DNA of 64,000 nt from Escherichia coli (GTDB taxonomy: Bacteria > Pseudomonadota > Gammaproteobacteria > Enterobacterales > Enterobacteriaceae): NCBI RefSeq assembly GCF_044324785.1, contig NZ_CP172127.1; one strand, written 5' to 3'. The translations under genes were made by a program, and so were the position numbers. Below the pieces are notes generated by a model. The model did no database searches and had not been told where the DNA came from. It saw only the letters and a list, made by a program, of their open reading frames with translations. Shown piece by piece: positions 1-64,000 of the stretch (within the stretch, counting starts at the first letter, position 1; the number at the start of each line of letters is the position of its first letter).

Positions 1-177
1 TGCCGCCCTGTATTGCAGCAGATGCTGGCAGTTTATCCGCGCCTGGAAAACTACGTCGACGAGCGAAACCATGTTGCCAAAGCATGGCTGCACTGGCTTG
101 GATTCAGGCTTGAAGAAGCCGCGCCTTATGGTGCTCTTGGTCTTAATTTCCACAGATTTCACATGGAGAGAAAATAA
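1..177 (+). CDS. 3' end of a phage virion-module gene (58 codons, truncated by the window edge)
   Basis: Frame 1 is open from the edge to TAA at 175-177. The stop overlaps the next ATG (TAATG coupling). No function can be assigned. Confidence 0.45.
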   Translation, partial: CRPVLQQMLAVYPRLENYVDERNHVAKAWLHWLGFRLEEAAPYGALGLNFHRFHMERK

Positions 178-722
178 TGTGCGATCCGGTTATTGCTGGT
201 GGCGCAATGCTCGCCATGAGTGGCATTCAGGCATACACCCAGTACCAACAGGGAAAGTATGCCTCGAAGGTTGCAGAAGCGAACGCAGATATAGCCACAG
301 CTCAGGCAAATGATGCAATAAACAGAGGTAACGCTGAAGCTGAGCAACGACGCAGAGAGACCCGACAGCGGCTTGGTACACAGGCGGCGACAATGGGGGC
401 TACCGGCGCTGATTTATCTACAGGTAACGCGCTGGATATATTTGGCGACACTGCCCAGTTTGGCGCTCTTGATTCGCTGACGACGGTGAATAACGCGCAA
501 CGCGAGGCTTACGGTTATCAGGTTCAGGCTGCCAACTATAAAGCAGAAGCCAGTTCAGCCCGTAAACAGGGGAATGTGGGAGCAGCAACAACATTGCTCA
601 CTGCGCCTCTGAAGGCATACGGTGCGTACCAGATGTTTGGTGGGACGTGGAGTCCGTTTACTCAAAGCACTCCTGCGCCAATCGGGGCAGCAGCAGGAAC
701 CAGATTACCAGGAGGATTATAA
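177..722 (+). CDS. small internal virion / ejection-associated protein (181 aa)
   Basis: Translationally coupled at both ends. Ala/Gln-rich with an N-terminal hydrophobic segment. It is the first of four co-oriented virion genes. Confidence 0.55.
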   Translation: MCDPVIAGGAMLAMSGIQAYTQYQQGKYASKVAEANADIATAQANDAINRGNAEAEQRRRETRQRLGTQAATMGATGADLSTGNALDIFGDTAQFGALDSLTTVNNAQREAYGYQVQAANYKAEASSARKQGNVGAATTLLTAPLKAYGAYQMFGGTWSPFTQSTPAPIGAAAGTRLPGGL

Positions 723-3235
723 TGCCAGTCGTACCAACAGTATCCGGACGTCAGGTTGAGAGTCGTGGAGTTCAGTCAGCAGGCTTGCAGACGTTTTCTC
801 AGCAAGGTATTGGTGATGCTTTTGTTCGGGCAGGGACAGAGGCAATTGATGTTTTGGGGCAGGCAAAACAGCGTGCCAATATCGCTCTGGCTCAGGAGGC
901 ATCTCTTAACCTCAGTCAGATAAGCAGCGATCTGCTGAATAATCCTGAAACAGGATTGCTTAACCTGAAAGGGAAAAATGCTATTGGAAAAGGCCATGAG
1001 TATACGCAGCAGTTTGATGCTCAGGTCGAACAACTGGCTATGTCGCTGCCGGATGAACAGGCTCGTAATGCTTTCATGCAGCAGGCGCAGCAGCAGCGCA
1101 TTCAGTTCACTACGCAGGCCGGGCGACACGAGATAGGGCAAATTAATGCCTACGAAGAAGGCCAGTTTCAGGCGACACTGCTGAACAATGGTAAAAATGC
1201 CGCAGCATTGTATGGCGACAACGCCGCATACGTATTGGCTAACAAACAAACTTTCCAGCAAATTGAGGAGTACGGTGTTGCACATGGCTGGAGCAACGAG
1301 CAAATCCAGGCCAAGAAAATCGAGTTTAAAGAGAAGGTTGCTGATGCTGCATTGTCCCAGTGGTCGGCAAACAATGCGACCGCATTCATCCAAAGTAATG
1401 GCGAGTTAAGTGATACTGCTGCTGGAGCTCGCCGTGCTGTAGCAGATAGTGACTCTTCCGAGCGTGCCCGTGGCATACGCAACAATAACCCAGGAAATCT
1501 CGAATACAGCAAAACTAATCCGTGGGTAGGCCAGACCGGTGATGATGGTCGATTTGCTAAATTCGAAACACCTGAACACGGGATTCGTGCATTAGGGCGG
1601 AACCTGATGTCGTATCAGAGGCAGGGTATTGATACCGTCAGCGAGATAATTAATCGCTGGGCACCGCCTGCTGATAAAAATGACACTATGTCGTATATCA
1701 AAGCAGTGTGCGAACAACTTGGCGTTTCTGCTGATGAGCCTCTCGATGCATCTAATCCTGATACCCTGAAGGCGCTTTGTGCAGCCATTATCCATCATGA
1801 GAACGGTAGCCAGCCATACAGTGATCAGCAGTTAACTGCTGGTGTCAGTGCAGCACTTGGTTTATCAACAATTCCAACCAACACCAAACGCTATACCGGT
1901 AATGCAGCATTCGATGCGGCATCTCCTGAGGCGCAGGCAAGTTTTATGCGACAGGCGGATCAACTGCGTCGGCAGCAGCAGGCTGAATATAAAACGATGA
2001 TTGACAGCCAGGTTCGCGATGCGACAGCTGCGTATATGCGTGGCGTTGAATTTCCTAACCCACCTGGTGAGGCTGATTTTATTGCAGCTTATGGAGTAAG
2101 AGAAGGAAACCTGCGATATACCGAGTTCAGAAATACGCAAATCGCCGGACAGTATATAGGCTCTTTCCGCAACATGCCGACAAGCAGCATTACAGCATAT
2201 GTTGAGCAATTACGCCCGGATACTGGTGAGACAGGGGAGGGTTATGCGGCACGAGCCGCTCTTTATGACAACGTTGTGTCGGCTGCAAGTCAGGTGATAA
2301 AGCAGCGACAGGCTGATCCTGTACAGTTCTCTCTTGCCGCCGGACAGACAAAGCCTATCGACATGAGCAATAAGGATAACTTTGGACAGAGCGTTGCCTT
2401 GCGTGCTGCTCAGGTCAGTGACCTTGCTAAGTCATATGGCACTCCACTGACGTTCTTTTCCAAAGACGAGGCCAATCAGATCGGTGTTTTCTTTCGTGAT
2501 GCGCCCGTTTCCCAACAGGCAGCATATCTCGATACCATCAGGCAGAGCACTGGTGGTGGGCAGGTGTATATGTCAGCACTACAGCAGATCAGTGCCAACG
2601 CTCCATCTGCTGCCGTTGCCGGGATACTGATGGATAAGCCAGGTGGTATTTTGGCAGAAAAAAACTGGTTTAATCCGGATGTTTCCGTGTCTCCTGAAAC
2701 CGCTGCGCAGACAATTCTTGCTGGCGCGGCGGCTCGTAAAGGTACTGATGATGCGAAAGGTATTCCGATGCCTAAAGATGCTGATCTTCGCCTTGAGTTT
2801 TCTGACATGGTGAAGGATGCATTTGCTGGTGACGCTCAGGGGGCATCAATGGCATACGAGATCGCAAAGGATTATTACGCTGGTGTGATGGCGAAAAAAG
2901 GCGTGGTATCAGGCGAAATTGACAATGATGTCTGGAAACAGGCTGTTAACGTAGCTACAGGTGGCGTGCATGACTATAACGGAATGGGGAATGTCCTTTT
3001 GCCGTGGGGAATGTCTGCAGAGCAATTCGATAAGCAGGTTAATCAGGCTTGGAATGAACAAGTTGTCGGCTCTGGGATAAAAACACCGCCTGGTCAGTAT
3101 GGTTTGCAAAGTTACGGCGATAGTCAGTACCTGGTGAAACTTGGTACTGGTTATCTGCTGAAAGATGATGGTTCTCCCGTTGTTCTTAATCTGACACAGA
3201 AGCGTCAGAGATTCTCCGGAGATATTCCGCAATGA
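722..3235 (+). CDS. large internal virion/ejection protein with a possible cell-wall-hydrolase-like central region (837 aa)
   Basis: Start moved from 647 to ATG 722 (AGGAGG at 710-715, TAATG overlap with the upstream stop). Contains the block GIRNNNPGNLEY...HGIRALGRNLMSYQ at about nt 1470-1800. Confidence 0.65.
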   Translation: MPVVPTVSGRQVESRGVQSAGLQTFSQQGIGDAFVRAGTEAIDVLGQAKQRANIALAQEASLNLSQISSDLLNNPETGLLNLKGKNAIGKGHEYTQQFDAQVEQLAMSLPDEQARNAFMQQAQQQRIQFTTQAGRHEIGQINAYEEGQFQATLLNNGKNAAALYGDNAAYVLANKQTFQQIEEYGVAHGWSNEQIQAKKIEFKEKVADAALSQWSANNATAFIQSNGELSDTAAGARRAVADSDSSERARGIRNNNPGNLEYSKTNPWVGQTGDDGRFAKFETPEHGIRALGRNLMSYQRQGIDTVSEIINRWAPPADKNDTMSYIKAVCEQLGVSADEPLDASNPDTLKALCAAIIHHENGSQPYSDQQLTAGVSAALGLSTIPTNTKRYTGNAAFDAASPEAQASFMRQADQLRRQQQAEYKTMIDSQVRDATAAYMRGVEFPNPPGEADFIAAYGVREGNLRYTEFRNTQIAGQYIGSFRNMPTSSITAYVEQLRPDTGETGEGYAARAALYDNVVSAASQVIKQRQADPVQFSLAAGQTKPIDMSNKDNFGQSVALRAAQVSDLAKSYGTPLTFFSKDEANQIGVFFRDAPVSQQAAYLDTIRQSTGGGQVYMSALQQISANAPSAAVAGILMDKPGGILAEKNWFNPDVSVSPETAAQTILAGAAARKGTDDAKGIPMPKDADLRLEFSDMVKDAFAGDAQGASMAYEIAKDYYAGVMAKKGVVSGEIDNDVWKQAVNVATGGVHDYNGMGNVLLPWGMSAEQFDKQVNQAWNEQVVGSGIKTPPGQYGLQSYGDSQYLVKLGTGYLLKDDGSPVVLNLTQKRQRFSGDIPQ

Positions 3236-5034
3236 GTTACTTTGGCCTTAATCCAGTAAACCAGAATCAGCAGCTTGACGAAGCAGCATCAAATCCAGCT
3301 GGCTTTAACAGCGATGTTGGTTTTTTCGACAATGCTGTAGGAGCGGCATTGTCTGGTTTGTACTCCGGGCTGGTGGCAAAGCCAGATCAGTTGCTATGGG
3401 CAGGGATGGATAAAATCGTATCCCCGATTGCTCAGTTTATTAACGAAAACACCTCGCTCAATGATACTTCAGTTTCATACATTGCCGAGCAGAGAAAACT
3501 AGCAGAGCAGCAGGTTAAGCGGCTGACGCCTGATGCCGCGACAACCGGAACCGCCGGGCAGGTTCTTTATGGGTTGTTCGATATGGGCGGGCAGGCTGTT
3601 GTCGGTACAACGCTCGGTGGTCCTGTCGGAGGTGCAGCGGCGGTAACTTCGCTACAGGGTTTTTCTGAGTTTGAACGGCTGACAGCACAGGGTGTTGATT
3701 TCAGGACGGCGCAGGAAGCGGGATTAGTGCAGGGCATTACTGCTGGTGCCGGAACACTGATCCCTATGAGCCTCGGGTTACGTGCTGGTGGTGCGCTGGC
3801 GGAAGGTGTGGCGGCTCAGCTTGCGCGGGCGGGTGAGAGTTCAGTGCGACGCGCCGCAGCAACAGCAGTACGTGCAACGCCAGATATTGCCTATGCCGCA
3901 GGTACAAATATTGCGTTCGGTATGGCACAGCGTGGGCTTACTGCAAAAACACTTCGTGATGGTGGCTATAGCGAAATGGCTAACCAGTATGATGTGTTGG
4001 ATCGACAGGCAATTGCTATTGATGCTGTTCTTGGGGTGGCGTTTGGTGGTGTCGGCAGATTTATTAACTCTCGCGGCGAGTCTACAAGCGCACCAAATTT
4101 TTCACCAGTTGATGTTGATGCTGCACTGGCGGCGAATGCCGCTCATCATGCTGAAATTGATATTGCGCCCGGCGTGCCGATCAACGTGCTTTCGCGCAAT
4201 TCTCACATTCAGGCTCTGCGAAAAGCTATGTCTGATGTTAGCCAGGGGAGACCTGTAGACGTTGCCAGCATTGTTGAGTCTGCATCTTTCAGTGAAATTC
4301 CTGGGCGCAAGAGTCTGCTGTCTCAGGCAGTTAATGAGGCTCTGTCATCTGTAGATGATGGAGTAACGGCGCGCGCTATAGAAAATCGGTTGCTTGAAGA
4401 ACAGGCCGCGCAGCTTTTGCCGCGTGGCGATAGACAGGTTTACCAGTCTGAAATAGCTAATAGCCAACGAATTATTGAAAATCTCACTGAACAGCGCGCA
4501 CAAATTCTTGCAGAAGAGCCAACCGGTAGCGGTAAATCTTTGTCTCGTGCTCGATCAGATAAACAGGTCAGACTTCGCGATATTGACCAACGAATCCGGC
4601 AGGCACAAGAACGCCTGGAATTTTCCCGTAACGCGTTGGCACCGCATGAGCCTGGCGGTCAGTTTTTTGAAGCTCGAGCAGAACTGGCACGGAGACAGCA
4701 GGCTGAAAGTGAACTTAATGCTCAGGCTGTTTCATTCTATAAAACAGCAGAGGTCAGGACGCCAGACGAAGTAGCTCCTTTTGAGCCTGATAAAATATTG
4801 CAACAGGCAGAACAAAAAATGATGGCGGATCAGGCAGGAGATATTGATCTGCGCATAGCTGAAGACTCGCTGCTTGAATCACCTGACATGATAATCACCG
4901 TGCTGGATGATGATGGTAATCCACAATCGCGCAGCGCGCGTGAAGTACTGGATGAAGCGAACAGGGAAAGTGAGCAGGCAATACAGGATTCCAGCCTGTT
5001 TGATGTCGCTGTGGCGTGTTTCTTGAGAGGTTAA
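3232..5034 (+). CDS. ejection/internal virion protein (600 aa)
   Basis: ATGA overlap with the upstream gene. Gly/Ala-rich hydrophobic N-terminal half and a charged coiled-coil-like C-terminal half, as in podovirus ejection proteins. Confidence 0.6.
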   Translation: MSYFGLNPVNQNQQLDEAASNPAGFNSDVGFFDNAVGAALSGLYSGLVAKPDQLLWAGMDKIVSPIAQFINENTSLNDTSVSYIAEQRKLAEQQVKRLTPDAATTGTAGQVLYGLFDMGGQAVVGTTLGGPVGGAAAVTSLQGFSEFERLTAQGVDFRTAQEAGLVQGITAGAGTLIPMSLGLRAGGALAEGVAAQLARAGESSVRRAAATAVRATPDIAYAAGTNIAFGMAQRGLTAKTLRDGGYSEMANQYDVLDRQAIAIDAVLGVAFGGVGRFINSRGESTSAPNFSPVDVDAALAANAAHHAEIDIAPGVPINVLSRNSHIQALRKAMSDVSQGRPVDVASIVESASFSEIPGRKSLLSQAVNEALSSVDDGVTARAIENRLLEEQAAQLLPRGDRQVYQSEIANSQRIIENLTEQRAQILAEEPTGSGKSLSRARSDKQVRLRDIDQRIRQAQERLEFSRNALAPHEPGGQFFEARAELARRQQAESELNAQAVSFYKTAEVRTPDEVAPFEPDKILQQAEQKMMADQAGDIDLRIAEDSLLESPDMIITVLDDDGNPQSRSAREVLDEANRESEQAIQDSSLFDVAVACFLRG

Positions 5035-5039
5035 ATTAA

Positions 5040-7514
5040 ATGAGACAGGAATGTATACAAGCGGTCCAGCAGGCGGCGCAGCGCACGTTAACGGCGCGAG
5101 AAATACAGAACATTGAAGACCGCATTTATCGAAATATGCGCTCCATTGCTCGTGATGACCCGATGTCGTGGAGACAACTTTCCGAATCAGAGCGGCTATA
5201 TCGTGCAGCACAATTGGCATCTGAAGAATTACAGCGAGAAGCGGCATTAAAGAAACGTCGTGTGGCCCTCACTATAGCCGCACGTCAGAGATTGGATAAA
5301 TTTATCAATAGCTATCAAGGGGCTGATGGGAAACTTGGCGCTCTTAACCGTACTATTGCTTTTAATGCAGACGGTAAATCGAATTTCCTCTCTGTTGAAT
5401 CCAGAACAAAAGCCACTCGTGATTATGCATTGAGTCAATTGCAGGAGGCATTTGAAGCAGTTGATCCTCGCTTTTTTGGCCTGTTTGAAGATGAAGCTGG
5501 CGTGCGTGACCTGGTATATGAAATGCGAGGGCAAAATACTGGCAATGCTAAAGCAAGAAAAGGTGCTAAGGCGTGGAGAGAAGTGACAGAGCTACTGCGC
5601 CGCCGGTTTAATGATGCTGGTGGGGACATTGGCTATCTCGAAAACTGGGGGCTCCCTCAACATCATTCTATGGAAAAGGTTGGGGCGGTATCAAAGGATA
5701 AGTGGGTTAGCGATGTTATAGGTAAGCTGGATCGCAAATATTATACCCGAGTCGATGGACAACTGATGAACGATGCCGAGTTGTCTGCATTTCTTGGAGA
5801 GGCTTATAACACGATCGCTACTGGTGGGCTGAATAAGCTTACTGATACCGGAATGCGAATTTCCGGCGCACGTGCTAACCGGGGTAATGCATCACGACAG
5901 ATACATTTCAAAGATGCAGATTCCTATCTGCAATATCAGCAACTTTATGGCGATCGCTCTCTATGGGAAATCATGGTCGGTCACCTGGAAGGTATCAGTA
6001 AAGATATTGCACTGGTGGAAACATATGGCCCAAACCCCGATCATGTTTTCCGCTCTCTTCTTGATCAGGTGAAGGCAGAAACGGCAACAGCTAACCCGAG
6101 TAAAACCGGTAAAGTCGAGCGGCTGGCGAACAACACAGAGAATCTGTACAACTTTATTTCCGGAAAGACACAGCCTGTAGCGAATCCGCACATCGCGCGA
6201 TGGTCTGACAATATCCGCAACTGGCTGGTTGCCAGCAGACTCGGATCCGCGTTGCTGTCATCGTTCTCTGATCTTGGAACCATGTATCTGTCTGCGAAGG
6301 TTACCAACCTTCCAATGAACCAGTTATTCCGCAACCAGCTTGAAGCTATGGACCCAACGAACCGTACAGAACTTGCGCGGGCGCGCCGCGCTGGTCTGGC
6401 GATGGAATCTCTACTTGGCAGCGTTAACCGCTGGGCGATGGATAATATGGGGCCGTCTGTGTCTCGTTGGGCTGCAACGGCGGTAATGCGTGCCAGTGGG
6501 CTTACAGCATGGTCAGATGCGCACAAGCGCGCCTATGGCGTAACCATGATGGGAAGCCTGGGAGAAGTAGTGTCACGGACACCAGACCTTCGTAGCCTCG
6601 ATGATTCTGATTTTCGTATCCTGAAAAGCAAAGGGATTACTGACACAGACTGGAGCGTATGGAAGCTGGCGCAACAGGAGGACTGGGGGAACGGTAATAA
6701 TACGATGCTGACACCGGAAAGCATTATGCGTATCCCTGATTCAGCAGTTAAACATCTTGGTGAGCCTGAACGCGTGAAATTTGAGGCAATGCGTAAACTG
6801 CTCGGTGCCGTAACTGAAGAAGTTGATATGGCTGTTATTACACCGGGTGCACGTGAGCAACTGATAACCGGTTCTGGTATTCAGCGTGGAACATGGAAAG
6901 GTGAATTAACGAGAAGTGTTTTCCTGTTTAAATCGTTCCCTATCTCGGTGGTTATGCGTCACTGGTCACGCGCTATGGGTATGCCGTCGGCTGGTGGGCG
7001 TGCGGCATATATTGCGACGTTTATTGCCAGTACGACCATTCTTGGCGCTTTGTCGCAGCAACTTAACGACCTTGCGTCTGGTCGTAATCCTCGCGAGATG
7101 ACAGGAGAAGATGCTGCTAAATTTTGGCTTGGTGCTCTACTGAAAGGTGGTGGTCTTGGCCTTTACGGTGACTTTTTATTGTCAGATCACACTAGGTACG
7201 GAAGCGGCGCGCTGGCGTCGATGCTTGGCCCGGTAGCTGGTCTGGTTGATGACGTAGTGAAGATTGCTCAGGGCATACCGTTAAATGCTGTGGAAGGGAA
7301 GAATGAGCAGACTGGTGGTGATCTGGTTAAGCTGGGGAAAGGTCTGATGCCAGGTGCGAATCTCTGGTACTTAAAGGCGGCTCTCGATCACATGATCTTT
7401 AACCAGATGCAGGAGTATTTTTCACCAGGTTATTTGCGTAAAATGGAGCAACGTTCGAAGAAAGAGTTTAACCAGACATACTGGTGGCGACCACAGGATG
7501 TCACTCCGCAATAA
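5040..7514 (+). CDS. ejection/internal virion protein (824 aa)
   Basis: Starts 5 nt after the upstream stop. Hydrophobic glycine-rich C-terminal segments (FWLGALLKGGGLGLYGDFLL). Last gene of the plus-strand virion operon. Confidence 0.6.
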   Translation: MRQECIQAVQQAAQRTLTAREIQNIEDRIYRNMRSIARDDPMSWRQLSESERLYRAAQLASEELQREAALKKRRVALTIAARQRLDKFINSYQGADGKLGALNRTIAFNADGKSNFLSVESRTKATRDYALSQLQEAFEAVDPRFFGLFEDEAGVRDLVYEMRGQNTGNAKARKGAKAWREVTELLRRRFNDAGGDIGYLENWGLPQHHSMEKVGAVSKDKWVSDVIGKLDRKYYTRVDGQLMNDAELSAFLGEAYNTIATGGLNKLTDTGMRISGARANRGNASRQIHFKDADSYLQYQQLYGDRSLWEIMVGHLEGISKDIALVETYGPNPDHVFRSLLDQVKAETATANPSKTGKVERLANNTENLYNFISGKTQPVANPHIARWSDNIRNWLVASRLGSALLSSFSDLGTMYLSAKVTNLPMNQLFRNQLEAMDPTNRTELARARRAGLAMESLLGSVNRWAMDNMGPSVSRWAATAVMRASGLTAWSDAHKRAYGVTMMGSLGEVVSRTPDLRSLDDSDFRILKSKGITDTDWSVWKLAQQEDWGNGNNTMLTPESIMRIPDSAVKHLGEPERVKFEAMRKLLGAVTEEVDMAVITPGAREQLITGSGIQRGTWKGELTRSVFLFKSFPISVVMRHWSRAMGMPSAGGRAAYIATFIASTTILGALSQQLNDLASGRNPREMTGEDAAKFWLGALLKGGGLGLYGDFLLSDHTRYGSGALASMLGPVAGLVDDVVKIAQGIPLNAVEGKNEQTGGDLVKLGKGLMPGANLWYLKAALDHMIFNQMQEYFSPGYLRKMEQRSKKEFNQTYWWRPQDVTPQ

Positions 7515-7523
7515 GGAAGTGTT

Positions 7524-7697
7524 GTGTTTTTAATTATTTTGAGTGTGATAATTTCTGGTGGATTGTTATTTATTGACCGCTACAAATATTTTCTTAACCC
7601 TCAGACTCAAGCTATTTGCTGGTTCATCTTTGTTGTGCAGGGAGTAGTTCTTGTTGCAAGCCTTATTGAGGGGAGGCCTCTTATTTTTACTGGGTAA
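7524..7697 (+). CDS. candidate small membrane protein (57 aa, GTG start)
   Basis: AAGGAAG at 7513-7519, GTG at 7524. Two hydrophobic helices (FLIILSVIISGGLLF; ICWFIFVVQGVVLVASLI). Not in the ORF track. Confidence 0.3.
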   Translation: MFLIILSVIISGGLLFIDRYKYFLNPQTQAICWFIFVVQGVVLVASLIEGRPLIFTG

Positions 7698-7710
7698 ATT
7701 AGGTGACTAC

Positions 7711-8007
7711 ATGCAAGCTATAGGATTCATTGTTTATATCGTCGTTGGTCTTTTTCAGTTGGCAGCAATTATGGCTGGGCTTGAATCATGGTGGGGATTG
7801 CACTGGATAATTGCAGCCCCCATTGCTTTCATCGTGAGCTATATTCCATTTGTTGGAGCGATTGTTGGTATGGTTGGCGCTGTGGATGTATGGCGGTGGG
7901 AGTGGTGGCAGGCTGGCCTTCTCTTCTTTGGTGGGATCATCTTTGCTATTGTCTGCGGTGGAATGTCATCATTTTTCGAATGGCTATCATTCAGAAAAGG
8001 GACGTGA
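7711..8007 (+). CDS. small integral membrane protein (98 aa, about 3 TM)
   Basis: AGGTGA lies 4 nt upstream of ATG 7711 (track start 7651 is TTG). Trp-rich hydrophobic sequence. Followed by a terminator. Confidence 0.55.
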   Translation: MQAIGFIVYIVVGLFQLAAIMAGLESWWGLHWIIAAPIAFIVSYIPFVGAIVGMVGAVDVWRWEWWQAGLLFFGGIIFAIVCGGMSSFFEWLSFRKGT

Positions 8008-8015
8008 CATGTCAC

Positions 8016-8040
8016 AGGCCGCTTTCGCGGCCTTGTTTTT
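8016..8040 (+). terminator. rho-independent terminator after the small membrane-protein genes
   Basis: AGGCCGC-TTTC-GCGGCCT hairpin followed by TGTTTTT. Confidence 0.65.
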
Positions 8041-8200
8041 AACGAATGCCACCGCCGCCTGGGCGGGAATCCGCAGAACGCCCACCGCAGCGTGAGCCGT
8101 CAGCAGCAGTGTCGCTGTCGTGCTGACAACGACCGGCAAAGGCCTGAGTTGAAGCTACCAGAGACAACAAAACGAACAGTGCAGCAAATGCTTTTTTCAT
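8039..8200 (-). CDS. candidate secreted mini-protein (53 aa precursor, about 31 aa mature, 2 Cys)
   Basis: Internal ATG at 8200 gives MKKAFAALFVLLSLVASTQAFA, a textbook Sec signal with an AFA cleavage site. TTGACG-16-TATAGA lies upstream at about 8210-8240. The gene sits after the terminator at 8273-8293. Confidence 0.4.
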   Translation of the reverse strand: MKKAFAALFVLLSLVASTQAFAGRCQHDSDTAADGSRCGGRSADSRPGGGGIR

Positions 8201-8272
8201 TGTGACATTTCCATCTATAAGCCACCTCAATGTGGCGTCAATGAGTGTAGCACTGACTTTTGTTTCGTCCAC

Positions 8273-8293
8273 AAAAAAGCCCGCAGCGCGGGC
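8273..8293 (-). terminator. rho-independent terminator of the 8921-8293 cassette
   Basis: Minus strand reads GCCCGC-GCT-GCGGGC followed by TTTTTT. Confidence 0.75.
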
Positions 8294-8733
8294 TATTCTT
8301 CTTCATCATTAAAAAGCGGATTGTTGTTTCCATCTGATGAAAGGAAAGGTATGTGTTCTCTTGAAAATCCAACAATGACAATTTCATTATCATTTTTTGC
8401 ATAATGAATGCATTCATTAGAATGCCTTCCGCCAGGGTTGAAATTTAAGTTAATGGTATAATTCTTAAATGTGTTTGGATACCATGTTGGCCCACAATGA
8501 TAATGCCAATAATTCTCTTGCTCATAATTGTCTGAGCCGGGAATTTTATCATGGTTATCATCAACCCACGAGGGCTTGTTTTTTCCAACAAGCGCCCTTC
8601 CATTGGCAACATCCTCTAAAAAACTTTGTATGATTTTTATTTCATCATCAGTAAGGAAAGGTCCGTCTACAGCGAAAGGGGTGTTGCTTTCCCCATGTAG
8701 AAAACTATTAGATATTCTAATGTTAAACTTCAA
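8293..8733 (-). CDS. hypothetical cytoplasmic protein, 146 aa, AT-rich; possibly YafO-like toxin fold (weak)
   Basis: No in-frame ATG is available downstream of the track start, which overlaps the 8754-8921 gene in another frame. TTG at 8733 is preceded by AGGAG with a 6 nt spacer. Motifs YWHYHCGP and SNECIHY..IVIVGFSREH resemble the HxHL and SDxxLVY...aH layout I recall for YafO. Acidic tail NDEEE. Confidence 0.5.
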   Translation of the reverse strand: MKFNIRISNSFLHGESNTPFAVDGPFLTDDEIKIIQSFLEDVANGRALVGKNKPSWVDDNHDKIPGSDNYEQENYWHYHCGPTWYPNTFKNYTINLNFNPGGRHSNECIHYAKNDNEIVIVGFSREHIPFLSSDGNNNPLFNDEEE

Positions 8734-8753
8734 GGAAAACTCCTGATGTGCTT

Positions 8754-8921
8754 CTATTTGGAGCGAAATGCCGCCTTGAAGTCGCTGAAAGATGTTCCTG
8801 TCTGGTAAACCATATCCTTGTCGCGCTCTTTGCTTGCGCGGCCAAGCATAACTTTTCCAATGACATCCCAGCATTGCTTGGCTTGTTCATTGTGCTGAGT
8901 ACGATTTTTCAACGCTGTCAT
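8754..8921 (-). CDS. small basic protein, 55 aa, first gene of the cassette (candidate regulator or antitoxin)
   Basis: Perfect SD AAGGAGG lies 6 nt upstream of ATG 8921. TAG stop lies 20 nt before the downstream TTG start. Missed by the ORF track (under 60 aa). Confidence 0.5.
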   Translation of the reverse strand: MTALKNRTQHNEQAKQCWDVIGKVMLGRASKERDKDMVYQTGTSFSDFKAAFRSK

Positions 8922-8933
8922 ATCGCGCCTCCT

Positions 8934-8948
8934 TTACCTTTAAGGTAA
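8934..8948 (-). promoter_or_regulatory. inverted repeat O1 (TTACC-TTTAA-GGTAA) abutting a -10-like hexamer
   Basis: Minus strand reads TTGCAG-17nt-TACTAT, then TACTATTACCTTAAAGGTAA, followed directly by the SD of the 55-aa gene. Confidence 0.4.
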
Positions 8949-8996
8949 TAGTACGCTATTCACCCACAGTCTGCAATCTGTACAGAATTATTTAAA

Positions 8997-9012
8997 GGCA
9001 CATCCCTGTGCC
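8997..9012 (-). terminator. hairpin downstream of the antirepressor gene
   Basis: Minus strand reads GGCACA-GGGA-TGTGCC followed by TTTAAATAATT (weak U tract). Confidence 0.4.
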
Positions 9013-9020
9013 ACCGCCCG

Positions 9021-9713
9021 TCAGAAGAACCCTGCTTTGTCGTTGATGTACTCCGCGTGCGTCTGGATATCACGCAGGCATTTGCTCACACCGACGATGT
9101 AGCAGAACATGGTGGTCAGCTCCGCCGCCGCGCCCGATACGTCGTGCCCGTCTTCCTGTAACTGGTTCAGCAGATTCATCAGCAGTGAGTTCTCCGTCAG
9201 GCCGAGAACACCAGACGGCGAATGAATCAGGCTGCGGTAGCCGGGCTTCAGCGGGGCGCTGTAGGTTTTGTTCTCTATCTTCATCGCCTGCATTACTGCT
9301 GACGCCGTGGCGTTGGCTACCTGGTCGGCAACCATCTTTATGCGTTCTTCCTGCGGGAGCGAGTTTTTAATGTAACTTCCGGTGCGACGGATCTGAGGAA
9401 GAACCTCACCTGTAACCCATTCAAGAAATCTGAATGCTCTCGTTCCCTCTGTCATTGCCTCTTTGCAACGCAGAATAAGGATGTAGAGACCTGATTCTGA
9501 AACGATGGATAGTTCTTGTATTCCACCAGGGGTCTGTATTGAATACAGCCCCTTTTTGTTCCAGCCTTTTTTATCAAGTTTTCTCGCTTGTGTAACATCA
9601 ATATTCAAAGCATTGCACACATCTTTGGTGACAAACCAAGGTTCTCCGTCAATCATGAACATACGGATCTGGCAGGATGACTCAAAGGAAAAGATGGAAG
9701 GTTTGGTATTCAT
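9021..9713 (-). CDS. Bro-N domain antirepressor (Ant-like), 230 aa
   Basis: ATG at 9713 has AGGTGA upstream. The N-terminus FSFESSCQIRMFMIDGEPWFVTKDVCNALNI is the classic Bro-N signature. The C-terminal ~65 aa are paralogous to the product of 10024-10281. Confidence 0.8.
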   Translation of the reverse strand: MNTKPSIFSFESSCQIRMFMIDGEPWFVTKDVCNALNIDVTQARKLDKKGWNKKGLYSIQTPGGIQELSIVSESGLYILILRCKEAMTEGTRAFRFLEWVTGEVLPQIRRTGSYIKNSLPQEERIKMVADQVANATASAVMQAMKIENKTYSAPLKPGYRSLIHSPSGVLGLTENSLLMNLLNQLQEDGHDVSGAAAELTTMFCYIVGVSKCLRDIQTHAEYINDKAGFF

Positions 9714-9739
9714 GGCGATCACCTTTGTAGTTAGGTTAA

Positions 9740-9790
9740 TCACCACCGCTGAGACCAATCAGATGGTGGTGAACTGTGCAGAGTTGGTCT
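9740..9790 (-). promoter_or_regulatory. ant leader hairpin (hexaloop GACCAA/UUGGUC) plus adjacent complementary box; potential pseudoknot
   Basis: 8 bp stem 9740-9747/9765-9772 and 4 bp stem 9749-9752/9759-9762 close a hexaloop at 9753-9758. TTGGTCT at 9784-9790 is complementary to the loop plus one closing nucleotide. Confidence 0.4.
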
Positions 9791-9861
9791 TACCGGCTAC
9801 AAAGGAACCCGGCGCACCTTTCGGTGCCCCCACACAGCCCACCATAGAATAGGTGCGCTTT

Positions 9862-9893
9862 ACACATAAAAAAACCGCTTATGCGGCATATGT
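9862..9893 (-). terminator. terminator-like element inside the spacer
   Basis: Minus strand reads CACATATGCCGCATAAGCGGTTTTTTTATGTG. A short GCCGC/GCGGT stem with a U7 run is flanked by CACATA/TATGTG. Confidence 0.35.
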
Positions 9894-9900
9894 GCCTCTG

Positions 9901-9954
9901 TAGTAATCCGGGAGACCAATCCCGGCACTGGATTTTGCCAGTGCCTGATTACTA
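9901..9954 (-). ncRNA. candidate structured RNA: 54 nt three-way junction
   Basis: Closing stem TAGTAATC/GATTACTA (8 bp). Arm 1: 5 bp CGGGA/TCCCG with hexaloop GACCAA. Arm 2: 8 bp GGCACTGG/CCAGTGCC. All pairs are Watson-Crick. Strand assigned from context only. Confidence 0.35.
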
Positions 9955-9964
9955 TGGCACAAGA

Positions 9965-10005
9965 GGAGTGCTTATATTTACCGCAAAGGTAAATATAAGC
10001 ACTCC
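9965..10005. repeat. perfect 18 bp inverted repeat (5 nt spacer) whose centre is O3 (TTACC-GCAAA-GGTAA)
   Basis: GGAGTGCTTATATTTACC-GCAAA-GGTAAATATAAGCACTCC, lying 19 nt downstream of the stop of the 85-aa gene. Confidence 0.8.
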
Positions 10006-10020
10006 AGTTGGTAATTACAA
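9992..10020 (-). promoter_or_regulatory. candidate sigma70 promoter reading into the structured spacer and ant
   Basis: Minus strand reads TTGTAA-17nt-TATATT, with the -10 directly abutting O3 (TATATTTACCTTTGCGGTAA). Confidence 0.35.
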
Positions 10021-10023
10021 ACC

Positions 10024-10281
10024 TTATCTGGTTTGTTTTCGTAATTGTTCGGCACAATAGTCTAGATGTGTTTGCAGATCCTGCATAGACATCTGTGAGC
10101 TGGTGACGTAGTTAATCAGTGCAGTCAGTTCGGCAAGTGGGCCATCGACATTAAATCCATCCTTATCGAGATCCCGGAGTAATTTCATCAAGTGCGATCC
10201 CTCCACCAGTGACCTGACGCCTCCCGGCGTGTGAATCCTTTCGGTAAATCCGTCTTCCAGTGGATAGTGATACTGCTGCAT
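10024..10281 (-). CDS. small protein (85 aa) paralogous to the Ant C-terminal domain; candidate SOS-induced antirepressor
   Basis: ATG at 10281 has GGAG upstream (the track start at 10299 is TTG). About 45 percent identity by eye over about 62 aa with the Ant C-terminus (IHxPxGV..L.E.S.LM.LL..L..DG..V.G..AELT...Y......D.QTH..Y). Confidence 0.65.
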   Translation of the reverse strand: MQQYHYPLEDGFTERIHTPGGVRSLVEGSHLMKLLRDLDKDGFNVDGPLAELTALINYVTSSQMSMQDLQTHLDYCAEQLRKQTR

Positions 10282-10300
10282 CTTATCTTCTCCATGCAAT

Positions 10301-10320
10301 AACTGTATAAATATACAGTA
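10301..10320. promoter_or_regulatory. LexA (SOS) box
   Basis: AACTGTATAAATATACAGTA against consensus TACTGTATATATATACAGTA (18/20, CTG-N10-CAG intact). It lies 20 nt upstream of ATG 10281 and falls in the spacer of TTGATA-17-TATTGC on the minus strand. Confidence 0.8.
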
Positions 10321-10357
10321 TCAAATAATTTGTTTGCTATCCAGCACGTTTTGCAAA

Positions 10358-10372
10358 TCACCTGAAAGGTAA
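10358..10372 (-). promoter_or_regulatory. inverted repeat O2 (minus strand TTACC-TTTCA-GGTGA) abutting a -10-like hexamer
   Basis: Minus strand reads TAGATA-17nt-GATATT, with GATATTACCTTTCAGGTGA. On the plus strand the same site lies in the spacer of TTGCAA-16-TATCTT, which faces the tailspike gene. Confidence 0.35.
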
Positions 10373-10476
10373 TATCTTTTCGTATTTATGGATTATCTAT
10401 CCATATGTGGTTTTTCAGGTAATAGAATAACCAGATATGCGGCGCAACGGGTGCTGCGACTATCTGGAGATTTAAC

Positions 10477-13233
10477 ATGACGGTCTCAACCGAAGTTGAC
10501 CACAACGAATACACCGGTAACGGCGCTACGACATCATTTCCGTATACCTTCCGTATTTTCAAAAAATCCGACCTGGTTGTTCAGGTGTCTGACCTGAACG
10601 GGAACGTAACAGAATTGGTTCTGGATACCGGTTATACGGTAACTGGGGCGGGCACTTATAGTGGCGGTTCTGTTGTTCTTCCGTCGCCGCTTGCTGCTGG
10701 ATGGCGAATTACGATAGATCGTGTGCTTGATGTAGTGCAGGAGACAGACCTTCGCAATCAGGGAAAATTTTTCCCCGAAGTGCATGAAGATGCTTTTGAC
10801 TACCTGACGATGCTGATCCAGCAATGTTTTGGGTGGTTCAGACGTGCATTGATGAAACCATCTTTGCTTGCAAAATATTACGATGCAAAGCAAAACAGAA
10901 TTTCTAACCTTGCAGATCCATCACTTGAGCAGGATGCTGTAAATAATCGCTCAATGCGTAATTATGTTGATGCTGCAATCGCCGGAGTTGTTGGTGGTTT
11001 TGGTTGGTTTATTCAGTATGGTTCTGGAGCAGTATACCGAACGTTCCAGGATAAGATGCGGGATAACGTTAACGCTCTTGATTTTGTTCCGTTTGAGCAA
11101 AGATATGCTGCATTAAATTTTGAAGTTGATGCGTCTGAATGGTTAATTAATGCGATAAATTCTGGTGCAAGTGTCGTTAGAATACCTGCAGGTAAATGGA
11201 TGATTTCTAAGAACATAGATGTGCCTCCTGGAGTGTCATTAATTGGTGATGGCATTGATTATTGGGATACATATAGACCAGCGCCTGAAAGATTATTAAA
11301 AAGTTGGAGTAAAGGAACCCATCTTGTATTTACTGGTGATGGAGAAAAAAACAAATATTTTTTTAACATCTCTAATGAAAGACCAGTTAAAATTGTTGAA
11401 GGGATATCTTGTAAGTTCACTGAGTTTACAAATGAAGATTCTGTAGGTGTTACTCCTGCTACACCAAAAGCCATGAGCGTAGCTGTTAGTATCAACAGGG
11501 CATCACAGTTACGCAACCTGAGAATAATGGTAAGTAAAAATGGTATTGAAGGATACAATAACCCTGATTCTTATTCATTGGGTGATGACTGGGATATAGG
11601 GTTGCATGTATACGATAGCTGTGATTCAGTTATTGATAACGTACAGATTGTCGGCTATTGGAGGGTAAAAGGACTACTACTGACAGAAAATGACGGGAGC
11701 CTTTCAATGAAGGGAAATCCTGAAAAAACGCACTTTAATAACGTTTATGTCCAGTCAGGGATCGCGATAAGGAATAGCCCTCAGATTGATCTTGTAAGTA
11801 ATACTGAAAGCTCAGTGACATTTAAACATAAAAAGTCGATGAGAATAACTTCAGTTAAACAGTTTAAAATTGCTGGCAGTGAATTAGTATATACGTATTC
11901 AGATGCATCATTTGATGGAACTAACATCACACTATCTGGTATTTCTCCTGAAATACAAGGTACAATAAGTGTAATCAGGTTTCCGTCAATTGGTAATAAT
12001 TTTAGCGGGACTGTTTTTGAGAATACAGTAGCCACTACTCTTGATCATACATCAGGTAAGCCATCAGAATACTTTGGCCTTCCTGCATCCTTTGCATTAG
12101 AGGTTGATGGTTTCCCTGTTCGTAATTTAAGGTTTGATAAATTCAAAGCTCAAACAACATTTGATAAAGGAAATTGCATTTTTGGTGATTGCCGTGATGT
12201 TAAAATAACATCATCTGAGTTTGAAAATGGAATTATGATTGCGTATAACCTGACCGAGACTCAGGGTTATACAGGAAATCTTAGATTTTTTGCTTCTGAT
12301 CTTCAGAGCAGCGTTAACACAAGTGAGTTTAAACCAAGAGACGCATTTGTAGACAATAGACAAATAAAAACGGAGTTTACTGATGGTTCGTTCATTATAA
12401 AGAACTGGAGGCCTACAGATACAAAAATACAATGGTCGTCTGGAGCAGATGCTATTGTTCTTAGAGAGTCACCTGACGAACAATCAAACGGAAATATTTA
12501 CGGGCATCACATTGATGGTAAAAGATGGATTAATGTTAGTGGATATAACAAAGATATAAATATTTCATCAAGAAACTTAAGCGTAAAAAACCATGGTGAT
12601 GACTCTGCAGTTATTAATATATTCGGCGACTCTGGAAATATTGCCATTAAAGGTAATTTTTCACCAATTATTGATAACAGCAAATCTCTTGGTGCACCAT
12701 CATTTAGATGGGCACAGGTTTATTCTGCGAACGGTTCGATAAACACATCAGATGGTAGAGAAAAAAGTGAACCGATTAGTACAAGTGAGCTCAGCTTGTA
12801 TATGTCTCGTGGTTATGAAGGTGATGCAATTCTGGATGCATGGGGAGATATCAGGATTGTAGCTTTTCGCTGGCTTGATGCCGTCAGGGAAAAGGGAGAT
12901 GGTGCCCGCTGGCATTTTGGTGTTATAGCACAACAAGTGAGAGACGCTTTCCTCGCGCATGGGATTGATGGAACCAGATTTGGCCTTCTCTGTTACGATG
13001 AATGGGATGATAAATACGCGCCAGTGATGGCGGTAAGGATGATCACTAAAGTTGTGGATGGCGTCGAAATTGAGATGGAAGAAGAATACGAAACAGAAGA
13101 GCGAACTCTGGTTTGCAAGGCTGGAAATAGGTGGGGTATCCGTACTGACCAGTGTTTATGGCTTGAGTCAGCTTATTTGCGTAGAAGAATCGAAAAAATA
13201 GAATCACGTCTTGCAATGCTTGAAAGTAGCTAA
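10477..13233 (+). CDS. tailspike (918 aa): conserved N-terminal adaptor, AT-rich beta-helix-like receptor-binding core, C-terminal S74 intramolecular chaperone
   Basis: GGAG lies 8 nt upstream. N-terminus as in epsilon15-type tailspikes (recollection). Repetitive N/G/S/V-rich core. The C-terminus has the SDGREK cleavage-type motif and a WHFGVIAQQV...FGLLCYDEWD block typical of peptidase S74 chaperone domains. Confidence 0.85.
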   Translation: MTVSTEVDHNEYTGNGATTSFPYTFRIFKKSDLVVQVSDLNGNVTELVLDTGYTVTGAGTYSGGSVVLPSPLAAGWRITIDRVLDVVQETDLRNQGKFFPEVHEDAFDYLTMLIQQCFGWFRRALMKPSLLAKYYDAKQNRISNLADPSLEQDAVNNRSMRNYVDAAIAGVVGGFGWFIQYGSGAVYRTFQDKMRDNVNALDFVPFEQRYAALNFEVDASEWLINAINSGASVVRIPAGKWMISKNIDVPPGVSLIGDGIDYWDTYRPAPERLLKSWSKGTHLVFTGDGEKNKYFFNISNERPVKIVEGISCKFTEFTNEDSVGVTPATPKAMSVAVSINRASQLRNLRIMVSKNGIEGYNNPDSYSLGDDWDIGLHVYDSCDSVIDNVQIVGYWRVKGLLLTENDGSLSMKGNPEKTHFNNVYVQSGIAIRNSPQIDLVSNTESSVTFKHKKSMRITSVKQFKIAGSELVYTYSDASFDGTNITLSGISPEIQGTISVIRFPSIGNNFSGTVFENTVATTLDHTSGKPSEYFGLPASFALEVDGFPVRNLRFDKFKAQTTFDKGNCIFGDCRDVKITSSEFENGIMIAYNLTETQGYTGNLRFFASDLQSSVNTSEFKPRDAFVDNRQIKTEFTDGSFIIKNWRPTDTKIQWSSGADAIVLRESPDEQSNGNIYGHHIDGKRWINVSGYNKDINISSRNLSVKNHGDDSAVINIFGDSGNIAIKGNFSPIIDNSKSLGAPSFRWAQVYSANGSINTSDGREKSEPISTSELSLYMSRGYEGDAILDAWGDIRIVAFRWLDAVREKGDGARWHFGVIAQQVRDAFLAHGIDGTRFGLLCYDEWDDKYAPVMAVRMITKVVDGVEIEMEEEYETEERTLVCKAGNRWGIRTDQCLWLESAYLRRRIEKIESRLAMLESS

Positions 13234-13254
13234 ATATTGAGGATTAATCTTAGT

Positions 13255-13299
13255 AGCCGACTTGCTTATTACGAAGTAAGTTCGGCTTCTTTCTTCTTT
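13255..13299 (+). terminator. rho-independent terminator after the tailspike
   Basis: AGCCGACTTGCTT...AAGTAAGTTCGGCT stem (one bulge, one GU pair) followed by TCTTTCTTCTTT. Confidence 0.7.
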
Positions 13300-13462
13300 A
13301 ATTGTGACTGAGAGGTACACTAGACCATTTTCTGAACGAAATTTTCATTGCCGTAGAAGGTAGAAATACAGCGTTTTGAGGTAACTATTATCCTTAAATG
13401 GTTTATTATGTGTGAATCTTCAATAGTAAGGAGATTGTTATGCGTAATAAACGGTGTTCATT

Positions 13463-13867
13463 ATGTCAGCCCATCTAACTACTGATTCTTTAAATCAATG
13501 GCTTAGTGTGAGCTCTCTTGCTGCAGTTATCGTAGGCGTTCCGCCAGAGGTGGCGCTCGGTGCTCTTGCTGGTGCGGTAATTTTTGTTACCTCTGCGGTA
13601 GAGTACCCAATTCATCGTCGCGTACTCTTATCGATGCTTAGCTTTCTCTGTGGACTTCTTTTCTACAAACCAGCAGCATCAATTCTTATCGGCATAGCCA
13701 GCCTGATCCCTACCATCACGCAGGACTCTTTTGAAAAAGGGATTGTTTTCTCTGCTGGCGCATTCGTGTCAGCAATTGTCGCTGTGCGTATTGGTATATG
13801 GCTCTACCACCGTTCAGACAATCCACGCGATTTAATTCCGGGGAGAAAAGACGATGGTAACGCATGA
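13463..13867 (+). CDS. holin-like membrane protein (134 aa, about 4 TM)
   Basis: First gene of the lysis cassette and strongly hydrophobic. The start is uncertain (GTG 13454 or ATG 13463; neither has a good SD). Confidence 0.5.
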   Translation: MSAHLTTDSLNQWLSVSSLAAVIVGVPPEVALGALAGAVIFVTSAVEYPIHRRVLLSMLSFLCGLLFYKPAASILIGIASLIPTITQDSFEKGIVFSAGAFVSAIVAVRIGIWLYHRSDNPRDLIPGRKDDGNA

Positions 13868-14162
13868 GTTTTTTTTGCTTATCACCAATGCAGTTATTTG
13901 TACTGGCATAGCAATTCGCGTTGTCACATTCCGGCGTAACGGCTCTCAACATCGAAGATGGGGAGGGTGGCTTGCTTATTTCCTTATTGTTGCTGCGGCC
14001 AGTATTCCTGTTCGTGTCGTCTATGCAATCTGGTTACGCACGCCAATGGCTGTGGATTTATCTGAGGTCATTATCAACGCTGTCATGCTTGCCGCGGTTA
14101 TTAAAACACGCGGTAACGTTGTTCAGATTTTCAAAATATCGAGGTCTAAACATGGAGATTAA
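13854..14162 (+). CDS. holin (102 aa, 3 TM, basic C-terminus)
   Basis: Overlaps the upstream gene end and the endolysin start. Three TM helices and a charged tail (KISRSKHGD). Confidence 0.6.
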
Positions 14163-14781
14163 ACAATTCCAGCGAGCTGCTGGTATTAGCGAGGCGCTGG
14201 CCGCACGCTGGTTCTCGCATATAACTTCTGCGATGAAAGAGTTTGGTATCAGCAAAGCAGAAGATCAGGCAATGTTTATTGCTCAAGTCGGGCATGAGTC
14301 TGGGGGCTTCACCAGGTTGCAGGAGAATTTCAACTACAGTGTCAGCGGACTGGCTAACTTCGTTCGGGCTGGGCGTCTCACTCAGGGGCAGGCTAATGCA
14401 CTGGGTCGCCATGCTGGTGAACCACCATTGCCACTCGAGCGCCAGCGAGCGATTGCCAATCTGGTGTACAGCAAACGCATGGGGAACAATGCCCCCGGCG
14501 ATGGCTGGAATTACCGTGGCCGCGGACTTATCCAGATTACCGGTTTGAATAACTATCGTGATTGCGGAAACGGCCTGAAAGTGGACCTGCTGGAGAATCC
14601 TGAACTGTTGGCGCAGGACGAATACGCGGCTCGTAGCGCGGCGTGGTTCTTCTCCAGCAAAGGTTGCATGAAGTATACCGGCGATATTGCACGTGTAACT
14701 CTGATTATCAATGGTGGCAGGAATGGCATCGACGACCGGCGCGCGCGGTACGTCACTGCCAGTAAGGTGCTGGCGGTATGA
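14152..14781 (+). CDS. endolysin, glycoside hydrolase family 19 (chitinase-like), 209 aa
   Basis: Start at ATG 14152 ([11 protein letters not shown]), not the track start at 13921. Has the [12 protein letters not shown] catalytic-region motif and [12 protein letters not shown], both typical of GH19 phage lysins. Confidence 0.85.
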
Positions 14782-15260
14782 TCTGGGCATTCGTAAAAGC
14801 ATACTGGAAACAGTTGATTATCGTGGCAGTGCTTGCTGTTCTGGTCATATCAGGAGTTGTTGCCTGGAATGTACACGGTATCCGTCAGTACGACGCCGGG
14901 TATGCGCAGGCGAAAGAAGACTGCAAAGCCGAAGAAGAAAAAGTTCGTCAGTACTACGAACAGGAGAAAGTGACCAATGAACGTGAAGCTCAGCAGAGGA
15001 TCGACCAGGCGCGCAATGATGCTCTTGATGCTGCCGCTAGCGCTGGCCGGTTGCAGCAACAACTCTTTGCCATCCGTGAGCAGCTCAGGCAGTATAACGC
15101 CATTGTCGGCGCTGGGTCGTCAGCCGCAGACACCGGAGTTTTGCTTGCCGACGTGCTCAGCAAATCTCTCGAGAGAAACAGACAACTGGCAGAGTATGCT
15201 GACCGGGCAGCCGAAGCCGGAAGAGTCTGCGAAAAACAGTACGACACTTTGACCAGATAG
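14778..15260 (+). CDS. i-spanin (Rz-like), 160 aa
   Basis: ATGA overlap with the endolysin. N-terminal TM helix followed by a charged coiled-coil periplasmic domain. Confidence 0.8.
14977..15252 (+). CDS. o-spanin (Rz1-like) lipoprotein, fully embedded in the +1 frame of Rz
   Basis: Signal peptide with the lipobox LALAGC. Pro/Ser-rich mature part. Lies entirely inside 14778-15260. Confidence 0.75.
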   Translation: MNVKLSRGSTRRAMMLLMLPLALAGCSNNSLPSVSSSGSITPLSALGRQPQTPEFCLPTCSANLSRETDNWQSMLTGQPKPEESAKNSTTL

Positions 15261-15370
15261 CATGGCATTTTTCATGGTACTGATTTCCGGTGACGGTATA
15301 TAAAACGGTACGGGAAAAATTGAGATTTGGAAAAATGTTATCACTCAATTGGTTATGGTTATCGTAAATA

Positions 15371-15385
15371 ATTGAGTGGGAATGA
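15371..15385 (+). other. guaA: native guaA 3' end (IEWE-stop) retained at the prophage right junction (attR core region)
   Basis: ATT GAG TGG GAA TGA matches my recollection of the GuaA C-terminus ...ATIEWE. An in-frame TAA lies immediately upstream, so homology starts here. Confidence 0.55.
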
Positions 15386-15408
15386 TTTGACCCTGCACTA
15401 TGAATGAA

Positions 15409-15439
15409 CAAAACCCTCTGTTACTACAGAGGGTTTTTT
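15409..15439. terminator. bidirectional terminator (guaA / yfgI)
   Basis: AAAAC-CCTCTG-TTACTA-CAGAGGG-TTTTTT. Confidence 0.8.
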
Positions 15440-15477
15440 ATCTTCAAGAATTATAGGCTTGAAGTTACTTACATCGA

Positions 15478-16017
15478 TTAATTAAACCAGCTGTCCGATT
15501 TGTTCTCTTCTGCTTTGCCCACGCTTTTCATCAGATCGCGACCGCCCTCAGTCATATTCCTGTTTGCGTCAGCTTCAGATTGCACCACATCGGTTTGCGC
15601 AGCTTTGTGCTTCAGTTCCTGATCGATAAATTCGTTTTCGCGCTTAACGCGGGCTTCTTCTTTCGCCAGCGCCAGTTTTTGTTTCTGAATCTCTAAGCTG
15701 CGTAGCTCATCTTCATAACTTTGATCGCGTTTTTTGTCCGCAGTGGCTTCGGCGTCCAGTTTATCCTGACGAGCTTTCTTATTTGCCGCTGCCGTTGCCG
15801 CTCTTTTATTAGCGGCGGCCTGGGCATTTGCGCGACGTTGCTTCTCTTGCTGGATTTCCCTGTTGCGCTCCGCGACCCATTCGTCATGCTGCCTTTGCTC
15901 TTCATTTTTACCTTGCTGTTCCGCTTCTGCGACAGCAGAGAGTTGATCCTGCAATGATGAGGCGATAGCCGGATAGCTTAAGGAGGCTAAGATGGCGCAA
16001 AGAAAAACTTTCTTCAT
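15478..16017 (-). CDS. yfgI: YfgI, periplasmic Lys/Ala/Gln-rich protein (179 aa)
   Basis: Signal peptide and a charged repeat body. Matches K-12 YfgI by recollection and synteny. Confidence 0.9.
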   Translation of the reverse strand: MKKVFLCAILASLSYPAIASSLQDQLSAVAEAEQQGKNEEQRQHDEWVAERNREIQQEKQRRANAQAAANKRAATAAANKKARQDKLDAEATADKKRDQSYEDELRSLEIQKQKLALAKEEARVKRENEFIDQELKHKAAQTDVVQSEADANRNMTEGGRDLMKSVGKAEENKSDSWFN

Positions 16018-16032
16018 GACTCCTCCTGATTA

Positions 16033-16551
16033 TTAGCTCTTTTCAGGACATTTGGTATTTGGCTGAATACGCGTTTCGTTATACGTCGTGGTAATAACAA
16101 CGGCTAAACCTGTCGTAAACTGGCACTCTTTACCCACCTGGGTGGAGGTATACACTTTGGTGCCTTCCTTATACGTTAGAGAAACACCTTCCACTAAGGT
16201 TTTATCATTCACCATAGAACCTGCTGCCGCGCCTACAGCTCCGCCGCCAACTGCACCTGCCGTCGTTCCGGAATTGCTGCCAGACCCGACGTTGTGGCCA
16301 ATAACACCGCCAGCGACTGCACCAATAAGCGCGCCGAAGGCTTGTGCGTTTCGTTTATTTTGGGAGTTGTCTACGGCAACTTTTGCGGGAAGAATGGAAA
16401 TAATATTAACGGTTTTAGTTTCTTGTTTGGTATTCAGTTGATCGGTTTGATAAACATCGGCGGCATGATCATCAGCATTTGACTGGCATCCTGCCAGAGT
16501 GAATGACGCTAACATTGCCACAGGCAGAAGACATTTTTTAAATTTCATCAC
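16033..16551 (-). CDS. yfgH: YfgH outer-membrane lipoprotein (glycine-zipper), 172 aa
   Basis: Lipobox FTLAGC and a Gly-rich GAVGGGAVGAAAG segment. Confidence 0.92.
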   Translation of the reverse strand: MMKFKKCLLPVAMLASFTLAGCQSNADDHAADVYQTDQLNTKQETKTVNIISILPAKVAVDNSQNKRNAQAFGALIGAVAGGVIGHNVGSGSNSGTTAGAVGGGAVGAAAGSMVNDKTLVEGVSLTYKEGTKVYTSTQVGKECQFTTGLAVVITTTYNETRIQPNTKCPEKS

Positions 16552-16861
16552 TATTCCTTGTTATACACATTACGAAAAATAAGACATTTAAGATCATCAA
16601 AAGAGGAAAGTAAATGTATTGCGTATAAAGGAATAGATTAAATTTATTAAAATTCATGTGGAAAATAATTTATAAAAATACATCATTAAAACATATGTAT
16701 TAATTTTATATTTATTTCGCAGCCAAACAGGATAAACATCAGTCAGGACAAAGACGTAAAATTTAAGATGAAAGAATATCTGCCGCTTTGATAATCCCAA
16801 AGAGCAAAAGCATCCGACAGCGAGGTGCCGTTATGTTCTGTGAAAGTGGAGAAGGTAACCG

Positions 16862-17053
16862 CTAACGTTGTACCGGTGATTCGACGGAGAGTGTGGATTG
16901 CTGAGCTTCTTTTTTGCTCTGATGGTGCTGCCATGCACCGACGGACGAGTAGATAAAACGGCCAAAGAAGAAGATAAAGCTGATGAGCAGTACGATACGG
17001 GTCATGCGACTGTTAAATCGGTGTCGTTTTCGCATACTGGTTGCCTGACTCAC
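16862..17053 (-). CDS. yfgG: YfgG small membrane protein (63 aa)
   Basis: Single TM helix IVLLISFIFFFGRFIY. Synteny with K-12. Confidence 0.85.
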   Translation of the reverse strand: MSQATSMRKRHRFNSRMTRIVLLISFIFFFGRFIYSSVGAWQHHQSKKEAQQSTLSVESPVQR

Positions 17054-17262
17054 AAAAGGTTCCTTGAAGTATGTCCCACGCTGTGGACGGTACTTACATT
17101 AAGGCACAACAGGACAAAATGGTCAATTCTTCGTTATGTAAAAAAGCGTCAGTGGATACATATTTTAATGTTATGGAAGTTAATTTAATTATTTACAATG
17201 ATGATGTAATAATGATGAATTAACATGATAAACGTAATAATTCATTAATCAGGGTTATTTTG

Positions 17263-17276
17263 TTTGATATATATCA
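17263..17276 (+). promoter_or_regulatory. perfect FNR box TTGAT-ATAT-ATCAA, now separated from pdeF by IS5
   Basis: Exact match to TTGAT-N4-ATCAA. In the reconstructed pre-insertion sequence its centre is 41.5 bp upstream of the TSS predicted from the TAGAAT hexamer. Confidence 0.75.
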
Positions 17277-17297
17277 ATTGGAACTTTCATATGACAC

Positions 17298-17301
17298 TTA
17301 G
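17298..17301. repeat. IS5 target-site duplication, left copy (TTAG)
   Basis: TTAG directly flanks both ends of the IS. Confidence 0.9.
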
Positions 17302-18496
<1,195 letters not shown>

Positions 18497-18500
18497 TTAG
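18497..18500. repeat. IS5 target-site duplication, right copy (TTAG)
   Basis: Identical to 17298-17301. Confidence 0.9.
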
Positions 18501-18503
18501 AAT
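18498..18503 (+). promoter_or_regulatory. retained -10 hexamer TAGAAT of the pdeF promoter (half of it is the duplicated target)
   Basis: TAGAAT lies about 100 nt upstream of ATG 18604. It is now preceded by the IS5 right end instead of the FNR box. Confidence 0.5.
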
Positions 18504-18603
18504 CAATGCTCTCTATAGTGATGAATAATCATCATTCGAAGTCAGGTGGGATGCCTGTCTGAATACACCTCCTTCAGGATGTGGGGGATTCTGCTGAGCA
18601 TCT

Positions 18604-20847
18604 ATGAAACTGAATGCAACCTATATAAAAATACGTGATAAATGGTGGGGGCTTCCGCTGTTCCTGCCTTCTTTAATCTTGCCCATTTTCGCCCACATTA
18701 ATACTTTCGCGCATATTTCTTCCGGTGGGGTTTTTCTCTTTTATCTGCCTCTGGCACTGATGATCAGCATGATGATGTTTTTCAGCTGGGCGGCATTGCC
18801 AGGGATCGCCTTAGGGATTTTTGTCCGCAAATATGCAGAGCTGGGTTTTTACGAAACGCTCTCATTAACGGCTAATTTTATTATCATTATCATTCTCTGT
18901 TGGGGCGGTTACAGGGTCTTTACTCCCCGGCGTAACAACGTTTCACATGGTGATACCCGTTTAATTTCCCAGCGTATATTCTGGCAGATTGTGTTTCCTG
19001 CAACGCTGTTTCTGATACTTTTCCAGTTTGCCGCATTTGTAGGATTACTGGCGAGTAGAGAAAATCTGGTCGGCGTCATGCCTTTTAACCTCGGGACATT
19101 AATCAATTATCAGGCCTTACTGGTGGGTAATCTGATCGGTGTCCCGCTGTGCTACTTCATCATTCGAGTGGTGCGAAATCCGTTTTATTTACGTAGCTAT
19201 TATTCGCAATTAAAACAGCAGGTTGATGTCAAAGTCACCAAAAAAGAGTTCGCGCTCTGGCTACTGGCATTAGGTGCGTTGTTGTTGCTGTTATGCATGC
19301 CGTTAAATGAAAAAAGCACAATTTTTAGCACCAATTATACCCTGTCATTATTGCTGCCCCTGATGATGTGGGGAGCCATGCGCTATGGTTATAAGTTGAT
19401 TTCGCTGCTCTGGGCGGTCGTGCTGATGATCAGCATCCACAGCTATCAAAATTACATTCCCATTTATCCTGGATATACCACGCAACTGACCATAACCTCC
19501 TCCAGTTATCTGGTATTTTCTTTTATTGTTAATTATATGGCTGTACTGGCAACCCGTCAGCGAGCGGTAGTCAGACGCATTCAGCGGCTTGCGTATGTGG
19601 ACCCGGTGGTTCATCTGCCAAATGTTCGCGCCCTGAATCGCGCGTTGCGTGATGCCCCCTGGTCTGCGCTTTGTTATTTACGCATCCCTGGCATGGAAAT
19701 GCTGGTTAAAAACTATGGCATCATGCTACGGATTCAGTACAAGCAAAAACTTTCTCACTGGCTGTCACCCTTGCTGGAACCGGGTGAAGATGTTTATCAG
19801 CTTTCGGGTAACGATCTCGCGCTGCGACTGAATACAGAATCGCACCAGGAGCGCATTACCGCACTGGATAGCCATCTCAAGCAATTTCGTTTCTTTTGGG
19901 ATGGCATGCCGATGCAACCGCAGATTGGCGTCAGTTACTGCTATGTGCGCTCGCCAGTGAATCATATCTACCTGCTGCTGGGAGAGCTAAATACGGTCGC
20001 CGAACTTTCCATCGTGACCAACGCCCCGGAAAATATGCAGCGTCGCGGGGCAATGTATTTGCAACGCGAATTGAAAGATAAAGTCGCGATGATGAATCGA
20101 CTACAGCAGGCGCTGGAACACAACCATTTTTTCCTGATGGCCCAGCCGATTACCGGTATGCGTGGTGATGTTTACCATGAAATTCTTCTGCGCATGAAAG
20201 GTGAGAATGATGAATTGATCAGCCCCGATAGCTTCTTGCCGGTCGCGCACGAATTTGGTTTATCGTCGAGTATCGACATGTGGGTCATTGAGCATACGCT
20301 GCAATTTATGGCTGAAAACAGAGCGAAGATGCCCGCTCACCGTTTTGCTATTAATCTGTCTCCAACCTCGGTATGTCAGGCTCGTTTTCCTGTTGAAGTC
20401 AGTCAGTTGCTGGCTAAATATCAGATTGAAGCGTGGCAACTTATTTTTGAAGTCACCGAAAGTAATGCTCTGACCAATGTTAAGCAGGCGCAAATCACCT
20501 TGCAGCATCTTCAGGAATTAGGCTGCCAGATTGCGATTGATGATTTCGGCACCGGCTACGCCAGCTATGCGCGGCTTAAAAATGTGAATGCCGATCTGCT
20601 TAAAATTGACGGCAGTTTTATCCGCAATATTGTGTCAAATAGTCTGGATTATCAGATAGTGGCATCGATTTGCCACCTGGCGCGAATGAAGAAAATGCTG
20701 GTAGTGGCAGAGTACGTTGAAAACGAAGAGATCCGCGAGGCGGTGCTCTCTTTGGGGATCGATTATATGCAGGGTTATCTTATTGGTAAGCCGCAGCCGT
20801 TAATTGATACGTTGAATGAAATCGAACCCATTCGCGAAAGTGCCTGA
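18604..20847 (+). CDS. pdeF: cyclic-di-GMP phosphodiesterase PdeF (YfgF), 747 aa
   Basis: Polytopic N-terminal membrane domain, degenerate GGDEF region and a C-terminal EAL domain (FEVTES...AIDDFGTGYAS). Confidence 0.95.
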   Translation: MKLNATYIKIRDKWWGLPLFLPSLILPIFAHINTFAHISSGGVFLFYLPLALMISMMMFFSWAALPGIALGIFVRKYAELGFYETLSLTANFIIIIILCWGGYRVFTPRRNNVSHGDTRLISQRIFWQIVFPATLFLILFQFAAFVGLLASRENLVGVMPFNLGTLINYQALLVGNLIGVPLCYFIIRVVRNPFYLRSYYSQLKQQVDVKVTKKEFALWLLALGALLLLLCMPLNEKSTIFSTNYTLSLLLPLMMWGAMRYGYKLISLLWAVVLMISIHSYQNYIPIYPGYTTQLTITSSSYLVFSFIVNYMAVLATRQRAVVRRIQRLAYVDPVVHLPNVRALNRALRDAPWSALCYLRIPGMEMLVKNYGIMLRIQYKQKLSHWLSPLLEPGEDVYQLSGNDLALRLNTESHQERITALDSHLKQFRFFWDGMPMQPQIGVSYCYVRSPVNHIYLLLGELNTVAELSIVTNAPENMQRRGAMYLQRELKDKVAMMNRLQQALEHNHFFLMAQPITGMRGDVYHEILLRMKGENDELISPDSFLPVAHEFGLSSSIDMWVIEHTLQFMAENRAKMPAHRFAINLSPTSVCQARFPVEVSQLLAKYQIEAWQLIFEVTESNALTNVKQAQITLQHLQELGCQIAIDDFGTGYASYARLKNVNADLLKIDGSFIRNIVSNSLDYQIVASICHLARMKKMLVVAEYVENEEIREAVLSLGIDYMQGYLIGKPQPLIDTLNEIEPIRESA

Positions 20848-20852
20848 ATAAT

Positions 20853-20879
20853 GCGGGCCGACATTTCTCGTCGGCCCGC
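20853..20879. terminator. convergent hairpin between pdeF and ppx
   Basis: GCGGGCCGAC-ATTTCTC-GTCGGCCCGC, with no strong U tract on either side. Confidence 0.5.
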
Positions 20880-20885
20880 AAAGTA

Positions 20886-24498
<3,613 letters not shown>

Positions 24499-24625
24499 TA
24501 CCACTTTTACTCCGTTTTATTCACGGGACACTGCCTGGATATTATGGCGAGCAATATTGGCAGATGTCCAACTATGCCAGAAAAGGGGGAAAAAAACTGC
24601 TGGAGCTTGCGATTTACAGGTGAAT

Positions 24626-24654
24626 TGAAAAACGCCAGCGGCAGAGCTGGCGTT
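24626..24654 (-). terminator. purMN terminator
   Basis: Minus strand reads AACGCCAGC-TCTGCC-GCTGGCGTT followed by TTTTC. Confidence 0.7.
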
Positions 24655-24668
24655 TTAACTACGGGGCA

Positions 24669-25306
24669 TTACTCGTCGGCAGCGTAGCCCTGCTGCGGCA
24701 GACGTTGACCATCCAGCCACGCGGCGTTTTCGTGCATTTTCAGACGACCATCGGCAAACCAGCTAATCACCAGTGGATAAATAGCGTGTTCCTGGGTTTG
24801 CACGCGGGCGGTGATGTCATCTTCCGTATCACCAGCAAATACCGGGACTTTCGCCTGTAAAATAACCGGGCCACCGTCCAGTTCATCGGTGACGAAATGC
24901 ACTGATGTACCGTGCTCTTCATCGCCATTTTCCAGGGCCTGACGATGGGTGTGTAATCCGGGATATTTCGGCAGCAGAGAAGGGTGAATGTTCAGCAAAC
25001 GCCCGGCATAGTGGGAGACAAACGCCGGGCTGAGAATGCGCATAAAACCAGCCAGCACGACCACATCGGGTGCGTACATGTCGATTTCATGAATCAACTC
25101 CCGGTCATAGGCTTCACGACTGTCAAACGCGCTGGCGATGAGCGTATGCGTTGCAATACCCGCCTGGCGGGCGCGTTCAAGGCCGAACGCGTCGGCCTTA
25201 TTGCTGAAAACTGCCCGTACGGTGCCTTTAATTTTGTTGGTTTTGCAGGCGTCAATAATTGCCTGCAAATTACTTCCGTTGCCGGAAATAAGCACCACAA
25301 TATTCA

Positions 25307-25307
<1 letters not shown>
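24669..25307 (-). CDS. purN: phosphoribosylglycinamide formyltransferase
   Basis: 212 aa with the NIHPSLLP motif. Confidence 0.97.
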
Positions 25308-26362
<1,055 letters not shown>

Positions 26363-26407
26363 TTACTTGCGGTAGAAAAATAAAATTCGGCGCAATTCTA
26401 ACAGGGA

Positions 26408-26423
26408 AAGCAAACGTTTGCGA
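26408..26423. promoter_or_regulatory. PurR operator upstream of purMN
   Basis: AAGCAAACGTTTGCGA contains the 12 bp palindrome GCAAACGTTTGC. Confidence 0.8.
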
Positions 26424-26668
26424 GACTGCTTTACACAACCTTTTTGCACGTCTTTTCCCCAGGCGCGCGGCAAAACAATACTTGTACCAGGGCAAAGGAT
26501 CGTTTTCGGATGGAATAATCTTCTTCCATAACCATTTGAATACAAAATAACTTTATCTCAAACCGTTATCATTTTGACTAAAGTCAACGAAAATAATATT
26601 GCCGCCTTGAAGAAAGGAGGTATAATCCGTCGATTTTTTTTGTGGCTGCCCCTCAAAGGAGAAAGAGT

Positions 26669-27295
26669 ATGAAGATCGTGGAAGTCAAACACCCACTCGT
26701 CAAACACAAGCTGGGACTGATGCGTGAGCAAGATATCAGCACCAAGCGCTTTCGCGAACTCGCTTCCGAAGTGGGTAGCCTGCTGACTTACGAAGCGACC
26801 GCCGACCTCGAAACGGAAAAAGTAACTATCGAAGGCTGGAACGGCCCGGTAGAAATCGACCAGATCAAAGGTAAGAAAATTACCGTTGTGCCAATTCTGC
26901 GTGCGGGTCTTGGTATGATGGACGGTGTGCTGGAAAACGTTCCGAGCGCGCGCATCAGCGTTGTCGGTATGTACCGTAATGAAGAAACGCTGGAGCCGGT
27001 ACCGTACTTCCAGAAACTGGTTTCTAACATCGATGAGCGTATGGCGCTGATCGTTGACCCAATGCTGGCAACCGGTGGTTCCGTTATCGCGACCATCGAC
27101 CTGCTGAAAAAAGCGGGCTGCAGCAGCATCAAAGTTCTGGTGCTGGTCGCTGCGCCAGAAGGTATCGCTGCGCTGGAAAAAGCGCACCCGGACGTCGAAC
27201 TGTATACCGCATCGATTGACCAGGGACTGAACGAGCACGGATACATTATTCCGGGCCTCGGCGATGCCGGTGACAAAATCTTTGGTACGAAATAA
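26669..27295 (+). CDS. upp: uracil phosphoribosyltransferase
   Basis: 208 aa from [18 protein letters not shown] loop [12 protein letters not shown]. Confidence 0.97.
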
Positions 27296-27311
27296 AGAAT
27301 AAAAATAATTA

Positions 27312-27339
27312 AAGCCGACTTTAAGAGTCGGCTTTTTTT
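27312..27339 (+). terminator. upp terminator/attenuator
   Basis: AGCCGAC-TTTAAGA-GTCGGCT followed by TTTTTTT. Confidence 0.8.
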
Positions 27340-27380
27340 TGAGTAAAGCGCCTATAACACATAATACAGAGGATAATACT

Positions 27381-28670
27381 ATGACGCGCCGTGCTATCGG
27401 GGTGAGTGAAAGACCGCCACTTTTACAGACAATCCCGCTTAGTTTGCAACATTTGTTCGCCATGTTTGGTGCAACCGTCCTGGTGCCCGTCTTATTTCAT
27501 ATTAACCCGGCGACTGTACTGTTATTTAACGGTATAGGAACGCTGCTATATCTCTTCATCTGTAAAGGGAAAATTCCGGCTTATCTTGGTTCCAGCTTTG
27601 CCTTTATTTCACCGGTATTGTTACTGTTGCCGTTGGGGTATGAAGTCGCGCTGGGCGGCTTTATTATGTGCGGCGTGCTGTTCTGCCTGGTTTCTTTTAT
27701 CGTGAAGAAAGCGGGGACCGGCTGGCTGGACGTGCTGTTTCCACCTGCGGCAATGGGCGCAATCGTTGCCGTCATCGGTCTGGAGCTGGCGGGCGTAGCT
27801 GCCGGTATGGCAGGTTTACTCCCGGCTGAAGGGCAAACTCCAGACTCCAAAACCATCATCATCTCCATTACCACCCTGGCAGTCACGGTTTTAGGTTCCG
27901 TGCTGTTTCGTGGTTTCCTGGCAATTATCCCGATTTTAATTGGCGTGCTGGTGGGCTACGCGCTCTCTTTCGCAATGGGAATTGTCGATACCACGCCGAT
28001 TATTAATGCTCACTGGTTTGCGCTGCCAACCCTCTATACGCCGCGCTTCGAGTGGTTTGCCATTCTGACTATTCTGCCAGCGGCGTTAGTGGTTATTGCC
28101 GAACACGTAGGGCACCTGGTGGTAACGGCTAATATCGTCAAAAAAGATCTGCTGCGCGATCCAGGTCTGCACCGTTCGATGTTTGCTAACGGCTTGTCGA
28201 CCGTGATCTCCGGCTTCTTTGGCTCCACGCCAAATACCACCTACGGGGAAAACATTGGCGTGATGGCGATCACCCGTGTTTACAGTACCTGGGTTATCGG
28301 CGGGGCAGCGATTTTCGCTATCCTGCTTTCCTGCGTCGGTAAACTGGCTGCTGCTATCCAGATGATCCCATTGCCGGTGATGGGCGGCGTTTCGCTGCTG
28401 CTTTATGGTGTCATCGGTGCTTCCGGTATTCGTGTTTTGATCGAATCGAAAGTGGATTACAACAAAGCACAGAACCTGATCCTGACTTCCGTGATTTTGA
28501 TCATCGGTGTCAGTGGCGCGAAGGTAAACATCGGCGCGGCGGAGCTGAAAGGTATGGCGCTGGCGACCATCGTCGGTATCGGCTTAAGTTTGATCTTCAA
28601 ACTGATTAGTGTGCTGCGCCCTGAAGAAGTGGTGCTGGACGCAGAAGACGCGGATATAACAGACAAATAA
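27381..28670 (+). CDS. uraA: uracil:H+ symporter
   Basis: 429 aa from [19 protein letters not shown]2-family polytopic protein. Confidence 0.96.
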
Positions 28671-28764
28671 TGTACCGACCGGGCAGTGTTGCTGCCCGGT
28701 TCAAACATCATGGGATTCTGTGGTAAACTTCTCGCGATTTTGTGAAATCCTGGTTGAGGTATCT

Positions 28765-29466
28765 CTGAACACACCGGCACAGCTCTCTTTGCCACTTTAT
28801 CTTCCTGACGACGAAACCTTTGCAAGTTTCTGGCCGGGGGATAACTCCTCTTTACTGGCCGCGCTGCAAAACGTGCTGCGTCAGGAACATAGCGGTTACA
28901 TCTATCTCTGGGCACGCGAAGGCGCGGGGCGCAGCCATCTGCTGCACGCGGCTTGCGCGGAATTGTCGCAGCGTGGCGATGCGGTGGGCTATGTCCCGCT
29001 GGATAAACGCACCTGGTTTGTTCCGGAAGTGCTCGACGGTATGGAGCATTTGTCGCTGGTCTGTATCGACAACATTGAGTGTATTGCAGGCGATGAGTTG
29101 TGGGAGATGGCGATTTTCGATCTCTACAATCGAATTCTGGAATCGGGCAAAACACGATTGTTGATCACTGGCGATCGTCCACCGCGGCAGTTGAATCTGG
29201 GATTACCGGATCTCGCGTCGCGACTCGACTGGGGGCAGATCTACAAATTGCAGCCACTTTCTGATGAAGATAAGTTGCAGGCGCTACAGTTACGCGCGCG
29301 TTTGCGTGGTTTTGAACTGCCGGAAGATGTGGGGCGTTTCTTGCTGAAGCGGCTCGACAGAGAAATGCGCACGTTATTTATGACGTTGGATCAGTTGGAT
29401 CGTGCGTCGATTACCGCGCAACGTAAGCTGACCATTCCGTTTGTGAAAGAAATTCTGAAACTGTAG
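28765..29466 (+). CDS. hda: Hda, DnaA-inactivating AAA+ protein
   Basis: 233 aa if started at the CTG ([11 protein letters not shown]), as I recall for the revised K-12 start. N-terminal clamp-binding QLSLPL motif. Confidence 0.85.
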
Positions 29467-29508
29467 ACAAGACGTTTATTGTCGGAAATGCACCCATAGT
29501 ATTCGTCG

Positions 29509-29541
29509 GCCGGATAAGACGCGGCAAGCGTCGCATCCGGC
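29509..29541. repeat. REP element
   Basis: GCCGGATAAGACGCGGCAAGCGTCGCATCCGGC. Confidence 0.8.
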
Positions 29542-29571
29542 AATGTGCTTCAACTAGCGATGGAGCACTTC

Positions 29572-29931
29572 TTAACCCACGATTTCCAGCACCTGCTCCG
29601 GTGGACGACCAATTCGCGCTTTGCCATTCGCGACCACAATCGGGCGCTCCATTAGCTTCGGATTATCCACCATTGCCTGAATCAGCGCCTCTTCGCTAAG
29701 CGAACTGTCAGCCAGGTTCAGTTCTTTATAAAGATCCTCTTTCTGGCGCATCAATTCACGAGCGCTATTCATCCCCAGCATTTTCAGCAAATCACGCAGC
29801 GTTGCCGCATCGGCGGGTGTCTCAAGGTAGAGCACCACTTCTGGCTCCACGCCGTTTTCTTTCAGCAGGTTCAGCGTTTCCCGGCTCTTTGAACAGCGTG
29901 GGTTATGGTAGATTTTTACCTGTTTGGTCAT
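29572..29931 (-). CDS. yfgD: ArsC/Spx-family reductase-like protein YfgD
   Basis: 119 aa with the NPRCSKSR motif. Confidence 0.93.
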   Translation of the reverse strand: MTKQVKIYHNPRCSKSRETLNLLKENGVEPEVVLYLETPADAATLRDLLKMLGMNSARELMRQKEDLYKELNLADSSLSEEALIQAMVDNPKLMERPIVVANGKARIGRPPEQVLEIVG

Positions 29932-29951
29932 TGTTCTTCCTTTAATGCGAA

Positions 29952-31415
29952 TTACATCTTGGTATAAGGCTTAAAGCGTTCTTGCAGCTGGCGCAACTGG
30001 TCGATGCGCGCATCGTAACGCGCTTGTTGCAGGCTGCCTAATTTCACCTGCGAACTGGCGCTACTCAACAAGGAAATGGCCTGATCGAGTCGCCCGGCGA
30101 GCGCATAACCTTCTGCTCGCGCAGCCAGTTCCTGATCGCGGTTATTTAGCGCGGCCTCCGCCTGTGCCAGTAAATCCCAGCCATTGCTGTCATCTTTATT
30201 ATTAAATGTGTAGCGATTCAGAATATTGGCCGCTTCTTGTGGTTGACCGCCTTGCAGATAAGCGTTCGCCAGGTTGAGCTGCAACACTGGATTGGTGCGC
30301 AAATCACGGGCATTTTTCAGGCGATTGATCGCTTCATTGGCTTTGTTTTGCCCAAGATCGATATCGGTAGCCAGATCGAGATACCATGCGTTGCCAGGTT
30401 CTGCCGCCAGTAACGGTTGCAGCGTTTTACGCGCTTCGTCGTATTTATTGGCTTCCATCGCCTGTAAAGCACGACCATATTGCGCCGCTCGTTGCTGACG
30501 AACGTTTCCTTTCGCCCATTCATCCAGCAAATCACTGGTGAGCTGATTACGTCCGGAATTATACATCCCCAGTGTGCGCGCTTTCGCCAGATAGAAATCT
30601 TCCGACGACTGCACCACCATCGGGCGCATCTGATTAGCACGGTTGCGGGCATCTGCCAGACGACTTTCCGGCAATGGGTGAGTCAATAAAATTTCTGGCG
30701 GACGCGAGGAGTAACGCGCCTGATCGAGCAATTTTTCGAGGAAGGTCGGCATCGCCTGCGGATCGAATCCTGAGCGTTGCAGCACCTGAATACCAATGCG
30801 ATCCGCTTCCTGTTCATTTTGCTGGGTGAAGCTGATCATCCCCTGGCGCGTTCCCGCCAGTGTACCGGTCAGCGCTGCCATCCCCGCCTGCGGACTGGCC
30901 ATCGCCAGTAAAATAGAACCTAACGCGCCGACCCAGGTCAGCGGCGCGCTGCGCTGTTGATCTTCCATCGCTCGCGCCAGGTGACGTTGGGTGACGTGGG
31001 AGATTTCGTGCGCCATAACTGAAGCCAGTTGGCTTTCGTTATCGGAATAACGGAACAGGGCAGAGTGCAGTACCACGTTGCCGCCAAAGAAAGCAAAGGC
31101 GTTAATTTCGTCGTTGTTGATCAGAAAAAAATGAAACGGTGTCTTAACCGAATTGGCATGCGAAACCAGACGCATTCCTAGTGAATTAATGTACTGCGTT
31201 AATAGTGGATCATTAATTAACGGCGCGCTGCCGCGTAGCTGGCGGACATAATAGTCGCCCATCTGCATTTCCTGACCAATGGAAAGCGTGCTTCCTGCGG
31301 AGGTTCCCATATCCGGCAAGGTGTCTGCGCTGTCGGCAAACGCCGGGGCTACCTGACCAATGGTCATAGCAGCAATGAGGGTTGCAACCAGGTTTTTTTT
31401 CAACTGCCTGAACAT
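29952..31415 (-). CDS. bepA: periplasmic M48 metalloprotease/chaperone BepA
   Basis: 487 aa with a signal peptide, HEISH zinc motif and C-terminal TPR repeats. Confidence 0.96.
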
Positions 31416-31627
31416 AACCTCTATCCTGTATTTCTGAAGATAGTCATTTGACCGATACTGTGAAATATCGTTCCCACCGCGCCGCCTTTGAGTGTAACGG
31501 CGAAGATTAGCCCACTCAAATGACTTTTCAGTTTCCTGAATCCGTCATAAAAAGCGAAGTCTTTTTTGTGACATTTCGATACAATTGCGGATCGCAATCC
31601 CGCTCTTGAGGTTCAGGGAAGGTCTTT

Positions 31628-32689
31628 ATGCTCGAAATGTTGATGCAATGGTATCGCCGCCGTTTTAGCGACCCGGAAGCGATTGCCTTGCTGGTTATTT
31701 TAGTTGCCGGATTTGGCATTATCTTTTTCTTTAGTGGCCTGCTTGCTCCGTTGCTGGTGGCTATTGTGCTGGCCTATTTGCTGGAATGGCCAACCGTGCG
31801 CCTGCAATCTATTGGCTGCTCCCGCCGCTGGGCGACGTCGATTGTATTGGTGGTTTTCGTCGGTATATTGCTACTGATGGCGTTTGTGGTACTGCCTATC
31901 GCCTGGCAACAGGGCATCTACTTAATCCGCGATATGCCGGGGATGCTCAATAAGCTTTCTGACTTTGCCGCCACGTTGCCGCGCCGCTATCCGGCGTTAA
32001 TGGACGCGGGCATTATTGATGCAATGGCCGAAAATATGCGCAGTCGGATGCTTACCATGGGCGATTCGGTGGTGAAAATTTCCCTCGCCTCGCTGGTCGG
32101 TTTGCTGACCATAGCCGTCTATCTGGTGCTGGTGCCATTGATGGTCTTCTTCCTGCTGAAAGACAAAGAGCAGATGCTGAACGCCGTTCGTCGGGTGCTA
32201 CCGCGTAACCGCGGACTGGCAGGACAGGTGTGGAAGGAGATGAATCAACAAATCACCAACTATATCCGCGGCAAAGTGCTGGAGATGATCGTGGTGGGGA
32301 TCGCCACCTGGCTGGGATTCTTACTCTTCGGGCTGAACTATTCGCTGCTGCTGGCGGTGCTGGTCGGCTTCTCGGTACTTATTCCGTACATTGGTGCATT
32401 TGTGGTGACCATTCCGGTGGTTGGCGTGGCGCTATTCCAGTTTGGTGCTGGCACGGAATTCTGGAGCTGCTTCGCGGTGTATCTGATCATTCAGGCGCTG
32501 GACGGCAACCTGTTAGTACCTGTGTTGTTCTCCGAAGCGGTTAACCTGCATCCGCTGGTCATTATTTTATCAGTAGTGATCTTCGGTGGTTTGTGGGGAT
32601 TCTGGGGCGTATTCTTCGCCATTCCATTGGCGACGCTGATCAAAGCCGTGATTCACGCCTGGCCCGATGGGCAAATCGCGCAAGAATAA
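31628..32689 (+). CDS. perM: AI-2E/PerM-family permease
   Basis: 353 aa polytopic membrane protein. K-12 synteny. Confidence 0.93.
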   Translation: MLEMLMQWYRRRFSDPEAIALLVILVAGFGIIFFFSGLLAPLLVAIVLAYLLEWPTVRLQSIGCSRRWATSIVLVVFVGILLLMAFVVLPIAWQQGIYLIRDMPGMLNKLSDFAATLPRRYPALMDAGIIDAMAENMRSRMLTMGDSVVKISLASLVGLLTIAVYLVLVPLMVFFLLKDKEQMLNAVRRVLPRNRGLAGQVWKEMNQQITNYIRGKVLEMIVVGIATWLGFLLFGLNYSLLLAVLVGFSVLIPYIGAFVVTIPVVGVALFQFGAGTEFWSCFAVYLIIQALDGNLLVPVLFSEAVNLHPLVIILSVVIFGGLWGFWGVFFAIPLATLIKAVIHAWPDGQIAQE

Positions 32690-32725
32690 TCTTCAGCCCG
32701 ACGAACTGTTTCGCCGGGCTGATTT

Positions 32726-33574
32726 TTAGGGTTCCTGACGTAAATAAATAGCCCGATAACAAATACTCACCAGCACTGCACCGCCGATAATATTACCCAG
32801 CATCACCGGGAGCAGATTGGCAGTAATAAAATGGCTGACCGTCAGTGCCGGAAAATGGTCTGCGCTACTGTGCGCCAGTTGCCAGAAGGTGGTAGGGGCG
32901 AAATGGCGAATGGCAATGGCGAACGGAATCACAAACAAATTGGCGATACAGTGCTCAAAACCACTGGCGACAAACAGGGTGATGGGCAAAATCATGGCGA
33001 CGATTTTGTCGCATAACGAACGTCCGCAATAACTCATCCACAGCGCCAGGCAAACCATCACATTGCACATAATGCCGAGGCTGACTGATTCAGTAAATGT
33101 ATGATGCATTTTGCCCTCGGCGCAGTGTAAAACCGCGACTCCCCACATCGCGTTTTCACTCATCACCAGCCCGGAAAACCAGATTAACAAACTGAAACAG
33201 GCAATACCTGCCAGATTACCGCAGGCCACCAGAAGTGCATTAATCAGCCATGTTCGCCAGCTAATAACGCCCCGACTTTTTGCCATCACCGTCATTACCG
33301 ACGAGGTGAACAGGCTGGTGCCGCAAACCGCCAGCAAAATAAAGCCGAGTGTAAAGCAAAGGCCTCCCACCAGATGGGTTAATGCCTGTGAAGACGGGGC
33401 ATCGGCGATAACGGTAAGGTAAAAAGTAAATCCGATCGCCATAAACACGCCTGCGGACACCGCCATTAAAAAGACCGACACTTTGCTGCGGGCAATTTTA
33501 TGGGCGGCAATCCGTTCAGCGATTGCCGCTTTTCTGGCGCTCAACTGCAAGTCGAAAGAGAGTTTGTTTCTCAT
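32726..33574 (-). CDS. focB: formate channel FocB (FNT family)
   Basis: 282 aa. Last gene of the hyf operon. Confidence 0.95.
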   Translation of the reverse strand: MRNKLSFDLQLSARKAAIAERIAAHKIARSKVSVFLMAVSAGVFMAIGFTFYLTVIADAPSSQALTHLVGGLCFTLGFILLAVCGTSLFTSSVMTVMAKSRGVISWRTWLINALLVACGNLAGIACFSLLIWFSGLVMSENAMWGVAVLHCAEGKMHHTFTESVSLGIMCNVMVCLALWMSYCGRSLCDKIVAMILPITLFVASGFEHCIANLFVIPFAIAIRHFAPTTFWQLAHSSADHFPALTVSHFITANLLPVMLGNIIGGAVLVSICYRAIYLRQEP

Positions 33575-33595
33575 GCATACTCCTGCAAAAGCAGA

Positions 33596-35608
33596 TTACA
33601 ACACCTCGCGAACCGAGATCCCCAGACGCTGCATTCGTGACAGCAGCGTGGTGCGCTTCATCCCTAATCGTGTCGCCGCGCCACGGGGCCCGGCAACAAT
33701 GCCATTGGTTTCTCGCAATACCTGAACAATGCGCTGACGTTCTTCTTCGTCATTCTCTGGCGTCGTCGGGTGCAGCAACTGCGCCATTGAACTGCGAAGC
33801 GCTGAATCTTCATTTAGCGTCGGCAGTAAACGGCTTTGTCGGACATTAAGATGTAAATTCAGACTGTTACCGCGAGTCAGTAGTACCGCTCGCTCAATCA
33901 CGTTTTCCAGCTCGCGCACGTTGCCCGGCCAGTCCCACGACATCAACTGGCGTAGCGCCTCGGTCGGGATGGCGTCAATTGCGCGATTCATATGGCGCGC
34001 CATTTTTTGCGTGAAATGCTTTGCTAAAAGAGGGATATCTTCCGGACGGTCGCGTAGCGGGGGCAATTCCAGTGGGAAGACATTCAGGCGATAAAAGAGA
34101 TCGCTGCGAAACTGGCGATCTTCAACCATTTGCCACAAATCACGGTTGGTGGCGGCAATGACTCTGACATTCACCGGGATCGTTCTACTCCCGCCGAGAC
34201 GCTCAATCTCCCGCTCCTGCAATACGCGCAGCAGTTTAGGCTGAAGTTCTAACGGCAGATCGCCAATTTCATCGAGAAACAACGTGCCGCCATCGGCAAT
34301 TTCAAAACGACCACGATGGGTATTAATCGCACCAGTAAACGCCCCTTTGTCATGACCGAATAACTCACTTTCCAGAAGACTGGCGGGGATGGCAGCGCAG
34401 TTGATTTTGACCAGTGGCTTGTCGCGTCGTGGGCTAAGTTGATGGATCGCTCTGGCGATCACCTCTTTGCCGGTTCCGGTTTCACCACAAATCAACACCG
34501 TACTGTCGCTCTTCGCCACAATATCTACCTGCTGGAGTAGGTCTTCCATTGCCTGGCTTTGATAGATAATGTCACCGACGCCCAGATTCGAAAGGAGCTG
34601 CTCGCTAAGCTGGTGGTTTTCTTGCTGCAAACTTTCCTGCAAATCGGTCATGCTGCGCCAGGCATCGGCATTGCCAACGGCAATAGCGATGCGATCGGCA
34701 ATATGTTGTAGTAGCTGGCAGTTTTCCTCACTAAAGAGAGTGGAAGAGGTATGCGCCAGCAACAATGCACCCGGTGTATGGTTGCCAAAGGTGAGCGGTA
34801 TCAGGAGCGCAGATTCGCAGCCGTTAGATGCAAGTAAGTGTAATAACGGGTCGCGTTGCCAGAGAAACAGATCGTCTGCACGGTGCGTCAAGGTCGGTTG
34901 TCGGGTTTGTAGCGTTTGTGTCAGCAATACACTTTCGCCAGGCATACTGCGTGGCAGACATGCACAATCTGAGGCGGAAAAAACGCTGCACCACAGGCTG
35001 AACTTCTCGTTCTTTCGATGATCGCCCAGTACCATACTGACTGAAGCCAGACCGAAAAAATGATGGATCTCACGAGCGACGTCAGCGATCAGATCGTCGA
35101 GATCAAGATGTGACAATACTGCATTAGTGATATCCACCAGTACCCGATGATGATCGCGATCTTTCTCCAGCAAACGCAGCGCCACCTGCTGTTCTTCATC
35201 ATTGAGCCATGATTGCAGAACCGGGGTGATTATCCGCGCCAGCCAGTTAAACAGTGTGCAATCCTGGGGAGTAAAACGGCTGCCGTGAGTGCGAATAAAG
35301 CGTAGCTCCGCCATTCCACTACTGCCGAGAAGGACGGCGTGGCGCGAATAATCGACCATCTCGCCCTGATACTCTGTTGTTGCCGTCACATCGCTGCCAT
35401 CATCATGGTAGCGGTAATAGAAGTTGCTTTTGAGAACATGCAGTTCAATAAGTTGTACCGGGCTGAACGGCGGCGGCAGCGGGATGAAGGCGCGTAATAA
35501 AGACGCCTTGCCGTGTTTCTGCGCTAACCGCTCCGCGAGCATTCCGTTTACCGCTTCAATTGTTATTCCTTGCGGCGGGGCAAACATCGCCTCGTCTGAC
35601 ATAGCCAT
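33596..35608 (-). CDS. hyfR: sigma54-dependent activator HyfR
   Basis: 670 aa from the second Met. Walker [15 protein letters not shown] motif and a C-terminal HTH. Confidence 0.95.
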
Positions 35609-35637
35609 CAACAGTCCTTATTAATGAGAAATCCTTC

Positions 35638-36051
35638 TCACGCAATTTTTCTGGCCATCAGATAGATGGCCGGTTCCTGCACAATTTCATCCAACAGATG
35701 AATGAATTGAATGCTACGCGCCTGCCACACAGACGTCGCGTCATCTGCCAGTGGCGCGAATGCCCGGGTCAACAGGGCGGTGTGGCTGGCGTCAATAACA
35801 ATCTCACCAAAGGTCATCACCCCCAGCATCTTACGTCGGGCTTGCTCCTCTTCGACCTGTGCAAGCCAATCATCGTATTCCGTCTGTGGGCAGCGGAAGG
35901 CGACATTCAAACAATCAATCACGCCAACGTGATGACCGATAGCCAACGAGTAATACATTACCTGGGAGCTGTGTTCCGGCATCTCGTCGCTACTGGCGAC
36001 AAACTTTTTTCGCAGCGTCCAGAAAACAATTTCCCCGCACGCCTCAGCCAT
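35638..36051 (-). CDS. hyfJ: hydrogenase-4 component J
   Basis: 137 aa. Operon position. Confidence 0.92.
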
Positions 36052-36802
36052 GTAACCCCCGGAGAACGCGAAAGAGTTGCTGAACGATACTATTGAGACG
36101 TGGATCGTCGGCTTCGCGCAACCAGGTGTTAACCCGATTTCCTGTAGGATCGTCGCTTAAATGGCGCAGGAGCCGATCGCAAATTTCTCGCCCCTGACGA
36201 TAGCCCGCCAGCCGCCTCGCTTCTCGCTCAATGGCGATACGCTGTGATGGCGGGATCTGCGGCCATAGCGGTTGCATGGTCACCCCGGTGGGATCGCGAT
36301 AATCCACAGCGTGAATCTTCTGTTGCAGCAAACCGAGCGCCACGGCGAAACCGTGAATGGTGGCGGCCGGTGTTGGCGGGCAGCCGGGGATCCAAACATC
36401 AATGGGGACAATGGTGTCGCTGCCGCCCCAGACGCTGTAAAGATCGTGGAAAATACCGCCGCCGACACCGCACGCGCCGTAGGAAATACAGATTTTATGA
36501 TCGGGGGCAGACTCATATGCCCGAAGTGCAGGCATACGCATCGCCCGGGTGACTGCGCCAGTAAATAACAAAATATCGGCGTGACGCGGTGATGAAACAA
36601 CCTTAATGCCAAAACGTTCTGCGTCGAATACGGGTGTGATGGCGGCAAAAATTTCGATTTCGCAGGCGTTGCAGCCGCCGCAATCGACGCGATAAACGTA
36701 GGCCGAGCGACGGATATCCTGTAACAAATGCTGCTTCATCTTTTGCGTTTGCTCGTCCAGCGTGATGGGCTGGCTGACATATTGCGTAAGCACTGGACTC
36801 AT
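36044..36802 (-). CDS. hyfI: hydrogenase-4 small subunit (NuoB-like)
   Basis: 252 aa with Cys ligands [10 protein letters not shown]...GCPP. Confidence 0.95.
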
Positions 36803-37344
36803 AGCTGCTCCTTAGCCACCAGCGGTACATCTGTATCGTCGTTGATCAGCGTCGCGCGTTGTTTGCACTCCGGGCAGACGCTCGCTTGCGCCCATAACAT
36901 TTCGCGGTTTTGTGGCGCATTTTGTTGCTGTGCCAACAATTCAGCAGCCAGTGCGACGGTTTTTTGCGGGGCAAACGGGCGTTCGCAACGGCTGCAACGT
37001 TGTAGATGAAACGTCGCGCGGGTATAGAGATCGGCTTTATTGGTGACGGTCAGTTCAAAGTTATTGGTAAGCTGAATGGCTCTGGTCGGGCACACTTCTT
37101 CACAACGTCCGCAGTAAATACAACGCCCCAGATAGAGCTGCCAGGTGCGCGTATTTTGCTGGTCGTCGGTCTGGATAGTCAGCGCGTTTGCCGGACAAGC
37201 ACAGGCGCAGGCACCGCAGGCAATACATTGGCTGGGCATCAGGTCCGGTTTCCCGCGAAAGCCTGGGCTGACCTCCAGTGGCGCGAAGGGATATTTCACC
37301 GTCGCGGTTCCGGCGCGCATAATAGTTTTCAGTAACTTCAGCAT
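36799..37344 (-). CDS. hyfH: hydrogenase-4 ferredoxin-type subunit
   Basis: 181 aa with 4Fe-4S motifs [12 protein letters not shown] and [12 protein letters not shown]. Confidence 0.95.
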
Positions 37345-37353
37345 CTTCTGTCC

Positions 37354-39069
37354 TTACTTCAGCGGCGAACGGTTACGATCAATGCCGTAGCGTTCGATCT
37401 CTTTATACGGCACGGTTTTTGACTGGCGCTTGCGCACATCAACCAGCGTCACACGGTCGGTACAGGAGTAGCAGGGATCAAGGCTACCGATAATTAGCGG
37501 TGCGTCAGAAACGGTATTGCCGCGCAGCATGTAACGCAGCACTGGCCAGTTGGCGTAGGTGGCGGCACGACAGCGCCAGCGGAACAATTTTTGGTTATCA
37601 CCGAGCATGCTCCAGTGCACGTCTTCACCACGTGGCGCTTCAACAAAGCCCAGCGCGAATGCGTGAGGTTTATAGCTAAAGCCTTCGGTCAGCAGTGGGG
37701 TATCTGGCATGTTGTCGAGGGCAAATTCCAGCATTGCCAGCGAATCAAACGTCTCTTTGACACGGACCATCACGCGGGAGAAGACATCGCCGCCGGTAAA
37801 GGTAAACAGCGTTTTTGGAATATTGCCGTAGTCGGCGTAGGGGTGAGCAAAGCGCAAATCACGGGCAAAACCACTGCCGCGGATCAGCGGCCCTACGGGG
37901 CTATAATCACGGGCGATTTGTCGGTCGAGAATGCCAATGCCCTGAGTGCGTTGTTCCATATTCGGCGTGGCAAGCAGCATCTCTACCAGCTCCGACACGT
38001 CGGCGCGCATCTCGCGCACTAGTTTCAGCGTTTGCAGACGTTGCTCTTTGAGAATATCGCGGCGAACACCACCAATCAGATTCAGACCGTAGGTTTTACG
38101 CGACCCGGTCAGCAATTCCGCCATCGTCATCGACTTTTCCCGCACGCGGAAAAATTGCATAAAGCCGGTATCAAAACCAACAAAATGGCAGGAGAGGCCA
38201 AGGTTGAGCAAATGACTATGCAGCCGTTCGACTTCCAGCAGAATCGAGCGAATAGTATGCGCTCGTTGCGGCACTTCAATCCCCAGTGCATTTTCAACCG
38301 AGTTGGTATAGGCCACACTGTGGGCAAAACCGCAAATCCCACACACGCGGTCGGATAAGAAGGTCACTTCGTTGTAGCCCATCCGCGTTTCTGCCAGTTT
38401 CTCCATGCCGCGATGGACATAAAACAGGCGGTAATCAGCATCGACAATTTGCTCGCCATCCACAAACAAGCGGAAGTGACCTGGTTCATCGGAGGTGATA
38501 TGCAGCGGGCCGACAGGGATCACCCGCGCATCGCTGTTGCCCTCGTTGATAAACGGATACGTTTCGGTATCAGTCGTCGGTTCTGGGCGCAGTCGATAAT
38601 CCATCGCGTCTTTGCGCAGCGGATGCATATCTTCCGGCCAGTCATCGGGCAACACCAGCCGACGCTGATCCGGCAGGCCAACCGGAATCAGCCCGTACAT
38701 ATCGCGAATTTCTCGCTCGCCCCAGACCGCGGCAGGGACGCGCGGTGTGACTGACGGAAACTCCCGACTGTCGGCATCGACCAGTGCCTTCACCACGATC
38801 CAGCATTTTTCGGCCCCTTCCATAGAAAGGGCATAATAAACCGCGTAATGACCGTTAAGTGTCCGCTCGTCGTTGCCAAACAGGACTGGAAGCCAGCCAT
38901 CATGTTGATAATAAAGATAATGCACAACGTCAGGCAGCAGATTGATTTTCACCGTAATGGTGACCTGTTCAGGCGTTTGTCGCTCTTCATCCAGCACCGC
39001 GCCGGGGAACTGCGTTTTCAGGGCGGCGAGAATCGCTTCGCCACGATTTGACGATGAATTAACGTTCAC
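37354..39069 (-). CDS. hyfG: hydrogenase-4 [NiFe] large subunit
   Basis: [10 protein letters not shown] and C-terminal DPCYSCTDR Ni-binding motifs. Start placed at the GTG at 39069 (GGAGAA upstream, overlaps the hyfF stop); the start is uncertain. Confidence 0.9.
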
Positions 39070-40639
39070 TGTGTTTCTCCGAAACAGATGCGGTGCCTGA
39101 AGGCAAAAAATCATGCCAGGTGCTACGTTGTGCAGGCAGGTCGTGCGTCCCTGAGAGGACTATAGTGGAAGCGCTTGCCAGGATCCTGATGACAGGTTGT
39201 GGAATATGCGTTCCCATCGCCAGCATCATGACCAGCAGAATCACCATTGGCGAGGTGGTCAACCAGCCAAGTTCACCCCGGTTAACGGCCTGCGGCGGTT
39301 TCGCCATTAACACCCGCGCAGCCATCCGTACCAGGCCCGCCAGCACCAGCGTTAACAGCAATAACAGCAGGACGATAAGCAGCAGATGATTACGCGCCAG
39401 TCCGGCGGTAACGGTCATAAATTCGCTAAGAAAAATGTTGAAGGGCGGCATCCCGGCCAGCGCCAGCGCACCGCCGCCAAACAACACGGCGGTAAATGGC
39501 ATGATTTTGAGCATCCCACAGACGACGTTGAGATCGCGCGTGCCGTACTTGAGCAGTACATTGCCGGAACCGCAGAACAACAGCGTTTTTGCCAGACTGT
39601 GGTTTAAGGTGTGCAGCAGCGCGGCAAAAATTCCCAGCGGCCCGCCAATGCCTAACGCCACCGCGACCAGTCCCATGTTCTCCACGCTGGAGTACGCCAG
39701 CAGACGCTTAATGTCCCGCTGTACCAGAATGAAAAATGCCGCCACGGCAACCGACAACATGCCGAAGATGAGCAACAACCGGTTGGGGAAATCGCTGCCG
39801 ATGGCCTGGCAAATAATGATGTAATAGCGAATAAGCACCAACAGCGCGCAGTTCAGCAATACGGCGGAGAGCAGGGCGCTGACCGGACTCGGCGCTTCAC
39901 TGTGAGCATCTGGCAGCCAGGCATGCATGGGGAATAGCCCGGTTTTAGTGCCAAAGCCAATTAGCACAAACACAAAGGCCAACAGCATTAATGTTGGGTC
40001 AAGCAAGGACGATTGCTTAAGAACCTCGCTCCAGAATATCGCCATTTCTGCCTGCGGCATAACGCTGGCGGCGTTGGCGTATACCAGCACGGTACCGAAC
40101 AGACCAAAAGCGACACCAACAGTACAAATAATGATGTACTTCCATGCAGCTTCCAGCGATGAACGCTGACCGTAAATGCCTACCAGAAACGCCGAGCTTA
40201 AGGTGGTGGCTTCGATTGCCGCCCACATCACAATCAGGTTATTGCTGGTAACAACCAGCAGCATGGTGAACAAAAACAGATGGAAGAAACCGTAGTAATC
40301 GCACAGCGTAACGGGTGAAAGCTCGCCGTGTGCCACTTCATGACGCATGTAGCCAATCGAGTAAACACCGGTGAGAAAGCCAATCACACCAAGAATGGCG
40401 AGGAACAAACCGCCCAGACCATCAATGTGAAGCCACAGTCCCGCAGCGAATATTTCTCCCGCATCAGCGGCAGTTTGGACCACCCACAGTGCCAGAATCA
40501 GCAGCAGTGTGATCCCTAAGCCATGTAGTACTGTCACCGTACGAGTCGCAGAGTGTCCCCGTTTCCGGCAGGCAAAACAGAGCAGCGAAAAAAGCAGCGG
40601 CGTGAGCAGGAGTAAAGCGAACATCACAAAATAACTCAT
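39059..40639 (-). CDS. hyfF: hydrogenase-4 membrane subunit (NuoN/Mrp antiporter-like)
   Basis: 526 aa polytopic protein. Confidence 0.95.
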
Positions 40640-40643
40640 CTCA

Positions 40644-41294
40644 TTATCCCTTCAGCGCGGTCAAGTTGTTCACGTCCAGCGTGCCGTGGGTACGCCATAT
40701 TTTTCTTGCCAGTAACACCATCACAATGACGGCGAAGATGGCGTCGGTAGCGATACCAATTTCCACCAGTTCCGGTGCACGCCAGGCTAGAAGCGCCAGC
40801 ACCAGATGGGAGCCGTTTTCCATCAGGCAGTAACCAAAGATTTGCCGCAGGATATTGCGCTGGCTGACAATGCACAGCAGGCCAAGCAGAAAATGACCTA
40901 ACGCCACCGCCAGCGCCGGTTTCAGCCCGGTAGCCATCGGTAGCTTCACGGGCTGAACGACAAATGTGCAAAGCAGGACAATTAACGCCGCGAGCAGTGT
41001 CATCATTGCCGGACCGAATAACGCTTTTTCCGGGATGTTCTGGGGAATATTTCGTGCAGCGTAAGTCATGATTAACGGTACCAGCAGCACTTTGGTGATA
41101 AAGGCGCTGGCGGACCAGATCAGCAGTTGCTCTGCGGCGAATAGGCACGAGAGGGTGGCGAAAATAGACACCAGCACCAGTGACTGGCAGGCGTAAAATC
41201 CGCATGACAGGCGATAGCTTTTGACGCTAATCACAAACAGCGATGTCAGCATCATCAGTCCCGCCAGATTATTTACGATCGTAGAACCGGTCAT
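40644..41294 (-). CDS. hyfE: hydrogenase-4 membrane subunit
   Basis: 216 aa polytopic protein. Confidence 0.93.
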
Positions 41295-41305
41295 TCATCA
41301 TCTCC

Positions 41306-42745
41306 TTACTGCAACCAGGTCGCGGCGATTACGCTGGAAATCAGCGACATCACAATCAGTACAATCAACACCAGGCGCATTGATCCTGGCAGCGGTGCGG
41401 CATCGGCGACGGCCTCGCTCGGTTTGCCAGGCACGACGCGACCAAACCAGCGAATAAACCAGGCGAAACTGGCGACCGATTCAATCATCAGCAGAATCAT
41501 GGCGGGCAGCAGGATCCAGTACTCCACTGACAACGCAAAACCGGCAGCAAACAGCGGGAATTTACTGAAGAAGCCGTTGAACGGCGGCACGCCGGTAATT
41601 GCCAGCGCTGCCACGCAGAAACCCACGCCAGGCAACGGCAGGGTGTGCAATACGCCACGCAGACGCGGCAACAAGCGCGTGCCGCAGCTGTAACTCAGCG
41701 CACCTGCTACAAGGAAAAACAGGCTTTTAGCGAACGCGTGGTTGACGATGTAGGCGATGCTACCCTCCAGCGCCAGCCGCGAGCCGAAGATGGAGAGCGA
41801 CAAGCCGAAAAACATCCAGCCAAGTTGAGTGATGGTCGACCAGGCCAGCAACCGCTTCATATCCTGCTGTGGCAAATACATCAGGAAGCCATAAAGAATG
41901 GTGACCAGTGCCATAACCATGCCAACGCCGCCAATCACATGCGGGATATTGCCGCCGTCGATAATGGCACGGGCAAAAATGTAAACGCCCACTTTCACCA
42001 TCGATGCGGCGTGGAGATAGGCGCTGATCGGTGTTGGCGCTTCCATTGCATCCGGTAGCCACGCTTGCATCGGTAGCTGGGCCGATTTCCCCCACGCGGC
42101 AAACAGGATGCCACCATAAACCAGATAGCGTGCGTCGCCGTGTAACTCGCTCATCGCGCTGAGCGCAAACGTTCCGGTCTGCAAAAACAGCGTGGCGGCG
42201 GCAAGATACAACCCCAACGAACCGATATGAGTGATAAGCAACGCTTTTAGTGCTGAACGCTGCGCTTTATCGCTCTGGTAATAACTGATCAACGCCCAGG
42301 AGCAGCCGCCCGTAATTTCAAAAAACAACAACTGACCGAGCAGCGTCGAGGAGAGTACCAGTCCCGCCATCGCGCCGATAAAAACCAGCAAAAATGCGTA
42401 ATAACGATTCGTGCCGTTATGCGGGTGTTCGCGATTTTTATCCGTCAGATAACCCGTGGAGTAGATCGTGACCAGCAAACCGAGGAACACCACCACAAAC
42501 AGAATCAGCGTACTCACGCGATCAATGACCAGGCCAAACAACGCCACATCCCCCACGTTGACCAACGTCAACGTGACGGCAACTTTATCGGCCTGATAAA
42601 ACGCGGAGATCAGCGACAACATGCACAGCGTGGTCAGCGCGGCGAACAAAATCCCCCATTCGGCGGCCCGACGTTGTGGCGAAAACGAAACGACCAGTGC
42701 GCCGATAAAAGGCAGCAATAACGTCGTCAGAGCAAGATTTTCCAT
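41306..42745 (-). CDS. hyfD: hydrogenase-4 membrane subunit (NuoM-like)
   Basis: 479 aa polytopic protein. Confidence 0.95.
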   Translation of the reverse strand: MENLALTTLLLPFIGALVVSFSPQRRAAEWGILFAALTTLCMLSLISAFYQADKVAVTLTLVNVGDVALFGLVIDRVSTLILFVVVFLGLLVTIYSTGYLTDKNREHPHNGTNRYYAFLLVFIGAMAGLVLSSTLLGQLLFFEITGGCSWALISYYQSDKAQRSALKALLITHIGSLGLYLAAATLFLQTGTFALSAMSELHGDARYLVYGGILFAAWGKSAQLPMQAWLPDAMEAPTPISAYLHAASMVKVGVYIFARAIIDGGNIPHVIGGVGMVMALVTILYGFLMYLPQQDMKRLLAWSTITQLGWMFFGLSLSIFGSRLALEGSIAYIVNHAFAKSLFFLVAGALSYSCGTRLLPRLRGVLHTLPLPGVGFCVAALAITGVPPFNGFFSKFPLFAAGFALSVEYWILLPAMILLMIESVASFAWFIRWFGRVVPGKPSEAVADAAPLPGSMRLVLIVLIVMSLISSVIAATWLQ

Positions 42746-42761
42746 ATTCCGTCAGTGCTCC

Positions 42762-43709
42762 TTACAGACCGGTTAACCAGAAGACCCAGGCAAGCGCAGC
42801 AAGGCTGAAGCCAAGCCAGGTCACATGGTGAATGAGTAAAAAACGCCCGCGTGCCAGCGTGTTTTCTGCGATTGAGGCCAGAACAAAAATCAGCAAAACC
42901 TTGAGCAGCGTAACGATAAGTGAAGTCAGCAGGCAGGTGAGAGAAAGCTCTTGCGCGCGCCCAAAGGGCAAAAACAGGGCCACAAACAGTGATGCCATCA
43001 CGACCTGTTTCAGCCCCAGCCCCAACTTCGCCAGCGCCAGCCCGGCACCGGAATATTCGGTCAGCGGGCCTTCCTGTAATTCCTGTTCTGCTTCAGCAAC
43101 ATCAAAGGGAATTTTTCCCATCTCAATGAAGCAGGCAAAACCACAGGCCAGTAACGCCAGTACGGTGGTTAGCGGCGAGTTCCAGCCCGTCGCCAGCGTC
43201 TTGCTGATCATCTCGATATGCGTGGAATCCGCTATCAGCGCCAATACCAGCAGTGAGAGAAGGAGCATTGGTTCGACCAGAATGCCGAGCGTCAACTCGC
43301 GACTGGCACCGACTCCCGCAAACGGGCTTCCGGTATCCAGCCCGGAAAGAGCAAAGAAAAAACGAAACAGGGCAAGAAGATAGATAAGGGTGATCAGATC
43401 GCCGCCGCCCGCAAAAGGGGAAACAGTAATAAATAGTGGTAGGGCCATCGCCAGCACCAGCATGCTGCTGATTAATACCCACGGCATCAGGCGGAACATC
43501 AGACCTGAAGATGTCGGCGCAACTTCCTGGCGTTTAAACAGTTTGTGGATATCGCGATAATCCTGCCAGATCCCCGGTCCGCGACGGGAGTGCATACGCG
43601 CGCGTATCTGCCGGGAAATCCCCGTAAAAAGCGGGGTTAGCACCAGCAGAATCACGGCCTGTGCTAACGCAAAAATGATCAGATATCCGTCGCAAAGAGT
43701 TTGTCTCAT
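42762..43709 (-). CDS. hyfC: hydrogenase-4 membrane subunit (NuoH-like)
   Basis: 315 aa from MRQTLCDGYL. Confidence 0.95.
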   Translation of the reverse strand: MRQTLCDGYLIIFALAQAVILLVLTPLFTGISRQIRARMHSRRGPGIWQDYRDIHKLFKRQEVAPTSSGLMFRLMPWVLISSMLVLAMALPLFITVSPFAGGGDLITLIYLLALFRFFFALSGLDTGSPFAGVGASRELTLGILVEPMLLLSLLVLALIADSTHIEMISKTLATGWNSPLTTVLALLACGFACFIEMGKIPFDVAEAEQELQEGPLTEYSGAGLALAKLGLGLKQVVMASLFVALFLPFGRAQELSLTCLLTSLIVTLLKVLLIFVLASIAENTLARGRFLLIHHVTWLGFSLAALAWVFWLTGL

Positions 43710-43719
43710 GGTGATTTCC

Positions 43720-45738
43720 TTAGACGGCAATAGCGATTAGCAGCACAACCAGTGCGGCGATCACATACAGGCAATAGAGACGAAAGTCGCCGCTTTGCAG
43801 ATGCTGTATTTCTTTGGCCAGCCGTTGGGTGGCGCTCACGATGGGGCGGATCACCCGCTCATCCCAGAAGGGTTCTGTGCTCTGAGCCCTGGCGGTGATG
43901 TGCGCAAGACCTTTATTTAGCTTCAGCGTAGGGTCGAGCTGTTGTCGTAGACGAAATAGCGCAGAAAAGACCACACGCAGCGGCTGCATCACGCCATTGC
44001 CTGACGGGGCCATCGCATTATCCCAGCCGTAGCCGCATGCCCAGGCATCTCCTGTGCGACGAAACGCTGCGCGGCGCGAACGACGCCACAGCCAGTAAAG
44101 GCCAGGCAGCAAAGGCATCGCCAGTAGTAACAGCAACAGTAATGAGGGAGTGACCCGTGTATGAAACGTGCCGGGTACAAGTGCTATTCCGCTGGCGACA
44201 GTGACGGGAGGGGTATTGGTAAACGCATGGGCAATGTGCATTATCTTCGGTGCCAGCCAACTGGCACTAAGCGCAATGAATACGCAGAGTGCCGCGAGCA
44301 GTAGCATGGCGACGATCATCGTATTTGGCACTTCCTGTGCCTCTTCAGCGTGTGTACTGCGCGGCGCTCCACAGAAAGTAATACCGTACATTTTGGCGAA
44401 GCACATTACTGCCAGCCCACCAGTGACTGCCAGCATCACCATAGCAATAGGACCCGCAAGTTGTAGCGCTACGGCTTCCACACGACTTAGTGAGAACAGC
44501 GACTGCCAGGTGTACCATTCGCTGATAAAACCATTCAGCGGAGGAATGGCTGATATCGCGAGGCAACCAATCAGGCATGCTGCGGCTGTCCACGGCATCC
44601 GTTTTGCCAGTGCCCCCATTTTTTCCATGTCGTGGGTATGCAAACGCGAAATAATCGCACCCGCGCCGAGAAACAGCAGCCCTTTGAACAGTGCATGGTT
44701 GAGCAAATGAAACAGCGCGCCGAGCAGTCCAACCACGGTGAGCAGCGGGTCGTGCAGTGACAGACCGACCATCGCCACACCGACCGCCAGCAAAATAATG
44801 CCGACGTTTTCGACGGTACTCCAGGCCAGCAGCCGTTTGATATCCTGTTCCGCCAGCGCATACAGCACTCCCAGGAGCGCGGAGATTGCGCCGATCGCCA
44901 TCACCAGAATGCCCCACCACAGCGGCAAACCCGTTTGCGCCAGCAGGTCCATCGCTACTTTCAGGATGCCGAAAATACCGATTTTGACCATTACGCCAGA
45001 CATCAACGCCGAAGCGTGCGATGGTGCGGCAGGGTGAGCGCGTGGCAACCAGCTGTGCAACGGCATCATCCCGGCTTTCGCGCCAAAACCGAAGAAGGCC
45101 AGCAGGAACACCGCCGACGCCAGCCCCGGAGAAAGTGAAAGCGTGCGGAAACTGGCAAAATCGAGGCTGCCGCTTTCGCGCCACATCAGCAAGAAGGCGA
45201 TCATAATCAGCACCGATCCGGCGTGGGCGATAAAAAAGTAGAGCATGCCAGCGTTGATTGACGTTTTATCCTGCCTGGCAATGACCAGAAACCAGGAAGA
45301 CAGCGACATCATTTCAAACAGCACGATGAACCAAAAAGCGTTATCCATCACCAGCAGGGCAACCATCGATGCGATGAAAAGATTCATAAAGAAGCCCATT
45401 GCCGCCGCGCCTTTGCCCTCGTATTCGCGCATATAAGTCAATGAATAGAGCGAACAAACCCCCACCAGCAAGGAGATAACCAACACCATAAATGCCGAGA
45501 GGCTATCCATTCGCAGGGTTAAATCGGCAAAATCAAAAGGCGTGGCAAAACGGGCGACTAAAGTTACGCCTGCATGTAATTGCGTAATTCCGCTGATGAT
45601 GCCAATCACGCCGCCCACCAGCGATGTGATGCCGGAAAGCTTAATAGTCAGTCTGTCCAGACCGAGTAAAAACAGCGAAGCCAGACTGGCAAACAGATAG
45701 AGGATCAGCGACCAGGTTAATAATTGCAGGGCATCCAT
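43720..45738 (-). CDS. hyfB: hydrogenase-4 membrane subunit (NuoL-like)
   Basis: 672 aa polytopic protein. Confidence 0.95.
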   Translation of the reverse strand: MDALQLLTWSLILYLFASLASLFLLGLDRLTIKLSGITSLVGGVIGIISGITQLHAGVTLVARFATPFDFADLTLRMDSLSAFMVLVISLLVGVCSLYSLTYMREYEGKGAAAMGFFMNLFIASMVALLVMDNAFWFIVLFEMMSLSSWFLVIARQDKTSINAGMLYFFIAHAGSVLIMIAFLLMWRESGSLDFASFRTLSLSPGLASAVFLLAFFGFGAKAGMMPLHSWLPRAHPAAPSHASALMSGVMVKIGIFGILKVAMDLLAQTGLPLWWGILVMAIGAISALLGVLYALAEQDIKRLLAWSTVENVGIILLAVGVAMVGLSLHDPLLTVVGLLGALFHLLNHALFKGLLFLGAGAIISRLHTHDMEKMGALAKRMPWTAAACLIGCLAISAIPPLNGFISEWYTWQSLFSLSRVEAVALQLAGPIAMVMLAVTGGLAVMCFAKMYGITFCGAPRSTHAEEAQEVPNTMIVAMLLLAALCVFIALSASWLAPKIMHIAHAFTNTPPVTVASGIALVPGTFHTRVTPSLLLLLLLAMPLLPGLYWLWRRSRRAAFRRTGDAWACGYGWDNAMAPSGNGVMQPLRVVFSALFRLRQQLDPTLKLNKGLAHITARAQSTEPFWDERVIRPIVSATQRLAKEIQHLQSGDFRLYCLYVIAALVVLLIAIAV

Positions 45739-46355
45739 TAGCGTTGCTCCTGAGTGAGGGAAAGGGGATCCTCCCCGCCATTGGCAAACCAGCTTGCGGC
45801 AAGGCGCTGTTTTTCTTTCATCTGGCGTTGCAGGCTATCGTCGGTGATCAGCCGTAACGCCTTATTCGGGCAAGCGCGAACGCATGCCGGACCTTCTGGC
45901 AAGAAATCACACAGGTCGCATTTCACCGCGACGGTCTGGACACCCGGTTCCCAGCGCAGCAACGCATGTTGGGTCGACACGTTTACTTCTCCGTCTTTGA
46001 GTGAGCCCTCAGCCTGAAAAACATATTGCGCAGGGGCATTCACCGGACGGCTTCCTGAAGCGCTGATTGCGCCAAATGGGCAGACCACGGCACAAAGCTT
46101 GCAGCCAATACAGAGGCTTTCGTTGAGTTGGATCGCATCATCCCTCTGGGAGATGGCATTGACCGGGCAGACCTGCAGGCAAGGGGCTTCCTCACAGTGA
46201 TGACACACGACAGGGGCAGTGAGTGTTGACGTCTTCGCCAGGGCCAGGCGCGGGTGTTGCTGTAAACCTTGCGTTTTATGCACGTCCGAACAGGCAGCGA
46301 GACAGGTATTACATCCTGTACACCACAGTGGTTCGGCCACCACAAAGCGGTTCAT
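45738..46355 (-). CDS. hyfA: hydrogenase-4 4Fe-4S ferredoxin subunit
   Basis: 205 aa from MNRFVVAEPLWCTGCNTCLAAC. AAGGAG SD upstream. Confidence 0.95.
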   Translation of the reverse strand: MNRFVVAEPLWCTGCNTCLAACSDVHKTQGLQQHPRLALAKTSTLTAPVVCHHCEEAPCLQVCPVNAISQRDDAIQLNESLCIGCKLCAVVCPFGAISASGSRPVNAPAQYVFQAEGSLKDGEVNVSTQHALLRWEPGVQTVAVKCDLCDFLPEGPACVRACPNKALRLITDDSLQRQMKEKQRLAASWFANGGEDPLSLTQEQR

Positions 46356-46395
46356 GTCGGCTCCTTGAAAATGATATGAAACATTGCATTTCATA

Positions 46396-46412
46396 TTGCA
46401 TAAAGGATGCCA
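46396..46412 (-). promoter_or_regulatory. sigma54 (-24/-12) promoter of the hyf operon
   Basis: Minus strand reads TGGCATCCTTTATGCAA, with correct GG-N10-GC spacing, about 40 nt upstream of the hyfA ATG. Confidence 0.75.
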
Positions 46413-46507
46413 GTCTGATTAATTTAATATATTCAATAAGTTATGAATTAACTGTATTCTGAACGGTACAAAAATGATGGTCATTAACGTTCAGCAAAAA
46501 ATGAATT

Positions 46508-46521
46508 CGACACCCGTGTCG
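46508..46521. promoter_or_regulatory. 14 bp palindrome CGACAC-CC-GTGTCG, candidate enhancer (UAS) for HyfR/FhlA
   Basis: Perfect 6-2-6 palindrome about 130 bp upstream of the predicted sigma54 TSS. Confidence 0.35.
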
Positions 46522-46537
46522 CAGGGGAAAGCGAGAA

Positions 46538-46553
46538 TGTGATCTTGATCACG
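46538..46553. promoter_or_regulatory. CRP-like site TGTGA-TCTTGA-TCACG
   Basis: 9/10 match to TGTGA-N6-TCACA. Lies 31 bp (three helical turns) from the palindrome above. Confidence 0.4.
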
Positions 46554-46607
46554 AGAAGTGAGGTGTGCTGACCGCAAGCGCAGCCAGCACGGAATGGAGC
46601 AAAGTAA

Positions 46608-47078
46608 TCAGGCGTGTTCTTTCAGCCAGTTCAGCACAACGTCGTGGTGATTGCTGGTTTTGAAATCGTCAAAGACATGTTCGATTTTGCCATCAGCGTC
46701 AATCAGGAAGCTGATGCGATGAATACCATCGTAGGTTTTGCCCATGAAGGACTTTTCACCCCAGACGCCGAATTGTTCGCACACCTGGTGGTCCTCATCA
46801 GACAGGAGCGTAAAGTTAAGCAGCTCTTTTTCCGCAAAACGGGAGAGTTTTTCGGGTTTATCGGTGCTGATACCCAGCACATCAACGCCCGCTTTTTTCA
46901 ACTCATCCATGTTATCGCGTAAGCCGCAGGCTTGTACGGTACAGCCGGGGGTCATGGCTTTCGGGTAGAAATAAACCAGAACACGCTGTCCCTGGAAGTC
47001 GGTCAAATTAACTTGTTCTCCGTCTTGATCCGGCAAGCTAAATTTCGGTGCGATATCACCGGCTTTCAGTGGATTCAT
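46608..47078 (-). CDS. bcp: thiol peroxidase (bacterioferritin comigratory protein)
   Basis: 156 aa with the peroxiredoxin motif TPGCTVQAC. Confidence 0.97.
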   Translation of the reverse strand: MNPLKAGDIAPKFSLPDQDGEQVNLTDFQGQRVLVYFYPKAMTPGCTVQACGLRDNMDELKKAGVDVLGISTDKPEKLSRFAEKELLNFTLLSDEDHQVCEQFGVWGEKSFMGKTYDGIHRISFLIDADGKIEHVFDDFKTSNHHDVVLNWLKEHA

Positions 47079-47650
47079 TACTTAACTCCATCCTGTTCAT
47101 CATGTTGGGAATAATTGACGACGTTAATACTGCCTTGTGCATTGAGTTCTGTACATAGGGCTTTGAACGCTTGCTCAATATTTGCTGCGTCCGCAGATGC
47201 GGGGCTGTGGGCGGTTATCTGAATATGCAACTGCGCAGCCCGTTCATTTTCAGCAGGTTGCGTGCGCGACACCAGCTCCGCAATGTTCATATGATGCGCG
47301 TCGAAAAGTGCTGTGAAGCGTTCAATTAAATGCGGGGAGTCTGCCACATCGACCTGAACCCAGACAGATGCTGGCATTGGCGGACGCGGACGCGCCGTCG
47401 TGCGCTTCATCACGATTAAAAGATCCAGCTCGGCACCTTTCAACGGTAACGTTGATTCAATCAGAGTAATGGCATTCCATGAACCGGAAAGCAGCATGAT
47501 AAACGTGAACTCTTCTCCCAGCATCGCCAGGCGACTGTCTTCAATATTACAGCCGCAACTACTGACATGACGGGTGATGGTGTTCACAATTCCAGGGCGA
47601 TCGGCACCCAACGCAGTGATCACCAGATAATGTTGCGATGACAGTGTCAA
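47078..47650 (-). CDS. gcvR: glycine cleavage system repressor GcvR
   Basis: 190 aa from the TTG start (LTLSSQHYLVITALGADRPG). Tandem ACT domains. Confidence 0.9.
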   Translation of the reverse strand: MTLSSQHYLVITALGADRPGIVNTITRHVSSCGCNIEDSRLAMLGEEFTFIMLLSGSWNAITLIESTLPLKGAELDLLIVMKRTTARPRPPMPASVWVQVDVADSPHLIERFTALFDAHHMNIAELVSRTQPAENERAAQLHIQITAHSPASADAANIEQAFKALCTELNAQGSINVVNYSQHDEQDGVK

Positions 47651-47795
47651 ACTGGTTATTCCTTTAAGGGGTGAGTTGTTCTTAAGGAAAGCATAAAAAA
47701 AACATGCATACAACAATCAGAACGGTTCTGTCTGCTTGCTTTTAATGCCATACCAAACGTACCATTGAGACACTTGTTTGCACAGAGGATGGCCC

Positions 47796-48674
47796 ATGTT
47801 CACGGGAAGTATTGTCGCGATTGTTACTCCGATGGATGAAAAAGGTAATGTCTGTCGGGCTAGCTTGAAAAAACTGATTGATTATCATGTCGCCAGCGGT
47901 ACTTCGGCGATCGTTTCTGTTGGCACCACTGGCGAGTCCGCTACCTTAAATCATGACGAACATGCTGATGTGGTGATGATGACGCTGGAGCTGGCTGACG
48001 GGCGCATTCCGGTGATTGCCGGGACCGGCGCTAACGCTACTGCGGAAGCCATTAGCCTGACGCAGCGCTTCAATGACAGTGGTATCGTCGGCTGCCTGAC
48101 GGTAACCCCTTACTACAATCGTCCGTCGCAAGAAGGTTTGTATCAGCATTTCAAAGCCATCGCTGAGCATACTGACCTGCCGCAAATTCTGTATAATGTG
48201 CCGTCCCGTACTGGCTGCGATCTGCTCCCGGAAACGGTGGGCCGTCTGGCGAAAGTAAAAAATATTATCGGAATCAAAGAGGCAACAGGGAACTTAACGC
48301 GTGTAAACCAGATCAAAGAGCTGGTTTCAGATGATTTTGTTCTGCTGAGCGGCGATGATGCGAGCGCGCTGGACTTCATGCAATTAGGCGGTCATGGGGT
48401 TATTTCCGTTACGGCTAACGTCGCAGCGCGTGATATGGCCCAGATGTGCAAACTGGCAGCAGAAGGGCATTTTGCCGAGGCACGCGTTATTAATCAGCGT
48501 CTGATGCCATTACACAACAAACTATTTGTCGAACCCAATCCAATCCCGGTGAAATGGGCATGTAAGGAACTGGGTCTTGTGGCGACCGATACGCTGCGCC
48601 TGCCAATGACACCAATCACCGACAGTGGTCGTGAGACGGTCAGAGCGGCGCTTAAGCATGCCGGTTTGCTGTAA
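47796..48674 (+). CDS. dapA: 4-hydroxy-tetrahydrodipicolinate synthase
   Basis: 292 aa from [13 protein letters not shown] with the GTTGES motif. Confidence 0.97.
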
Positions 48675-48690
48675 AGTTTAGGGAGATTTG

Positions 48691-49725
48691 ATGGCTTACT
48701 CTGTTCAAAAGTCGCGCCTGGCAAAGGTTGCGGGTGTTTCGCTTGTTTTATTACTCGCTGCCTGTAGTTCTGACTCACGCTATAAGCGTCAGGTCAGTGG
48801 TGATGAAGCCTACCTGGAAGCGGCACCGCTTGCGGAGCTTCATGCCCCGGCTGGAATGATTTTGCCGGTGACCTCCGGTGATTATGCAATCCCGGTGACC
48901 AACGGTAGTGGTGCTGTCGGTAAGGCGCTGGACATTCGTCCACCAGCCCAGCCGCTGGCACTGGTTTCTGGCGCGCGTACCCAGTTCACGGGCGATACCG
49001 CTTCATTGCTGGTGGAAAATGGTCGTGGCAATACTCTGTGGCCGCAGGTGGTTAGCGTGCTGCAGGCGAAAAACTACACCATCACCCAACGTGATGATGC
49101 TGGTCAGACACTGACCACCGATTGGGTACAATGGAACCGTCTGGACGAAGACGAGCAGTATCGTGGTCGTTATCAAATCTCTGTTAAGCCGCAGGGTTAT
49201 CAGCAGGCGGTTACGGTTAAACTGCTGAACCTGGAACAGGCGGGCAAACCGGTTGCAGACGCGGCTTCCATGCAGCGTTATAGCACGGAGATGATGAACG
49301 TTATTTCCGCCGGTCTGGATAAATCTGCCACTGACGCCGCGAACGCTGCGCAAAATCGTGCCTCCACCACTATGGACGTACAAAGTGCAGCTGATGACAC
49401 CGGTTTACCGATGCTGGTCGTACGCGGGCCGTTCAATGTGGTTTGGCAACGTCTGCCAGCGGCGCTGGAAAAAGTGGGCATGAAAGTGACCGACAGCACC
49501 CGTTCGCAGGGCAACATGGCCGTAACTTATAAGCCGCTGTCTGACAGCGACTGGCAGGAACTGGGCGCGAGCGATCCAGGCCTGGCATCCGGTGACTATA
49601 AACTGCAGGTTGGCGATTTAGATAACCGCAGCAGCCTACAGTTCATCGATCCGAAAGGTCATACTCTGACTCAGAGTCAGAACGACGCGCTGGTATCTGT
49701 CTTCCAGGCAGCGTTTAGCAAGTAA
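48691..49725 (+). CDS. bamC: BAM complex lipoprotein BamC
   Basis: 344 aa with the lipobox LLAACSS. Confidence 0.96.
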
Positions 49726-49730
49726 AAATA

Positions 49731-49757
49731 CAGGGCTGGAGTCATCCGGCCCTTTTT
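49731..49757 (+). terminator. dapA-bamC terminator
   Basis: AGGGCTGG-AGTCAT-CCGGCCCT followed by TTTTTT. Confidence 0.75.
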
Positions 49758-49768
49758 TCTGATATGAT

Positions 49769-49784
49769 ACGCAAACGTGTGCGT
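49769..49784. promoter_or_regulatory. PurR operator of purC
   Basis: ACGCAAACGTGTGCGT, a close match to the pur box ACGCAAACGTTTGCGT. Confidence 0.8.
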
Positions 49785-49841
49785 CGGCAGAAAAATGCGA
49801 TTTTAGCGGTAATTCGCACGAAATTTGTTTGTCGGACGTAG

Positions 49842-49871
49842 GTCGGATAAGGCGTTCTTGCCGCATCCGAC
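49842..49871. repeat. REP element
   Basis: GTCGGATAAGGCGTTCTTGCCGCATCCGAC. Confidence 0.75.
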
Positions 49872-49936
49872 AAAACATCCGGCACACCAGACAGCAAAGA
49901 TTTTAAAACGTTAATTCACACCCAGGAGTGATAAAG

Positions 49937-50650
49937 ATGCAAAAGCAAGCTGAGTTGTATCGTGGTAAAGCGAAAACCGTATACAGCACGGAAAACCCGG
50001 ACCTGTTGGTGCTCGAATTCCGCAATGATACGTCAGCAGGGGATGGCGCGCGCATTGAGCAGTTTGATCGCAAAGGTATGGTGAACAACAAGTTCAACTA
50101 CTTCATTATGAGCAAACTGGCTGAAGCGGGTATCCCGACTCAAATGGAGCGTCTGCTCTCCGATACCGAATGTCTGGTGAAAAAGCTGGATATGGTGCCG
50201 GTTGAGTGTGTCGTGCGTAACCGTGCTGCTGGCTCTCTGGTGAAACGTCTTGGAATCGAAGAAGGTATTGAGCTGAACCCGCCGCTGTTCGATCTGTTCC
50301 TGAAAAACGACGCCATGCACGATCCGATGGTCAACGAATCTTACTGCGAAACCTTTGGCTGGGTGAGCAAAGAGAACCTGGCGCGTATGAAAGAGCTGAC
50401 CTACAAAGCGAACGACGTGCTGAAAAAACTGTTCGATGATGCTGGTCTGATTCTGGTCGACTTCAAGCTGGAATTTGGTCTGTACAAAGGCGAAGTGGTA
50501 CTGGGTGATGAGTTCTCCCCGGACGGTAGCCGCCTGTGGGACAAAGAAACGCTGGAGAAAATGGACAAAGACCGTTTCCGCCAGAGCCTCGGTGGCCTGA
50601 TCGAAGCCTATGAAGCCGTCGCCCGCCGCCTGGGTGTACAGCTGGACTGA
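49937..50650 (+). CDS. purC: SAICAR synthetase
   Basis: 237 aa from [16 protein letters not shown]. Confidence 0.97.
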
Positions 50651-50817
50651 TTTTTCTGTTCATCATCTTGCCGTGCAGCTGGCACGGCAAGACAACCGCT
50701 CTCGGAAGATGTGCATTGAACGCTCATTCCTCCGCCATTTCATCCCGCTTTCCTGTGGTAATCTTCCTCTGAACCACCTACGATCATTTCTATAATGAAT
50801 ATATTGTTGAGGTATCT

Positions 50818-51681
50818 ATGCGTTGGCAAGGGCGACGTGAAAGTGACAATGTTGAAGACAGGCGCAACAGCTCTGGTGGTCCGTCAATGGGCGGTCCAGG
50901 TTTTCGCCTGCCAAGCGGTAAAGGCGGGCTGATTTTACTGATAGTCGTGCTGGTTGCAGGCTATTATGGCGTTGATTTAACCGGGTTGATGACCGGACAG
51001 CCGGTTTCCCAACAGCAATCAACGCGGTCAATTAGCCCAAATGAAGACGAAGCCGCAAAATTCACTTCGGTGATTCTGGCAACCACGGAAGACACCTGGG
51101 GACAGCAATTCGAGAAGATGGGTAAAACCTATCAGCAACCGAAGCTGGTCATGTACCGTGGAATGACGCGCACCGGATGCGGGGCGGGCCAGTCCATAAT
51201 GGGGCCGTTCTATTGCCCGGCGGATGGCACGGTTTATATCGATCTCTCCTTCTATGATGACATGAAAGACAAACTTGGCGCGGATGGCGATTTTGCCCAG
51301 GGGTACGTTATCGCCCATGAAGTCGGTCATCATGTGCAGAAACTGTTAGGCATCGAGCCGAAAGTTCGTCAACTGCAACAAAACGCGACGCAGGCGGAAG
51401 TGAACCGCTTATCTGTGCGTATGGAACTCCAGGCCGACTGTTTTGCTGGTGTCTGGGGGCATAGTATGCAGCAGCAAGGCGTTCTGGAAACCGGCGATCT
51501 GGAAGAGGCGCTGAACGCGGCGCAGGCCATCGGCGATGATCGTTTACAACAGCAAAGTCAGGGGCGAGTAGTACCAGACAGTTTCACTCATGGCACTTCT
51601 CAGCAACGCTACAGCTGGTTTAAACGTGGTTTCGACAGCGGCGATCCGGCACAATGCAATACTTTTGGTAAAAGCATTTAA
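50818..51681 (+). CDS. ypfJ: putative zinc metallopeptidase YpfJ
   Basis: 287 aa with one TM helix and the HEVGHH motif. Confidence 0.93.
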
Positions 51682-51695
51682 CTTCCGGGGCAGGG

Positions 51696-53699
51696 ATGGC
51701 TGAACTAACTGCGCTTCACACATTAACAGCGCAAATGAAACGTGAAGGGATCCGCCGCTTGCTGGTGTTGAGCGGGGAAGAGGGTTGGTGTTTTGATCAT
51801 GCGCTTAAGTTGCGTGATGCCTTACCTGGCGACTGGCTGTGGATTTCGCCGCAGCCAGTCGCTGAAAACCACTGTTTTCCCTCGGCGCTACAAACTTTAC
51901 TTGGGCGCGAATTCCGGCATGCGGTATTCGACGCCCGCCACGGCTTTGATGCCGCTGCCTTTGCAGCACTTAGCGGAACGTTGAAAGCGGGAAGCTGGCT
52001 GGTTTTGTTACTCCCTGTATGGGAAGAGTGGGAAAACCAACCTGATGCCGACTCGCTGCGCTGGAGTGATTGCCCTGACCCTATTGCGACGCCGCATTTT
52101 GTCCAGCATCTCAAACGTGTACTTACGGCGAATAACGACGCCATCCTCTGGCGGCAAAACCAGCCGTTCACGTTGGTGCATTTTGCTCCCCGTACTGACT
52201 GGCACCCCGCGACCGGCGCACCACAACCAGAACAACAGCAACTCTTACAGCAGCTACTGACCATGCCATTGGGCGTGGCGGTGGTAACGGCTGCGCGTGG
52301 GCGCGGTAAATCGGCGCTGGCAGGGCAACTCATTTCTCGTATTGCGGGTAGTGCGATTGTCACCGCGCCCGCAAAAGCGGCAACGGATGTACTGGCACAA
52401 TTTGCGGGCGAGAAGTTTCGCTTTATTGCGCCGGATGCCTTGTTAGCCAGCGATGAGCAAGCCGACTGGCTGGTGGTCGATGAAGCCGCAGCCATACCTG
52501 CGCCGTTGTTGCATCAACTGGTATCGCGTTTTCCTCGAACGTTGTTAACCACTACGGTGCAGGGCTACGAAGGTACCGGACGTGGTTTTTTGCTGAAATT
52601 TTGCGCTCGCTTTCCGCATTTACACCGTTTTGAATTGCAACAGCCGATCCGCTGGGCGCAGGGATGCCCGCTGGAAAAAATGGTCAGCGAGGCACTGGTT
52701 TTTGACGATGAAAACTTCACCCATACACCACAAGGCAATATCGTCATTGCCGCATTTGAACAGACGTTATGGCGAAGCGAGCCAGAAACGCCGTTAAAGG
52801 TTTATCAGCTATTGTCTGGTGCGCACTACCGGACCTCGCCGCTGGATTTACGCCGGATGATGGATGCACCAGGGCAACATTTTTTACAGGCGGCTGGCGA
52901 AAATGCCATTGCCGGGGCGCTGTGGCTGGTGGATGAGGGCGGATTATCTCAAGAACTCAGTCAGGCGGTATGGGCAGGTTTTCGTCGCCCGCGGGGTAAT
53001 CTGGTGGCCCAGTCGCTGGCGGCGCACGGCAGCAATCCACTGGCGGCGACATTGCGCGGAAGGCGGGTCAGCCGAATAGCAGTTCATCCGGCTCGTCAGC
53101 GGGAAGGCACAGGTCAGCAACTGATTGCTGGTGCTTTGCAATATACGCAAGGCCTCGACTATCTTTCGGTGAGTTTTGGTTACACCGAGGAGTTATGGCG
53201 TTTCTGGCAACGCTGCGGTTTTGTGCTGGTGCGAATGGGTAATCATCGTGAAGCCAGCAGCGGTTGCTATACGGCGATGGCGCTGTTACCGATGAGTGAT
53301 GCGGGTAAACAGCTGGCTGAACGTGAGCATTACCGTTTACGTCGCGATGCGCAGGCTCTCGCGCAGTGGAATGGCGAAATGCTTCCTGTTGATCCACTAA
53401 ACGATGCCGTCCTTTCTGACGACGACTGGCTTGAACTGGCCGGTTTTGCTTTCGCTCATCGTCCGCTATTAACGTCGTTAGGTTGCTTAATGCGTCTGTT
53501 ACAAACCAGCGAACTGGCATTACCGGCGCTGCGTGGACGTTTACAGAAAAACGCCAGTGACGCGCAGTTATGTACCACACTTAAACTTTCAGGCCGTAAG
53601 CTGTTACTGGTCCGTCAACGCGAAGAAGCCGCGCAGGCGCTATACGCACTTGATGATGTTCGCACTGAGCGTTTGCGCGATCGCATAACGCAATGGTAA
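51696..53699 (+). CDS. tmcA: tRNA(Met) cytidine acetyltransferase TmcA
   Basis: 667 aa (I recall 671 aa in K-12). Walker A ARGRGKSA plus a C-terminal GNAT domain. Confidence 0.93.
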   Translation: MAELTALHTLTAQMKREGIRRLLVLSGEEGWCFDHALKLRDALPGDWLWISPQPVAENHCFPSALQTLLGREFRHAVFDARHGFDAAAFAALSGTLKAGSWLVLLLPVWEEWENQPDADSLRWSDCPDPIATPHFVQHLKRVLTANNDAILWRQNQPFTLVHFAPRTDWHPATGAPQPEQQQLLQQLLTMPLGVAVVTAARGRGKSALAGQLISRIAGSAIVTAPAKAATDVLAQFAGEKFRFIAPDALLASDEQADWLVVDEAAAIPAPLLHQLVSRFPRTLLTTTVQGYEGTGRGFLLKFCARFPHLHRFELQQPIRWAQGCPLEKMVSEALVFDDENFTHTPQGNIVIAAFEQTLWRSEPETPLKVYQLLSGAHYRTSPLDLRRMMDAPGQHFLQAAGENAIAGALWLVDEGGLSQELSQAVWAGFRRPRGNLVAQSLAAHGSNPLAATLRGRRVSRIAVHPARQREGTGQQLIAGALQYTQGLDYLSVSFGYTEELWRFWQRCGFVLVRMGNHREASSGCYTAMALLPMSDAGKQLAEREHYRLRRDAQALAQWNGEMLPVDPLNDAVLSDDDWLELAGFAFAHRPLLTSLGCLMRLLQTSELALPALRGRLQKNASDAQLCTTLKLSGRKLLLVRQREEAAQALYALDDVRTERLRDRITQW

Positions 53700-53784
53700 T
53701 TTTTTCACTGACTCCTTCAATTTTCTCCCATGGTCATTGTGAGTCAGCGGCGTAAAATTAATGACATCAGTTAAGGAGTTCGCC

Positions 53785-54483
53785 ATGAAACATGACCATT
53801 TTGTTGTTCAAAGCCCGGATAAACCTGCGCAACAGTTGTTACTGCTTTTCCACGGTGTCGGGGATAACCCGGTGGCAATGGGGGAAATAGGCAGCTGGTT
53901 TGCGCCGCTATTTCCTGATGCGCTGGTGGTGAGTGTCGGTGGCGCGGAGCCGAGCGGTAATCCGGCGGGGCGTCAGTGGTTTTCGGTGCAGGGTATTACG
54001 GAAGATAATCGCCAGGAGCGTGTGGATGCCATCATGCCGACGTTTATTGAAACGGTACGCTACTGGCAGAAACAGAGCGGAGTAGGGGCTAACGCCACGG
54101 CGCTAATCGGTTTCTCACAAGGCGCGATTATGGCGCTGGAGAGCATTAAAGCCGAACCGGGCCTTGCTTCGCGCGTCATTGCCTTCAACGGACGCTACGC
54201 GAGCCTGCCGGAAACCGCGTCTACAGCCACGACAATTCACTTGATTCATGGCGGTGAAGATCCGGTTATCGATCTGGCGCATGCGGTTGCGGCGCAGGAA
54301 GCGTTAATCAGTGCCGGTGGTGACGTGACGCTGGATATCGTGGAGGATTTAGGCCATGCGATCGACAATCGCAGTATGCAATTTGCCCTGGATCACTTGC
54401 GTTATACCATTCCGAAACATTATTTCGACGAAGCGCTAAGTGGCGGTAAGCCTGGCGATGATGATGTGATTGAAATGATGTAA
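53785..54483 (+). CDS. ypfH: esterase YpfH
   Basis: 232 aa from MKHDHFVVQSP with the GFSQG nucleophile elbow. Confidence 0.94.
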   Translation: MKHDHFVVQSPDKPAQQLLLLFHGVGDNPVAMGEIGSWFAPLFPDALVVSVGGAEPSGNPAGRQWFSVQGITEDNRQERVDAIMPTFIETVRYWQKQSGVGANATALIGFSQGAIMALESIKAEPGLASRVIAFNGRYASLPETASTATTIHLIHGGEDPVIDLAHAVAAQEALISAGGDVTLDIVEDLGHAIDNRSMQFALDHLRYTIPKHYFDEALSGGKPGDDDVIEMM

Positions 54484-54488
54484 TAATA

Positions 54489-54558
54489 GCCGGGTAGGCC
54501 TGATAAGACCGTATCAGGCATCATGGCCGGATGCGGCGTTAACGCCTTATCCGGCCAC
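54489..54558. repeat. BIME: two REP elements
   Basis: GCCTGATAAGACCGTATCAGGC and GCCGGATGCGGCGTTAACGCCTTATCCGGC. Confidence 0.75.
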
Positions 54559-54563
54559 TCAGC

Positions 54564-54764
54564 TTACTTCTTCGGTTGATCCTTTTTCGGCCAGTCGTCG
54601 TCATCGTCCCACTTATCGTTGAAATCACGATGCGGGGGAAGCTCCGGCTTGTTGGCGAGAAATTTCTTATGGTCGACGCGCTTGAGATCTTTAATCACGT
54701 TCAGCAGGACGCCTACCAAAAAGACAATCACCAGAATCCACCAATATTTAGCCAGCCAGTCCAT
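54564..54764 (-). CDS. ypfN: small membrane protein YpfN
   Basis: 66 aa from [18 protein letters not shown]. Confidence 0.9.
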
Positions 54765-54791
54765 GCTTATTTCCTCTTGCAGAACCACTCA

Positions 54792-55919
54792 TCAGGCGAC
54801 GAGCTGTTCCATGATACGTTGATACATACGGGCAAGTAGCTGCAGGTCGGCAGCGTTCACACATTCATTAATTTTATGAATAGTGGCATTGACCGGCCCG
54901 AGTTCCACCACCTGCGCCCCCATGCGGGCAATAAAGCGCCCGTCGGACGTTCCGCCTGTGGTCAGTAGCTGCGGTTTAATTTCATTATAGTGCTCAACCG
55001 CGTTAACGACCGCATCCACCAGTTTACCGCGCGCGGTCAAAAATGGCTGCCCGGAAAGCCACCAATCCACCGTATAGCGCAGTTGATGTTTTTCAAGCAG
55101 GGCAAGTACCTGCGCTTTGATCATCTCATCAGTTAGTTCGGTGCTGAAGCGGAAGTTAAACTGCACAAACAGTTCACCCGGAATAACGTTGTTACTGCCC
55201 GTTCCCGCCTGAATATTGGCAATCTGCATACTGGTCGCCGGGAAGAATTCATTGCCCTGATCCCACTCAATAGCCACTAATTCATTAAGGAAAGGTGCTG
55301 CGCGATGTACCGGATTGTCAGCCAGATGTGGGTAGGCAACATGCCCCTGCACGCCATGAATGGTAAGGTTGCATGTTAACGATCCGCGACGACCATTTTT
55401 CACCACGTCACCTACCACTTCGATACTCGACGGTTCGCCGACCAGGCAGTAATCGAGACGCTCATTACGCGCCATTAACGCTTCGACGACTTTTACCGTA
55501 CCGTTGTGGGCACTGGCTTCTTCATCAGAGGTGATCAGAAATGCCAGTCGTCCCGTATGGTTGGGATGTTGTGCGACAAAGCGTTCTGCCGCTACCACCA
55601 TCGCTGCCAGCGAGCCTTTCATATCTGCCGCACCGCGCCCGAATAACATACCGTCACGAATGGTCGGTTCAAACGGCGGATTGATCCAACGATCTGCGTC
55701 GCCAGGCGGCACCACGTCGGTATGCCCGGCAAAGGCCAACGTTTCACCCTGCCCACGCCATGCCCAAAAATTCTGCGTATCGGCAAAATCCATGCGTTCA
55801 ACGGTAAAACCGATCGCCTGCAAACGTTCAATCAACAAAGCCTGGCATCCTGCGTCATCAGGACTCAGGGAAGGGCGGCGAATAAGCTGTTGTGTCAGCT
55901 CAATAACCGGGCACGACAT
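54792..55919 (-). CDS. dapE: succinyl-diaminopimelate desuccinylase
   Basis: 375 aa, M20 peptidase family. Confidence 0.97.
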
Positions 55920-55922
55920 AGA

Positions 55923-56297
<375 letters not shown>

Positions 56298-56658
56298 TTA
56301 TGAGAATAAATACTCATTTAAGGGTGAAAACATTTTGCCTGCAAATGATTATCAGGAAATATAACATTATCGAAGTATTCAAATTAACAACTATTAAATA
56401 ATATTAAACATTTTTAACGTAAACATTAAGAATATTCATCTTGTTATCTGTCTGTATTTTAACCAGAATTAAATCAGTATTAGATACCGTATGAATATCT
56501 CGAAATGGTGCTGTGTATCACATACAAATCATCACCGCAGGACCATAGTATTTACATAAGGTTTGTCCCCCGGAGGTAGTCATCGCAGCAATCGAGTAAA
56601 TTAGCTTCACCACGGTATATTGTTTCCGTAGAATACCCATAATTATAAGAGAGGTTGT

Positions 56659-56718
56659 TATGATTGAACGTGAACTGGGGAACTGGAAAGACTTTATCGA
56701 AGTTATGCTTCGTAAGTA
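56659..56718 (+). CDS. ypfM: 19-aa small protein YpfM
   Basis: ATG at 56659 has GAGAGG upstream. Encodes MIERELGNWKDFIEVMLRK, matching my recollection of K-12 YpfM. Followed by hairpins. Confidence 0.7.
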
Positions 56719-56779
56719 ATTCCTGAGACAAAGTACAAACAGCAAGAACCTGCTGAGCAGGTTCTTAATCGGAAAGTTG

Positions 56780-56811
56780 AAAAGGGCGACACATTGGCAT
56801 GTCGCCTTTTT
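56780..56811. terminator. bidirectional terminator (ypfM / acrD)
   Basis: GGCGACA-CATTGGCA-TGTCGCC flanked by an A-run and TTTTTT. Confidence 0.75.
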
Positions 56812-56817
56812 TATTGC

Positions 56818-59800
56818 TTATTCCGGGCGCGGCTTCAGCGGGAAGCGGCGGCGCACCAGCACAAAGAACAGCGGCACGAAGTAAATAGCCAGAATAGTGG
56901 CCGAAATCATCCCGCCCATTACGCCAGTACCCACCGCATGCTGACCACCGGAACCGGCACCCGTGCTGGTTGCCATTGGCAATACGCCGAAGATAAATGC
57001 CAGCGAGGTCATCAGAATCGGGCGTAAACGCTGACGGCAGGCGTGGAGCGTCGCTTCAAACAGGTCGTGGCCTTTTTGGTTCATCTCGTTAGCAAACTCG
57101 ACGATCAGGATGGCGTTTTTCGCCGATAAACCAATGACCGTTAACAGGCCCACCTGGAAGTAAACGTCGTTTTCCAGCCCGCGCATCCAGGTTGCCAGCA
57201 GCGCGCCGATAACCCCCAGCGGCACGACCAGCATTACCGAGAACGGCACCGACCAGCTTTCATACAGCGCCGCCAGACACAGGAATACCACCAGCAAGGA
57301 AATGGCGTACAGCGCCGGAGCCTGCGCGCCGGAAAGCCGCTCCTGATACGACATCGCCGTCCACTCCAGACCAAAGCCGTTTGGCAGCTGCTTCACTAAC
57401 GATTCCATAATATCCATCGCCGTACCGGTACTGACCCCCGGTGCGGCTTCCCCTACAATCTCTACCGCAGAATAACCGTTATAGCGTTCCAGACGCGGCG
57501 AGCCTGTCTCCCAGCGTGAGGTCGCGAAAGCAGAGAAGGGCACCATGCCGCCATCTTTATTTCGGACATACCAGAGATTGATGTCATCTGGCAGCATGCG
57601 ATATGGCGCAGCTGCCTGCACATAGACTTTCTTCACGCGACCGCGATCCATAAAGTCATTCACATAGCTCGAACCCCAGGCGGTTTGCAGTGTGTCGTTA
57701 ATATCGTCGATAGCAACGCCCAGCGCCTGAGCTTTACGCTGGTCGATATCAATCTGCAACTGCGGACTGTCGTCGAGGCCGTTATGGCGCACACGGGTTA
57801 GCTCCGGGTTTTCCGCCGCCAGCGCCAGCAACTGGTTACGTGCTGCCATCAGCGCATCGTGACCTGCCCCGGCGTGGTCCTGCAACTCCATATCAAAACC
57901 CGCAGAACTGCCAAGACCGCTAATTGCTGGCGGGCTGCTGGCGATAACGCGAGCTTCTTTAATCTTGTTAAACGCCTTCGTTGCACGCTCGATAATGGCA
58001 AACGAGGTGCCGGTCTTACTGTCGCGTTCGCTCCAGTCTTTCAGGCGGATAAACATTCGCGCCACGTTTTGCCCGTTACCCCCAGGGCCAGAACCAACAG
58101 TGGCAAACACCGACATGATGTTGTCTTTTTCATGGGTGAAGTAGTATTTCTCGATTTGCTCAACGACTTTCAGGGTCTGTTGTTGGGTTGAACCGCTGGG
58201 CAACTGTACCGAGGTAGTAAACATGCCCCGGTCTTCCAGTGGCAAGAACGACGTCGGCAAACGCAGGAACAGGAACACCATGCCGCCAAGCAGCAGGACA
58301 TAAATCACAATCCAGCGCAGGCTACGGTGGAGAATTTTCGCCACCCCTTTTTCGTAGCGTTCGGCGTTGCGGTTAAACATCTGGTTAAACCAGGCAAAAA
58401 AGCCTTTTTGCCCGTGATGCTCACCTTTTTTCAGTGGCTTAAGTAGCGTGGCACACAGAGCCGGAGTGAGGATCATCGCTACCAGTACTGACAGCACCAT
58501 CGCCGCAACAATGGTAATAGAGAACTGGCGATAGATGGCACCGGTGGTGCCGCCGAAGAAGGCCATTGGCACAAATACCGCCGAAAGCACCATCGCAATC
58601 CCGACCAGTGCCCCCTGGATCTGCCCCATCGATTTACGTGTGGCTTCGCGAGGAGTGAGTCCTTCCTCACTCATAATACGTTCGACGTTTTCCACCACCA
58701 CGATGGCGTCATCCACCAGCAGACCGATCGCCAGCACCATCGCGAACATGGTTAAGGTGTTGACGCTGTAACCGAAGGCATAAAGTACGGAGAAGGTTCC
58801 CATCAACACCACCGGCACGGCGATAGTGGGTATCAGCGTGGCGCGGAAGTTTTGCAGGAACAGATACATAACGAGGAAAACCAGAGCGATAGCTTCCAGC
58901 AGCGTTTTCACCACGTCTTCAATGGAGGCTTTAACAAACGAGGTGGTTTCATACGCCACCTTGTATTCCAGTCCATGCGGGAAATACTGCGCCAGCTCGT
59001 CAAGACGATTGAGCACCAGCTCCGCTGTCGCCATTTCGTTCGCGCCGGAGGCCAGTTTTACCCCCAACCCGGAGGCTGGCTTACCATTGAAGCGGCTAAG
59101 ATAATCGTATTTCTCCGCCCCCATTTCGACGGTGGCGACATCGCCCAGCCTTACCTCTGAGCCGTCCTGATTCACCCGCAAGGTGATATCGCGGAACTGT
59201 TCTGGTGTTTGCAGCAGTGACTGGGCGTTAATGGTGGCGTTGAGCGCCTGCTTATCGACGGAAGGCGTACCACCAAGTTGCCCAACCGCAATCTGCGCGT
59301 TCTGTGACTCAATGGCATCAGTGACATCTTTAGCCGTCATCTGGAAACTGTTGAGTTTCGCCGGGTCCAGCCAGATACGCATGGAATATTGCGAACCATA
59401 GGCATCGATATCCCCAACGCCATTCACGCGGCTTAACGGATCCTGAATATTACTGGCAACGTAATCGGCAATATCCTGTTTATCCATCGAACCATCGGTA
59501 GAGACGAAGGCAATGGTCAGAATGTTGGTATCGCCGGTTTTACGCACCGTCACGCCCTGATTTTGCACTGCCTGCGGTAACTTTCGCATGGCAGATTGCA
59601 GCTGGTTTTGTACTTGCTGCACGGCTTCGTCCGGATCGGTGCCTGCTTTAAAACTTAAAGTGACAGATGCCTGACCGGTGCCGCTGCTCTGAGATGACAT
59701 ATACATCAGATTATCGAGACCGGTCATATTTTGCTCGATAACCTGGGTCACGGTGTTTTCCAGCGTCTGGGCCGATGCGCCGGGATAGTTAGCGGTCACT

Positions 59801-59931
59801 CGCACATTCGGTGGCGCGAGATCGGGGTATTGTTCAACGGGCAATGAGAAAATCGCCAGGGTCCCTGTCAGACACAACAGGATTGCCAGCACCCAGGCAA
59901 AAATGGGGCGATCAATAAAGAAATTCGCCAT
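56818..59931 (-). CDS. acrD: RND aminoglycoside efflux pump AcrD
   Basis: 1037 aa, [21 protein letters not shown]. Confidence 0.97.
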
Positions 59932-60094
59932 TAAAAGAGGACCTCGTGTTTCTGCGTATCGTTGTAGGCTTGACTTGCTTCACTGTAGCGGCAAGGTACG
60001 AGCCAATCGTGGAGAAAAAAAGGAGTTAATGTAAATTATCATGCCCTTTTATACTGAACTTTAAGGGCCAGTATTCTTTGGTCAGTCGGAGGCA

Positions 60095-61795
60095 TTACAT
60101 CAGCTGGCTTTCCTCACCCTCCGCGGAGCGAAAGCTAATACTCACTAACGTGCCGCCGCCGGAAGGTTGTGAAAAAGTCAGCGTCCCACCCAGCCGTTCC
60201 GCGCGCTCGCGCATGATATTCAGACCATAATGACCTTCGGGTTCTTTCGGTTCACCGATGCCAATCCCGTTGTCTCGAATATAGACTGTGTGATTGCCGT
60301 CCGGCGCGGTGACGCAACTGACGGCGATTTCGCTGGCGTTGGCGTGCTTCATCGCATTCAGCACCGCTTCGCGAATAATTTGCAACAAATGCACCTGCAT
60401 TTGCGCATCCAGCGCCAGGGTTGGCAGGCGGCAGTCGAGGGTCAGTTTAGCGCTGGTTTGATTTTGTAACGTATCCAGCATTTCCCTCAACGCGGAGGGG
60501 AGATCTGCCTGCTGCAGCGTCAGGCGGAAAGTAGTCAACAGCTCGCGTAACTGCCGATAAGCATCATTCAACGCCTGGGAAAAATCGGCCATGATACTTT
60601 GTGCGGTGGTGTTATCTTCCGGTATCGAACGCTTAAGTAACGTCAACTGGATACGTAAGTAAGAAAGTACCTGAGCCAGCGAGTCGTGCAATTCGCGGGC
60701 GATGGTCGCACGTTCTTCCATCAACAGTAACTGCTGAAAATGCTTCTGCGCCTGATTAAAGTACAAACCGCGTCCCAGCATCGACGAAACGCTGTTAAGC
60801 AGCGGTTCTGATGATGAAACGTGACTATTTTGCCAGTGCAGTTCGCCGTAAACCGTCTCTTGCATTGTCACTGGTAAAATCTGCATCGGCAATTCCGGGT
60901 TTGGTTGCCCTTCGCTAATCCGCCAGTTTTCACCGACATTTAACTCCAGATATTCAGCCGCTTCATTGTCGCGCACAATCTGCAAAATATGGCGGAAACA
61001 ATGCACATCAATCTGGCTGGTGTTCAGCGCCTGCGAACACTGATACAACACCTCCAGGCGACGCTTGGCCTCGTGGAGGTCGCGGGTCTTTTCTTCTACT
61101 GACGCTTCCAGCGAACGGTACAATTTATGCAGCTCGCTCGACATCTGGTTAAAGGTTTTGGCAAGCAGGCCAAGCTCATTCGGCAGGCTGGTATCCAGCG
61201 GCGGCGAGTCGAACTGCCCGTGTTCAATACGCTGACTGGCGGTAACCAGCTGATTCAGCGGGGCAACCACCTGATGGCGTATGCGGCGCAAAGTAAAAAA
61301 GACCAGCGTGAAAATACCGATACCGCCAGCCAGGGAAATCGCCACTACCAGCAGCATTTTGCGTTCAGCGTAGTGCTGTAAAGCCAGCACGAACAGGTCT
61401 ATCTGATTAACATAATTATTAATATTGGCCTGATACCACGGCAAATCGCCTTTGCTGAGCCGATTATTCATCTCCAGCCAGTTGGCATTCAGATGCGCAT
61501 AGCGAGTTTTTACTGCTTCTGGCACATACCAGACGTTGAGGTTGGTTAATACCGGTGAATGCAGTGCCTGATGAAATAACTGGCGATGTGCATTGAGTTG
61601 CGGACTGCCACTTTGCAAGTCGTAGCCCAGGCGGTAACTCTGCATACGCAGCGATCCGGCAATATTGATAGCCTCAGCATCGCGCAAACTGCTCGCCAGA
61701 GTTAGCAGAGCGATACCCGTGGAAAGAATCGACAGCAGCACAATGTAAAAAAAGGCCCGGGCCAGACTGGCCGAGACGGGTCGTTTAACAATCAC
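60095..61795 (-). CDS. narQ: nitrate/nitrite sensor kinase NarQ
   Basis: 566 aa from the GTG (VIVKRPVSASL). HAMP domain, H-box ELHDSLAQ, HATPase domain. Confidence 0.95.
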   Translation of the reverse strand: MIVKRPVSASLARAFFYIVLLSILSTGIALLTLASSLRDAEAINIAGSLRMQSYRLGYDLQSGSPQLNAHRQLFHQALHSPVLTNLNVWYVPEAVKTRYAHLNANWLEMNNRLSKGDLPWYQANINNYVNQIDLFVLALQHYAERKMLLVVAISLAGGIGIFTLVFFTLRRIRHQVVAPLNQLVTASQRIEHGQFDSPPLDTSLPNELGLLAKTFNQMSSELHKLYRSLEASVEEKTRDLHEAKRRLEVLYQCSQALNTSQIDVHCFRHILQIVRDNEAAEYLELNVGENWRISEGQPNPELPMQILPVTMQETVYGELHWQNSHVSSSEPLLNSVSSMLGRGLYFNQAQKHFQQLLLMEERATIARELHDSLAQVLSYLRIQLTLLKRSIPEDNTTAQSIMADFSQALNDAYRQLRELLTTFRLTLQQADLPSALREMLDTLQNQTSAKLTLDCRLPTLALDAQMQVHLLQIIREAVLNAMKHANASEIAVSCVTAPDGNHTVYIRDNGIGIGEPKEPEGHYGLNIMRERAERLGGTLTFSQPSGGGTLVSISFRSAEGEESQLM

Positions 61796-62000
61796 ACGCG
61801 TCTTCTCCACAAAAAATCATTAATGTTCCAGCTCGCTGAAACGCAATTTAGTCAGTGATGGGATTATTTGATCTGCCACAGTTTATAGCGAAATAGTTAC
61901 TTATTCTGGGCACATGAACATTGCCGATTCCCCTGTAAGTCGGGTAATAACAACACTCATATAAAGAATAAGGTTTTTACAACCAAAAAAGAAGGTCGTT

Positions 62001-63980
62001 ATGAATCGTTTTATTATGGCCAACAGTCAGCAATGTCTGGGTTGTCATGCTTGTGAAATCGCCTGTGTCATGGCTCACAATGATGAGCAACATGTCCTGA
62101 GCCAACACCATTTTCATCCCCGAATTACGGTTATCAAACATCAGCAGCAACGTAGTGCAGTGACCTGTCACCATTGTGAAGATGCGCCCTGCGCCCGTAG
62201 CTGCCCTAATGGCGCAATCAGCCACGTTGATGACAGCATTCAGGTCAATCAGCAAAAGTGTATTGGCTGTAAATCCTGCGTGGTGGCCTGTCCATTTGGT
62301 ACGATGCAAATCGTCCTGACACCCGTCGCGGCGGGCAAAGTAAAAGCCACGGCGCATAAATGCGACCTTTGTGCAGGGCGCGAAAACGGTCCTGCCTGTG
62401 TCGAGAATTGCCCGGCGGACGCGCTGCAACTGGTCACTGACGCCGCACTCTCTGGCATGGCGAAATCCCGCCGCTTGCGTACCGCACGTCAGGAACATCA
62501 ACCGTGGCATGCCAGTACCGCGGCGCAAGAAATGCCGGTAATGAGTAAAGTCGAGCAAATGCAGGCAACGCCCGCGCGTGGCGAGCCGGACAAACTGGCG
62601 ATTGAAGCGCGCAAAACCGGTTTTGATGAAATTTATCTGCCATTCCGTGCCGATCAGGCACAACGGGAAGCCTCGCGCTGCCTTAAGTGCGGCGAGCACA
62701 GCGTTTGTGAATGGACCTGCCCGCTGCATAACCATATTCCACAGTGGATTGAACTGGTGAAAGCCGGAAACATCGACGCCGCCGTCGAGCTTTCTCACCA
62801 GACCAACACCCTGCCGGAAATTACCGGACGCGTTTGTCCGCAAGACCGTTTGTGTGAAGGTGCCTGTACTATTCGCGATGAGCACGGTGCGGTAACTATC
62901 GGCAACATTGAACGCTACATTTCAGATCAGGCGTTGGCGAAAGGTTGGCGTCCTGACTTAAGCCATGTCACCAAAGTGGACAAGCGGGTGGCGATTATCG
63001 GTGCGGGTCCGGCAGGGCTGGCCTGTGCGGATGTTCTGACCCGCAATGGCGTGGCGGTGACGGTGTACGATCGCCATCCAGAAATCGGTGGCTTGCTCAC
63101 TTTCGGCATTCCTTCTTTCAAACTGGATAAATCCCTGCTGGCACGCCGTCGGGAAATCTTCAGCGCGATGGGGATTCACTTCGAACTCAATTGTGAAGTG
63201 GGTAAAGATGTCTCTTTGGATTCGCTTTTGGAACAATACGACGCGGTCTTCGTTGGCGTAGGCACTTACCGTTCCATGAAAGCGGGTTTACCCAATGAAG
63301 ATGCGCCAGGCGTTTATGACGCGCTGCCGTTCCTCATCGCCAACACTAAACAGGTGATGGGACTCGAAGAGCTACCGGAAGAGCCGTTTATCAATACCGC
63401 CGGACTCAACGTCGTGGTACTGGGCGGCGGCGACACCGCGATGGACTGTGTGCGTACCGCGCTGCGCCACGGCGCGAGTAACGTCACCTGCGCTTATCGT
63501 CGTGATGAAGCTAACATGCCAGGCTCGAAGAAAGAGGTGAAGAACGCCCGCGAAGAGGGGGCCAACTTCGAATTTAACGTCCAGCCGGTGGCGCTTGAGC
63601 TGAATGAGCAAGGTCACGTTTGCGGGATTCGTTTCCTGCGTACGCGTCTTGGCGAGCCGGATGCCCAGGGGCGTCGGCGTCCAGTACCGGTGGAAGGCAG
63701 TGAATTTGTCATGCCAGCCGACGCGGTGATTATGGCGTTTGGCTTCAATCCACACGGGATGCCGTGGCTGGAGTCGCACGGTGTAACGGTAGACAAATGG
63801 GGCCGCATCATCGCGGATGTGGAAAGCCAGTACCGTTACCAGACCACGAATCCGAAAATCTTCGCCGGTGGTGACGCCGTGCGTGGTGCGGATCTGGTGG
63901 TTACCGCAATGGCAGAAGGACGTCATGCGGCACAGGGGATTATTGACTGGCTGGGGGTAAAATCAGTCAAATCTCACTGA
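62001..63980 (+). CDS. aegA: Fe-S/FAD oxidoreductase AegA (GltD-like)
   Basis: 659 aa with N-terminal 4Fe-4S clusters and the GAGPAGL dinucleotide fold. Confidence 0.95.
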   Translation: MNRFIMANSQQCLGCHACEIACVMAHNDEQHVLSQHHFHPRITVIKHQQQRSAVTCHHCEDAPCARSCPNGAISHVDDSIQVNQQKCIGCKSCVVACPFGTMQIVLTPVAAGKVKATAHKCDLCAGRENGPACVENCPADALQLVTDAALSGMAKSRRLRTARQEHQPWHASTAAQEMPVMSKVEQMQATPARGEPDKLAIEARKTGFDEIYLPFRADQAQREASRCLKCGEHSVCEWTCPLHNHIPQWIELVKAGNIDAAVELSHQTNTLPEITGRVCPQDRLCEGACTIRDEHGAVTIGNIERYISDQALAKGWRPDLSHVTKVDKRVAIIGAGPAGLACADVLTRNGVAVTVYDRHPEIGGLLTFGIPSFKLDKSLLARRREIFSAMGIHFELNCEVGKDVSLDSLLEQYDAVFVGVGTYRSMKAGLPNEDAPGVYDALPFLIANTKQVMGLEELPEEPFINTAGLNVVVLGGGDTAMDCVRTALRHGASNVTCAYRRDEANMPGSKKEVKNAREEGANFEFNVQPVALELNEQGHVCGIRFLRTRLGEPDAQGRRRPVPVEGSEFVMPADAVIMAFGFNPHGMPWLESHGVTVDKWGRIIADVESQYRYQTTNPKIFAGGDAVRGADLVVTAMAEGRHAAQGIIDWLGVKSVKSH

Positions 63981-64000
63981 TAGCCTGCGCAGACAAACCC

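Follow-up and report, generated by a model that had tools for sequence, protein, structure and literature searches.

Three inverted repeats of the form TTACC-N5-GGTRA lie within 1.5 kb of a 64,000-nucleotide stretch of Escherichia coli DNA (hereafter, the window), and the question they raise is which protein reads them. The window is the right half of an epsilon15/phiV10-like (Uetakevirus) prophage, and its start corresponds to phiV10 coordinate 11822. An initial annotation had placed the repeats at 8934-8948, 9978-9992, and 10358-10372, and all three were found exactly there, versus 0.09 matches expected per 64 kb. TTACCNNNNNGGTRA occurred at four places in the window, three of them inside the 1.5 kb (0.09 expected), and shuffled sequences never reached the observed count, in agreement with the view that such recurrence is unlikely by chance. 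The repeats and the promoter-like elements noted beside them on the minus strand are as follows.

8934..8948, unstranded: site 1 operator, TTACC-TTAAA-GGTAA in minus-strand reading, an exact palindrome (TTACCTTAAAGGTAA, 8948-8934).
8948..8976, minus strand: site 1 promoter-like TTGCAG-17-TACTAT, read from the sequence; TTGCAG (8976-8971), 17 nt, and TACTAT (8953-8948), which overlaps the operator; 7/12 consensus positions by hand.
9978..9992, unstranded: site 2 operator, TTACC-TTTGC-GGTAA (TTACCTTTGCGGTAA, 9992-9978), flanked by a tandem pair of leftward promoter-like elements where an isrK-C4-ant operon begins.
9992..10020, minus strand: upstream promoter-like TTGTAA-17-TATATT, previously noted as the site 2 promoter; TTGTAA (10020-10015), 17 nt, and TATATT (9997-9992), which overlaps the operator; 9/12 consensus positions.
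10358..10372, unstranded: site 3 operator, TTACC-TTTCA-GGTGA (TTACCTTTCAGGTGA, 10372-10358), one half-site degenerate, 54 bp upstream of a LexA box.

At site 3, the noted pair was TAGATA (10399-10394), 17 nt, and GATATT (10376-10371), which overlaps the operator and matches the consensus at 8/12 positions by hand. When σ70 consensus matches were scanned at a 9-of-12 threshold, site 2 alone passed among the three noted promoters.

The motif is conserved in related prophages at 8-10 exact copies per genome. Exact copies of (A)TTACC-N5-GGTAA(T) numbered eight in phiV10, nine in Tyrion, and ten in 65FD, all counted over full genomes (0.04-0.14 expected), and nine in the one stretch of epsilon15 that was read. 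In these relatives the copies are intergenic, cluster at the repressor/cro-like gene pair, and head most operons; the half-sites are invariant and the 5-bp spacer is variable. A set of 36 exact sites, whose half-sites were fixed by the search itself, yielded the flank consensus W-A-TTACC-nnWnn-GGTAA-T-W with 33 different spacers. Sites 1 and 2 are exact matches to the 15-bp core of the Uetakevirus operator set, and the GGTGA half present in site 3 was seen in 14 of 77 IMG/VR loci. Five such 17-mers are annotated in the epsilon15 record (GenBank AY150271.2) as protein_bind, 'repressor; lysogeny', and one of them, at 19895-19911 between gp19 and the tailspike gene, is the counterpart of site 3. 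Phage SPC32H, whose Rep and Ant have been solved structurally (PDB 5D50), shares this layout: three copies lie in the rep/cro-like interval and a fourth upstream of ant. The combination of clustering at rep/cro-like and dispersal over operon heads was seen in phiV10, Tyrion, 65FD, epsilon15, SPC32H, and E. coli Z142-1.

None of the complete E. coli genomes matched window positions 7500-10520 at 100%. A complete E. coli prophage at guaA, which has the same ant module and a Rep sequence equal to phiV10 gp40, contains 15 sites at ≤1 mismatch. Every one is intergenic or falls at the 5' boundary of the small terminase gene; two are in the Rep/cro-like intergenic region and two just downstream of Rep. 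The repeats had been described as a regulon of the accessory island; in this close relative they are part of a set of 15 distributed across the phage, with four members beside the repressor gene. They are additions to an operator family already known from epsilon15 and SPC32H.

We consider it highly probable that the repeats are operators of the primary immunity repressor of the prophage, Rep, encoded outside the window. That one repressor acts on several leftward promoters is supported by motif count, conservation, and placement, all observed directly. Of the two sources previously suggested for such a repressor, the evidence favors the fallback, a gene outside the window, and no Rep homolog was found within the window by tblastn. 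Rep would be a tetrameric helix-turn-helix protein homologous to phiV10 gp40, epsilon15 gp38, and SPC32H Rep, and its gene would lie ~18 kb upstream of the window start, the allele being deduced from relatives. Two reports describe Rep as a tetramer on palindromic sites (PMC9638917; PMC9986798). The helix-turn-helix segment NLVNRW is identical in phiV10 gp40 and SPC32H Rep despite ~42% overall identity (the value that also separates the Salmonella and E. coli lineage alleles), which fits a shared operator. When the repressor of phage ZX5, reportedly identical in sequence to phiV10 gp40, was overexpressed, holin and endolysin transcripts fell by >99.9% (PMC9782041). The homology of the 85-aa protein to SPC32H Ant, detailed below, is further evidence for Rep. 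From the GenBank annotation and genomic placement, we infer this exact 17-mer to be the target of Rep.

The cro-like 77-aa protein (phiV10 gp41/epsilon15 gp39) could be the main reader instead, or could share the sites with Rep as in lambda. Across phiV10, Tyrion, epsilon15, and 65FD it is 76-84% identical, versus 42-78% for Rep; this better conservation matches the invariance of the motif and makes the protein a possible co-reader, and the sites occupy the divergent region between the rep and cro-like genes. However, the epsilon15 record credits the sites to the repressor, the recognition segment of Rep is itself conserved, and operators shared by the two proteins would still be part of the immunity switch. 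We regard this reading as improbable, and retain Rep as the likely reader.

The gene behind site 1 had been proposed as the source of the repressor.

8754..8921, minus strand: 55-aa cargo gene, phrog_8607 (a PHROG of unknown function), one of nine alternative cassettes.

The TACTAT element and the site 1 operator have one T in common (the last of the −10); 3' of the operator on the minus strand come the ribosome-binding site AGGAGG and the ATG of the 55-aa gene at 8921. Because its gene is directly downstream of site 1 and the protein is small, as are Arc and Mnt, the product was a candidate Arc/Mnt-like autoregulator binding all three sites. Yet the gene is missing from phiV10, Tyrion, epsilon15, and 65FD, which carry 8-10 exact copies of the motif each (nine in the epsilon15 stretch); of the named phages and species-representative bacterial loci in the comparison, only the window, phiv142-3, and HEMP4 had it. 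Since most motif-carrying genomes have no counterpart of the gene, its product is not the binder. In addition, eight other unrelated cassettes occupy the same slot behind the same operator, and Pfam gave no match for the protein in any family, ribbon-helix-helix ones included. The autoregulator reading is largely refuted, and we consider it extremely unlikely.

In 53 IMG/VR loci, the slot operator was flanked by three unrelated left and nine unrelated right sequence types in 17 combinations. Each of the three left types has a −35/−10-like pair 0-14 nt from the operator. Scans with Pfam and PADLOC returned nothing for the cargo proteins of the cassettes. As a separate observation, mosaic junctions coincide exactly with sites 1 and 2, and site 1 is the starting point of nine unrelated cargo cassettes.

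The repeats could on this account be mainly recombination junctions for module exchange, with no regulatory role. In keeping with that, sequence identity is lost precisely at sites 1 and 2, with the 17 flank combinations at site 1 and three unrelated left types at site 2. But the motif also fills the repressor/cro-like intergenic region and heads operons that are not mosaic, short conserved operators are expected to serve as incidental crossover points, and no recombinase is associated with the repeats. Exchange as the main function is very unlikely; Rep operators remain the preferred reading.

Site 2 starts 19 nt after the stop codon of the 85-aa ant gene. What had been called a "structured spacer" beyond it consists of the isrK and C4 RNAs, which precede a second antirepressor gene.

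9960..10010, unstranded: extended palindrome round site 2, 18 perfect bp per arm (arms 9960-9982 and 9988-10010).
9951..9956, minus strand: CATAGT, likely isrK −10, 6 nt before the IsrK 5' end.
9868..9944, minus strand: IsrK sRNA with intrinsic terminator, Rfam RF01394, 74.7 bits (gathering score 50).
9762..9849, minus strand: C4 antisense RNA, Rfam RF01695, 78.6 bits (gathering score 45).
9021..9713, minus strand: second antirepressor (Bro-Ant), N-terminal Bro-N (Pfam, 51.4 bits), PHROG anti-repressor families.

The AGACCAA of C4 (9790-9784) is complementary to the ant leader GATTGGTCTC at 9760-9751, and the IsrK loop bears the same 10-mer. Homology to SPC32H Ant, and likewise to the 85-aa protein, spans residues 149-225 of Bro-Ant (PDB 5D50_E, E = 9e-14). 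CATAGT was aligned by eye with the TATATT/TATAGT of the Gifsy-1, Stx2-II, and APSE-1 isrK promoters. Both CATAGT and the site 2 operator were found in all 63 IMG/VR loci in which isrK was detected, and the operator is at the same place, with different spacers, in Tyrion, C. werkmanii, Erwinia, and Scandinavium. The upstream promoter pattern, TTGnnn followed after 17-18 nt by a −10-like hexamer abutting the operator, is kept by three unrelated left-flank types.

The extended palindrome, absent from the initial annotation, would as RNA form a very stable hairpin (−31.7 kcal/mol, z = −5.9). Its position 19 nt past the ant stop codon would allow it to stop or process read-through from the ant promoter, and several RNase III sites are annotated elsewhere in the epsilon15 record. 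The repeats might then be RNA or DNA hairpins (terminators, RNase III or other processing sites) and no protein operators. Against this, the core stems are just 5 bp long, and shuffled sequence folds as well as site 3 does (site 3, −5.1 kcal/mol, z = −1.4). The stems are kept as sequence, with no compensatory changes among the 36 exact sites (half-sites fixed by the search), and the extended palindrome is missing from all 63 IMG/VR isrK loci as well as from Tyrion, Citrobacter, Erwinia, and Scandinavium. A hairpin function for the repeats is thus highly unlikely, and we continue to treat site 2 as a probable Rep operator. Phage phiV10 has the extended palindrome with the 5-nt spacer inverted, and the palindrome itself is a derived variant. 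It swaps the usual isrK −35, TTTACA, for ATATAA; with this element destroyed in the window, the local wiring may differ from that of relatives.

Upstream of the 85-aa gene, site 3 is accompanied by a LexA box and a lone half-site.

10024..10281, minus strand: 85-aa antirepressor, SPC32H Ant homolog (PDB 5D50_E, E = 4e-47, residues 2-84).
10303..10318, unstranded: LexA box CTGTATATTTATACAG, CTGT-N8-ACAG, read from the sequence; overlaps the likely ant promoter.
10417..10424, minus strand: lone half-site CTATTACC; TATTACC is invariant in 16/16 aligned loci and CTATTACC is present in 14/16.

The half-site had been noted earlier, and was confirmed at 10424-10417. The 54-bp offset from site 3 to the LexA box was found in all 16 loci compared, epsilon15 included, while the spacer changes. 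These loci come from Escherichia, Salmonella, Enterobacter, Citrobacter, Erwinia, Pseudocitrobacter, and Scandinavium; a scan of species-representative genomes with the 85-aa protein returned five loci, few but of useful diversity. The half-sites of site 3 are kept, except for one base in some E. coli lineages, including that of the window. Both the LexA box and the block TGCTGGATA are invariant in the 16 loci. A σ54 reading of the TGCTGGATA/TTTGCA block was rejected by eye, as the block lacks the GG and has a GG/GC spacing of 9 where 11 would be expected.

A promoter had been assigned to each of the three repeats, and promoter-like pairs are present; the site 3 pair TAGATA-17-GATATT, however, is not conserved across the 16 loci. 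The conserved TGGATA-17-TACTGT over the LexA box (−35 at 10343-10338, −10 at 10320-10315) is more likely the promoter of the 85-aa gene. By this assignment of ours, site 3 is centered near −57, which is unusual for simple occlusion. In addition, a rightward TTGCAA/TATCTT pair, oriented toward the tailspike gene, has a 16-nt spacer filled by site 3.

The locus had been compared with P22 immI, where Mnt, Arc, the ant promoter, and sar RNA operate. The likeness is that an antirepressor module with extra control layers lies beside the tailspike gene. The analogy otherwise failed: there is no Arc/Mnt homolog, the P22-type Ant N-terminal domain P22_AR_N scored 17.7 bits, under the 30.7 cut-off, and Rfam at the gathering threshold returned isrK and C4 and no other family, hence no sar RNA. 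Control here is predicted to be by the main repressor, LexA, and IsrK/C4. Because the spacer encodes isrK and C4, P1/P7 immI and the Gifsy-1 isrK operon fit better. In P1/P7, the C1 operator Op51 is located at the promoter of the c4-icd-ant operon, and many C1 operators are dispersed in the genome. The prophage is similar in its many dispersed operators, as opposed to two clusters, in the complementarity of the C4 loop to the ant leader, and, as predicted here, in the primary-repressor operator that heads an operon of C4 antisense RNA and antirepressor. It differs in that the repressor family and operator sequence are unrelated, IsrK precedes C4, and the antirepressor is a Bro-N/Ant-like fusion.

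The Gifsy-1 isrK-orf45(STnc1160)-anrP operon encodes IsrK with a leaky terminator, a processed C4-like RNA, and a Bro-type antirepressor (PMC4825925). The order is the same here, and the −10 and IsrK 5' end align. In contrast, the −35 in Gifsy-1, Stx2-II, and APSE-1 is a plain TTGACA/TTGACG, with no TTACC-N5-GGTAA upstream of it, and the putative Rep operator at isrK is specific to the Uetakevirus lineage.

With epsilon15 and SPC32H, the window has in common the 17-bp ATTACC-N5-GGTAAT and the position of site 3, that of an annotated epsilon15 site. The 85-aa protein aligned to SPC32H Ant (PDB 5D50, 5D4Z) over 83 residues, and both components of an SPC32H-type LexA-controlled small antirepressor, the Ant homolog and the LexA box at its promoter, are present. 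Unlike the window, these phages have the small ant gene only, without the isrK-C4-Bro-Ant operon or cargo slot, so sites 1 and 2 have no counterpart there. In mycobacteriophage L5, many immunity-repressor sites ('stoperators') are found in short intergenic regions; they are asymmetric 13-mers whose orientation follows transcription. Some sites of the prophage, such as site 1, are similarly downstream of promoters and beside ribosome-binding sites, and could block elongation, but they are palindromic.

These comparisons suggest a circuit whose transcription starts, feedback logic, and physical binding by Rep we infer. In the lysogen, Rep would sit on site 3, between the LexA-gated ant promoter and the tailspike gene; on site 2, covering the start of the upstream promoter and abutting the isrK promoter −35; and on site 1, between a weak promoter and the cargo gene ribosome-binding site. 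Removal of LexA upon DNA damage would allow production of the 85-aa Ant, which would strip Rep off DNA. Every Rep-controlled promoter would then open, including that of the operon encoding the second, RNA-gated antirepressor, and positive feedback would commit the prophage to lytic growth. For annotation, the repeats would be assigned to the Uetakevirus immunity repressor, with no private regulon of a small accessory protein. The E. coli members would extend the system described in epsilon15 and SPC32H by wiring a second antirepressor operon under the very repressor that antirepressors inactivate, and by placing a swappable cargo slot under the same control. A positive-feedback commitment step is predicted, as is cargo expression in the lytic phase and not in the lysogen.

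More tentatively, Rep operators may double as portable junctions for swapping unrelated cassettes, with the site 1 slot, behind Bro-Ant, a hypervariable, Rep-silenced cargo island and the antirepressors a two-tier cascade. If so, cargo would stay off in the lysogen and come on only during infection or induction, a timing that suits early-lytic or anti-defence genes of unknown kind; in the cascade, loss of LexA would yield Ant, Ant would remove Rep, and loss of Rep would open the IsrK/C4-gated Bro-Ant operon.

Within the window, the lysis genes have no operator in front of them. A 1-mismatch site at 13587, within the reading frame of the first lysis-cassette gene, is probably due to chance; relatives carry a true operator at the lysis-gene position.

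The three TTACC-N5-GGTRA inverted repeats lie in a prophage of the epsilon15/phiV10 type (Uetakevirus), in its anti-immunity module. Positions 11822-19338 of phiV10 align with window positions 1-7517, and the att-site core ATTGAGTGGGAATGATT, reported for phage ZX5 (PMC9782041) and also for phiV10 and epsilon15, is found at 15371-15387, the right end of the prophage; beyond ~15.4 kb, the sequence is that of the host. Thus, only the right half of the prophage is in the window, and neither a repressor homolog nor a cro-like gene homolog was found within it. E. coli Z142-1 contains a complete prophage with the same module (55-aa gene and both antirepressor genes) at the 3' end of guaA. The module is read on the minus strand in the order below and ends with the 55-aa gene.

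10372-10358, minus: site 3, TAGATA-17-GATATT overlapping TTACCTTTCAGGTGA
10318-10303, minus: LexA box, first element of the module
10024-10281, minus: gene of the 85-aa SPC32H-type antirepressor (Ant), homologous to PDB 5D50
9992-9978, minus: site 2, TTGTAA-17-TATATT overlapping TTACCTTTGCGGTAA
9868-9944, minus: IsrK small RNA with terminator (Rfam, 74.7 bits)
9762-9849, minus: C4 antisense RNA (Rfam, 78.6 bits)
9021-9713, minus: gene of the Bro-N domain antirepressor (Bro-Ant), C-terminal 77 residues similar to 5D50_E
8948-8934, minus: site 1, TTGCAG-17-TACTAT overlapping TTACCTTAAAGGTAA, directly followed by AGGAGG and the ATG of the 55-aa gene

The positions and architecture of the three sites given in the initial annotation are exact when read on the minus strand, and, as it claimed, their recurrence is beyond chance: the TTACCNNNNNGGTRA pattern has four occurrences across the 64 kb of the window, where 0.09 would be expected, and three of the four fall within 1.5 kb. 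In whole genomes of relatives the motif is conserved, with eight exact TTACC-N5-GGTAA copies in phiV10, nine in Tyrion, and ten in 65FD (0.04-0.14 expected), occupying matching non-coding places from genome to genome.

Places of the operator copies in the related genomes
Region separating the repressor gene from the divergent cro-like gene: two or three copies
Just downstream of the repressor gene: two or three copies
After the cro-like gene: one copy
After the replication genes: two copies
Small terminase gene: two copies
Ahead of the portal operon, the lysis cassette, and the integrase gene: one copy each
ant module: the ant-module sites

In the Z142-1 prophage, whose repressor is phiV10 gp40 in sequence, every one of the 15 sites found at up to one mismatch lies either between genes or at the 5' edge of a gene. 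The 36 exact sites, with the consensus W-A-TTACC-nnWnn-GGTAA-T-W, contain 33 different spacers and no compensatory changes in half-sites; judged by sequence, fixed half-sites and a free spacer point to recognition by a protein rather than to a structural hairpin. In the epsilon15 GenBank record, five such 17-mers are annotated as protein_bind "repressor; lysogeny", and one of them (19895-19911), with gp19, the 85-aa homolog, on one side and the tailspike gene on the other, is therefore the counterpart of site 3. In SPC32H, the region separating the gene named rep from the divergent cro-like gene holds three copies, and one more precedes the gene named ant; the SPC32H Rep is homologous to phiV10 gp40 (E = 4e-42), with an identical helix-turn-helix segment, NLVNRW. 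Two reports describe SPC32H Rep as a tetramer that sits on palindromic sites until tetrameric Ant releases it (PMC9638917; PMC9986798). Since the motif is already annotated in epsilon15, the three sites are additional members of an operator family already known, most likely that of the main immunity repressor (Rep), and what is worth pursuing is the behavior of the junctions and cargo slot and the dual antirepressor wiring.

The proposal of an operator regulon was thus right in kind, while the regulator it named, the 55-aa protein, was wrong, as was the analogy with P22. A comparison covering named phage genomes and species-representative bacterial loci placed the 55-aa gene in the window, phiv142-3, and HEMP4 alone. 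phiV10, Tyrion, epsilon15, and 65FD lack it, which rules out its product as a general binder of the motif; the protein has no Pfam match, and its PHROG is of unknown function.

Operator pairs located past the repressor gene and past the replication genes have a fixed 62-bp start-to-start spacing in phiV10, Tyrion, 65FD, epsilon15, SPC32H, and Z142-1, which fits cooperative binding or looping by tetrameric Rep. In the latter pair, the spacer of the second operator contains the ribosome binding site (RBS) of the next gene. In relatives, the lysis cassette is preceded by a Rep operator (e.g., phiV10 24692, Z142-1 locus position 41610). This operator is absent from window positions 13234-13462, where only a GGTAAC half-site is found and the O-antigen acetyltransferase gene is missing; a one-mismatch match at 13587, inside the first lysis-cassette gene, is probably due to chance.

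The module encodes two antirepressors, since the 85-aa protein (E = 4e-47) and the C-terminal 77 residues of the Bro-N protein (E = 9e-14, chain 5D50_E) match the same antirepressor chain of the SPC32H structure 5D50. By this homology, the Rep-binding domain is likely present twice under separate control, by LexA for Ant and by IsrK/C4 for Bro-Ant. In a lysogen, Rep would occupy the three operators and LexA the LexA box. DNA damage would remove LexA and allow Ant synthesis; Ant would then release Rep from all operators, opening the isrK-C4-Bro-Ant operon and the cargo slot. The RNA layer (IsrK, ant leader, C4) probably sets the threshold, as in Gifsy-1 and P1, and, overall, Rep inactivation would be subject to positive feedback.

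Downstream of the site 2 operator, relatives have GGTAA-A-TTTACA, 17 nt, CATAGT, and, 6 nt further, the IsrK 5' end. The isrK promoters of Gifsy-1 (operon described in PMC4825925), Stx2-II, and APSE-1, with −35 TTGACA/TTGACG and −10 TATATT/TATAGT, line up with these elements by eye but, unlike those of the Uetakevirus relatives, lack the operator. Upstream of the operator, three unrelated flank types each contain TTGnnn 17-18 nt from a −10-like hexamer abutting the operator, which supports the promoter originally proposed at site 2, the only one of three to pass a consensus scan. Site 2 is therefore sandwiched between two tandem predicted promoters. The arrangement recalls the tandem promoters of P1 immI, one of which is overlapped by the C1 operator Op51.

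In the window, site 2 is the center of a perfect palindrome with 18-bp arms (9960-10010; −31.7 kcal/mol as RNA, z = −5.9), which places ATATAA where the isrK −35 TTTACA usually stands. This perfect palindrome is rare, being absent from all 63 IMG/VR loci; phiV10 has it (20480-20530) with an inverted 5-nt spacer (GCAAA versus TTTGC, same strand), a hint at a hairpin-mediated flip.

The "structured spacer" before ant corresponds to two known RNA families in tandem, isrK and C4. The 10-mer GATTGGTCTC is common to the IsrK loop (9921-9912) and the ant leader (9760-9751) and is complementary to AGACCAA of the C4 loop (9790-9784), so IsrK could be a decoy for C4. The sequence immediately preceding the IsrK 5' end is complementary to the IsrK body over 11 nt (9901-9911/9944-9954, 10 of 11 bases); this pairing is possible only in upstream-promoter transcripts, which might therefore fold differently.

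At site 1, there is no space for a promoter between operator and RBS, so transcription of the 55-aa gene has to run through the operator. Across 53 IMG/VR loci with the operator at this position, three left flanks and nine right flanks, unrelated to one another, are joined in 17 combinations. Directly after the operator begins one of nine different cargo cassettes, all of unknown function, and those tested had no Pfam or PADLOC matches. With unrelated flanks joined at the operator, sites 1 and 2 are exact mosaic junctions.

Site 3 was aligned in 16 loci from Escherichia, Salmonella, Enterobacter, Citrobacter, Erwinia, Pseudocitrobacter, and Scandinavium. The distance from the operator to the LexA box downstream of it is a constant 54 bp, with half-sites kept and spacers variable. 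Except for the TATT flank of the operator, the −35/−10 pair assigned to site 3 is not conserved. Invariant are TGCTGGATA and, after 17 nt, TACTGT within the LexA box, our best guess for the ant promoter, relative to which the operator would stand near −57. In addition, a rightward TTGCAA/TATCTT pair faces the tailspike gene; its 16-nt spacer is filled by the operator, and its −35-like element recurs among relatives. Candidate targets of site 3 are thus the predicted ant promoter or this pair. The fourth half-site noted nearby held up, its core TATTACC being invariant (16/16 loci) and CTATTACC present in 14.

Two LexA-box variants, CTGTATAAATATACAG (58 loci) and CTGTATATTTATACAG (nine loci and the window), are mutual reverse complements; the asymmetric core of the palindromic box (10303-10318) is thus inverted between lineages. 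The tailspike 5' leader contains a hairpin (10426-10472, plus strand; CCAGATATGCGGCGCA...TGCTGCGACTATCTGG), the 3' arm of which enters the GGAG RBS. Its outer arms appear conserved in the 16-locus alignment, and it may act on the tailspike message at the level of translation or RNA processing.

Follow-up and report, generated by a model that had tools for sequence, protein, structure and literature searches.

A P1-type c4 antisense RNA and an IsrK-like leader precede the anti-repressor gene of an epsilon15-like Escherichia coli prophage

The c4 RNA of phages P1 and P7 acts in trans, and in P1 its repression of icd translation leads to polarity on ant; the CB RNA of phage N15 acts by termination. 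In Gifsy-1, the short RNA IsrK and a read-through mRNA share one promoter, and IsrK supplied in trans activates translation of the anti-repressor gene anrP 139-fold (PMC4825925); Hfq binding and trans-activation of the anti-repressor are known for Gifsy-1 only. Two further systems, the P4 CI RNA with seqA/seqC and the N15 CB RNA with antC, can be likened to these by description: seqA and CI are presented in PMC3632133 and PMC4825925 as structural homologues of IsrK and C4, respectively, and in both systems the small RNA is processed and base-pairs with repeated sites on either side of its own locus. "IsrK-C4 immunity system" is already a term for P4, P1, P7 and N15 (PMC3632133). Here we report that the spacer upstream of ant in an E. 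coli prophage is a copy of this known module of phage immunity, in which a c4 antisense RNA comes after an IsrK-like leader RNA; the c4/IsrK mechanism itself, known since 1990 and 2016, is left unaltered by our findings.

The stretch of DNA analysed in full, hereafter the window, is 64 kb long, and the host of the module within it is a phiV10/epsilon15-like E. coli prophage, that is, a podovirus of the epsilon15 group. The spacer (10023-9714, minus strand) lies between the gene for an 85-aa protein and ant, both of which have open reading frames (Table 1). The 85-aa protein is 42% identical to Ant residues 149-222 (BLASTP, E = 6e-16) and draws only a sub-threshold DUF724 match from Pfam; its homologue in epsilon15, gp19, stands alone there, without c4 or ant. 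The LexA box upstream of the gene, which by our count agrees with the consensus at 18 of 20 positions, is also found in epsilon15, in O157 typing phage 9 and throughout the window's clade. An overexpressed Uetakevirus BRO-N anti-repressor promotes lytic growth (PMC9782041). The first-pass annotation of this DNA had described a spacer of about 310 nt free of any credible ORF, and this holds: 310 nt were measured, and the only ORFs present (65 aa from a TTG, 59 aa on the plus strand and 28 codons overlapping c4) are all implausible, so that a coding gene was rejected. The 28-codon ORF starts at the 5' AUGG of c4 and ends at a UGA (9758-9760) just before a2, 44 nt upstream of the ant AUG. A tRNA or tmRNA identity was likewise rejected, since ARAGORN finds no such gene in the 64-kb window; c4 is merely tRNA-like.

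Table 1. Features of the ant control region, in window coordinates
Feature	Position	Strand	Basis or remarks
LexA (SOS) box AACTGTATAAATATACAGTA	10301-10320		CTGT-N8-ACAG; 20 nt upstream of the 85-aa gene
85-aa gene, stand-alone paralogue of the Ant C-terminal domain (phrog_450)	10024-10281	minus	BLASTP and PHROG
Perfect 18-bp palindrome	9965-10005		fold -27.6 kcal/mol, z = -11
TG-extended -10 (TGcCATAGT) of the predicted leader promoter	9951-9959	minus	predicted start ~9944
IsrK-like leader/sRNA	9868-9944	minus	Rfam RF01394; hairpins 1 and 2, linker, Rho-independent terminator
Leader hairpin 1	9925-9944	minus	loop GCAAAAUC; 97% paired, 5/7 pairs compensatory
Leader hairpin 2	9909-9924	minus	90% paired; a1 in loop
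a1 site UUGGUCU	9913-9919	minus	leader hairpin 2 loop; exact complement of a'
b1 site CUACAGAGG	9895-9903	minus	9 bp with b' including one G.U, -10.9 kcal/mol
Outer helix around terminator and U7	9889-9895 with 9862-9868	minus	79% paired, 6/7 pairs compensatory
Terminator hairpin	9874-9887, U7 9868-9874	minus	terminator scan and fold
c4 antisense RNA	9762-9849	minus	Rfam RF01695, full length
Mature c4, predicted	~9765-9843	minus	alignment to the annotated P1 77-nt c4
b' (CCUUUGUAG)	9797-9805	minus	loop of c4 hairpin 3; complementary to b2 (9/9) and b1
a' (AGACCAA)	9784-9790	minus	single-stranded 3' joint of c4; complementary to a1 and a2
a2 hairpin	9740-9772	minus	fold z = -4.0; a2 in loop
a2 site UUGGUCU	9752-9758	minus	a':a2 = 7/7
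b2 site CUACAAAGG	9722-9730 (with SD 9719-9730)	minus	overlaps ant SD AAGGUGA (9719-9725)
ant, BRO-N anti-repressor, 230 aa	9021-9713	minus	Pfam Bro-N E = 1.8e-13; PHROG anti-repressor Ant E = 3.5e-51

The Rfam search of the C4 and IsrK families that the first-pass annotation had proposed was decisive, both families being matched over their full length. The C4 model (RF01695) scores 78.6 bits against a gathering threshold of 45 (model positions 1-87, E = 1.1e-13), and the isrK model (RF01394) scores 74.7 bits against a threshold of 50 (positions 1-77). With full-length scores in excess of both gathering thresholds, the spacer RNA is a bona fide member of the c4 and IsrK families rather than something merely analogous to P1/P7 c4, as had been supposed, and it is no new riboregulator. 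A third model, c4-a1b1 (RF03163), reaches 38.4 bits on the leader, under its threshold of 46.7, with the overlapping isrK model passing on the same stretch. Because the P1 leader matches both of these models (51 bits with c4-a1b1, 35 bits and E = 4.5e-6 with isrK), the two families describe one and the same leader. The order of elements, a1-b1, terminator, c4, a2-b2 and Shine-Dalgarno sequence (SD), is that of the annotated P1 immI region, from whose annotation the a'/b' nomenclature is taken. Both the Rfam E-values, at about 1e-13, and the loop/box complementarity that covaries over dozens of homologues place the spacer pattern far beyond coincidence. Taken together, with family membership, folds, complementarity, covariation and geometry with respect to the SD demonstrated in our analysis, we consider it very likely that the spacer controls ant as an immI region of the P1/P7 type to which an IsrK-type leader has been fused.

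The minimum free energy (MFE) fold of c4 is the Rfam structure itself (z = -4.5), a long closing helix around two hairpins. In an alignment of 55 distinct homologues, pairing extends to 98.7% of cells and compensatory changes to 21 of the 27 pairs, as compared with 29-58% pairing in slid controls, figures to be read in view of alignments that were fitted to the model. The outer helix around the leader terminator lies outside the Rfam isrK model. Downstream of c4, the a2 hairpin joins the c4 3'-terminal strand CACCACC to GGUGGUG in its outer stem and CUGA to UCAG in its inner stem, and it is 89% paired with compensatory changes in 10 of 11 pairs (53 homologues). Its overlap with c4 helix 1 covers the last 5 bp of that helix, where the two pairings are thus mutually exclusive. 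Covariation analysis of homologous spacers, also suggested beforehand, hence supports the c4 fold, the IsrK hairpins and the a2 hairpin, but not the closing stem of a three-way junction that had been proposed at 9901-9954. This 54-nt element does fold as described (8-bp closing stem, arms of 8 and 4-5 bp, MFE -26 kcal/mol, z = -4.6); its closing stem, however, is clade-confined and free of covariation, being 60% paired overall, and in homologues outside the window's clade it pairs at chance level (3.3 of 8 positions), with a duplex energy of -1.57 kcal/mol for cognate versus -1.47 kcal/mol for non-cognate strands. The 5' strand of this stem is the conserved -10/discriminator of the leader promoter and would therefore be missing from transcripts starting at ~9944. 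The junction was consequently rejected as a conserved RNA structure.

Every other feature of the first-pass annotation was also recovered in its place, and most of them now find their position within the module. The repeated loop GA-GACCAA-TC (9912-9921 and 9751-9760, 161 nt apart) is real and represents two target sites of the P1 style, a1 and a2, the latter carried by the 12-bp interrupted hairpin noted earlier. The box TTGGTCT is the single-stranded a' segment of c4, and the suggestion that the two loops compete for this one box is borne out by a1 and a2 both complementing a'. The U7 element and the GAAA (GNRA-type) hairpin at 9811-9828 are both there, but they are the IsrK terminator and a c4 arm, respectively; the parse as a linear leader gives way to one in which the box and the "GNRA hairpin" belong to a single three-helix c4 RNA. 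A suggested pairing of TCACC with the GGTGA of the SD does not hold up either, as a GGUGA SD occurs only in the window's clade and the other homologues use GGAG with the same c4 3' strand. The broader proposal, control of ant by RNA through short loop-target pairings, agrees with c4/IsrK family membership and to that extent appears sound. A second complementary set, b'/b1/b2, which covers the ant SD, was missing from that annotation.

Pairing of b' with b2 gives a perfect 9-bp duplex of -10.8 kcal/mol, 9 nt ahead of the ant AUG; the a duplex amounts to -8 kcal/mol, and the extended interactions reach -28 to -32 kcal/mol. The same geometry recurs elsewhere, with b1 lying ~15 nt downstream of a1 across c4/IsrK homologues and b2 lying, in the homologues examined, at the SD-like GGAG/AGG that precedes the first downstream ORF, or directly 5' of that motif. 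Complements of at least 7 nt were counted in phages and viral contigs, among which a' takes 19 distinct sequences and b' 43. Over 48 distinct a'/b' combinations, cognate complementarity is found in 98% of cases for a'/a2, 88% for b'/b2, 96% for a'/a1 and 67% for b'/b1, as opposed to 2-5% overall for non-cognate pairs (4% for a2, 2% for b2 and 5% for a1). Near-identical backbones carry at least three classes of a', and at one locus a1, a' and a2 have been switched together on such a backbone, a pattern that, to judge by the sequences, resembles P1/P7 heteroimmunity. Additional c4 targets elsewhere in the 64-kb window were rejected: there is neither a second a+b site pair, the 7-mer a site alone recurring by chance, nor a further copy of CUACAAAGG in its minus-strand RNA.

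The predicted leader promoter has its -10 proper at 9951-9956. A (C/T)ATAGT motif is kept 6-7 nt 5' of hairpin 1 in most of 59 homologues, and it aligns with the -10 TATAGT of the annotated P1 promoter P1c4/P51b. In about 100 relatives the -35 TTTACA is contained in an imperfect palindrome, and in the present prophage its place is occupied by the perfected one. The -35 is thereby destroyed, and the output of the predicted promoter may thus be low in this prophage. The centre of the palindrome (9978-9992, TTACC-N5-GGTAA) is the motif annotated in epsilon15 as a lysogeny-repressor binding site, of which the 64-kb window holds 8 matches against 1.1 expected.

How, then, does this locus compare with its relatives? 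It shares with P1/P7 immI (RF01695, RF03163) a homologous RNA, the order of predicted promoter, a1-b1, terminator-like hairpin, c4, a2-b2 and SD, the location of a' in the 3' joint and of b' in the hairpin-3 loop, a b2 on the ribosome-binding site, a homologous TATAGT-type -10 and a switch of specificity by co-variation of the a or b sites. It differs in that b2 lies directly on the ant SD with no icd ORF in between, in that Ant is a BRO-N protein and not P1 Ant1/2, in that the operator motif is of the epsilon15 type and not the P1 C1 operator, and in that a LexA-box gene lies upstream. Roughly half of the homologues carry a 57-81-codon ORF in the gap between c4 and the downstream gene and half, including the present locus, do not; the icd ORF characterises P1 rather than the RNA family. 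P22 immI (mnt-arc-ant, sar) is alike in placing an RNA-controlled ant module between virion injection genes and the podovirus tailspike gene. There, unlike here, sar is a cis-encoded antisense RNA from the opposite strand. P22 sar-type control was rejected for our spacer, which has no match to a sar-type Rfam family even at E <= 10 and, on a scan of 9650-10500, no plus-strand promoter-like site over the ant start; arc or mnt homologues were not seen. APSE phages of Hamiltonella (LR794151; PMC7313666) also combine isrK, c4 and a BRO-N gene with b2 directly on the SD, but at ~70% nucleotide identity, with other a'/b' sequences and with no LexA-box paralogue gene upstream. The Gifsy-1 arrangement IsrK/orf45(STnc1160)/anrP (RF01394; PMC4825925) has in common with ours the full-length IsrK match, two 5' hairpins, the terminator, a c4-like RNA directly after it and an anti-repressor gene beyond; that phage is, however, lambdoid, and translational coupling of the orf45 type is unlikely here, given that the ORF over c4 has 28 codons and ends before a2. 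In P4, finally, the outcome is premature termination of replication genes and not occlusion of an anti-repressor SD.

By analogy with P1/P7 and Gifsy-1, from which we infer c4 processing, the sign of the regulation and the decoy role, the module could operate as follows. Transcription would begin at the leader promoter (start ~9944), read-through from the LexA-box promoter of the 85-aa gene being also possible, and the terminator (9868-9887) would stop most transcripts to yield an IsrK-like RNA of ~77 nt bearing a1 and b1. c4 would be carried in read-through transcripts; P1 excises it as a ~77-nt tRNA-like RNA, and RNase P processing and RNA sizes at our spacer are presumed on that analogy. 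b' in the hairpin-3 loop and a' in the 3' joint would then bind their ant-leader targets b2 and a2, and since b2 overlaps the ant SD, ribosome binding and Ant synthesis would be blocked and the prophage repressor would stay active. The a1/b1 copies in the leader/sRNA would serve as an anti-antisense decoy for the same c4 surfaces, such that a burst of leader transcription would titrate c4 and permit translation of ant, as with IsrK and anrP in Gifsy-1. In line with this, the activating cis mutations G28A and G31A mentioned in PMC4825925 would lie within a1, provided that isrK model position 1 corresponds to IsrK +1. What counts against the analogy is that the authors of the Gifsy-1 work took the c4 region there for an orf45 that is translated and ascribed the effect to refolding of the mRNA instead of titration of c4. 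No icd-like ORF lies between c4 and ant in the present locus, so the step of the P1 mechanism that involves Rho polarity may have no part here.

Refolding of this kind could conceivably be all there is, with the c4 region being mainly a structured and/or translated part of the mRNA like orf45, IsrK RNA refolding that mRNA and released c4 being no repressor. This is the experimental model set out in PMC4825925, and the 28-codon ORF running from the c4 5' AUGG to just before a2 would suit it. That ORF, however, ends short of ant and offers no geometry for coupling; its length varies (28 codons here, 45 in Gifsy-1); conservation tracks base pairs, as the compensatory changes in c4 attest; and a review citing the Gifsy-1 study states that the nucleotides of orf45 are conserved and its amino acids are not. 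Moreover, a2/b2 downstream of c4 covary with a'/b', for which refolding alone has no need, and we thus regard this explanation as unlikely. Somewhat less probable still is a purely cis-acting leader, the model of the first-pass annotation, in which the a2 loop and the box form an H-type pseudoknot, or the box pairs with the distal loop, within one mRNA and with no trans RNA. When the read-through RNA is folded whole, its MFE structure does have a1/b1 paired in cis with a'/b' and the long a2 hairpin formed, and "structure A" of Gifsy-1 is such a cis pairing (PMC4825925). On the other side, the box sits within a covarying three-helix RNA homologous to P1 c4; the P1/P7 annotation treats c4 as a discrete misc_RNA whose target sites lie on the icd-ant mRNA, c4 has been called an antisense RNA repressor (Citron & Schuster 1990, as cited in PMC7313666 and PMC3632133), and a stable processed RNA, STnc1160, is reported downstream of IsrK in Salmonella (PMC4825925). 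Cis pairing may coexist with a trans mechanism but does not replace it.

Alternatively, c4 might chiefly cause premature termination upstream of or inside ant, in the manner of P4 CI, N15 CB or the Rho polarity of P1. PMC4825925 and PMC3632133 would favor this in so far as P4 has structural homologues of IsrK and C4 in seqA and CI RNA and the latter causes premature termination, and the title of a reference in PMC3632133 has the N15 antirepressor controlled via a small processed RNA. But b2 lies directly on the ant SD, the terminator scan found no terminator-like site between c4 and ant, and with no upstream ORF a translational block is the simplest effect, to which polarity within ant could be secondary; termination as the main route thus seems to us about as improbable as the purely cis-acting leader. 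Least credible of all is that the RNAs are fossils of a decaying prophage. The loss of the leader-promoter -35 in the present copy might point that way, yet all four target sites still match c4, all helices are intact, ant and the 85-aa gene are open, and hundreds of E. coli genomes, as well as free phages (phiv142-3 and phiV10 among them), carry the module at 95-99% conservation. An active immI-type module acting on the ant SD accordingly remains our preferred reading.

If so, a P1-style antisense RNA of switchable specificity probably acts as a gate on the induction of epsilon15-like prophages, and this gate is probably combined with control by LexA and the phage repressor. It is possible, though we hold it only tentatively, that the homologues carry in addition a conserved three-way conformational switch outside both Rfam models, for which we found no precedent in the searchable literature. 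The G-rich strand GGUGGUGAUU (9737-9746), just 3' of a2, has two alternative partners. One is the c4 3'-terminal strand, with which it forms the long, covarying a2 hairpin; the other is the translation-initiation region of the first downstream gene, with which it forms, in the present prophage, a 13-bp hairpin that buries the SD and AUG and displays b2 in its loop. Were this switch real, it would link the folding or maturation of c4, and its disruption by the a1/b1 leader, directly to the opening of the ant ribosome-binding site, and epsilon15-like prophages could possess a threshold filter between the SOS-controlled promoter (LexA box, 85-aa Ant-C paralogue) and full production of Ant. The findings are also of value for annotation: in the E. 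coli and phiV10-group records that we inspected the module had been overlooked as RNA, a blank standing between a "hypothetical protein" and a "BRO-N protein", and it is present in 541 of 5426 complete E. coli genomes (~10%) as well as in phages of the phiV10/phiv142-3 type.

The 310-nt spacer between the 85-aa gene (10281..10024, minus) and ant (9713..9021, minus), in which no plausible ORF was found, contains all the elements that the first-pass annotation had listed there, each where it had been placed. The 54 nt at 9901-9954 adopt a three-way-junction fold (MFE -26 kcal/mol, z = -4.6) and 9740-9772 a 12-bp interrupted hairpin (fold z = -4.0); both loops carry GA-GACCAA-TC at a spacing of 161 nt, the TTGGTCT box lies at 9784-9790, and the terminator hairpin with its U7 run and the GAAA hairpin are likewise present. 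The reading as a riboregulator was sound in spirit, yet the resemblance to known families goes beyond analogy: the element is an actual member of C4 and isrK. The Rfam scan proposed at that time as a check matched both: across the whole window, at curated thresholds, it returned exactly two matches above threshold, C4 antisense RNA (RF01695) and isrK (RF01394), both in the spacer, on the minus strand and covering the full model, while no tRNA was found by ARAGORN. A permissive scan added c4-a1b1 (RF03163, 'a1, b1 targets of C4') below threshold (38.4 bits vs 46.7), overlapping the 5' half of the isrK match. Since the P1 leader can be aligned over its whole length with isrK (35 bits, E = 4.5e-6) and also matches c4-a1b1, the labels 'IsrK' and 'a1b1 leader' refer to a single element. 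What we describe is an ordinary, well-preserved member of the c4/IsrK family in an epsilon15-like prophage, and its value here lies in annotation and in a hypothetical cis switch.

The P1 GenBank annotation places, in this order, promoter P1c4/P51b (-10 TATAGT), a1, b1, c4 (77 nt), a2, b2, icd and ant; in the P1 sequence, b' occupies the loop of hairpin 3 and a' the single-stranded joint that follows this hairpin on its 3' side. All six sites have counterparts in the window. The b'/b2 duplex comprises 9 perfect pairs (-10.8 kcal/mol) and b'/b1 9 pairs, one of them G.U. Each a duplex contains 7 pairs (-8 kcal/mol), and the energies of the extended interactions go down to -28 to -32 kcal/mol. 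The a set is the loop and box pairing already recognized in the first-pass annotation, which missed the b set, the one that covers the ribosome-binding site.

Coordinates of the RNA elements, pairing sites, operator-like repeats and ribozyme matches
Feature	Sequence	Position	Strand	Remark
C4 antisense RNA (RF01695)		9849..9762	minus	78.6 bits vs threshold 45
isrK (RF01394)		9944..9868	minus	74.7 bits vs threshold 50
a1	UUGGUCU	9913-9919	minus	IsrK hairpin 2 loop
b1	CUACAGAGG	9895-9903	minus	
b'	CCUUUGUAG	9797-9805	minus	in c4
a'	AGACCAA	9784-9790	minus	in c4; the 'box' of the first-pass annotation
a2	UUGGUCU	9752-9758	minus	
b2	CUACAAAGG	9722-9730	minus	overlaps ant Shine-Dalgarno AAGGUGA
ant AUG		9711-9713	minus	
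TTACC-N5-GGTAA copy		8934-8948		upstream of 193-aa gene
TTACC-N5-GGTAA copy		9978-9992		at leader promoter
TTACC-N5-GGTAA copy		10358-10372		one mismatch; upstream of LexA-box promoter
TTACC-N5-GGTAA copy		13587-13601		
Type II hammerhead ribozyme		L008 721-790 and 2899-2970	minus	same strand as isrK-c4 module
Type II hammerhead ribozyme		L010 2177-2269 and 4771-4835	plus	same strand as isrK-c4 module

Homologues were collected from deposited phages, from IMG/VR contigs by a leader pattern and by Ant similarity, and a purpose-built c4 covariance model yielded 62 copies, 55 of them distinct. In an alignment fitted to that model the c4 fold is 98.7% paired, with 21 of 27 pairs changed on both sides (slid controls, 29-58%). 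Covariation extends to the pairings of a' and b' with their target sites. For the 48 different (a', b') combinations, which comprise 19 a' and 43 b' sequences, an exact cognate complement of at least 7 nt occurs at the expected place for a2 in 98%, b2 in 88%, a1 in 96% and b1 in 67%, against 2-5% for non-cognate combinations by the same criterion. Homologous locus L047 is instructive in this respect, in that its backbone is near-identical to that of the window and yet a1, a' and a2 have switched jointly, from UUGGUCU/AGACCAA to UUGGCGU/ACGCCAA, together with a compensatory switch in the inner stem of the a2 hairpin (CUGA/UCAG to CCGA/UCGG). This specificity switch is a natural analogue of P1/P7 heteroimmunity, and at least three a' classes circulate among E. 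coli epsilon15-like prophages. Among homologues examined, b2 coincides with, or directly precedes, the SD-like GGAG/AGG motif belonging to the first ORF downstream, which in about half of the loci has 57-81 codons and is placed like P1 icd, and in the other half, including the window, is an anti-repressor-type gene of ~200-250 aa.

The individual helices fared differently. IsrK hairpin 1 is 97% paired (5/7 pairs compensatory), hairpin 2 has a near-invariant G-C stem (90% paired), and the terminator is conserved. Around the terminator and its U tract runs an outer helix (9889-9895 with 9862-9868; 6/7 pairs compensatory) that lies outside the Rfam isrK model and is also present in P1; it can form only in read-through RNA. 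The 12-bp hairpin displaying a2 is conserved (89% paired, 10/11 compensatory; slid controls 36-66%). Its 5' side is formed by CACCACC, the strand at the 3' end of c4, so that this hairpin and the final 5 bp of the helix closing c4 compete with each other. The helix that closes the three-way junction did not hold up: beyond the window's own clade pairing is at chance (3.3 of 8 positions), and cognate flank duplexes have the same energies as non-cognate ones. On the 5' side this helix consists of the conserved -10 box (C/T)ATAGT, aligned with the P51b -10 of P1, and a transcript starting near 9944 would therefore lack that strand. The pairing proposed between TCACC and the GGUGA of the SD turned out to be clade-specific. 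A 28-codon ORF (9758-9845, minus; MVGCVGAPKGAPGSFVAGKTNSAQFTTI) begins with the AUGG at the 5' end of c4 and ends shortly before a2. By position it corresponds to 'orf45' of Gifsy-1, and it is probably a by-product of conserved c4 sequence.

The best-supported explanation of the module combines the P1/P7 mechanism with what has been observed for IsrK. Read-through transcripts would be processed to c4, whose a' and b' segments would act in trans, pairing with a2 and b2 to block the ant ribosome-binding site. The leader, with its a1 and b1 and mostly terminated as an sRNA of ~77 nt, may serve as a decoy competing for c4, such that ant would be derepressed when leader is abundant. In Gifsy-1, short IsrK supplied in trans raises anrP translation 139-fold, a processed RNA, STnc1160, is situated where c4 is, and the authors remarked on the analogy with P4 seqA/CI (PMC4825925). 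These data fit the proposed titration of c4. If position 1 of the Rfam isrK model is IsrK +1, the two cis mutations that cause activation, G28A and G31A, would fall in the equivalent of a1 and the suppressors C162U and C159U in that of a'. An 'IsrK-C4 immunity system' common to P4, P1, P7 and N15 has been named by Barquist et al. (PMC3632133), and in APSE phages isrK and c4 are both annotated upstream of a BRO-N gene (PMC7313666).

Folding predictions further suggest a cis switch, possibly new, by which opening of the ribosome-binding site of ant would be tied to the folding of c4. A G-rich strand 3' of a2, GGUGGUGAUU (9737-9746), complements both the c4 3' end and the stretch immediately ahead of the start codon. 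In the MFE structure of the c4-to-ant RNA, c4 stays folded and a 13-bp hairpin (9708-9746), whose loop contains b2, sequesters the SD and AUG; in that of the full read-through RNA, pairing of a'/b' with a1/b1 goes along with an unfolded c4, a formed long a2 hairpin and a largely open ribosome-binding site. Over 46 distinct loci the cognate duplex of this strand with the initiation region averages -10.6 kcal/mol, vs -8.75 +/- 0.34 with permuted partners (0 of 20000 permutations reached the cognate mean, a statistic inflated by sequence relatedness) and -5.7 with shuffled initiation regions. The direction of the switch is not transferable from Gifsy-1, because the gene layout differs there.

The window from 1 to ~15387 is a phiV10/phiv142-3-like prophage (Uetakevirus, epsilon15 group), whose repressor/integrase end falls outside the window; since similarity to phages of this type stops at ~15387, the remaining ~48 kb are presumably E. 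coli chromosome. Of the 5426 complete E. coli genomes searched, 541 contain the 651-nt region of the module, and the only features annotated under the match are a hypothetical protein and a BRO-N protein. The ant product is a BRO-N anti-repressor, and overexpressing a related anti-repressor from a Uetakevirus favours the lytic cycle (PMC9782041). The 85-aa gene (10024-10281; phrog_450) is a stand-alone copy of the Ant C-terminal domain, its product being 42% identical to Ant residues 149-222. Ahead of it lies a near-consensus LexA box (10301-10320), kept across the clade and conserved in epsilon15, a phage that has the homologous gene, gp19, on its own and lacks c4 and ant. This arrangement suggests a two-tier, SOS-linked anti-repressor module.

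A perfect 18-bp palindrome (9965-10005) is centred on TTACC-N5-GGTAA, a motif that the epsilon15 annotation gives as the binding site of the lysogeny repressor; the window holds 8 matches to it vs 1.1 expected, and these inverted repeats flank the ant module. In nearly all relatives (~100 loci, L133-L212) the right arm of the palindrome is imperfect and holds the leader-promoter -35, TTTACA; only in the window and O157 typing phage 9 is the palindrome perfected, 3 nt shorter and with the -35 destroyed. The two perfect palindromes (homologous locus L003 was compared) differ by an inverted loop, TTTGC vs GCAAA. The perfect form is a 'corrected' quasi-palindrome, and the inverted loop suggests template switching or loop flipping.

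Downstream of ant, the 193-aa gene (8293-8874, minus; phrog_5954), whose product has no Pfam match, has an operator-like repeat upstream. In two metagenomic viral contigs (homologous loci L008 and L010), matches to type II hammerhead ribozymes (52-69 bits vs threshold 37) flank the isrK-c4 modules.

Follow-up and report, generated by a model that had tools for sequence, protein, structure and literature searches.

Two genes sharing one antirepressor domain, one behind a LexA box and one behind an IsrK-C4 RNA leader, stand in tandem in an epsilon15-type Escherichia coli prophage

An epsilon15-type (Uetakevirus) prophage of Escherichia coli carries the same antirepressor domain twice in succession. 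One copy is a stand-alone protein of 85 aa whose gene lies behind a LexA (SOS) box, and the other is fused to a Bro-N domain and lies behind a structured RNA leader. We propose, with a probability of about 0.72, that the first would serve as an SOS trigger of the type known from phage SPC32H and the second as an RNA-gated anti-immunity antirepressor resembling that of P1 immI, a tandem in which one repressor-binding domain would answer to different signals. All components have been described before; the tandem is a common arrangement with little novelty of its own, and current understanding is not overturned. The late half of the prophage occupies positions 1-15387 of the window, the 64-kb stretch of DNA that we analysed. 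No Rep homologue is encoded within the window; the prophage early region, with the rep gene, lies outside it.

The stand-alone gene, ant, lies on the minus strand at 10024..10281 and is preceded by the Shine-Dalgarno sequence GGAG. RefSeq, most phage records and PHROG 450, the family into which it falls, call it 'hypothetical', and a Pfam scan gave no family above threshold for the 85-aa protein. By sequence, however, the gene is already known as an orthologue of the characterised Ant of SPC32H, a Salmonella phage of the epsilon15 group; that Ant has been crystallised with its HTH repressor Rep (PDB 5D50). A phmmer comparison with chain E of that structure aligned ant residues 2-84 to 3-85 at E 4.1e-47. 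Identity to the SPC32H ant gene is about 88% (tblastn), and phage ZX5 Ant is 100% identical. LexA-controlled Ant of SPC32H is described as inactivating a non-cleavable Rep (Kim & Ryu 2013, cited in PMC7380047), and PMC9638917 describes an Ant tetramer that binds two Rep dimers. Across the phage collection, Ant occurs in 35 records and a Rep homologue in 36, essentially the same records. Each of ZX5, phiv142-3 and TL-2011b, whose Ant is 98-100% identical, has a Rep homologue that shares 42% identity with Rep of SPC32H.

A near-consensus LexA box ahead of the small gene had been the starting point of the original prediction, and it held up. The box spans 10301..10320 on the minus strand; its coding-strand text TACTGTATATTTATACAGTT (plus strand, AACTGTATAAATATACAGTA) has 2 mismatches to TACTGTATATATATACAGTA, or 18/20 to consensus. 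Its upstream placing was right, and its distance needed a small correction, from 20 nt to a measured gap of 19 nt before the ATG at 10281. At no more than 3 mismatches it is the sole match in 64 kb, with 0 in 100 shuffles; the looser CTGT-N8-ACAG occurs 3 times in the window vs 0.67 expected. All 11 aligned related loci, drawn from at least 6 genera, have the box at an equal offset, with invariant CTGT and ACAG arms around a variable AT-rich centre, and the SPC32H box falls in the same alignment column as that of the window. Such uniqueness and such constancy of position and arms make it hardly credible that the palindrome is a chance or non-functional sequence. In SPC32H, mutating one position of the homologous box reportedly makes Ant constitutive, which favours the same conclusion.

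Neither ant nor isrK received a promoter call in a consensus scan, and both promoters are therefore placed here from conservation. For ant, the candidate -35 is TGGATA (10338..10343, minus strand), inside GTGCTGGATAG, a block invariant in the 11 loci. The candidate extended -10 is TACTGT, the first 6 nt of the LexA box, with TG-n at 10323-10321 on the same strand. On this placement the LexA box would overlap the ant promoter.

Small proteins made from LexA-box promoters that inactivate non-cleavable repressors are also known from phage 186 (Tum) and the Gifsy prophages (GfoA/GfhA), and a comparison of the 85-aa protein with these had been suggested. Homology to 186 Tum is rejected by a BLASTP E of 0.061 (single pair) and an hhalign probability of 0.07%. 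The likeness to Tum, the protein compared here, is an analogy of logic and not family membership.

The position of the gene proved equally ordinary. It lies between the injection/tail genes and the tailspike gene, matching the SPC32H ant position. The original prediction had remarked on a switch in the late region rather than the immunity region; this is the normal place of ant in the SPC32H phage group and not unusual. The antirepressor module of P22 immI (mnt-arc-ant) offers a parallel, being likewise located in the late region, where it adjoins the tailspike gene. That module too is gated by an antisense RNA (sar), but sar is not C4, and the window encodes neither of the protein repressors Mnt and Arc.

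The second gene (9021..9713, minus strand) encodes a 230-aa antirepressor, Bro-N::Ant-C. Its Bro-N domain covers residues 16-106 (nt 9396-9668; PF02498, 51.4 bits against a Pfam cut-off of 25.6), and an Ant-like domain covers residues 149-225 (nt 9039-9269). Homology between the small protein and its neighbour's C-terminus, put at about 45% over about 62 aa by eye, was confirmed and extended: 31 of 74 positions are identical (42%) in an ungapped alignment with residues 149-222 (E 6e-16). The fused C-domain also matches 5D50_E (E 9.1e-14), and 21-23 positions are invariant between free and fused Ant domains. A P22_AR_N match of the Bro-N protein stayed sub-threshold (17.7 bits against a cut-off of 30.7). 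Its AlphaFold2 model is mediocre (pLDDT 68); Foldseek of that model against the PDB gave no match at E <= 0.001 and did not return 5D50, and the N-domain drew only weak matches, to Ski/Dachshund, baculovirus Orf22-N and Mbp1-like structures.

The Ant-like C-domain travels with several different partners. Among E. coli alleles it is identical behind Bro-N, AntA and ORF6N N-domains, and it is also found behind a pRha N-domain. When 1.84 billion representative proteins were searched, the longer matches tested had Bro-N, AntA, pRha or ORF6N as their N-domain. A word-indexed search with small Ant yielded close stand-alone homologues only; the fused forms surfaced in an exhaustive profile search. 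The C-terminal 91 aa of the Bro-N protein are 100% identical to ZX5 ORF4, whose overexpression lowered lysogens from 10^9 to 10^6 (PMC9782041), indirect evidence that the ZX5 orthologue behaves as an antirepressor when overexpressed. The fused Ant-like domain, which is only 42% identical to Ant, would be expected to bind Rep. The phiV10 copy of the fused gene has a frameshift within the Ant-like domain, and the gene is therefore dispensable for a viable phage.

Upstream of the Bro-N gene, the original prediction had also pointed to a structured leader. The 310-nt spacer indeed folds at -144.7 kcal/mol, with z = -9.1 vs shuffles, and contains two Rfam families above their gathering scores, IsrK (RF01394) and C4 (RF01695). 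These matches assign the leader to the known IsrK + C4 antisense-RNA cassette, and the second copy of the domain would therefore be primarily under antisense-RNA (immI-type) control. The isrK/C4/Bro-N operon has a candidate extended -10, TGcCATAGT, at 9951..9959 on the minus strand, with CTTGTGCCATAGT invariant in 9 cassettes; it aligns with the -10 elements TATAGT/TATATT of the APSE-7 and VT2-Sakai isrK promoters. An IsrK-like sRNA with two hairpins follows at 9868..9944 (minus strand; 74.7 bits against a gathering score of 50). It contains the candidate decoy targets b1 (TTGGTCT, 9919-9913) and a1 (CTACAGAGG, 9903-9895), and the terminator scan called an intrinsic terminator, GCCGCATAAGCGGT followed by a T-run, at 9887-9874. 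The c4-a1b1 family RF03163 scored 38.4 bits, under its cut-off of 46.7.

C4 itself lies at 9762..9849 on the minus strand and matches its family model over the full length, positions 1-87 of 87, with 78.6 bits where the gathering score is 45. Its a' loop is CCTTTGTAG (9805-9797) and its b' element AGACCAA (9790-9784). Both find partners in a target region of the Bro-N gene leader (9722..9758, minus strand), which holds b2 (TTGGTCT, 9758-9752) and a2 (CTACAAAGG, 9730-9722). The a' loop pairs with a2, and with a1 through one G-U pair; b' pairs with TTGGTCT at both b1 and b2. The a2 element overlies the Shine-Dalgarno sequence of the Bro-N gene, 8 nt before the ATG. Across 9 related cassettes, changes in a'/a1/a2 and in b'/b1/b2 are fully compensated, giving 4 a-types and 2 b-types; the window has the type CCTTTGTAG/AGACCAA, vs CCTTTTAG/ACGCCAA in ZX5. 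C4 and isrK recur in 7 further loci. Between C4 and the Bro-N ATG the window has no ORF, icd-like or other; one allele (L013) has an extra 168-aa ORF between C4 and the antirepressor gene.

Both antirepressor promoters are accompanied by a further motif. The interval that separates ant from the divergently transcribed tailspike gene holds, immediately upstream of the ant promoter, TCACC-N5-GGTAA (10358..10372), one mismatch from TTACC-N5-GGTAA; ZX5, SPC32H and other loci have an exact copy in this alignment position. A perfect palindrome with 18-bp arms (9965..10005), placed between the end of ant and the start of isrK, has the core TTACC-GCAAA-GGTAA at 9978-9992. The core alone is conserved in other genera, and outside E. 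coli the palindrome is short, 5-7 bp. A third copy, TTACC-TTTAA-GGTAA, lies at 8934..8948 upstream of a 55-aa ORF and has a ZX5 equivalent at 978-992. ZX5 contains 10 exact TTACC-N5-GGTAA sites, all intergenic and clustered around rep, against an expected count of ~0.15 (scaled from 0.06 per 16 kb), and SPC32H repeats this pattern of distribution. The palindrome abuts the candidate isrK -35 region in 9 of 9 epsilon15-type cassettes, whereas Stx and APSE phages lack it in their isrK cassettes. On this distribution, and on what the epsilon15 genome paper reportedly describes, it is probably the Rep operator. Its presence at both promoters suggests that Rep itself also represses the cassette. As a conserved terminator the 18-bp palindrome was rejected, being short outside E. 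coli and followed by no T-tract; the terminator scan called none between the ant stop codon and isrK.

These elements can be assembled into the proposed two-signal tandem. LexA would occupy its box, which overlaps the ant promoter, until damage to the DNA removed LexA and allowed Ant to be made. As shown for SPC32H, an Ant tetramer would then bind two Rep dimers and break the DNA-bound Rep tetramer, inducing the prophage. We extend this role to the ant gene of the window because of its 88% identity, its conserved box and its strict co-occurrence with Rep. The fused-gene operon would open with the terminator-ended IsrK-like sRNA, and read-through transcripts would carry C4 and then the Bro-N gene. 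C4 would pair through a' and b' with the Shine-Dalgarno region of that gene and block its translation in the lysogen; IsrK bears the target sequences a1 and b1 and could therefore serve as a decoy or as an activator. A newly entering phage, or one whose C4 specificity is unlike that of the resident, would make the fused antirepressor transiently and inactivate Rep, a form of anti-immunity or heteroimmunity. Within the fused protein, the Ant-like C-domain would be the constant Rep-directed part and the Bro-N, AntA, ORF6N or pRha N-domain the exchangeable one.

The tandem combines features of systems that are known separately. With the SPC32H switch it shares the ~88% identical full-length Ant, the offset of the LexA box, the gene slot and, in relatives carrying identical Ant, a Rep homologue. 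SPC32H differs in that its ant ends directly at a terminator with no isrK-C4 cassette or Bro-N::Ant-C downstream, and its Rep shares no more than 42% identity with the Rep found in the E. coli phages. With the immI operon of P1 and P7 (c4-icd-ant1/ant2), the second gene shares a C4 of family RF01695, an antirepressor as the regulated gene, two antisense elements, one set of targets ahead of C4 and another at the ribosome-binding site of the gene that follows, and specificity variants with compensation at every site, like those that distinguish P1 from P7. The immI promoter of P1 carries the C1-controlled operator Op51; the candidate operator at the isrK promoter would be its parallel here, and Rep may repress the cassette through it as C1 does. 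Unlike P1, the window has no icd-like ORF, and a2 is the antirepressor gene's own Shine-Dalgarno sequence. The protein is Bro-N::Ant-C and not P1 Ant, the backbone is podoviral and epsilon15-type, and a LexA-controlled paralogue lies directly upstream. In P1 and P7, C4 prevents ant from being translated by acting at its ribosome-binding site, and it determines heteroimmunity between the two phages (PMC12197685).

The isrK-orf45(STnc1160)-anrP locus of Gifsy-1 in Salmonella (Hershko-Shalev 2016, PMC4825925) also has an IsrK of family RF01394 with a terminator, read-through to an antirepressor-like gene, and a short RNA that shares sequences complementary to the downstream RNA. There, IsrK activates translation of the downstream antirepressor AnrP, inducing Gifsy-1, and is required for induction in stationary phase (PMC4825925). 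The window differs in having no orf45-type coupling ORF and a downstream protein with an SPC32H-type Ant domain; its output is presumed to be Rep inactivation, and the late-region half of the prophage has no antQ-type antiterminator. The cassettes of APSE and Stx phages repeat the order isrK, C4, then a Bro-N or Ant gene, the APSE-7 cassette being annotated together with its a' and b' regions. In contrast to the window, they have canonical -35/-10 promoters without TTACC-N5-GGTAA, and no LexA-controlled paralogue is annotated directly upstream in the two loci inspected.

The pairing of the two genes, which had seemed unusual, is not rare. Of 5426 complete E. coli genomes, 280 have ant and the fused gene as direct neighbours, and the tandem also occurs in Citrobacter, Scandinavium and Ca. 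Erwinia loci; a related-locus search from a single protein returned only 5 genomes. Small ant stands alone in SPC32H and epsilon15, as it does in roughly half of the E. coli loci. Wherever a record of the phage collection has a second Ant-like place, Ant and a Rep homologue are encoded as well. Alleles at the region vary in their N-domains or contain an additional ORF, a toxin of the YafO family or, as a third module, Arc+Ant, and TL-2011b has an Arc+Ant module at the same hot spot. The isrK-C4 cassette is found in 236 phage records of unrelated groups.

The two genes could also be stages of a single induction pathway, a sharper form of the two-tier switch suggested in the original prediction. 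Here the SOS-started ant transcript would reach the IsrK terminator and its a1/b1 decoys would titrate C4, while Ant would inactivate Rep and so derepress the isrK promoter, until Bro-N::Ant-C, switched on by both effects, held Rep inactive once LexA had re-formed and made induction irreversible. The junction would permit this, with no terminator called between ant and isrK and only a 5-7 bp palindrome there outside E. coli. IsrK carries copies of the C4 targets, and an operator-like palindrome abuts the isrK -35 in 9 epsilon15-type cassettes but not in Stx or APSE. The Gifsy-1 IsrK, which activates a downstream antirepressor and is needed for stationary-phase induction, sets a precedent. Such feed-forward amplification nevertheless leaves unexplained at least 8 compensated combinations of C4 and target specificity beside an identical Ant-like domain. 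A diversified C4 with a constant domain is the pattern typical of immunity between phages, and a C4 that has diversified in specificity speaks rather for a superinfection or heteroimmunity role. SPC32H, epsilon15 and some half of the E. coli loci do with small ant alone, phiV10 has a frameshifted copy, and in the window the ant transcript could be stopped or processed at the 18-bp hairpin that follows the gene. We hold this amplifier to be possible, if on the unlikely side. In its fullest version, SOS would start a circuit that locks itself, with three regulators meeting on one Rep-binding domain. The ant mRNA, under LexA control, would end at the IsrK terminator with its 3' end acting as a C4 sponge, Ant would clear Rep from the operator at the isrK promoter, and both events would free Bro-N::Ant-C translation and sustain Rep inactivation after LexA recovers. 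That circuit we regard as doubtful.

Two other readings detach the fused protein from the prophage's own Rep. As mobile cargo outside its own switch, the cassette could act on the repressors of other prophages, in cross-talk like that of Gifsy and Fels-2, act on another target through Bro-N, or be decaying. Its seat in a hot-spot region with swapped N-domains, an extra ORF, a YafO-family toxin and an Arc+Ant module would suit cargo, as would the spread of isrK-C4 over 236 records of unrelated phages and the phiV10 frameshift. Yet phage-collection records with a second Ant-like place all encode Ant and a Rep homologue, and the Ant-like domain is conserved while N-domains swap. The cassette promoter has moreover acquired the palindrome of the epsilon15 group, and ZX5 ORF4 lowers lysogeny of its own phage, so we judge cargo improbable. 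A more remote idea is that the fused protein modulates Ant instead of Rep, with mixed tetramers poisoning Ant or tethering it through Bro-N. These are conceivable because Ant works as a tetramer, as in its complex with Rep, and the 21-23 invariant positions of free and fused domains are compatible with them; overexpressed ZX5 ORF4, however, promoted the lytic outcome instead of blocking it, which leaves such modulation very improbable.

If the proposed two-signal tandem is right, a gene labelled 'hypothetical' would be the SOS trigger of a prophage type that about 10% of the complete genomes of E. coli contain. The C-module of many modular Bro-N, AntA, ORF6N and pRha 'antirepressors' proves to be the same domain as an antirepressor of solved structure, which provides a direct, testable hypothesis for the module's function. 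Should Rep, LexA and C4 all converge on one domain, the result would be a compact system in which to study how a temperate phage tells damage to its host from the arrival of another phage. Were the self-locking circuit true, it would give a C-domain of this class its first concrete job, as a Rep-binding module.

Downstream of the fused gene, two ORFs of 55 aa (8754-8921) and 146 aa (8293-8733), which may be cargo and not part of the switch, lie on the minus strand and belong to PHROG 8607 and 5954, both labelled as of unknown function. No NCBIfam model matched any of the five proteins examined, these two included. A Trp-leader match at 8271-8377 scored far below threshold and was rejected. A bidirectional terminator at 8278-8294 closes the ORF pair.

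The first 15,387 nt of the window (positions 1-15387) are the late half of an epsilon15-type podovirus prophage (genus Uetakevirus), collinear with phage vB_EcoP_ZX5 (ZX5) through the structural genes, the ant region, the tailspike N-terminus and the lysis genes. On its minus strand lies ant, an 85-aa gene (ATG at 10281, stop codon at 10024-10026) preceded, as first noted, by a near-consensus LexA (SOS) box. The box (TACTGTATATTTATACAGTT in the sense of transcription; 10301-10320, minus strand) matches the E. coli SOS-box consensus at 18 of 20 positions and stands 19 nt before the ATG, with a GGAG Shine-Dalgarno sequence between. It is the sole match with at most three mismatches in the 64-kb window, and shuffled sequences gave none; the looser pattern CTGT-N8-ACAG occurs three times against 0.67 expected. 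We aligned 150 nt around the box from 11 loci (E. coli alleles, SPC32H, phiV10, ZX5, two Citrobacter loci, Pseudocitrobacter, Scandinavium and Ca. Erwinia dacicola). The CTGT and ACAG arms are invariant and the AT-rich centre varies. Equally invariant are TG-n-TACTGT, a candidate extended -10 element overlapping the box, a GTGCTGGATAG block and the ant Shine-Dalgarno sequence.

By homology, the 85-aa protein is an antirepressor of a known type, that of Salmonella phage SPC32H. Residues 2-84 match chain E ("Anti-repressor protein") of PDB entry 5D50 (E 4.1e-47); this chain is SPC32H Ant, whose annotated gene is 88% identical to the window's. A passage of PMC7380047 citing Kim & Ryu 2013 describes SPC32H and related prophages as having an uncleaved repressor: LexA self-cleavage allows the antirepressor to be made, which inactivates the repressor by protein-protein contact. 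In the SPC32H complex, one Ant tetramer engages two dimers of Rep (PMC9638917). Across the phage collection, Ant occurs in 35 records and a homologue of Rep, the repressor that Ant targets in SPC32H, in 36, essentially the same ones. Between the E. coli phages and SPC32H, Rep shares only 42% identity, evenly spread along its length. Searching the window by tblastn with the SPC32H and ZX5 repressors gave no match; the early region, to which the repressor gene belongs, lies outside it. The late-region placement of ant, remarked on at first, is the rule for this phage group: SPC32H ant occupies the same slot, flanked by the large injection/tail genes on one side and on the other by the tailspike, from which it is transcribed away. 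The suggested comparison with Tum of phage 186 gave no sign of homology (BLASTP E 0.06; hhalign probability 0.07%), and the two proteins are analogous rather than homologous. RefSeq and most phage records, that of ZX5 included, call ant a 'hypothetical protein', neither NCBIfam nor Pfam has a family model for Ant, and PHROG 450 includes the experimentally characterised SPC32H Ant, yet is labelled 'unknown function'.

The same domain recurs in the neighbouring Bro-N gene (9021-9713, minus strand), whose 230-aa product begins with a Bro-N domain (PF02498, 51.4 bits). Ant aligns without gaps to residues 149-222 of this protein (42% identity over 74 aa, E 6e-16), which confirms the resemblance first noticed by eye; residues 149-225 also match 5D50 Ant (E 9.1e-14) and PHROG 450, the Ant family (3e-37). 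In a profile search of 1.84 billion representative proteins, the Ant-like domain had only 61 relatives, most of them stand-alone proteins of ~85-95 aa. When ten longer matches were scanned with Pfam, eight proved to have an N-terminal Bro-N, AntA, Phage_pRha or ORF6N domain ahead of it; the other two matched no Pfam family. Full-length relatives of the Bro-N protein (227-236 aa) are widespread in Enterobacteriaceae. Among E. coli alleles of the locus, the same last 85 residues follow two different Bro-N variants, an AntA domain and an ORF6N domain, and isrK and C4 are kept in all of these alleles. Judged by these identical C-termini behind differing N-domains, the Ant-like domain is what selection keeps constant, and the N-domain can be exchanged. 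The ZX5 orthologue, ORF4, shares its C-terminal 91 aa exactly with the window's protein; when ORF4 was overexpressed, the lysogen count fell from 10^9 to 10^6 and repressor mRNA dropped by 75% (PMC9782041), in a paper that makes no mention of LexA, SPC32H or C4. The phiV10 copy (p23, 194 aa; locus L002, 3571-4250) is frameshifted inside the Ant-like domain, so the fused gene is not essential. Its remainder is annotated separately as a 29-aa ORF (p22), and the match is split in the same way in O157 typing phages 9 and 10.

Between the two genes, the 310-nt spacer is strongly structured (z = -9.1), bearing out the predicted structured leader, and its Rfam matches identify it as a known RNA cassette. 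It contains a full-length IsrK-family sRNA (9944-9868; 74.7 bits against a gathering score of 50) and a full-length C4 antisense RNA (9849-9762; 78.6 bits against 45), both, like all elements that follow, on the minus strand. IsrK terminates at an intrinsic terminator (9887-9874) and contains a sub-threshold Rfam match to the c4-a1b1 target motif. The C4 loop CCTTTGTAG (9805-9797) is fully complementary to CTACAAAGG (9730-9722), in the Shine-Dalgarno region of the Bro-N gene 8 nt before its ATG, and could pair with CTACAGAGG in IsrK (9903-9895) via one G-U pair. A single-stranded C4 element, AGACCAA (9790-9784), is complementary to TTGGTCT just 3' of C4 (9758-9752) and in the loop of the second IsrK hairpin (9919-9913).

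Nine cassettes were compared: those of the window, phiV10, ZX5, TL-2011b, the AntA and ORF6N alleles, Citrobacter werkmanii, Ca. Erwinia dacicola and Scandinavium. The C4 loop occurs in four variants (CCTTTGTAG, CCTTTTAG, CCACTTAG and CCTACTAG) and the second element in two (AGACCAA and ACGCCAA), with a compensating change at all matching target sites in nine of nine. These compensating changes are strong comparative evidence that C4 pairs with both the Bro-N gene leader and IsrK, and that this pairing sets specificity classes. The ZX5 record places an 'ash family protein' CDS (locus L010, 1779-1892) over the C4 RNA (1821-1906), probably a mis-annotated RNA gene; the phiV10 record similarly labels the region 'similar to hypothetical protein SF0880'.

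Related cassettes have been characterised in other phages. C4 of P1 and P7 pairs around the ribosome-binding site of the antirepressor gene, blocking synthesis and setting heteroimmunity between the two (PMC12197685). In Gifsy-1, read-through past the IsrK terminator yields transcripts whose antirepressor gene, anrP, is translationally silent; short IsrK activates that gene in trans, and its product AnrP in turn induces the prophage (PMC4825925). Unlike P1 and Gifsy-1, which have a small coupling ORF, the window cassette is without one, and its target is the antirepressor gene's own Shine-Dalgarno sequence.

A palindrome, TTACC-N5-GGTAA, brackets both genes. Exact copies lie between the ant stop codon and isrK (9978-9992) and below the Bro-N gene (8934-8948), and a one-mismatch copy upstream of the ant promoter (10358-10372). 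In the complete genome of ZX5 there are 10 exact copies, where 0.06 would be expected per 16 kb. Each of them is intergenic; they are found in the spacer between rep and cro, below rep, ahead of the replication and packaging operons and at the three window-equivalent sites. A one-mismatch copy precedes int. Of the eight sites in SPC32H, five surround rep, two lie farther along and one is upstream of ant. By contrast, VT2-Sakai and APSE-7 have isrK cassettes without the palindrome, with ordinary -35/-10 hexamers in its place. Its distribution makes TTACC-N5-GGTAA at both promoters a probable Rep operator. The epsilon15 genome paper reportedly proposed this palindrome, given as 17 bp, as repressor operator. 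C1 represses the P1 immI operon at Op51; if the palindrome is an operator, Rep would likewise repress the isrK-C4-Bro-N operon. More widely, (A)TTACC-N5-GGTAA(T), 15-17 bp, appears in many intergenic regions of epsilon15-type phages, including the rep-cro spacer and the points where the early, replication, packaging and int transcription units begin. The pattern resembles a set of scattered operators and recalls P1 with its many C1 operators.

The proposed two-tier or feed-forward switch fares unevenly against these data. Its first tier stands by homology and is close to established: LexA would keep ant off, DNA damage would release Ant, and Ant would dismantle Rep. For the second tier, we infer that C4 holds the fused antirepressor translationally silent, that Rep probably also silences its transcription, and that the protein would be made once C4 is absent, mismatched or titrated. 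A feed-forward link from SOS to the fused gene is possible but rather unlikely. The ant/isrK interval is without a conserved terminator, so SOS-induced ant mRNA may include IsrK decoys, and Ant would clear Rep from the cassette promoter. That C4 and its targets have diversified around a still identical Ant-like domain argues instead for a fused antirepressor acting between phages, through anti-immunity when a phage infects and through heteroimmunity classes like those of P1 and P7.

The contiguous box, ant, isrK and C4 (a 607-nt query) are present at a coverage of at least 80% in 280 of 5426 complete E. coli genomes; ~261 further genomes match partially, among the matches listed mostly in the ant half. 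Citrobacter, Scandinavium and Ca. Erwinia have the ant/Bro-N tandem too, and the isrK-C4-antirepressor cassette alone is present in 236 phage records, annotated as such in APSE-7. Each component therefore belongs to a known family, and what appears new is their combination: the literature searched contained no description of the two neighbouring genes sharing the SPC32H Ant domain, of this domain as a module of Bro-N/AntA/ORF6N/pRha antirepressors, or of operator-like palindromes bracketing both genes.

The prophage ends near 15387, beside yfgI/yfgH/pdeF, and the remaining 48 kb are ordinary E. coli chromosome (yfgI, yfgH, pdeF etc., named from the equivalent locus of strain EC21). This boundary is consistent with integration at the guaA 3' end, as reported for ZX5 (PMC9782041), phiV10 and epsilon15. 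The 918-aa tailspike (10477-13233, plus strand) ends in an endosialidase-chaperone (Peptidase_S74) domain and also matches, weakly, an endosialidase catalytic domain. Tailspike bodies differ widely among related loci (GH28-like, SGNH hydrolase, head-binding domain), which means that receptor specificity is exchanged immediately beside the ant module. After the Bro-N gene, behind an operator-like palindrome, come two conserved ORFs (8293-8921, minus strand) of 55 aa (PHROG 8607) and 146 aa (PHROG 5954). TL-2011b has a small ORF and a YafO-family toxin there; the slot may therefore carry toxin-antitoxin-like or defence cargo. Across the cargo genes of TL-2011b (L014, 61-1245) and a further allele (L013, 1-465) lies a third antirepressor module, an Arc-like repressor with a P22-type Ant; one phage can thus carry three differently controlled antirepressors within 5 kb. 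From the last structural gene to the cargo ORFs, 8042-8200 (minus strand) and 7524-8007 (plus strand) encode small membrane or secreted proteins, among them a 53-aa protein (PHROG 14503, 'membrane associated protein', moron category) and a 118-aa hydrophobic ORF (PHROG 3075).
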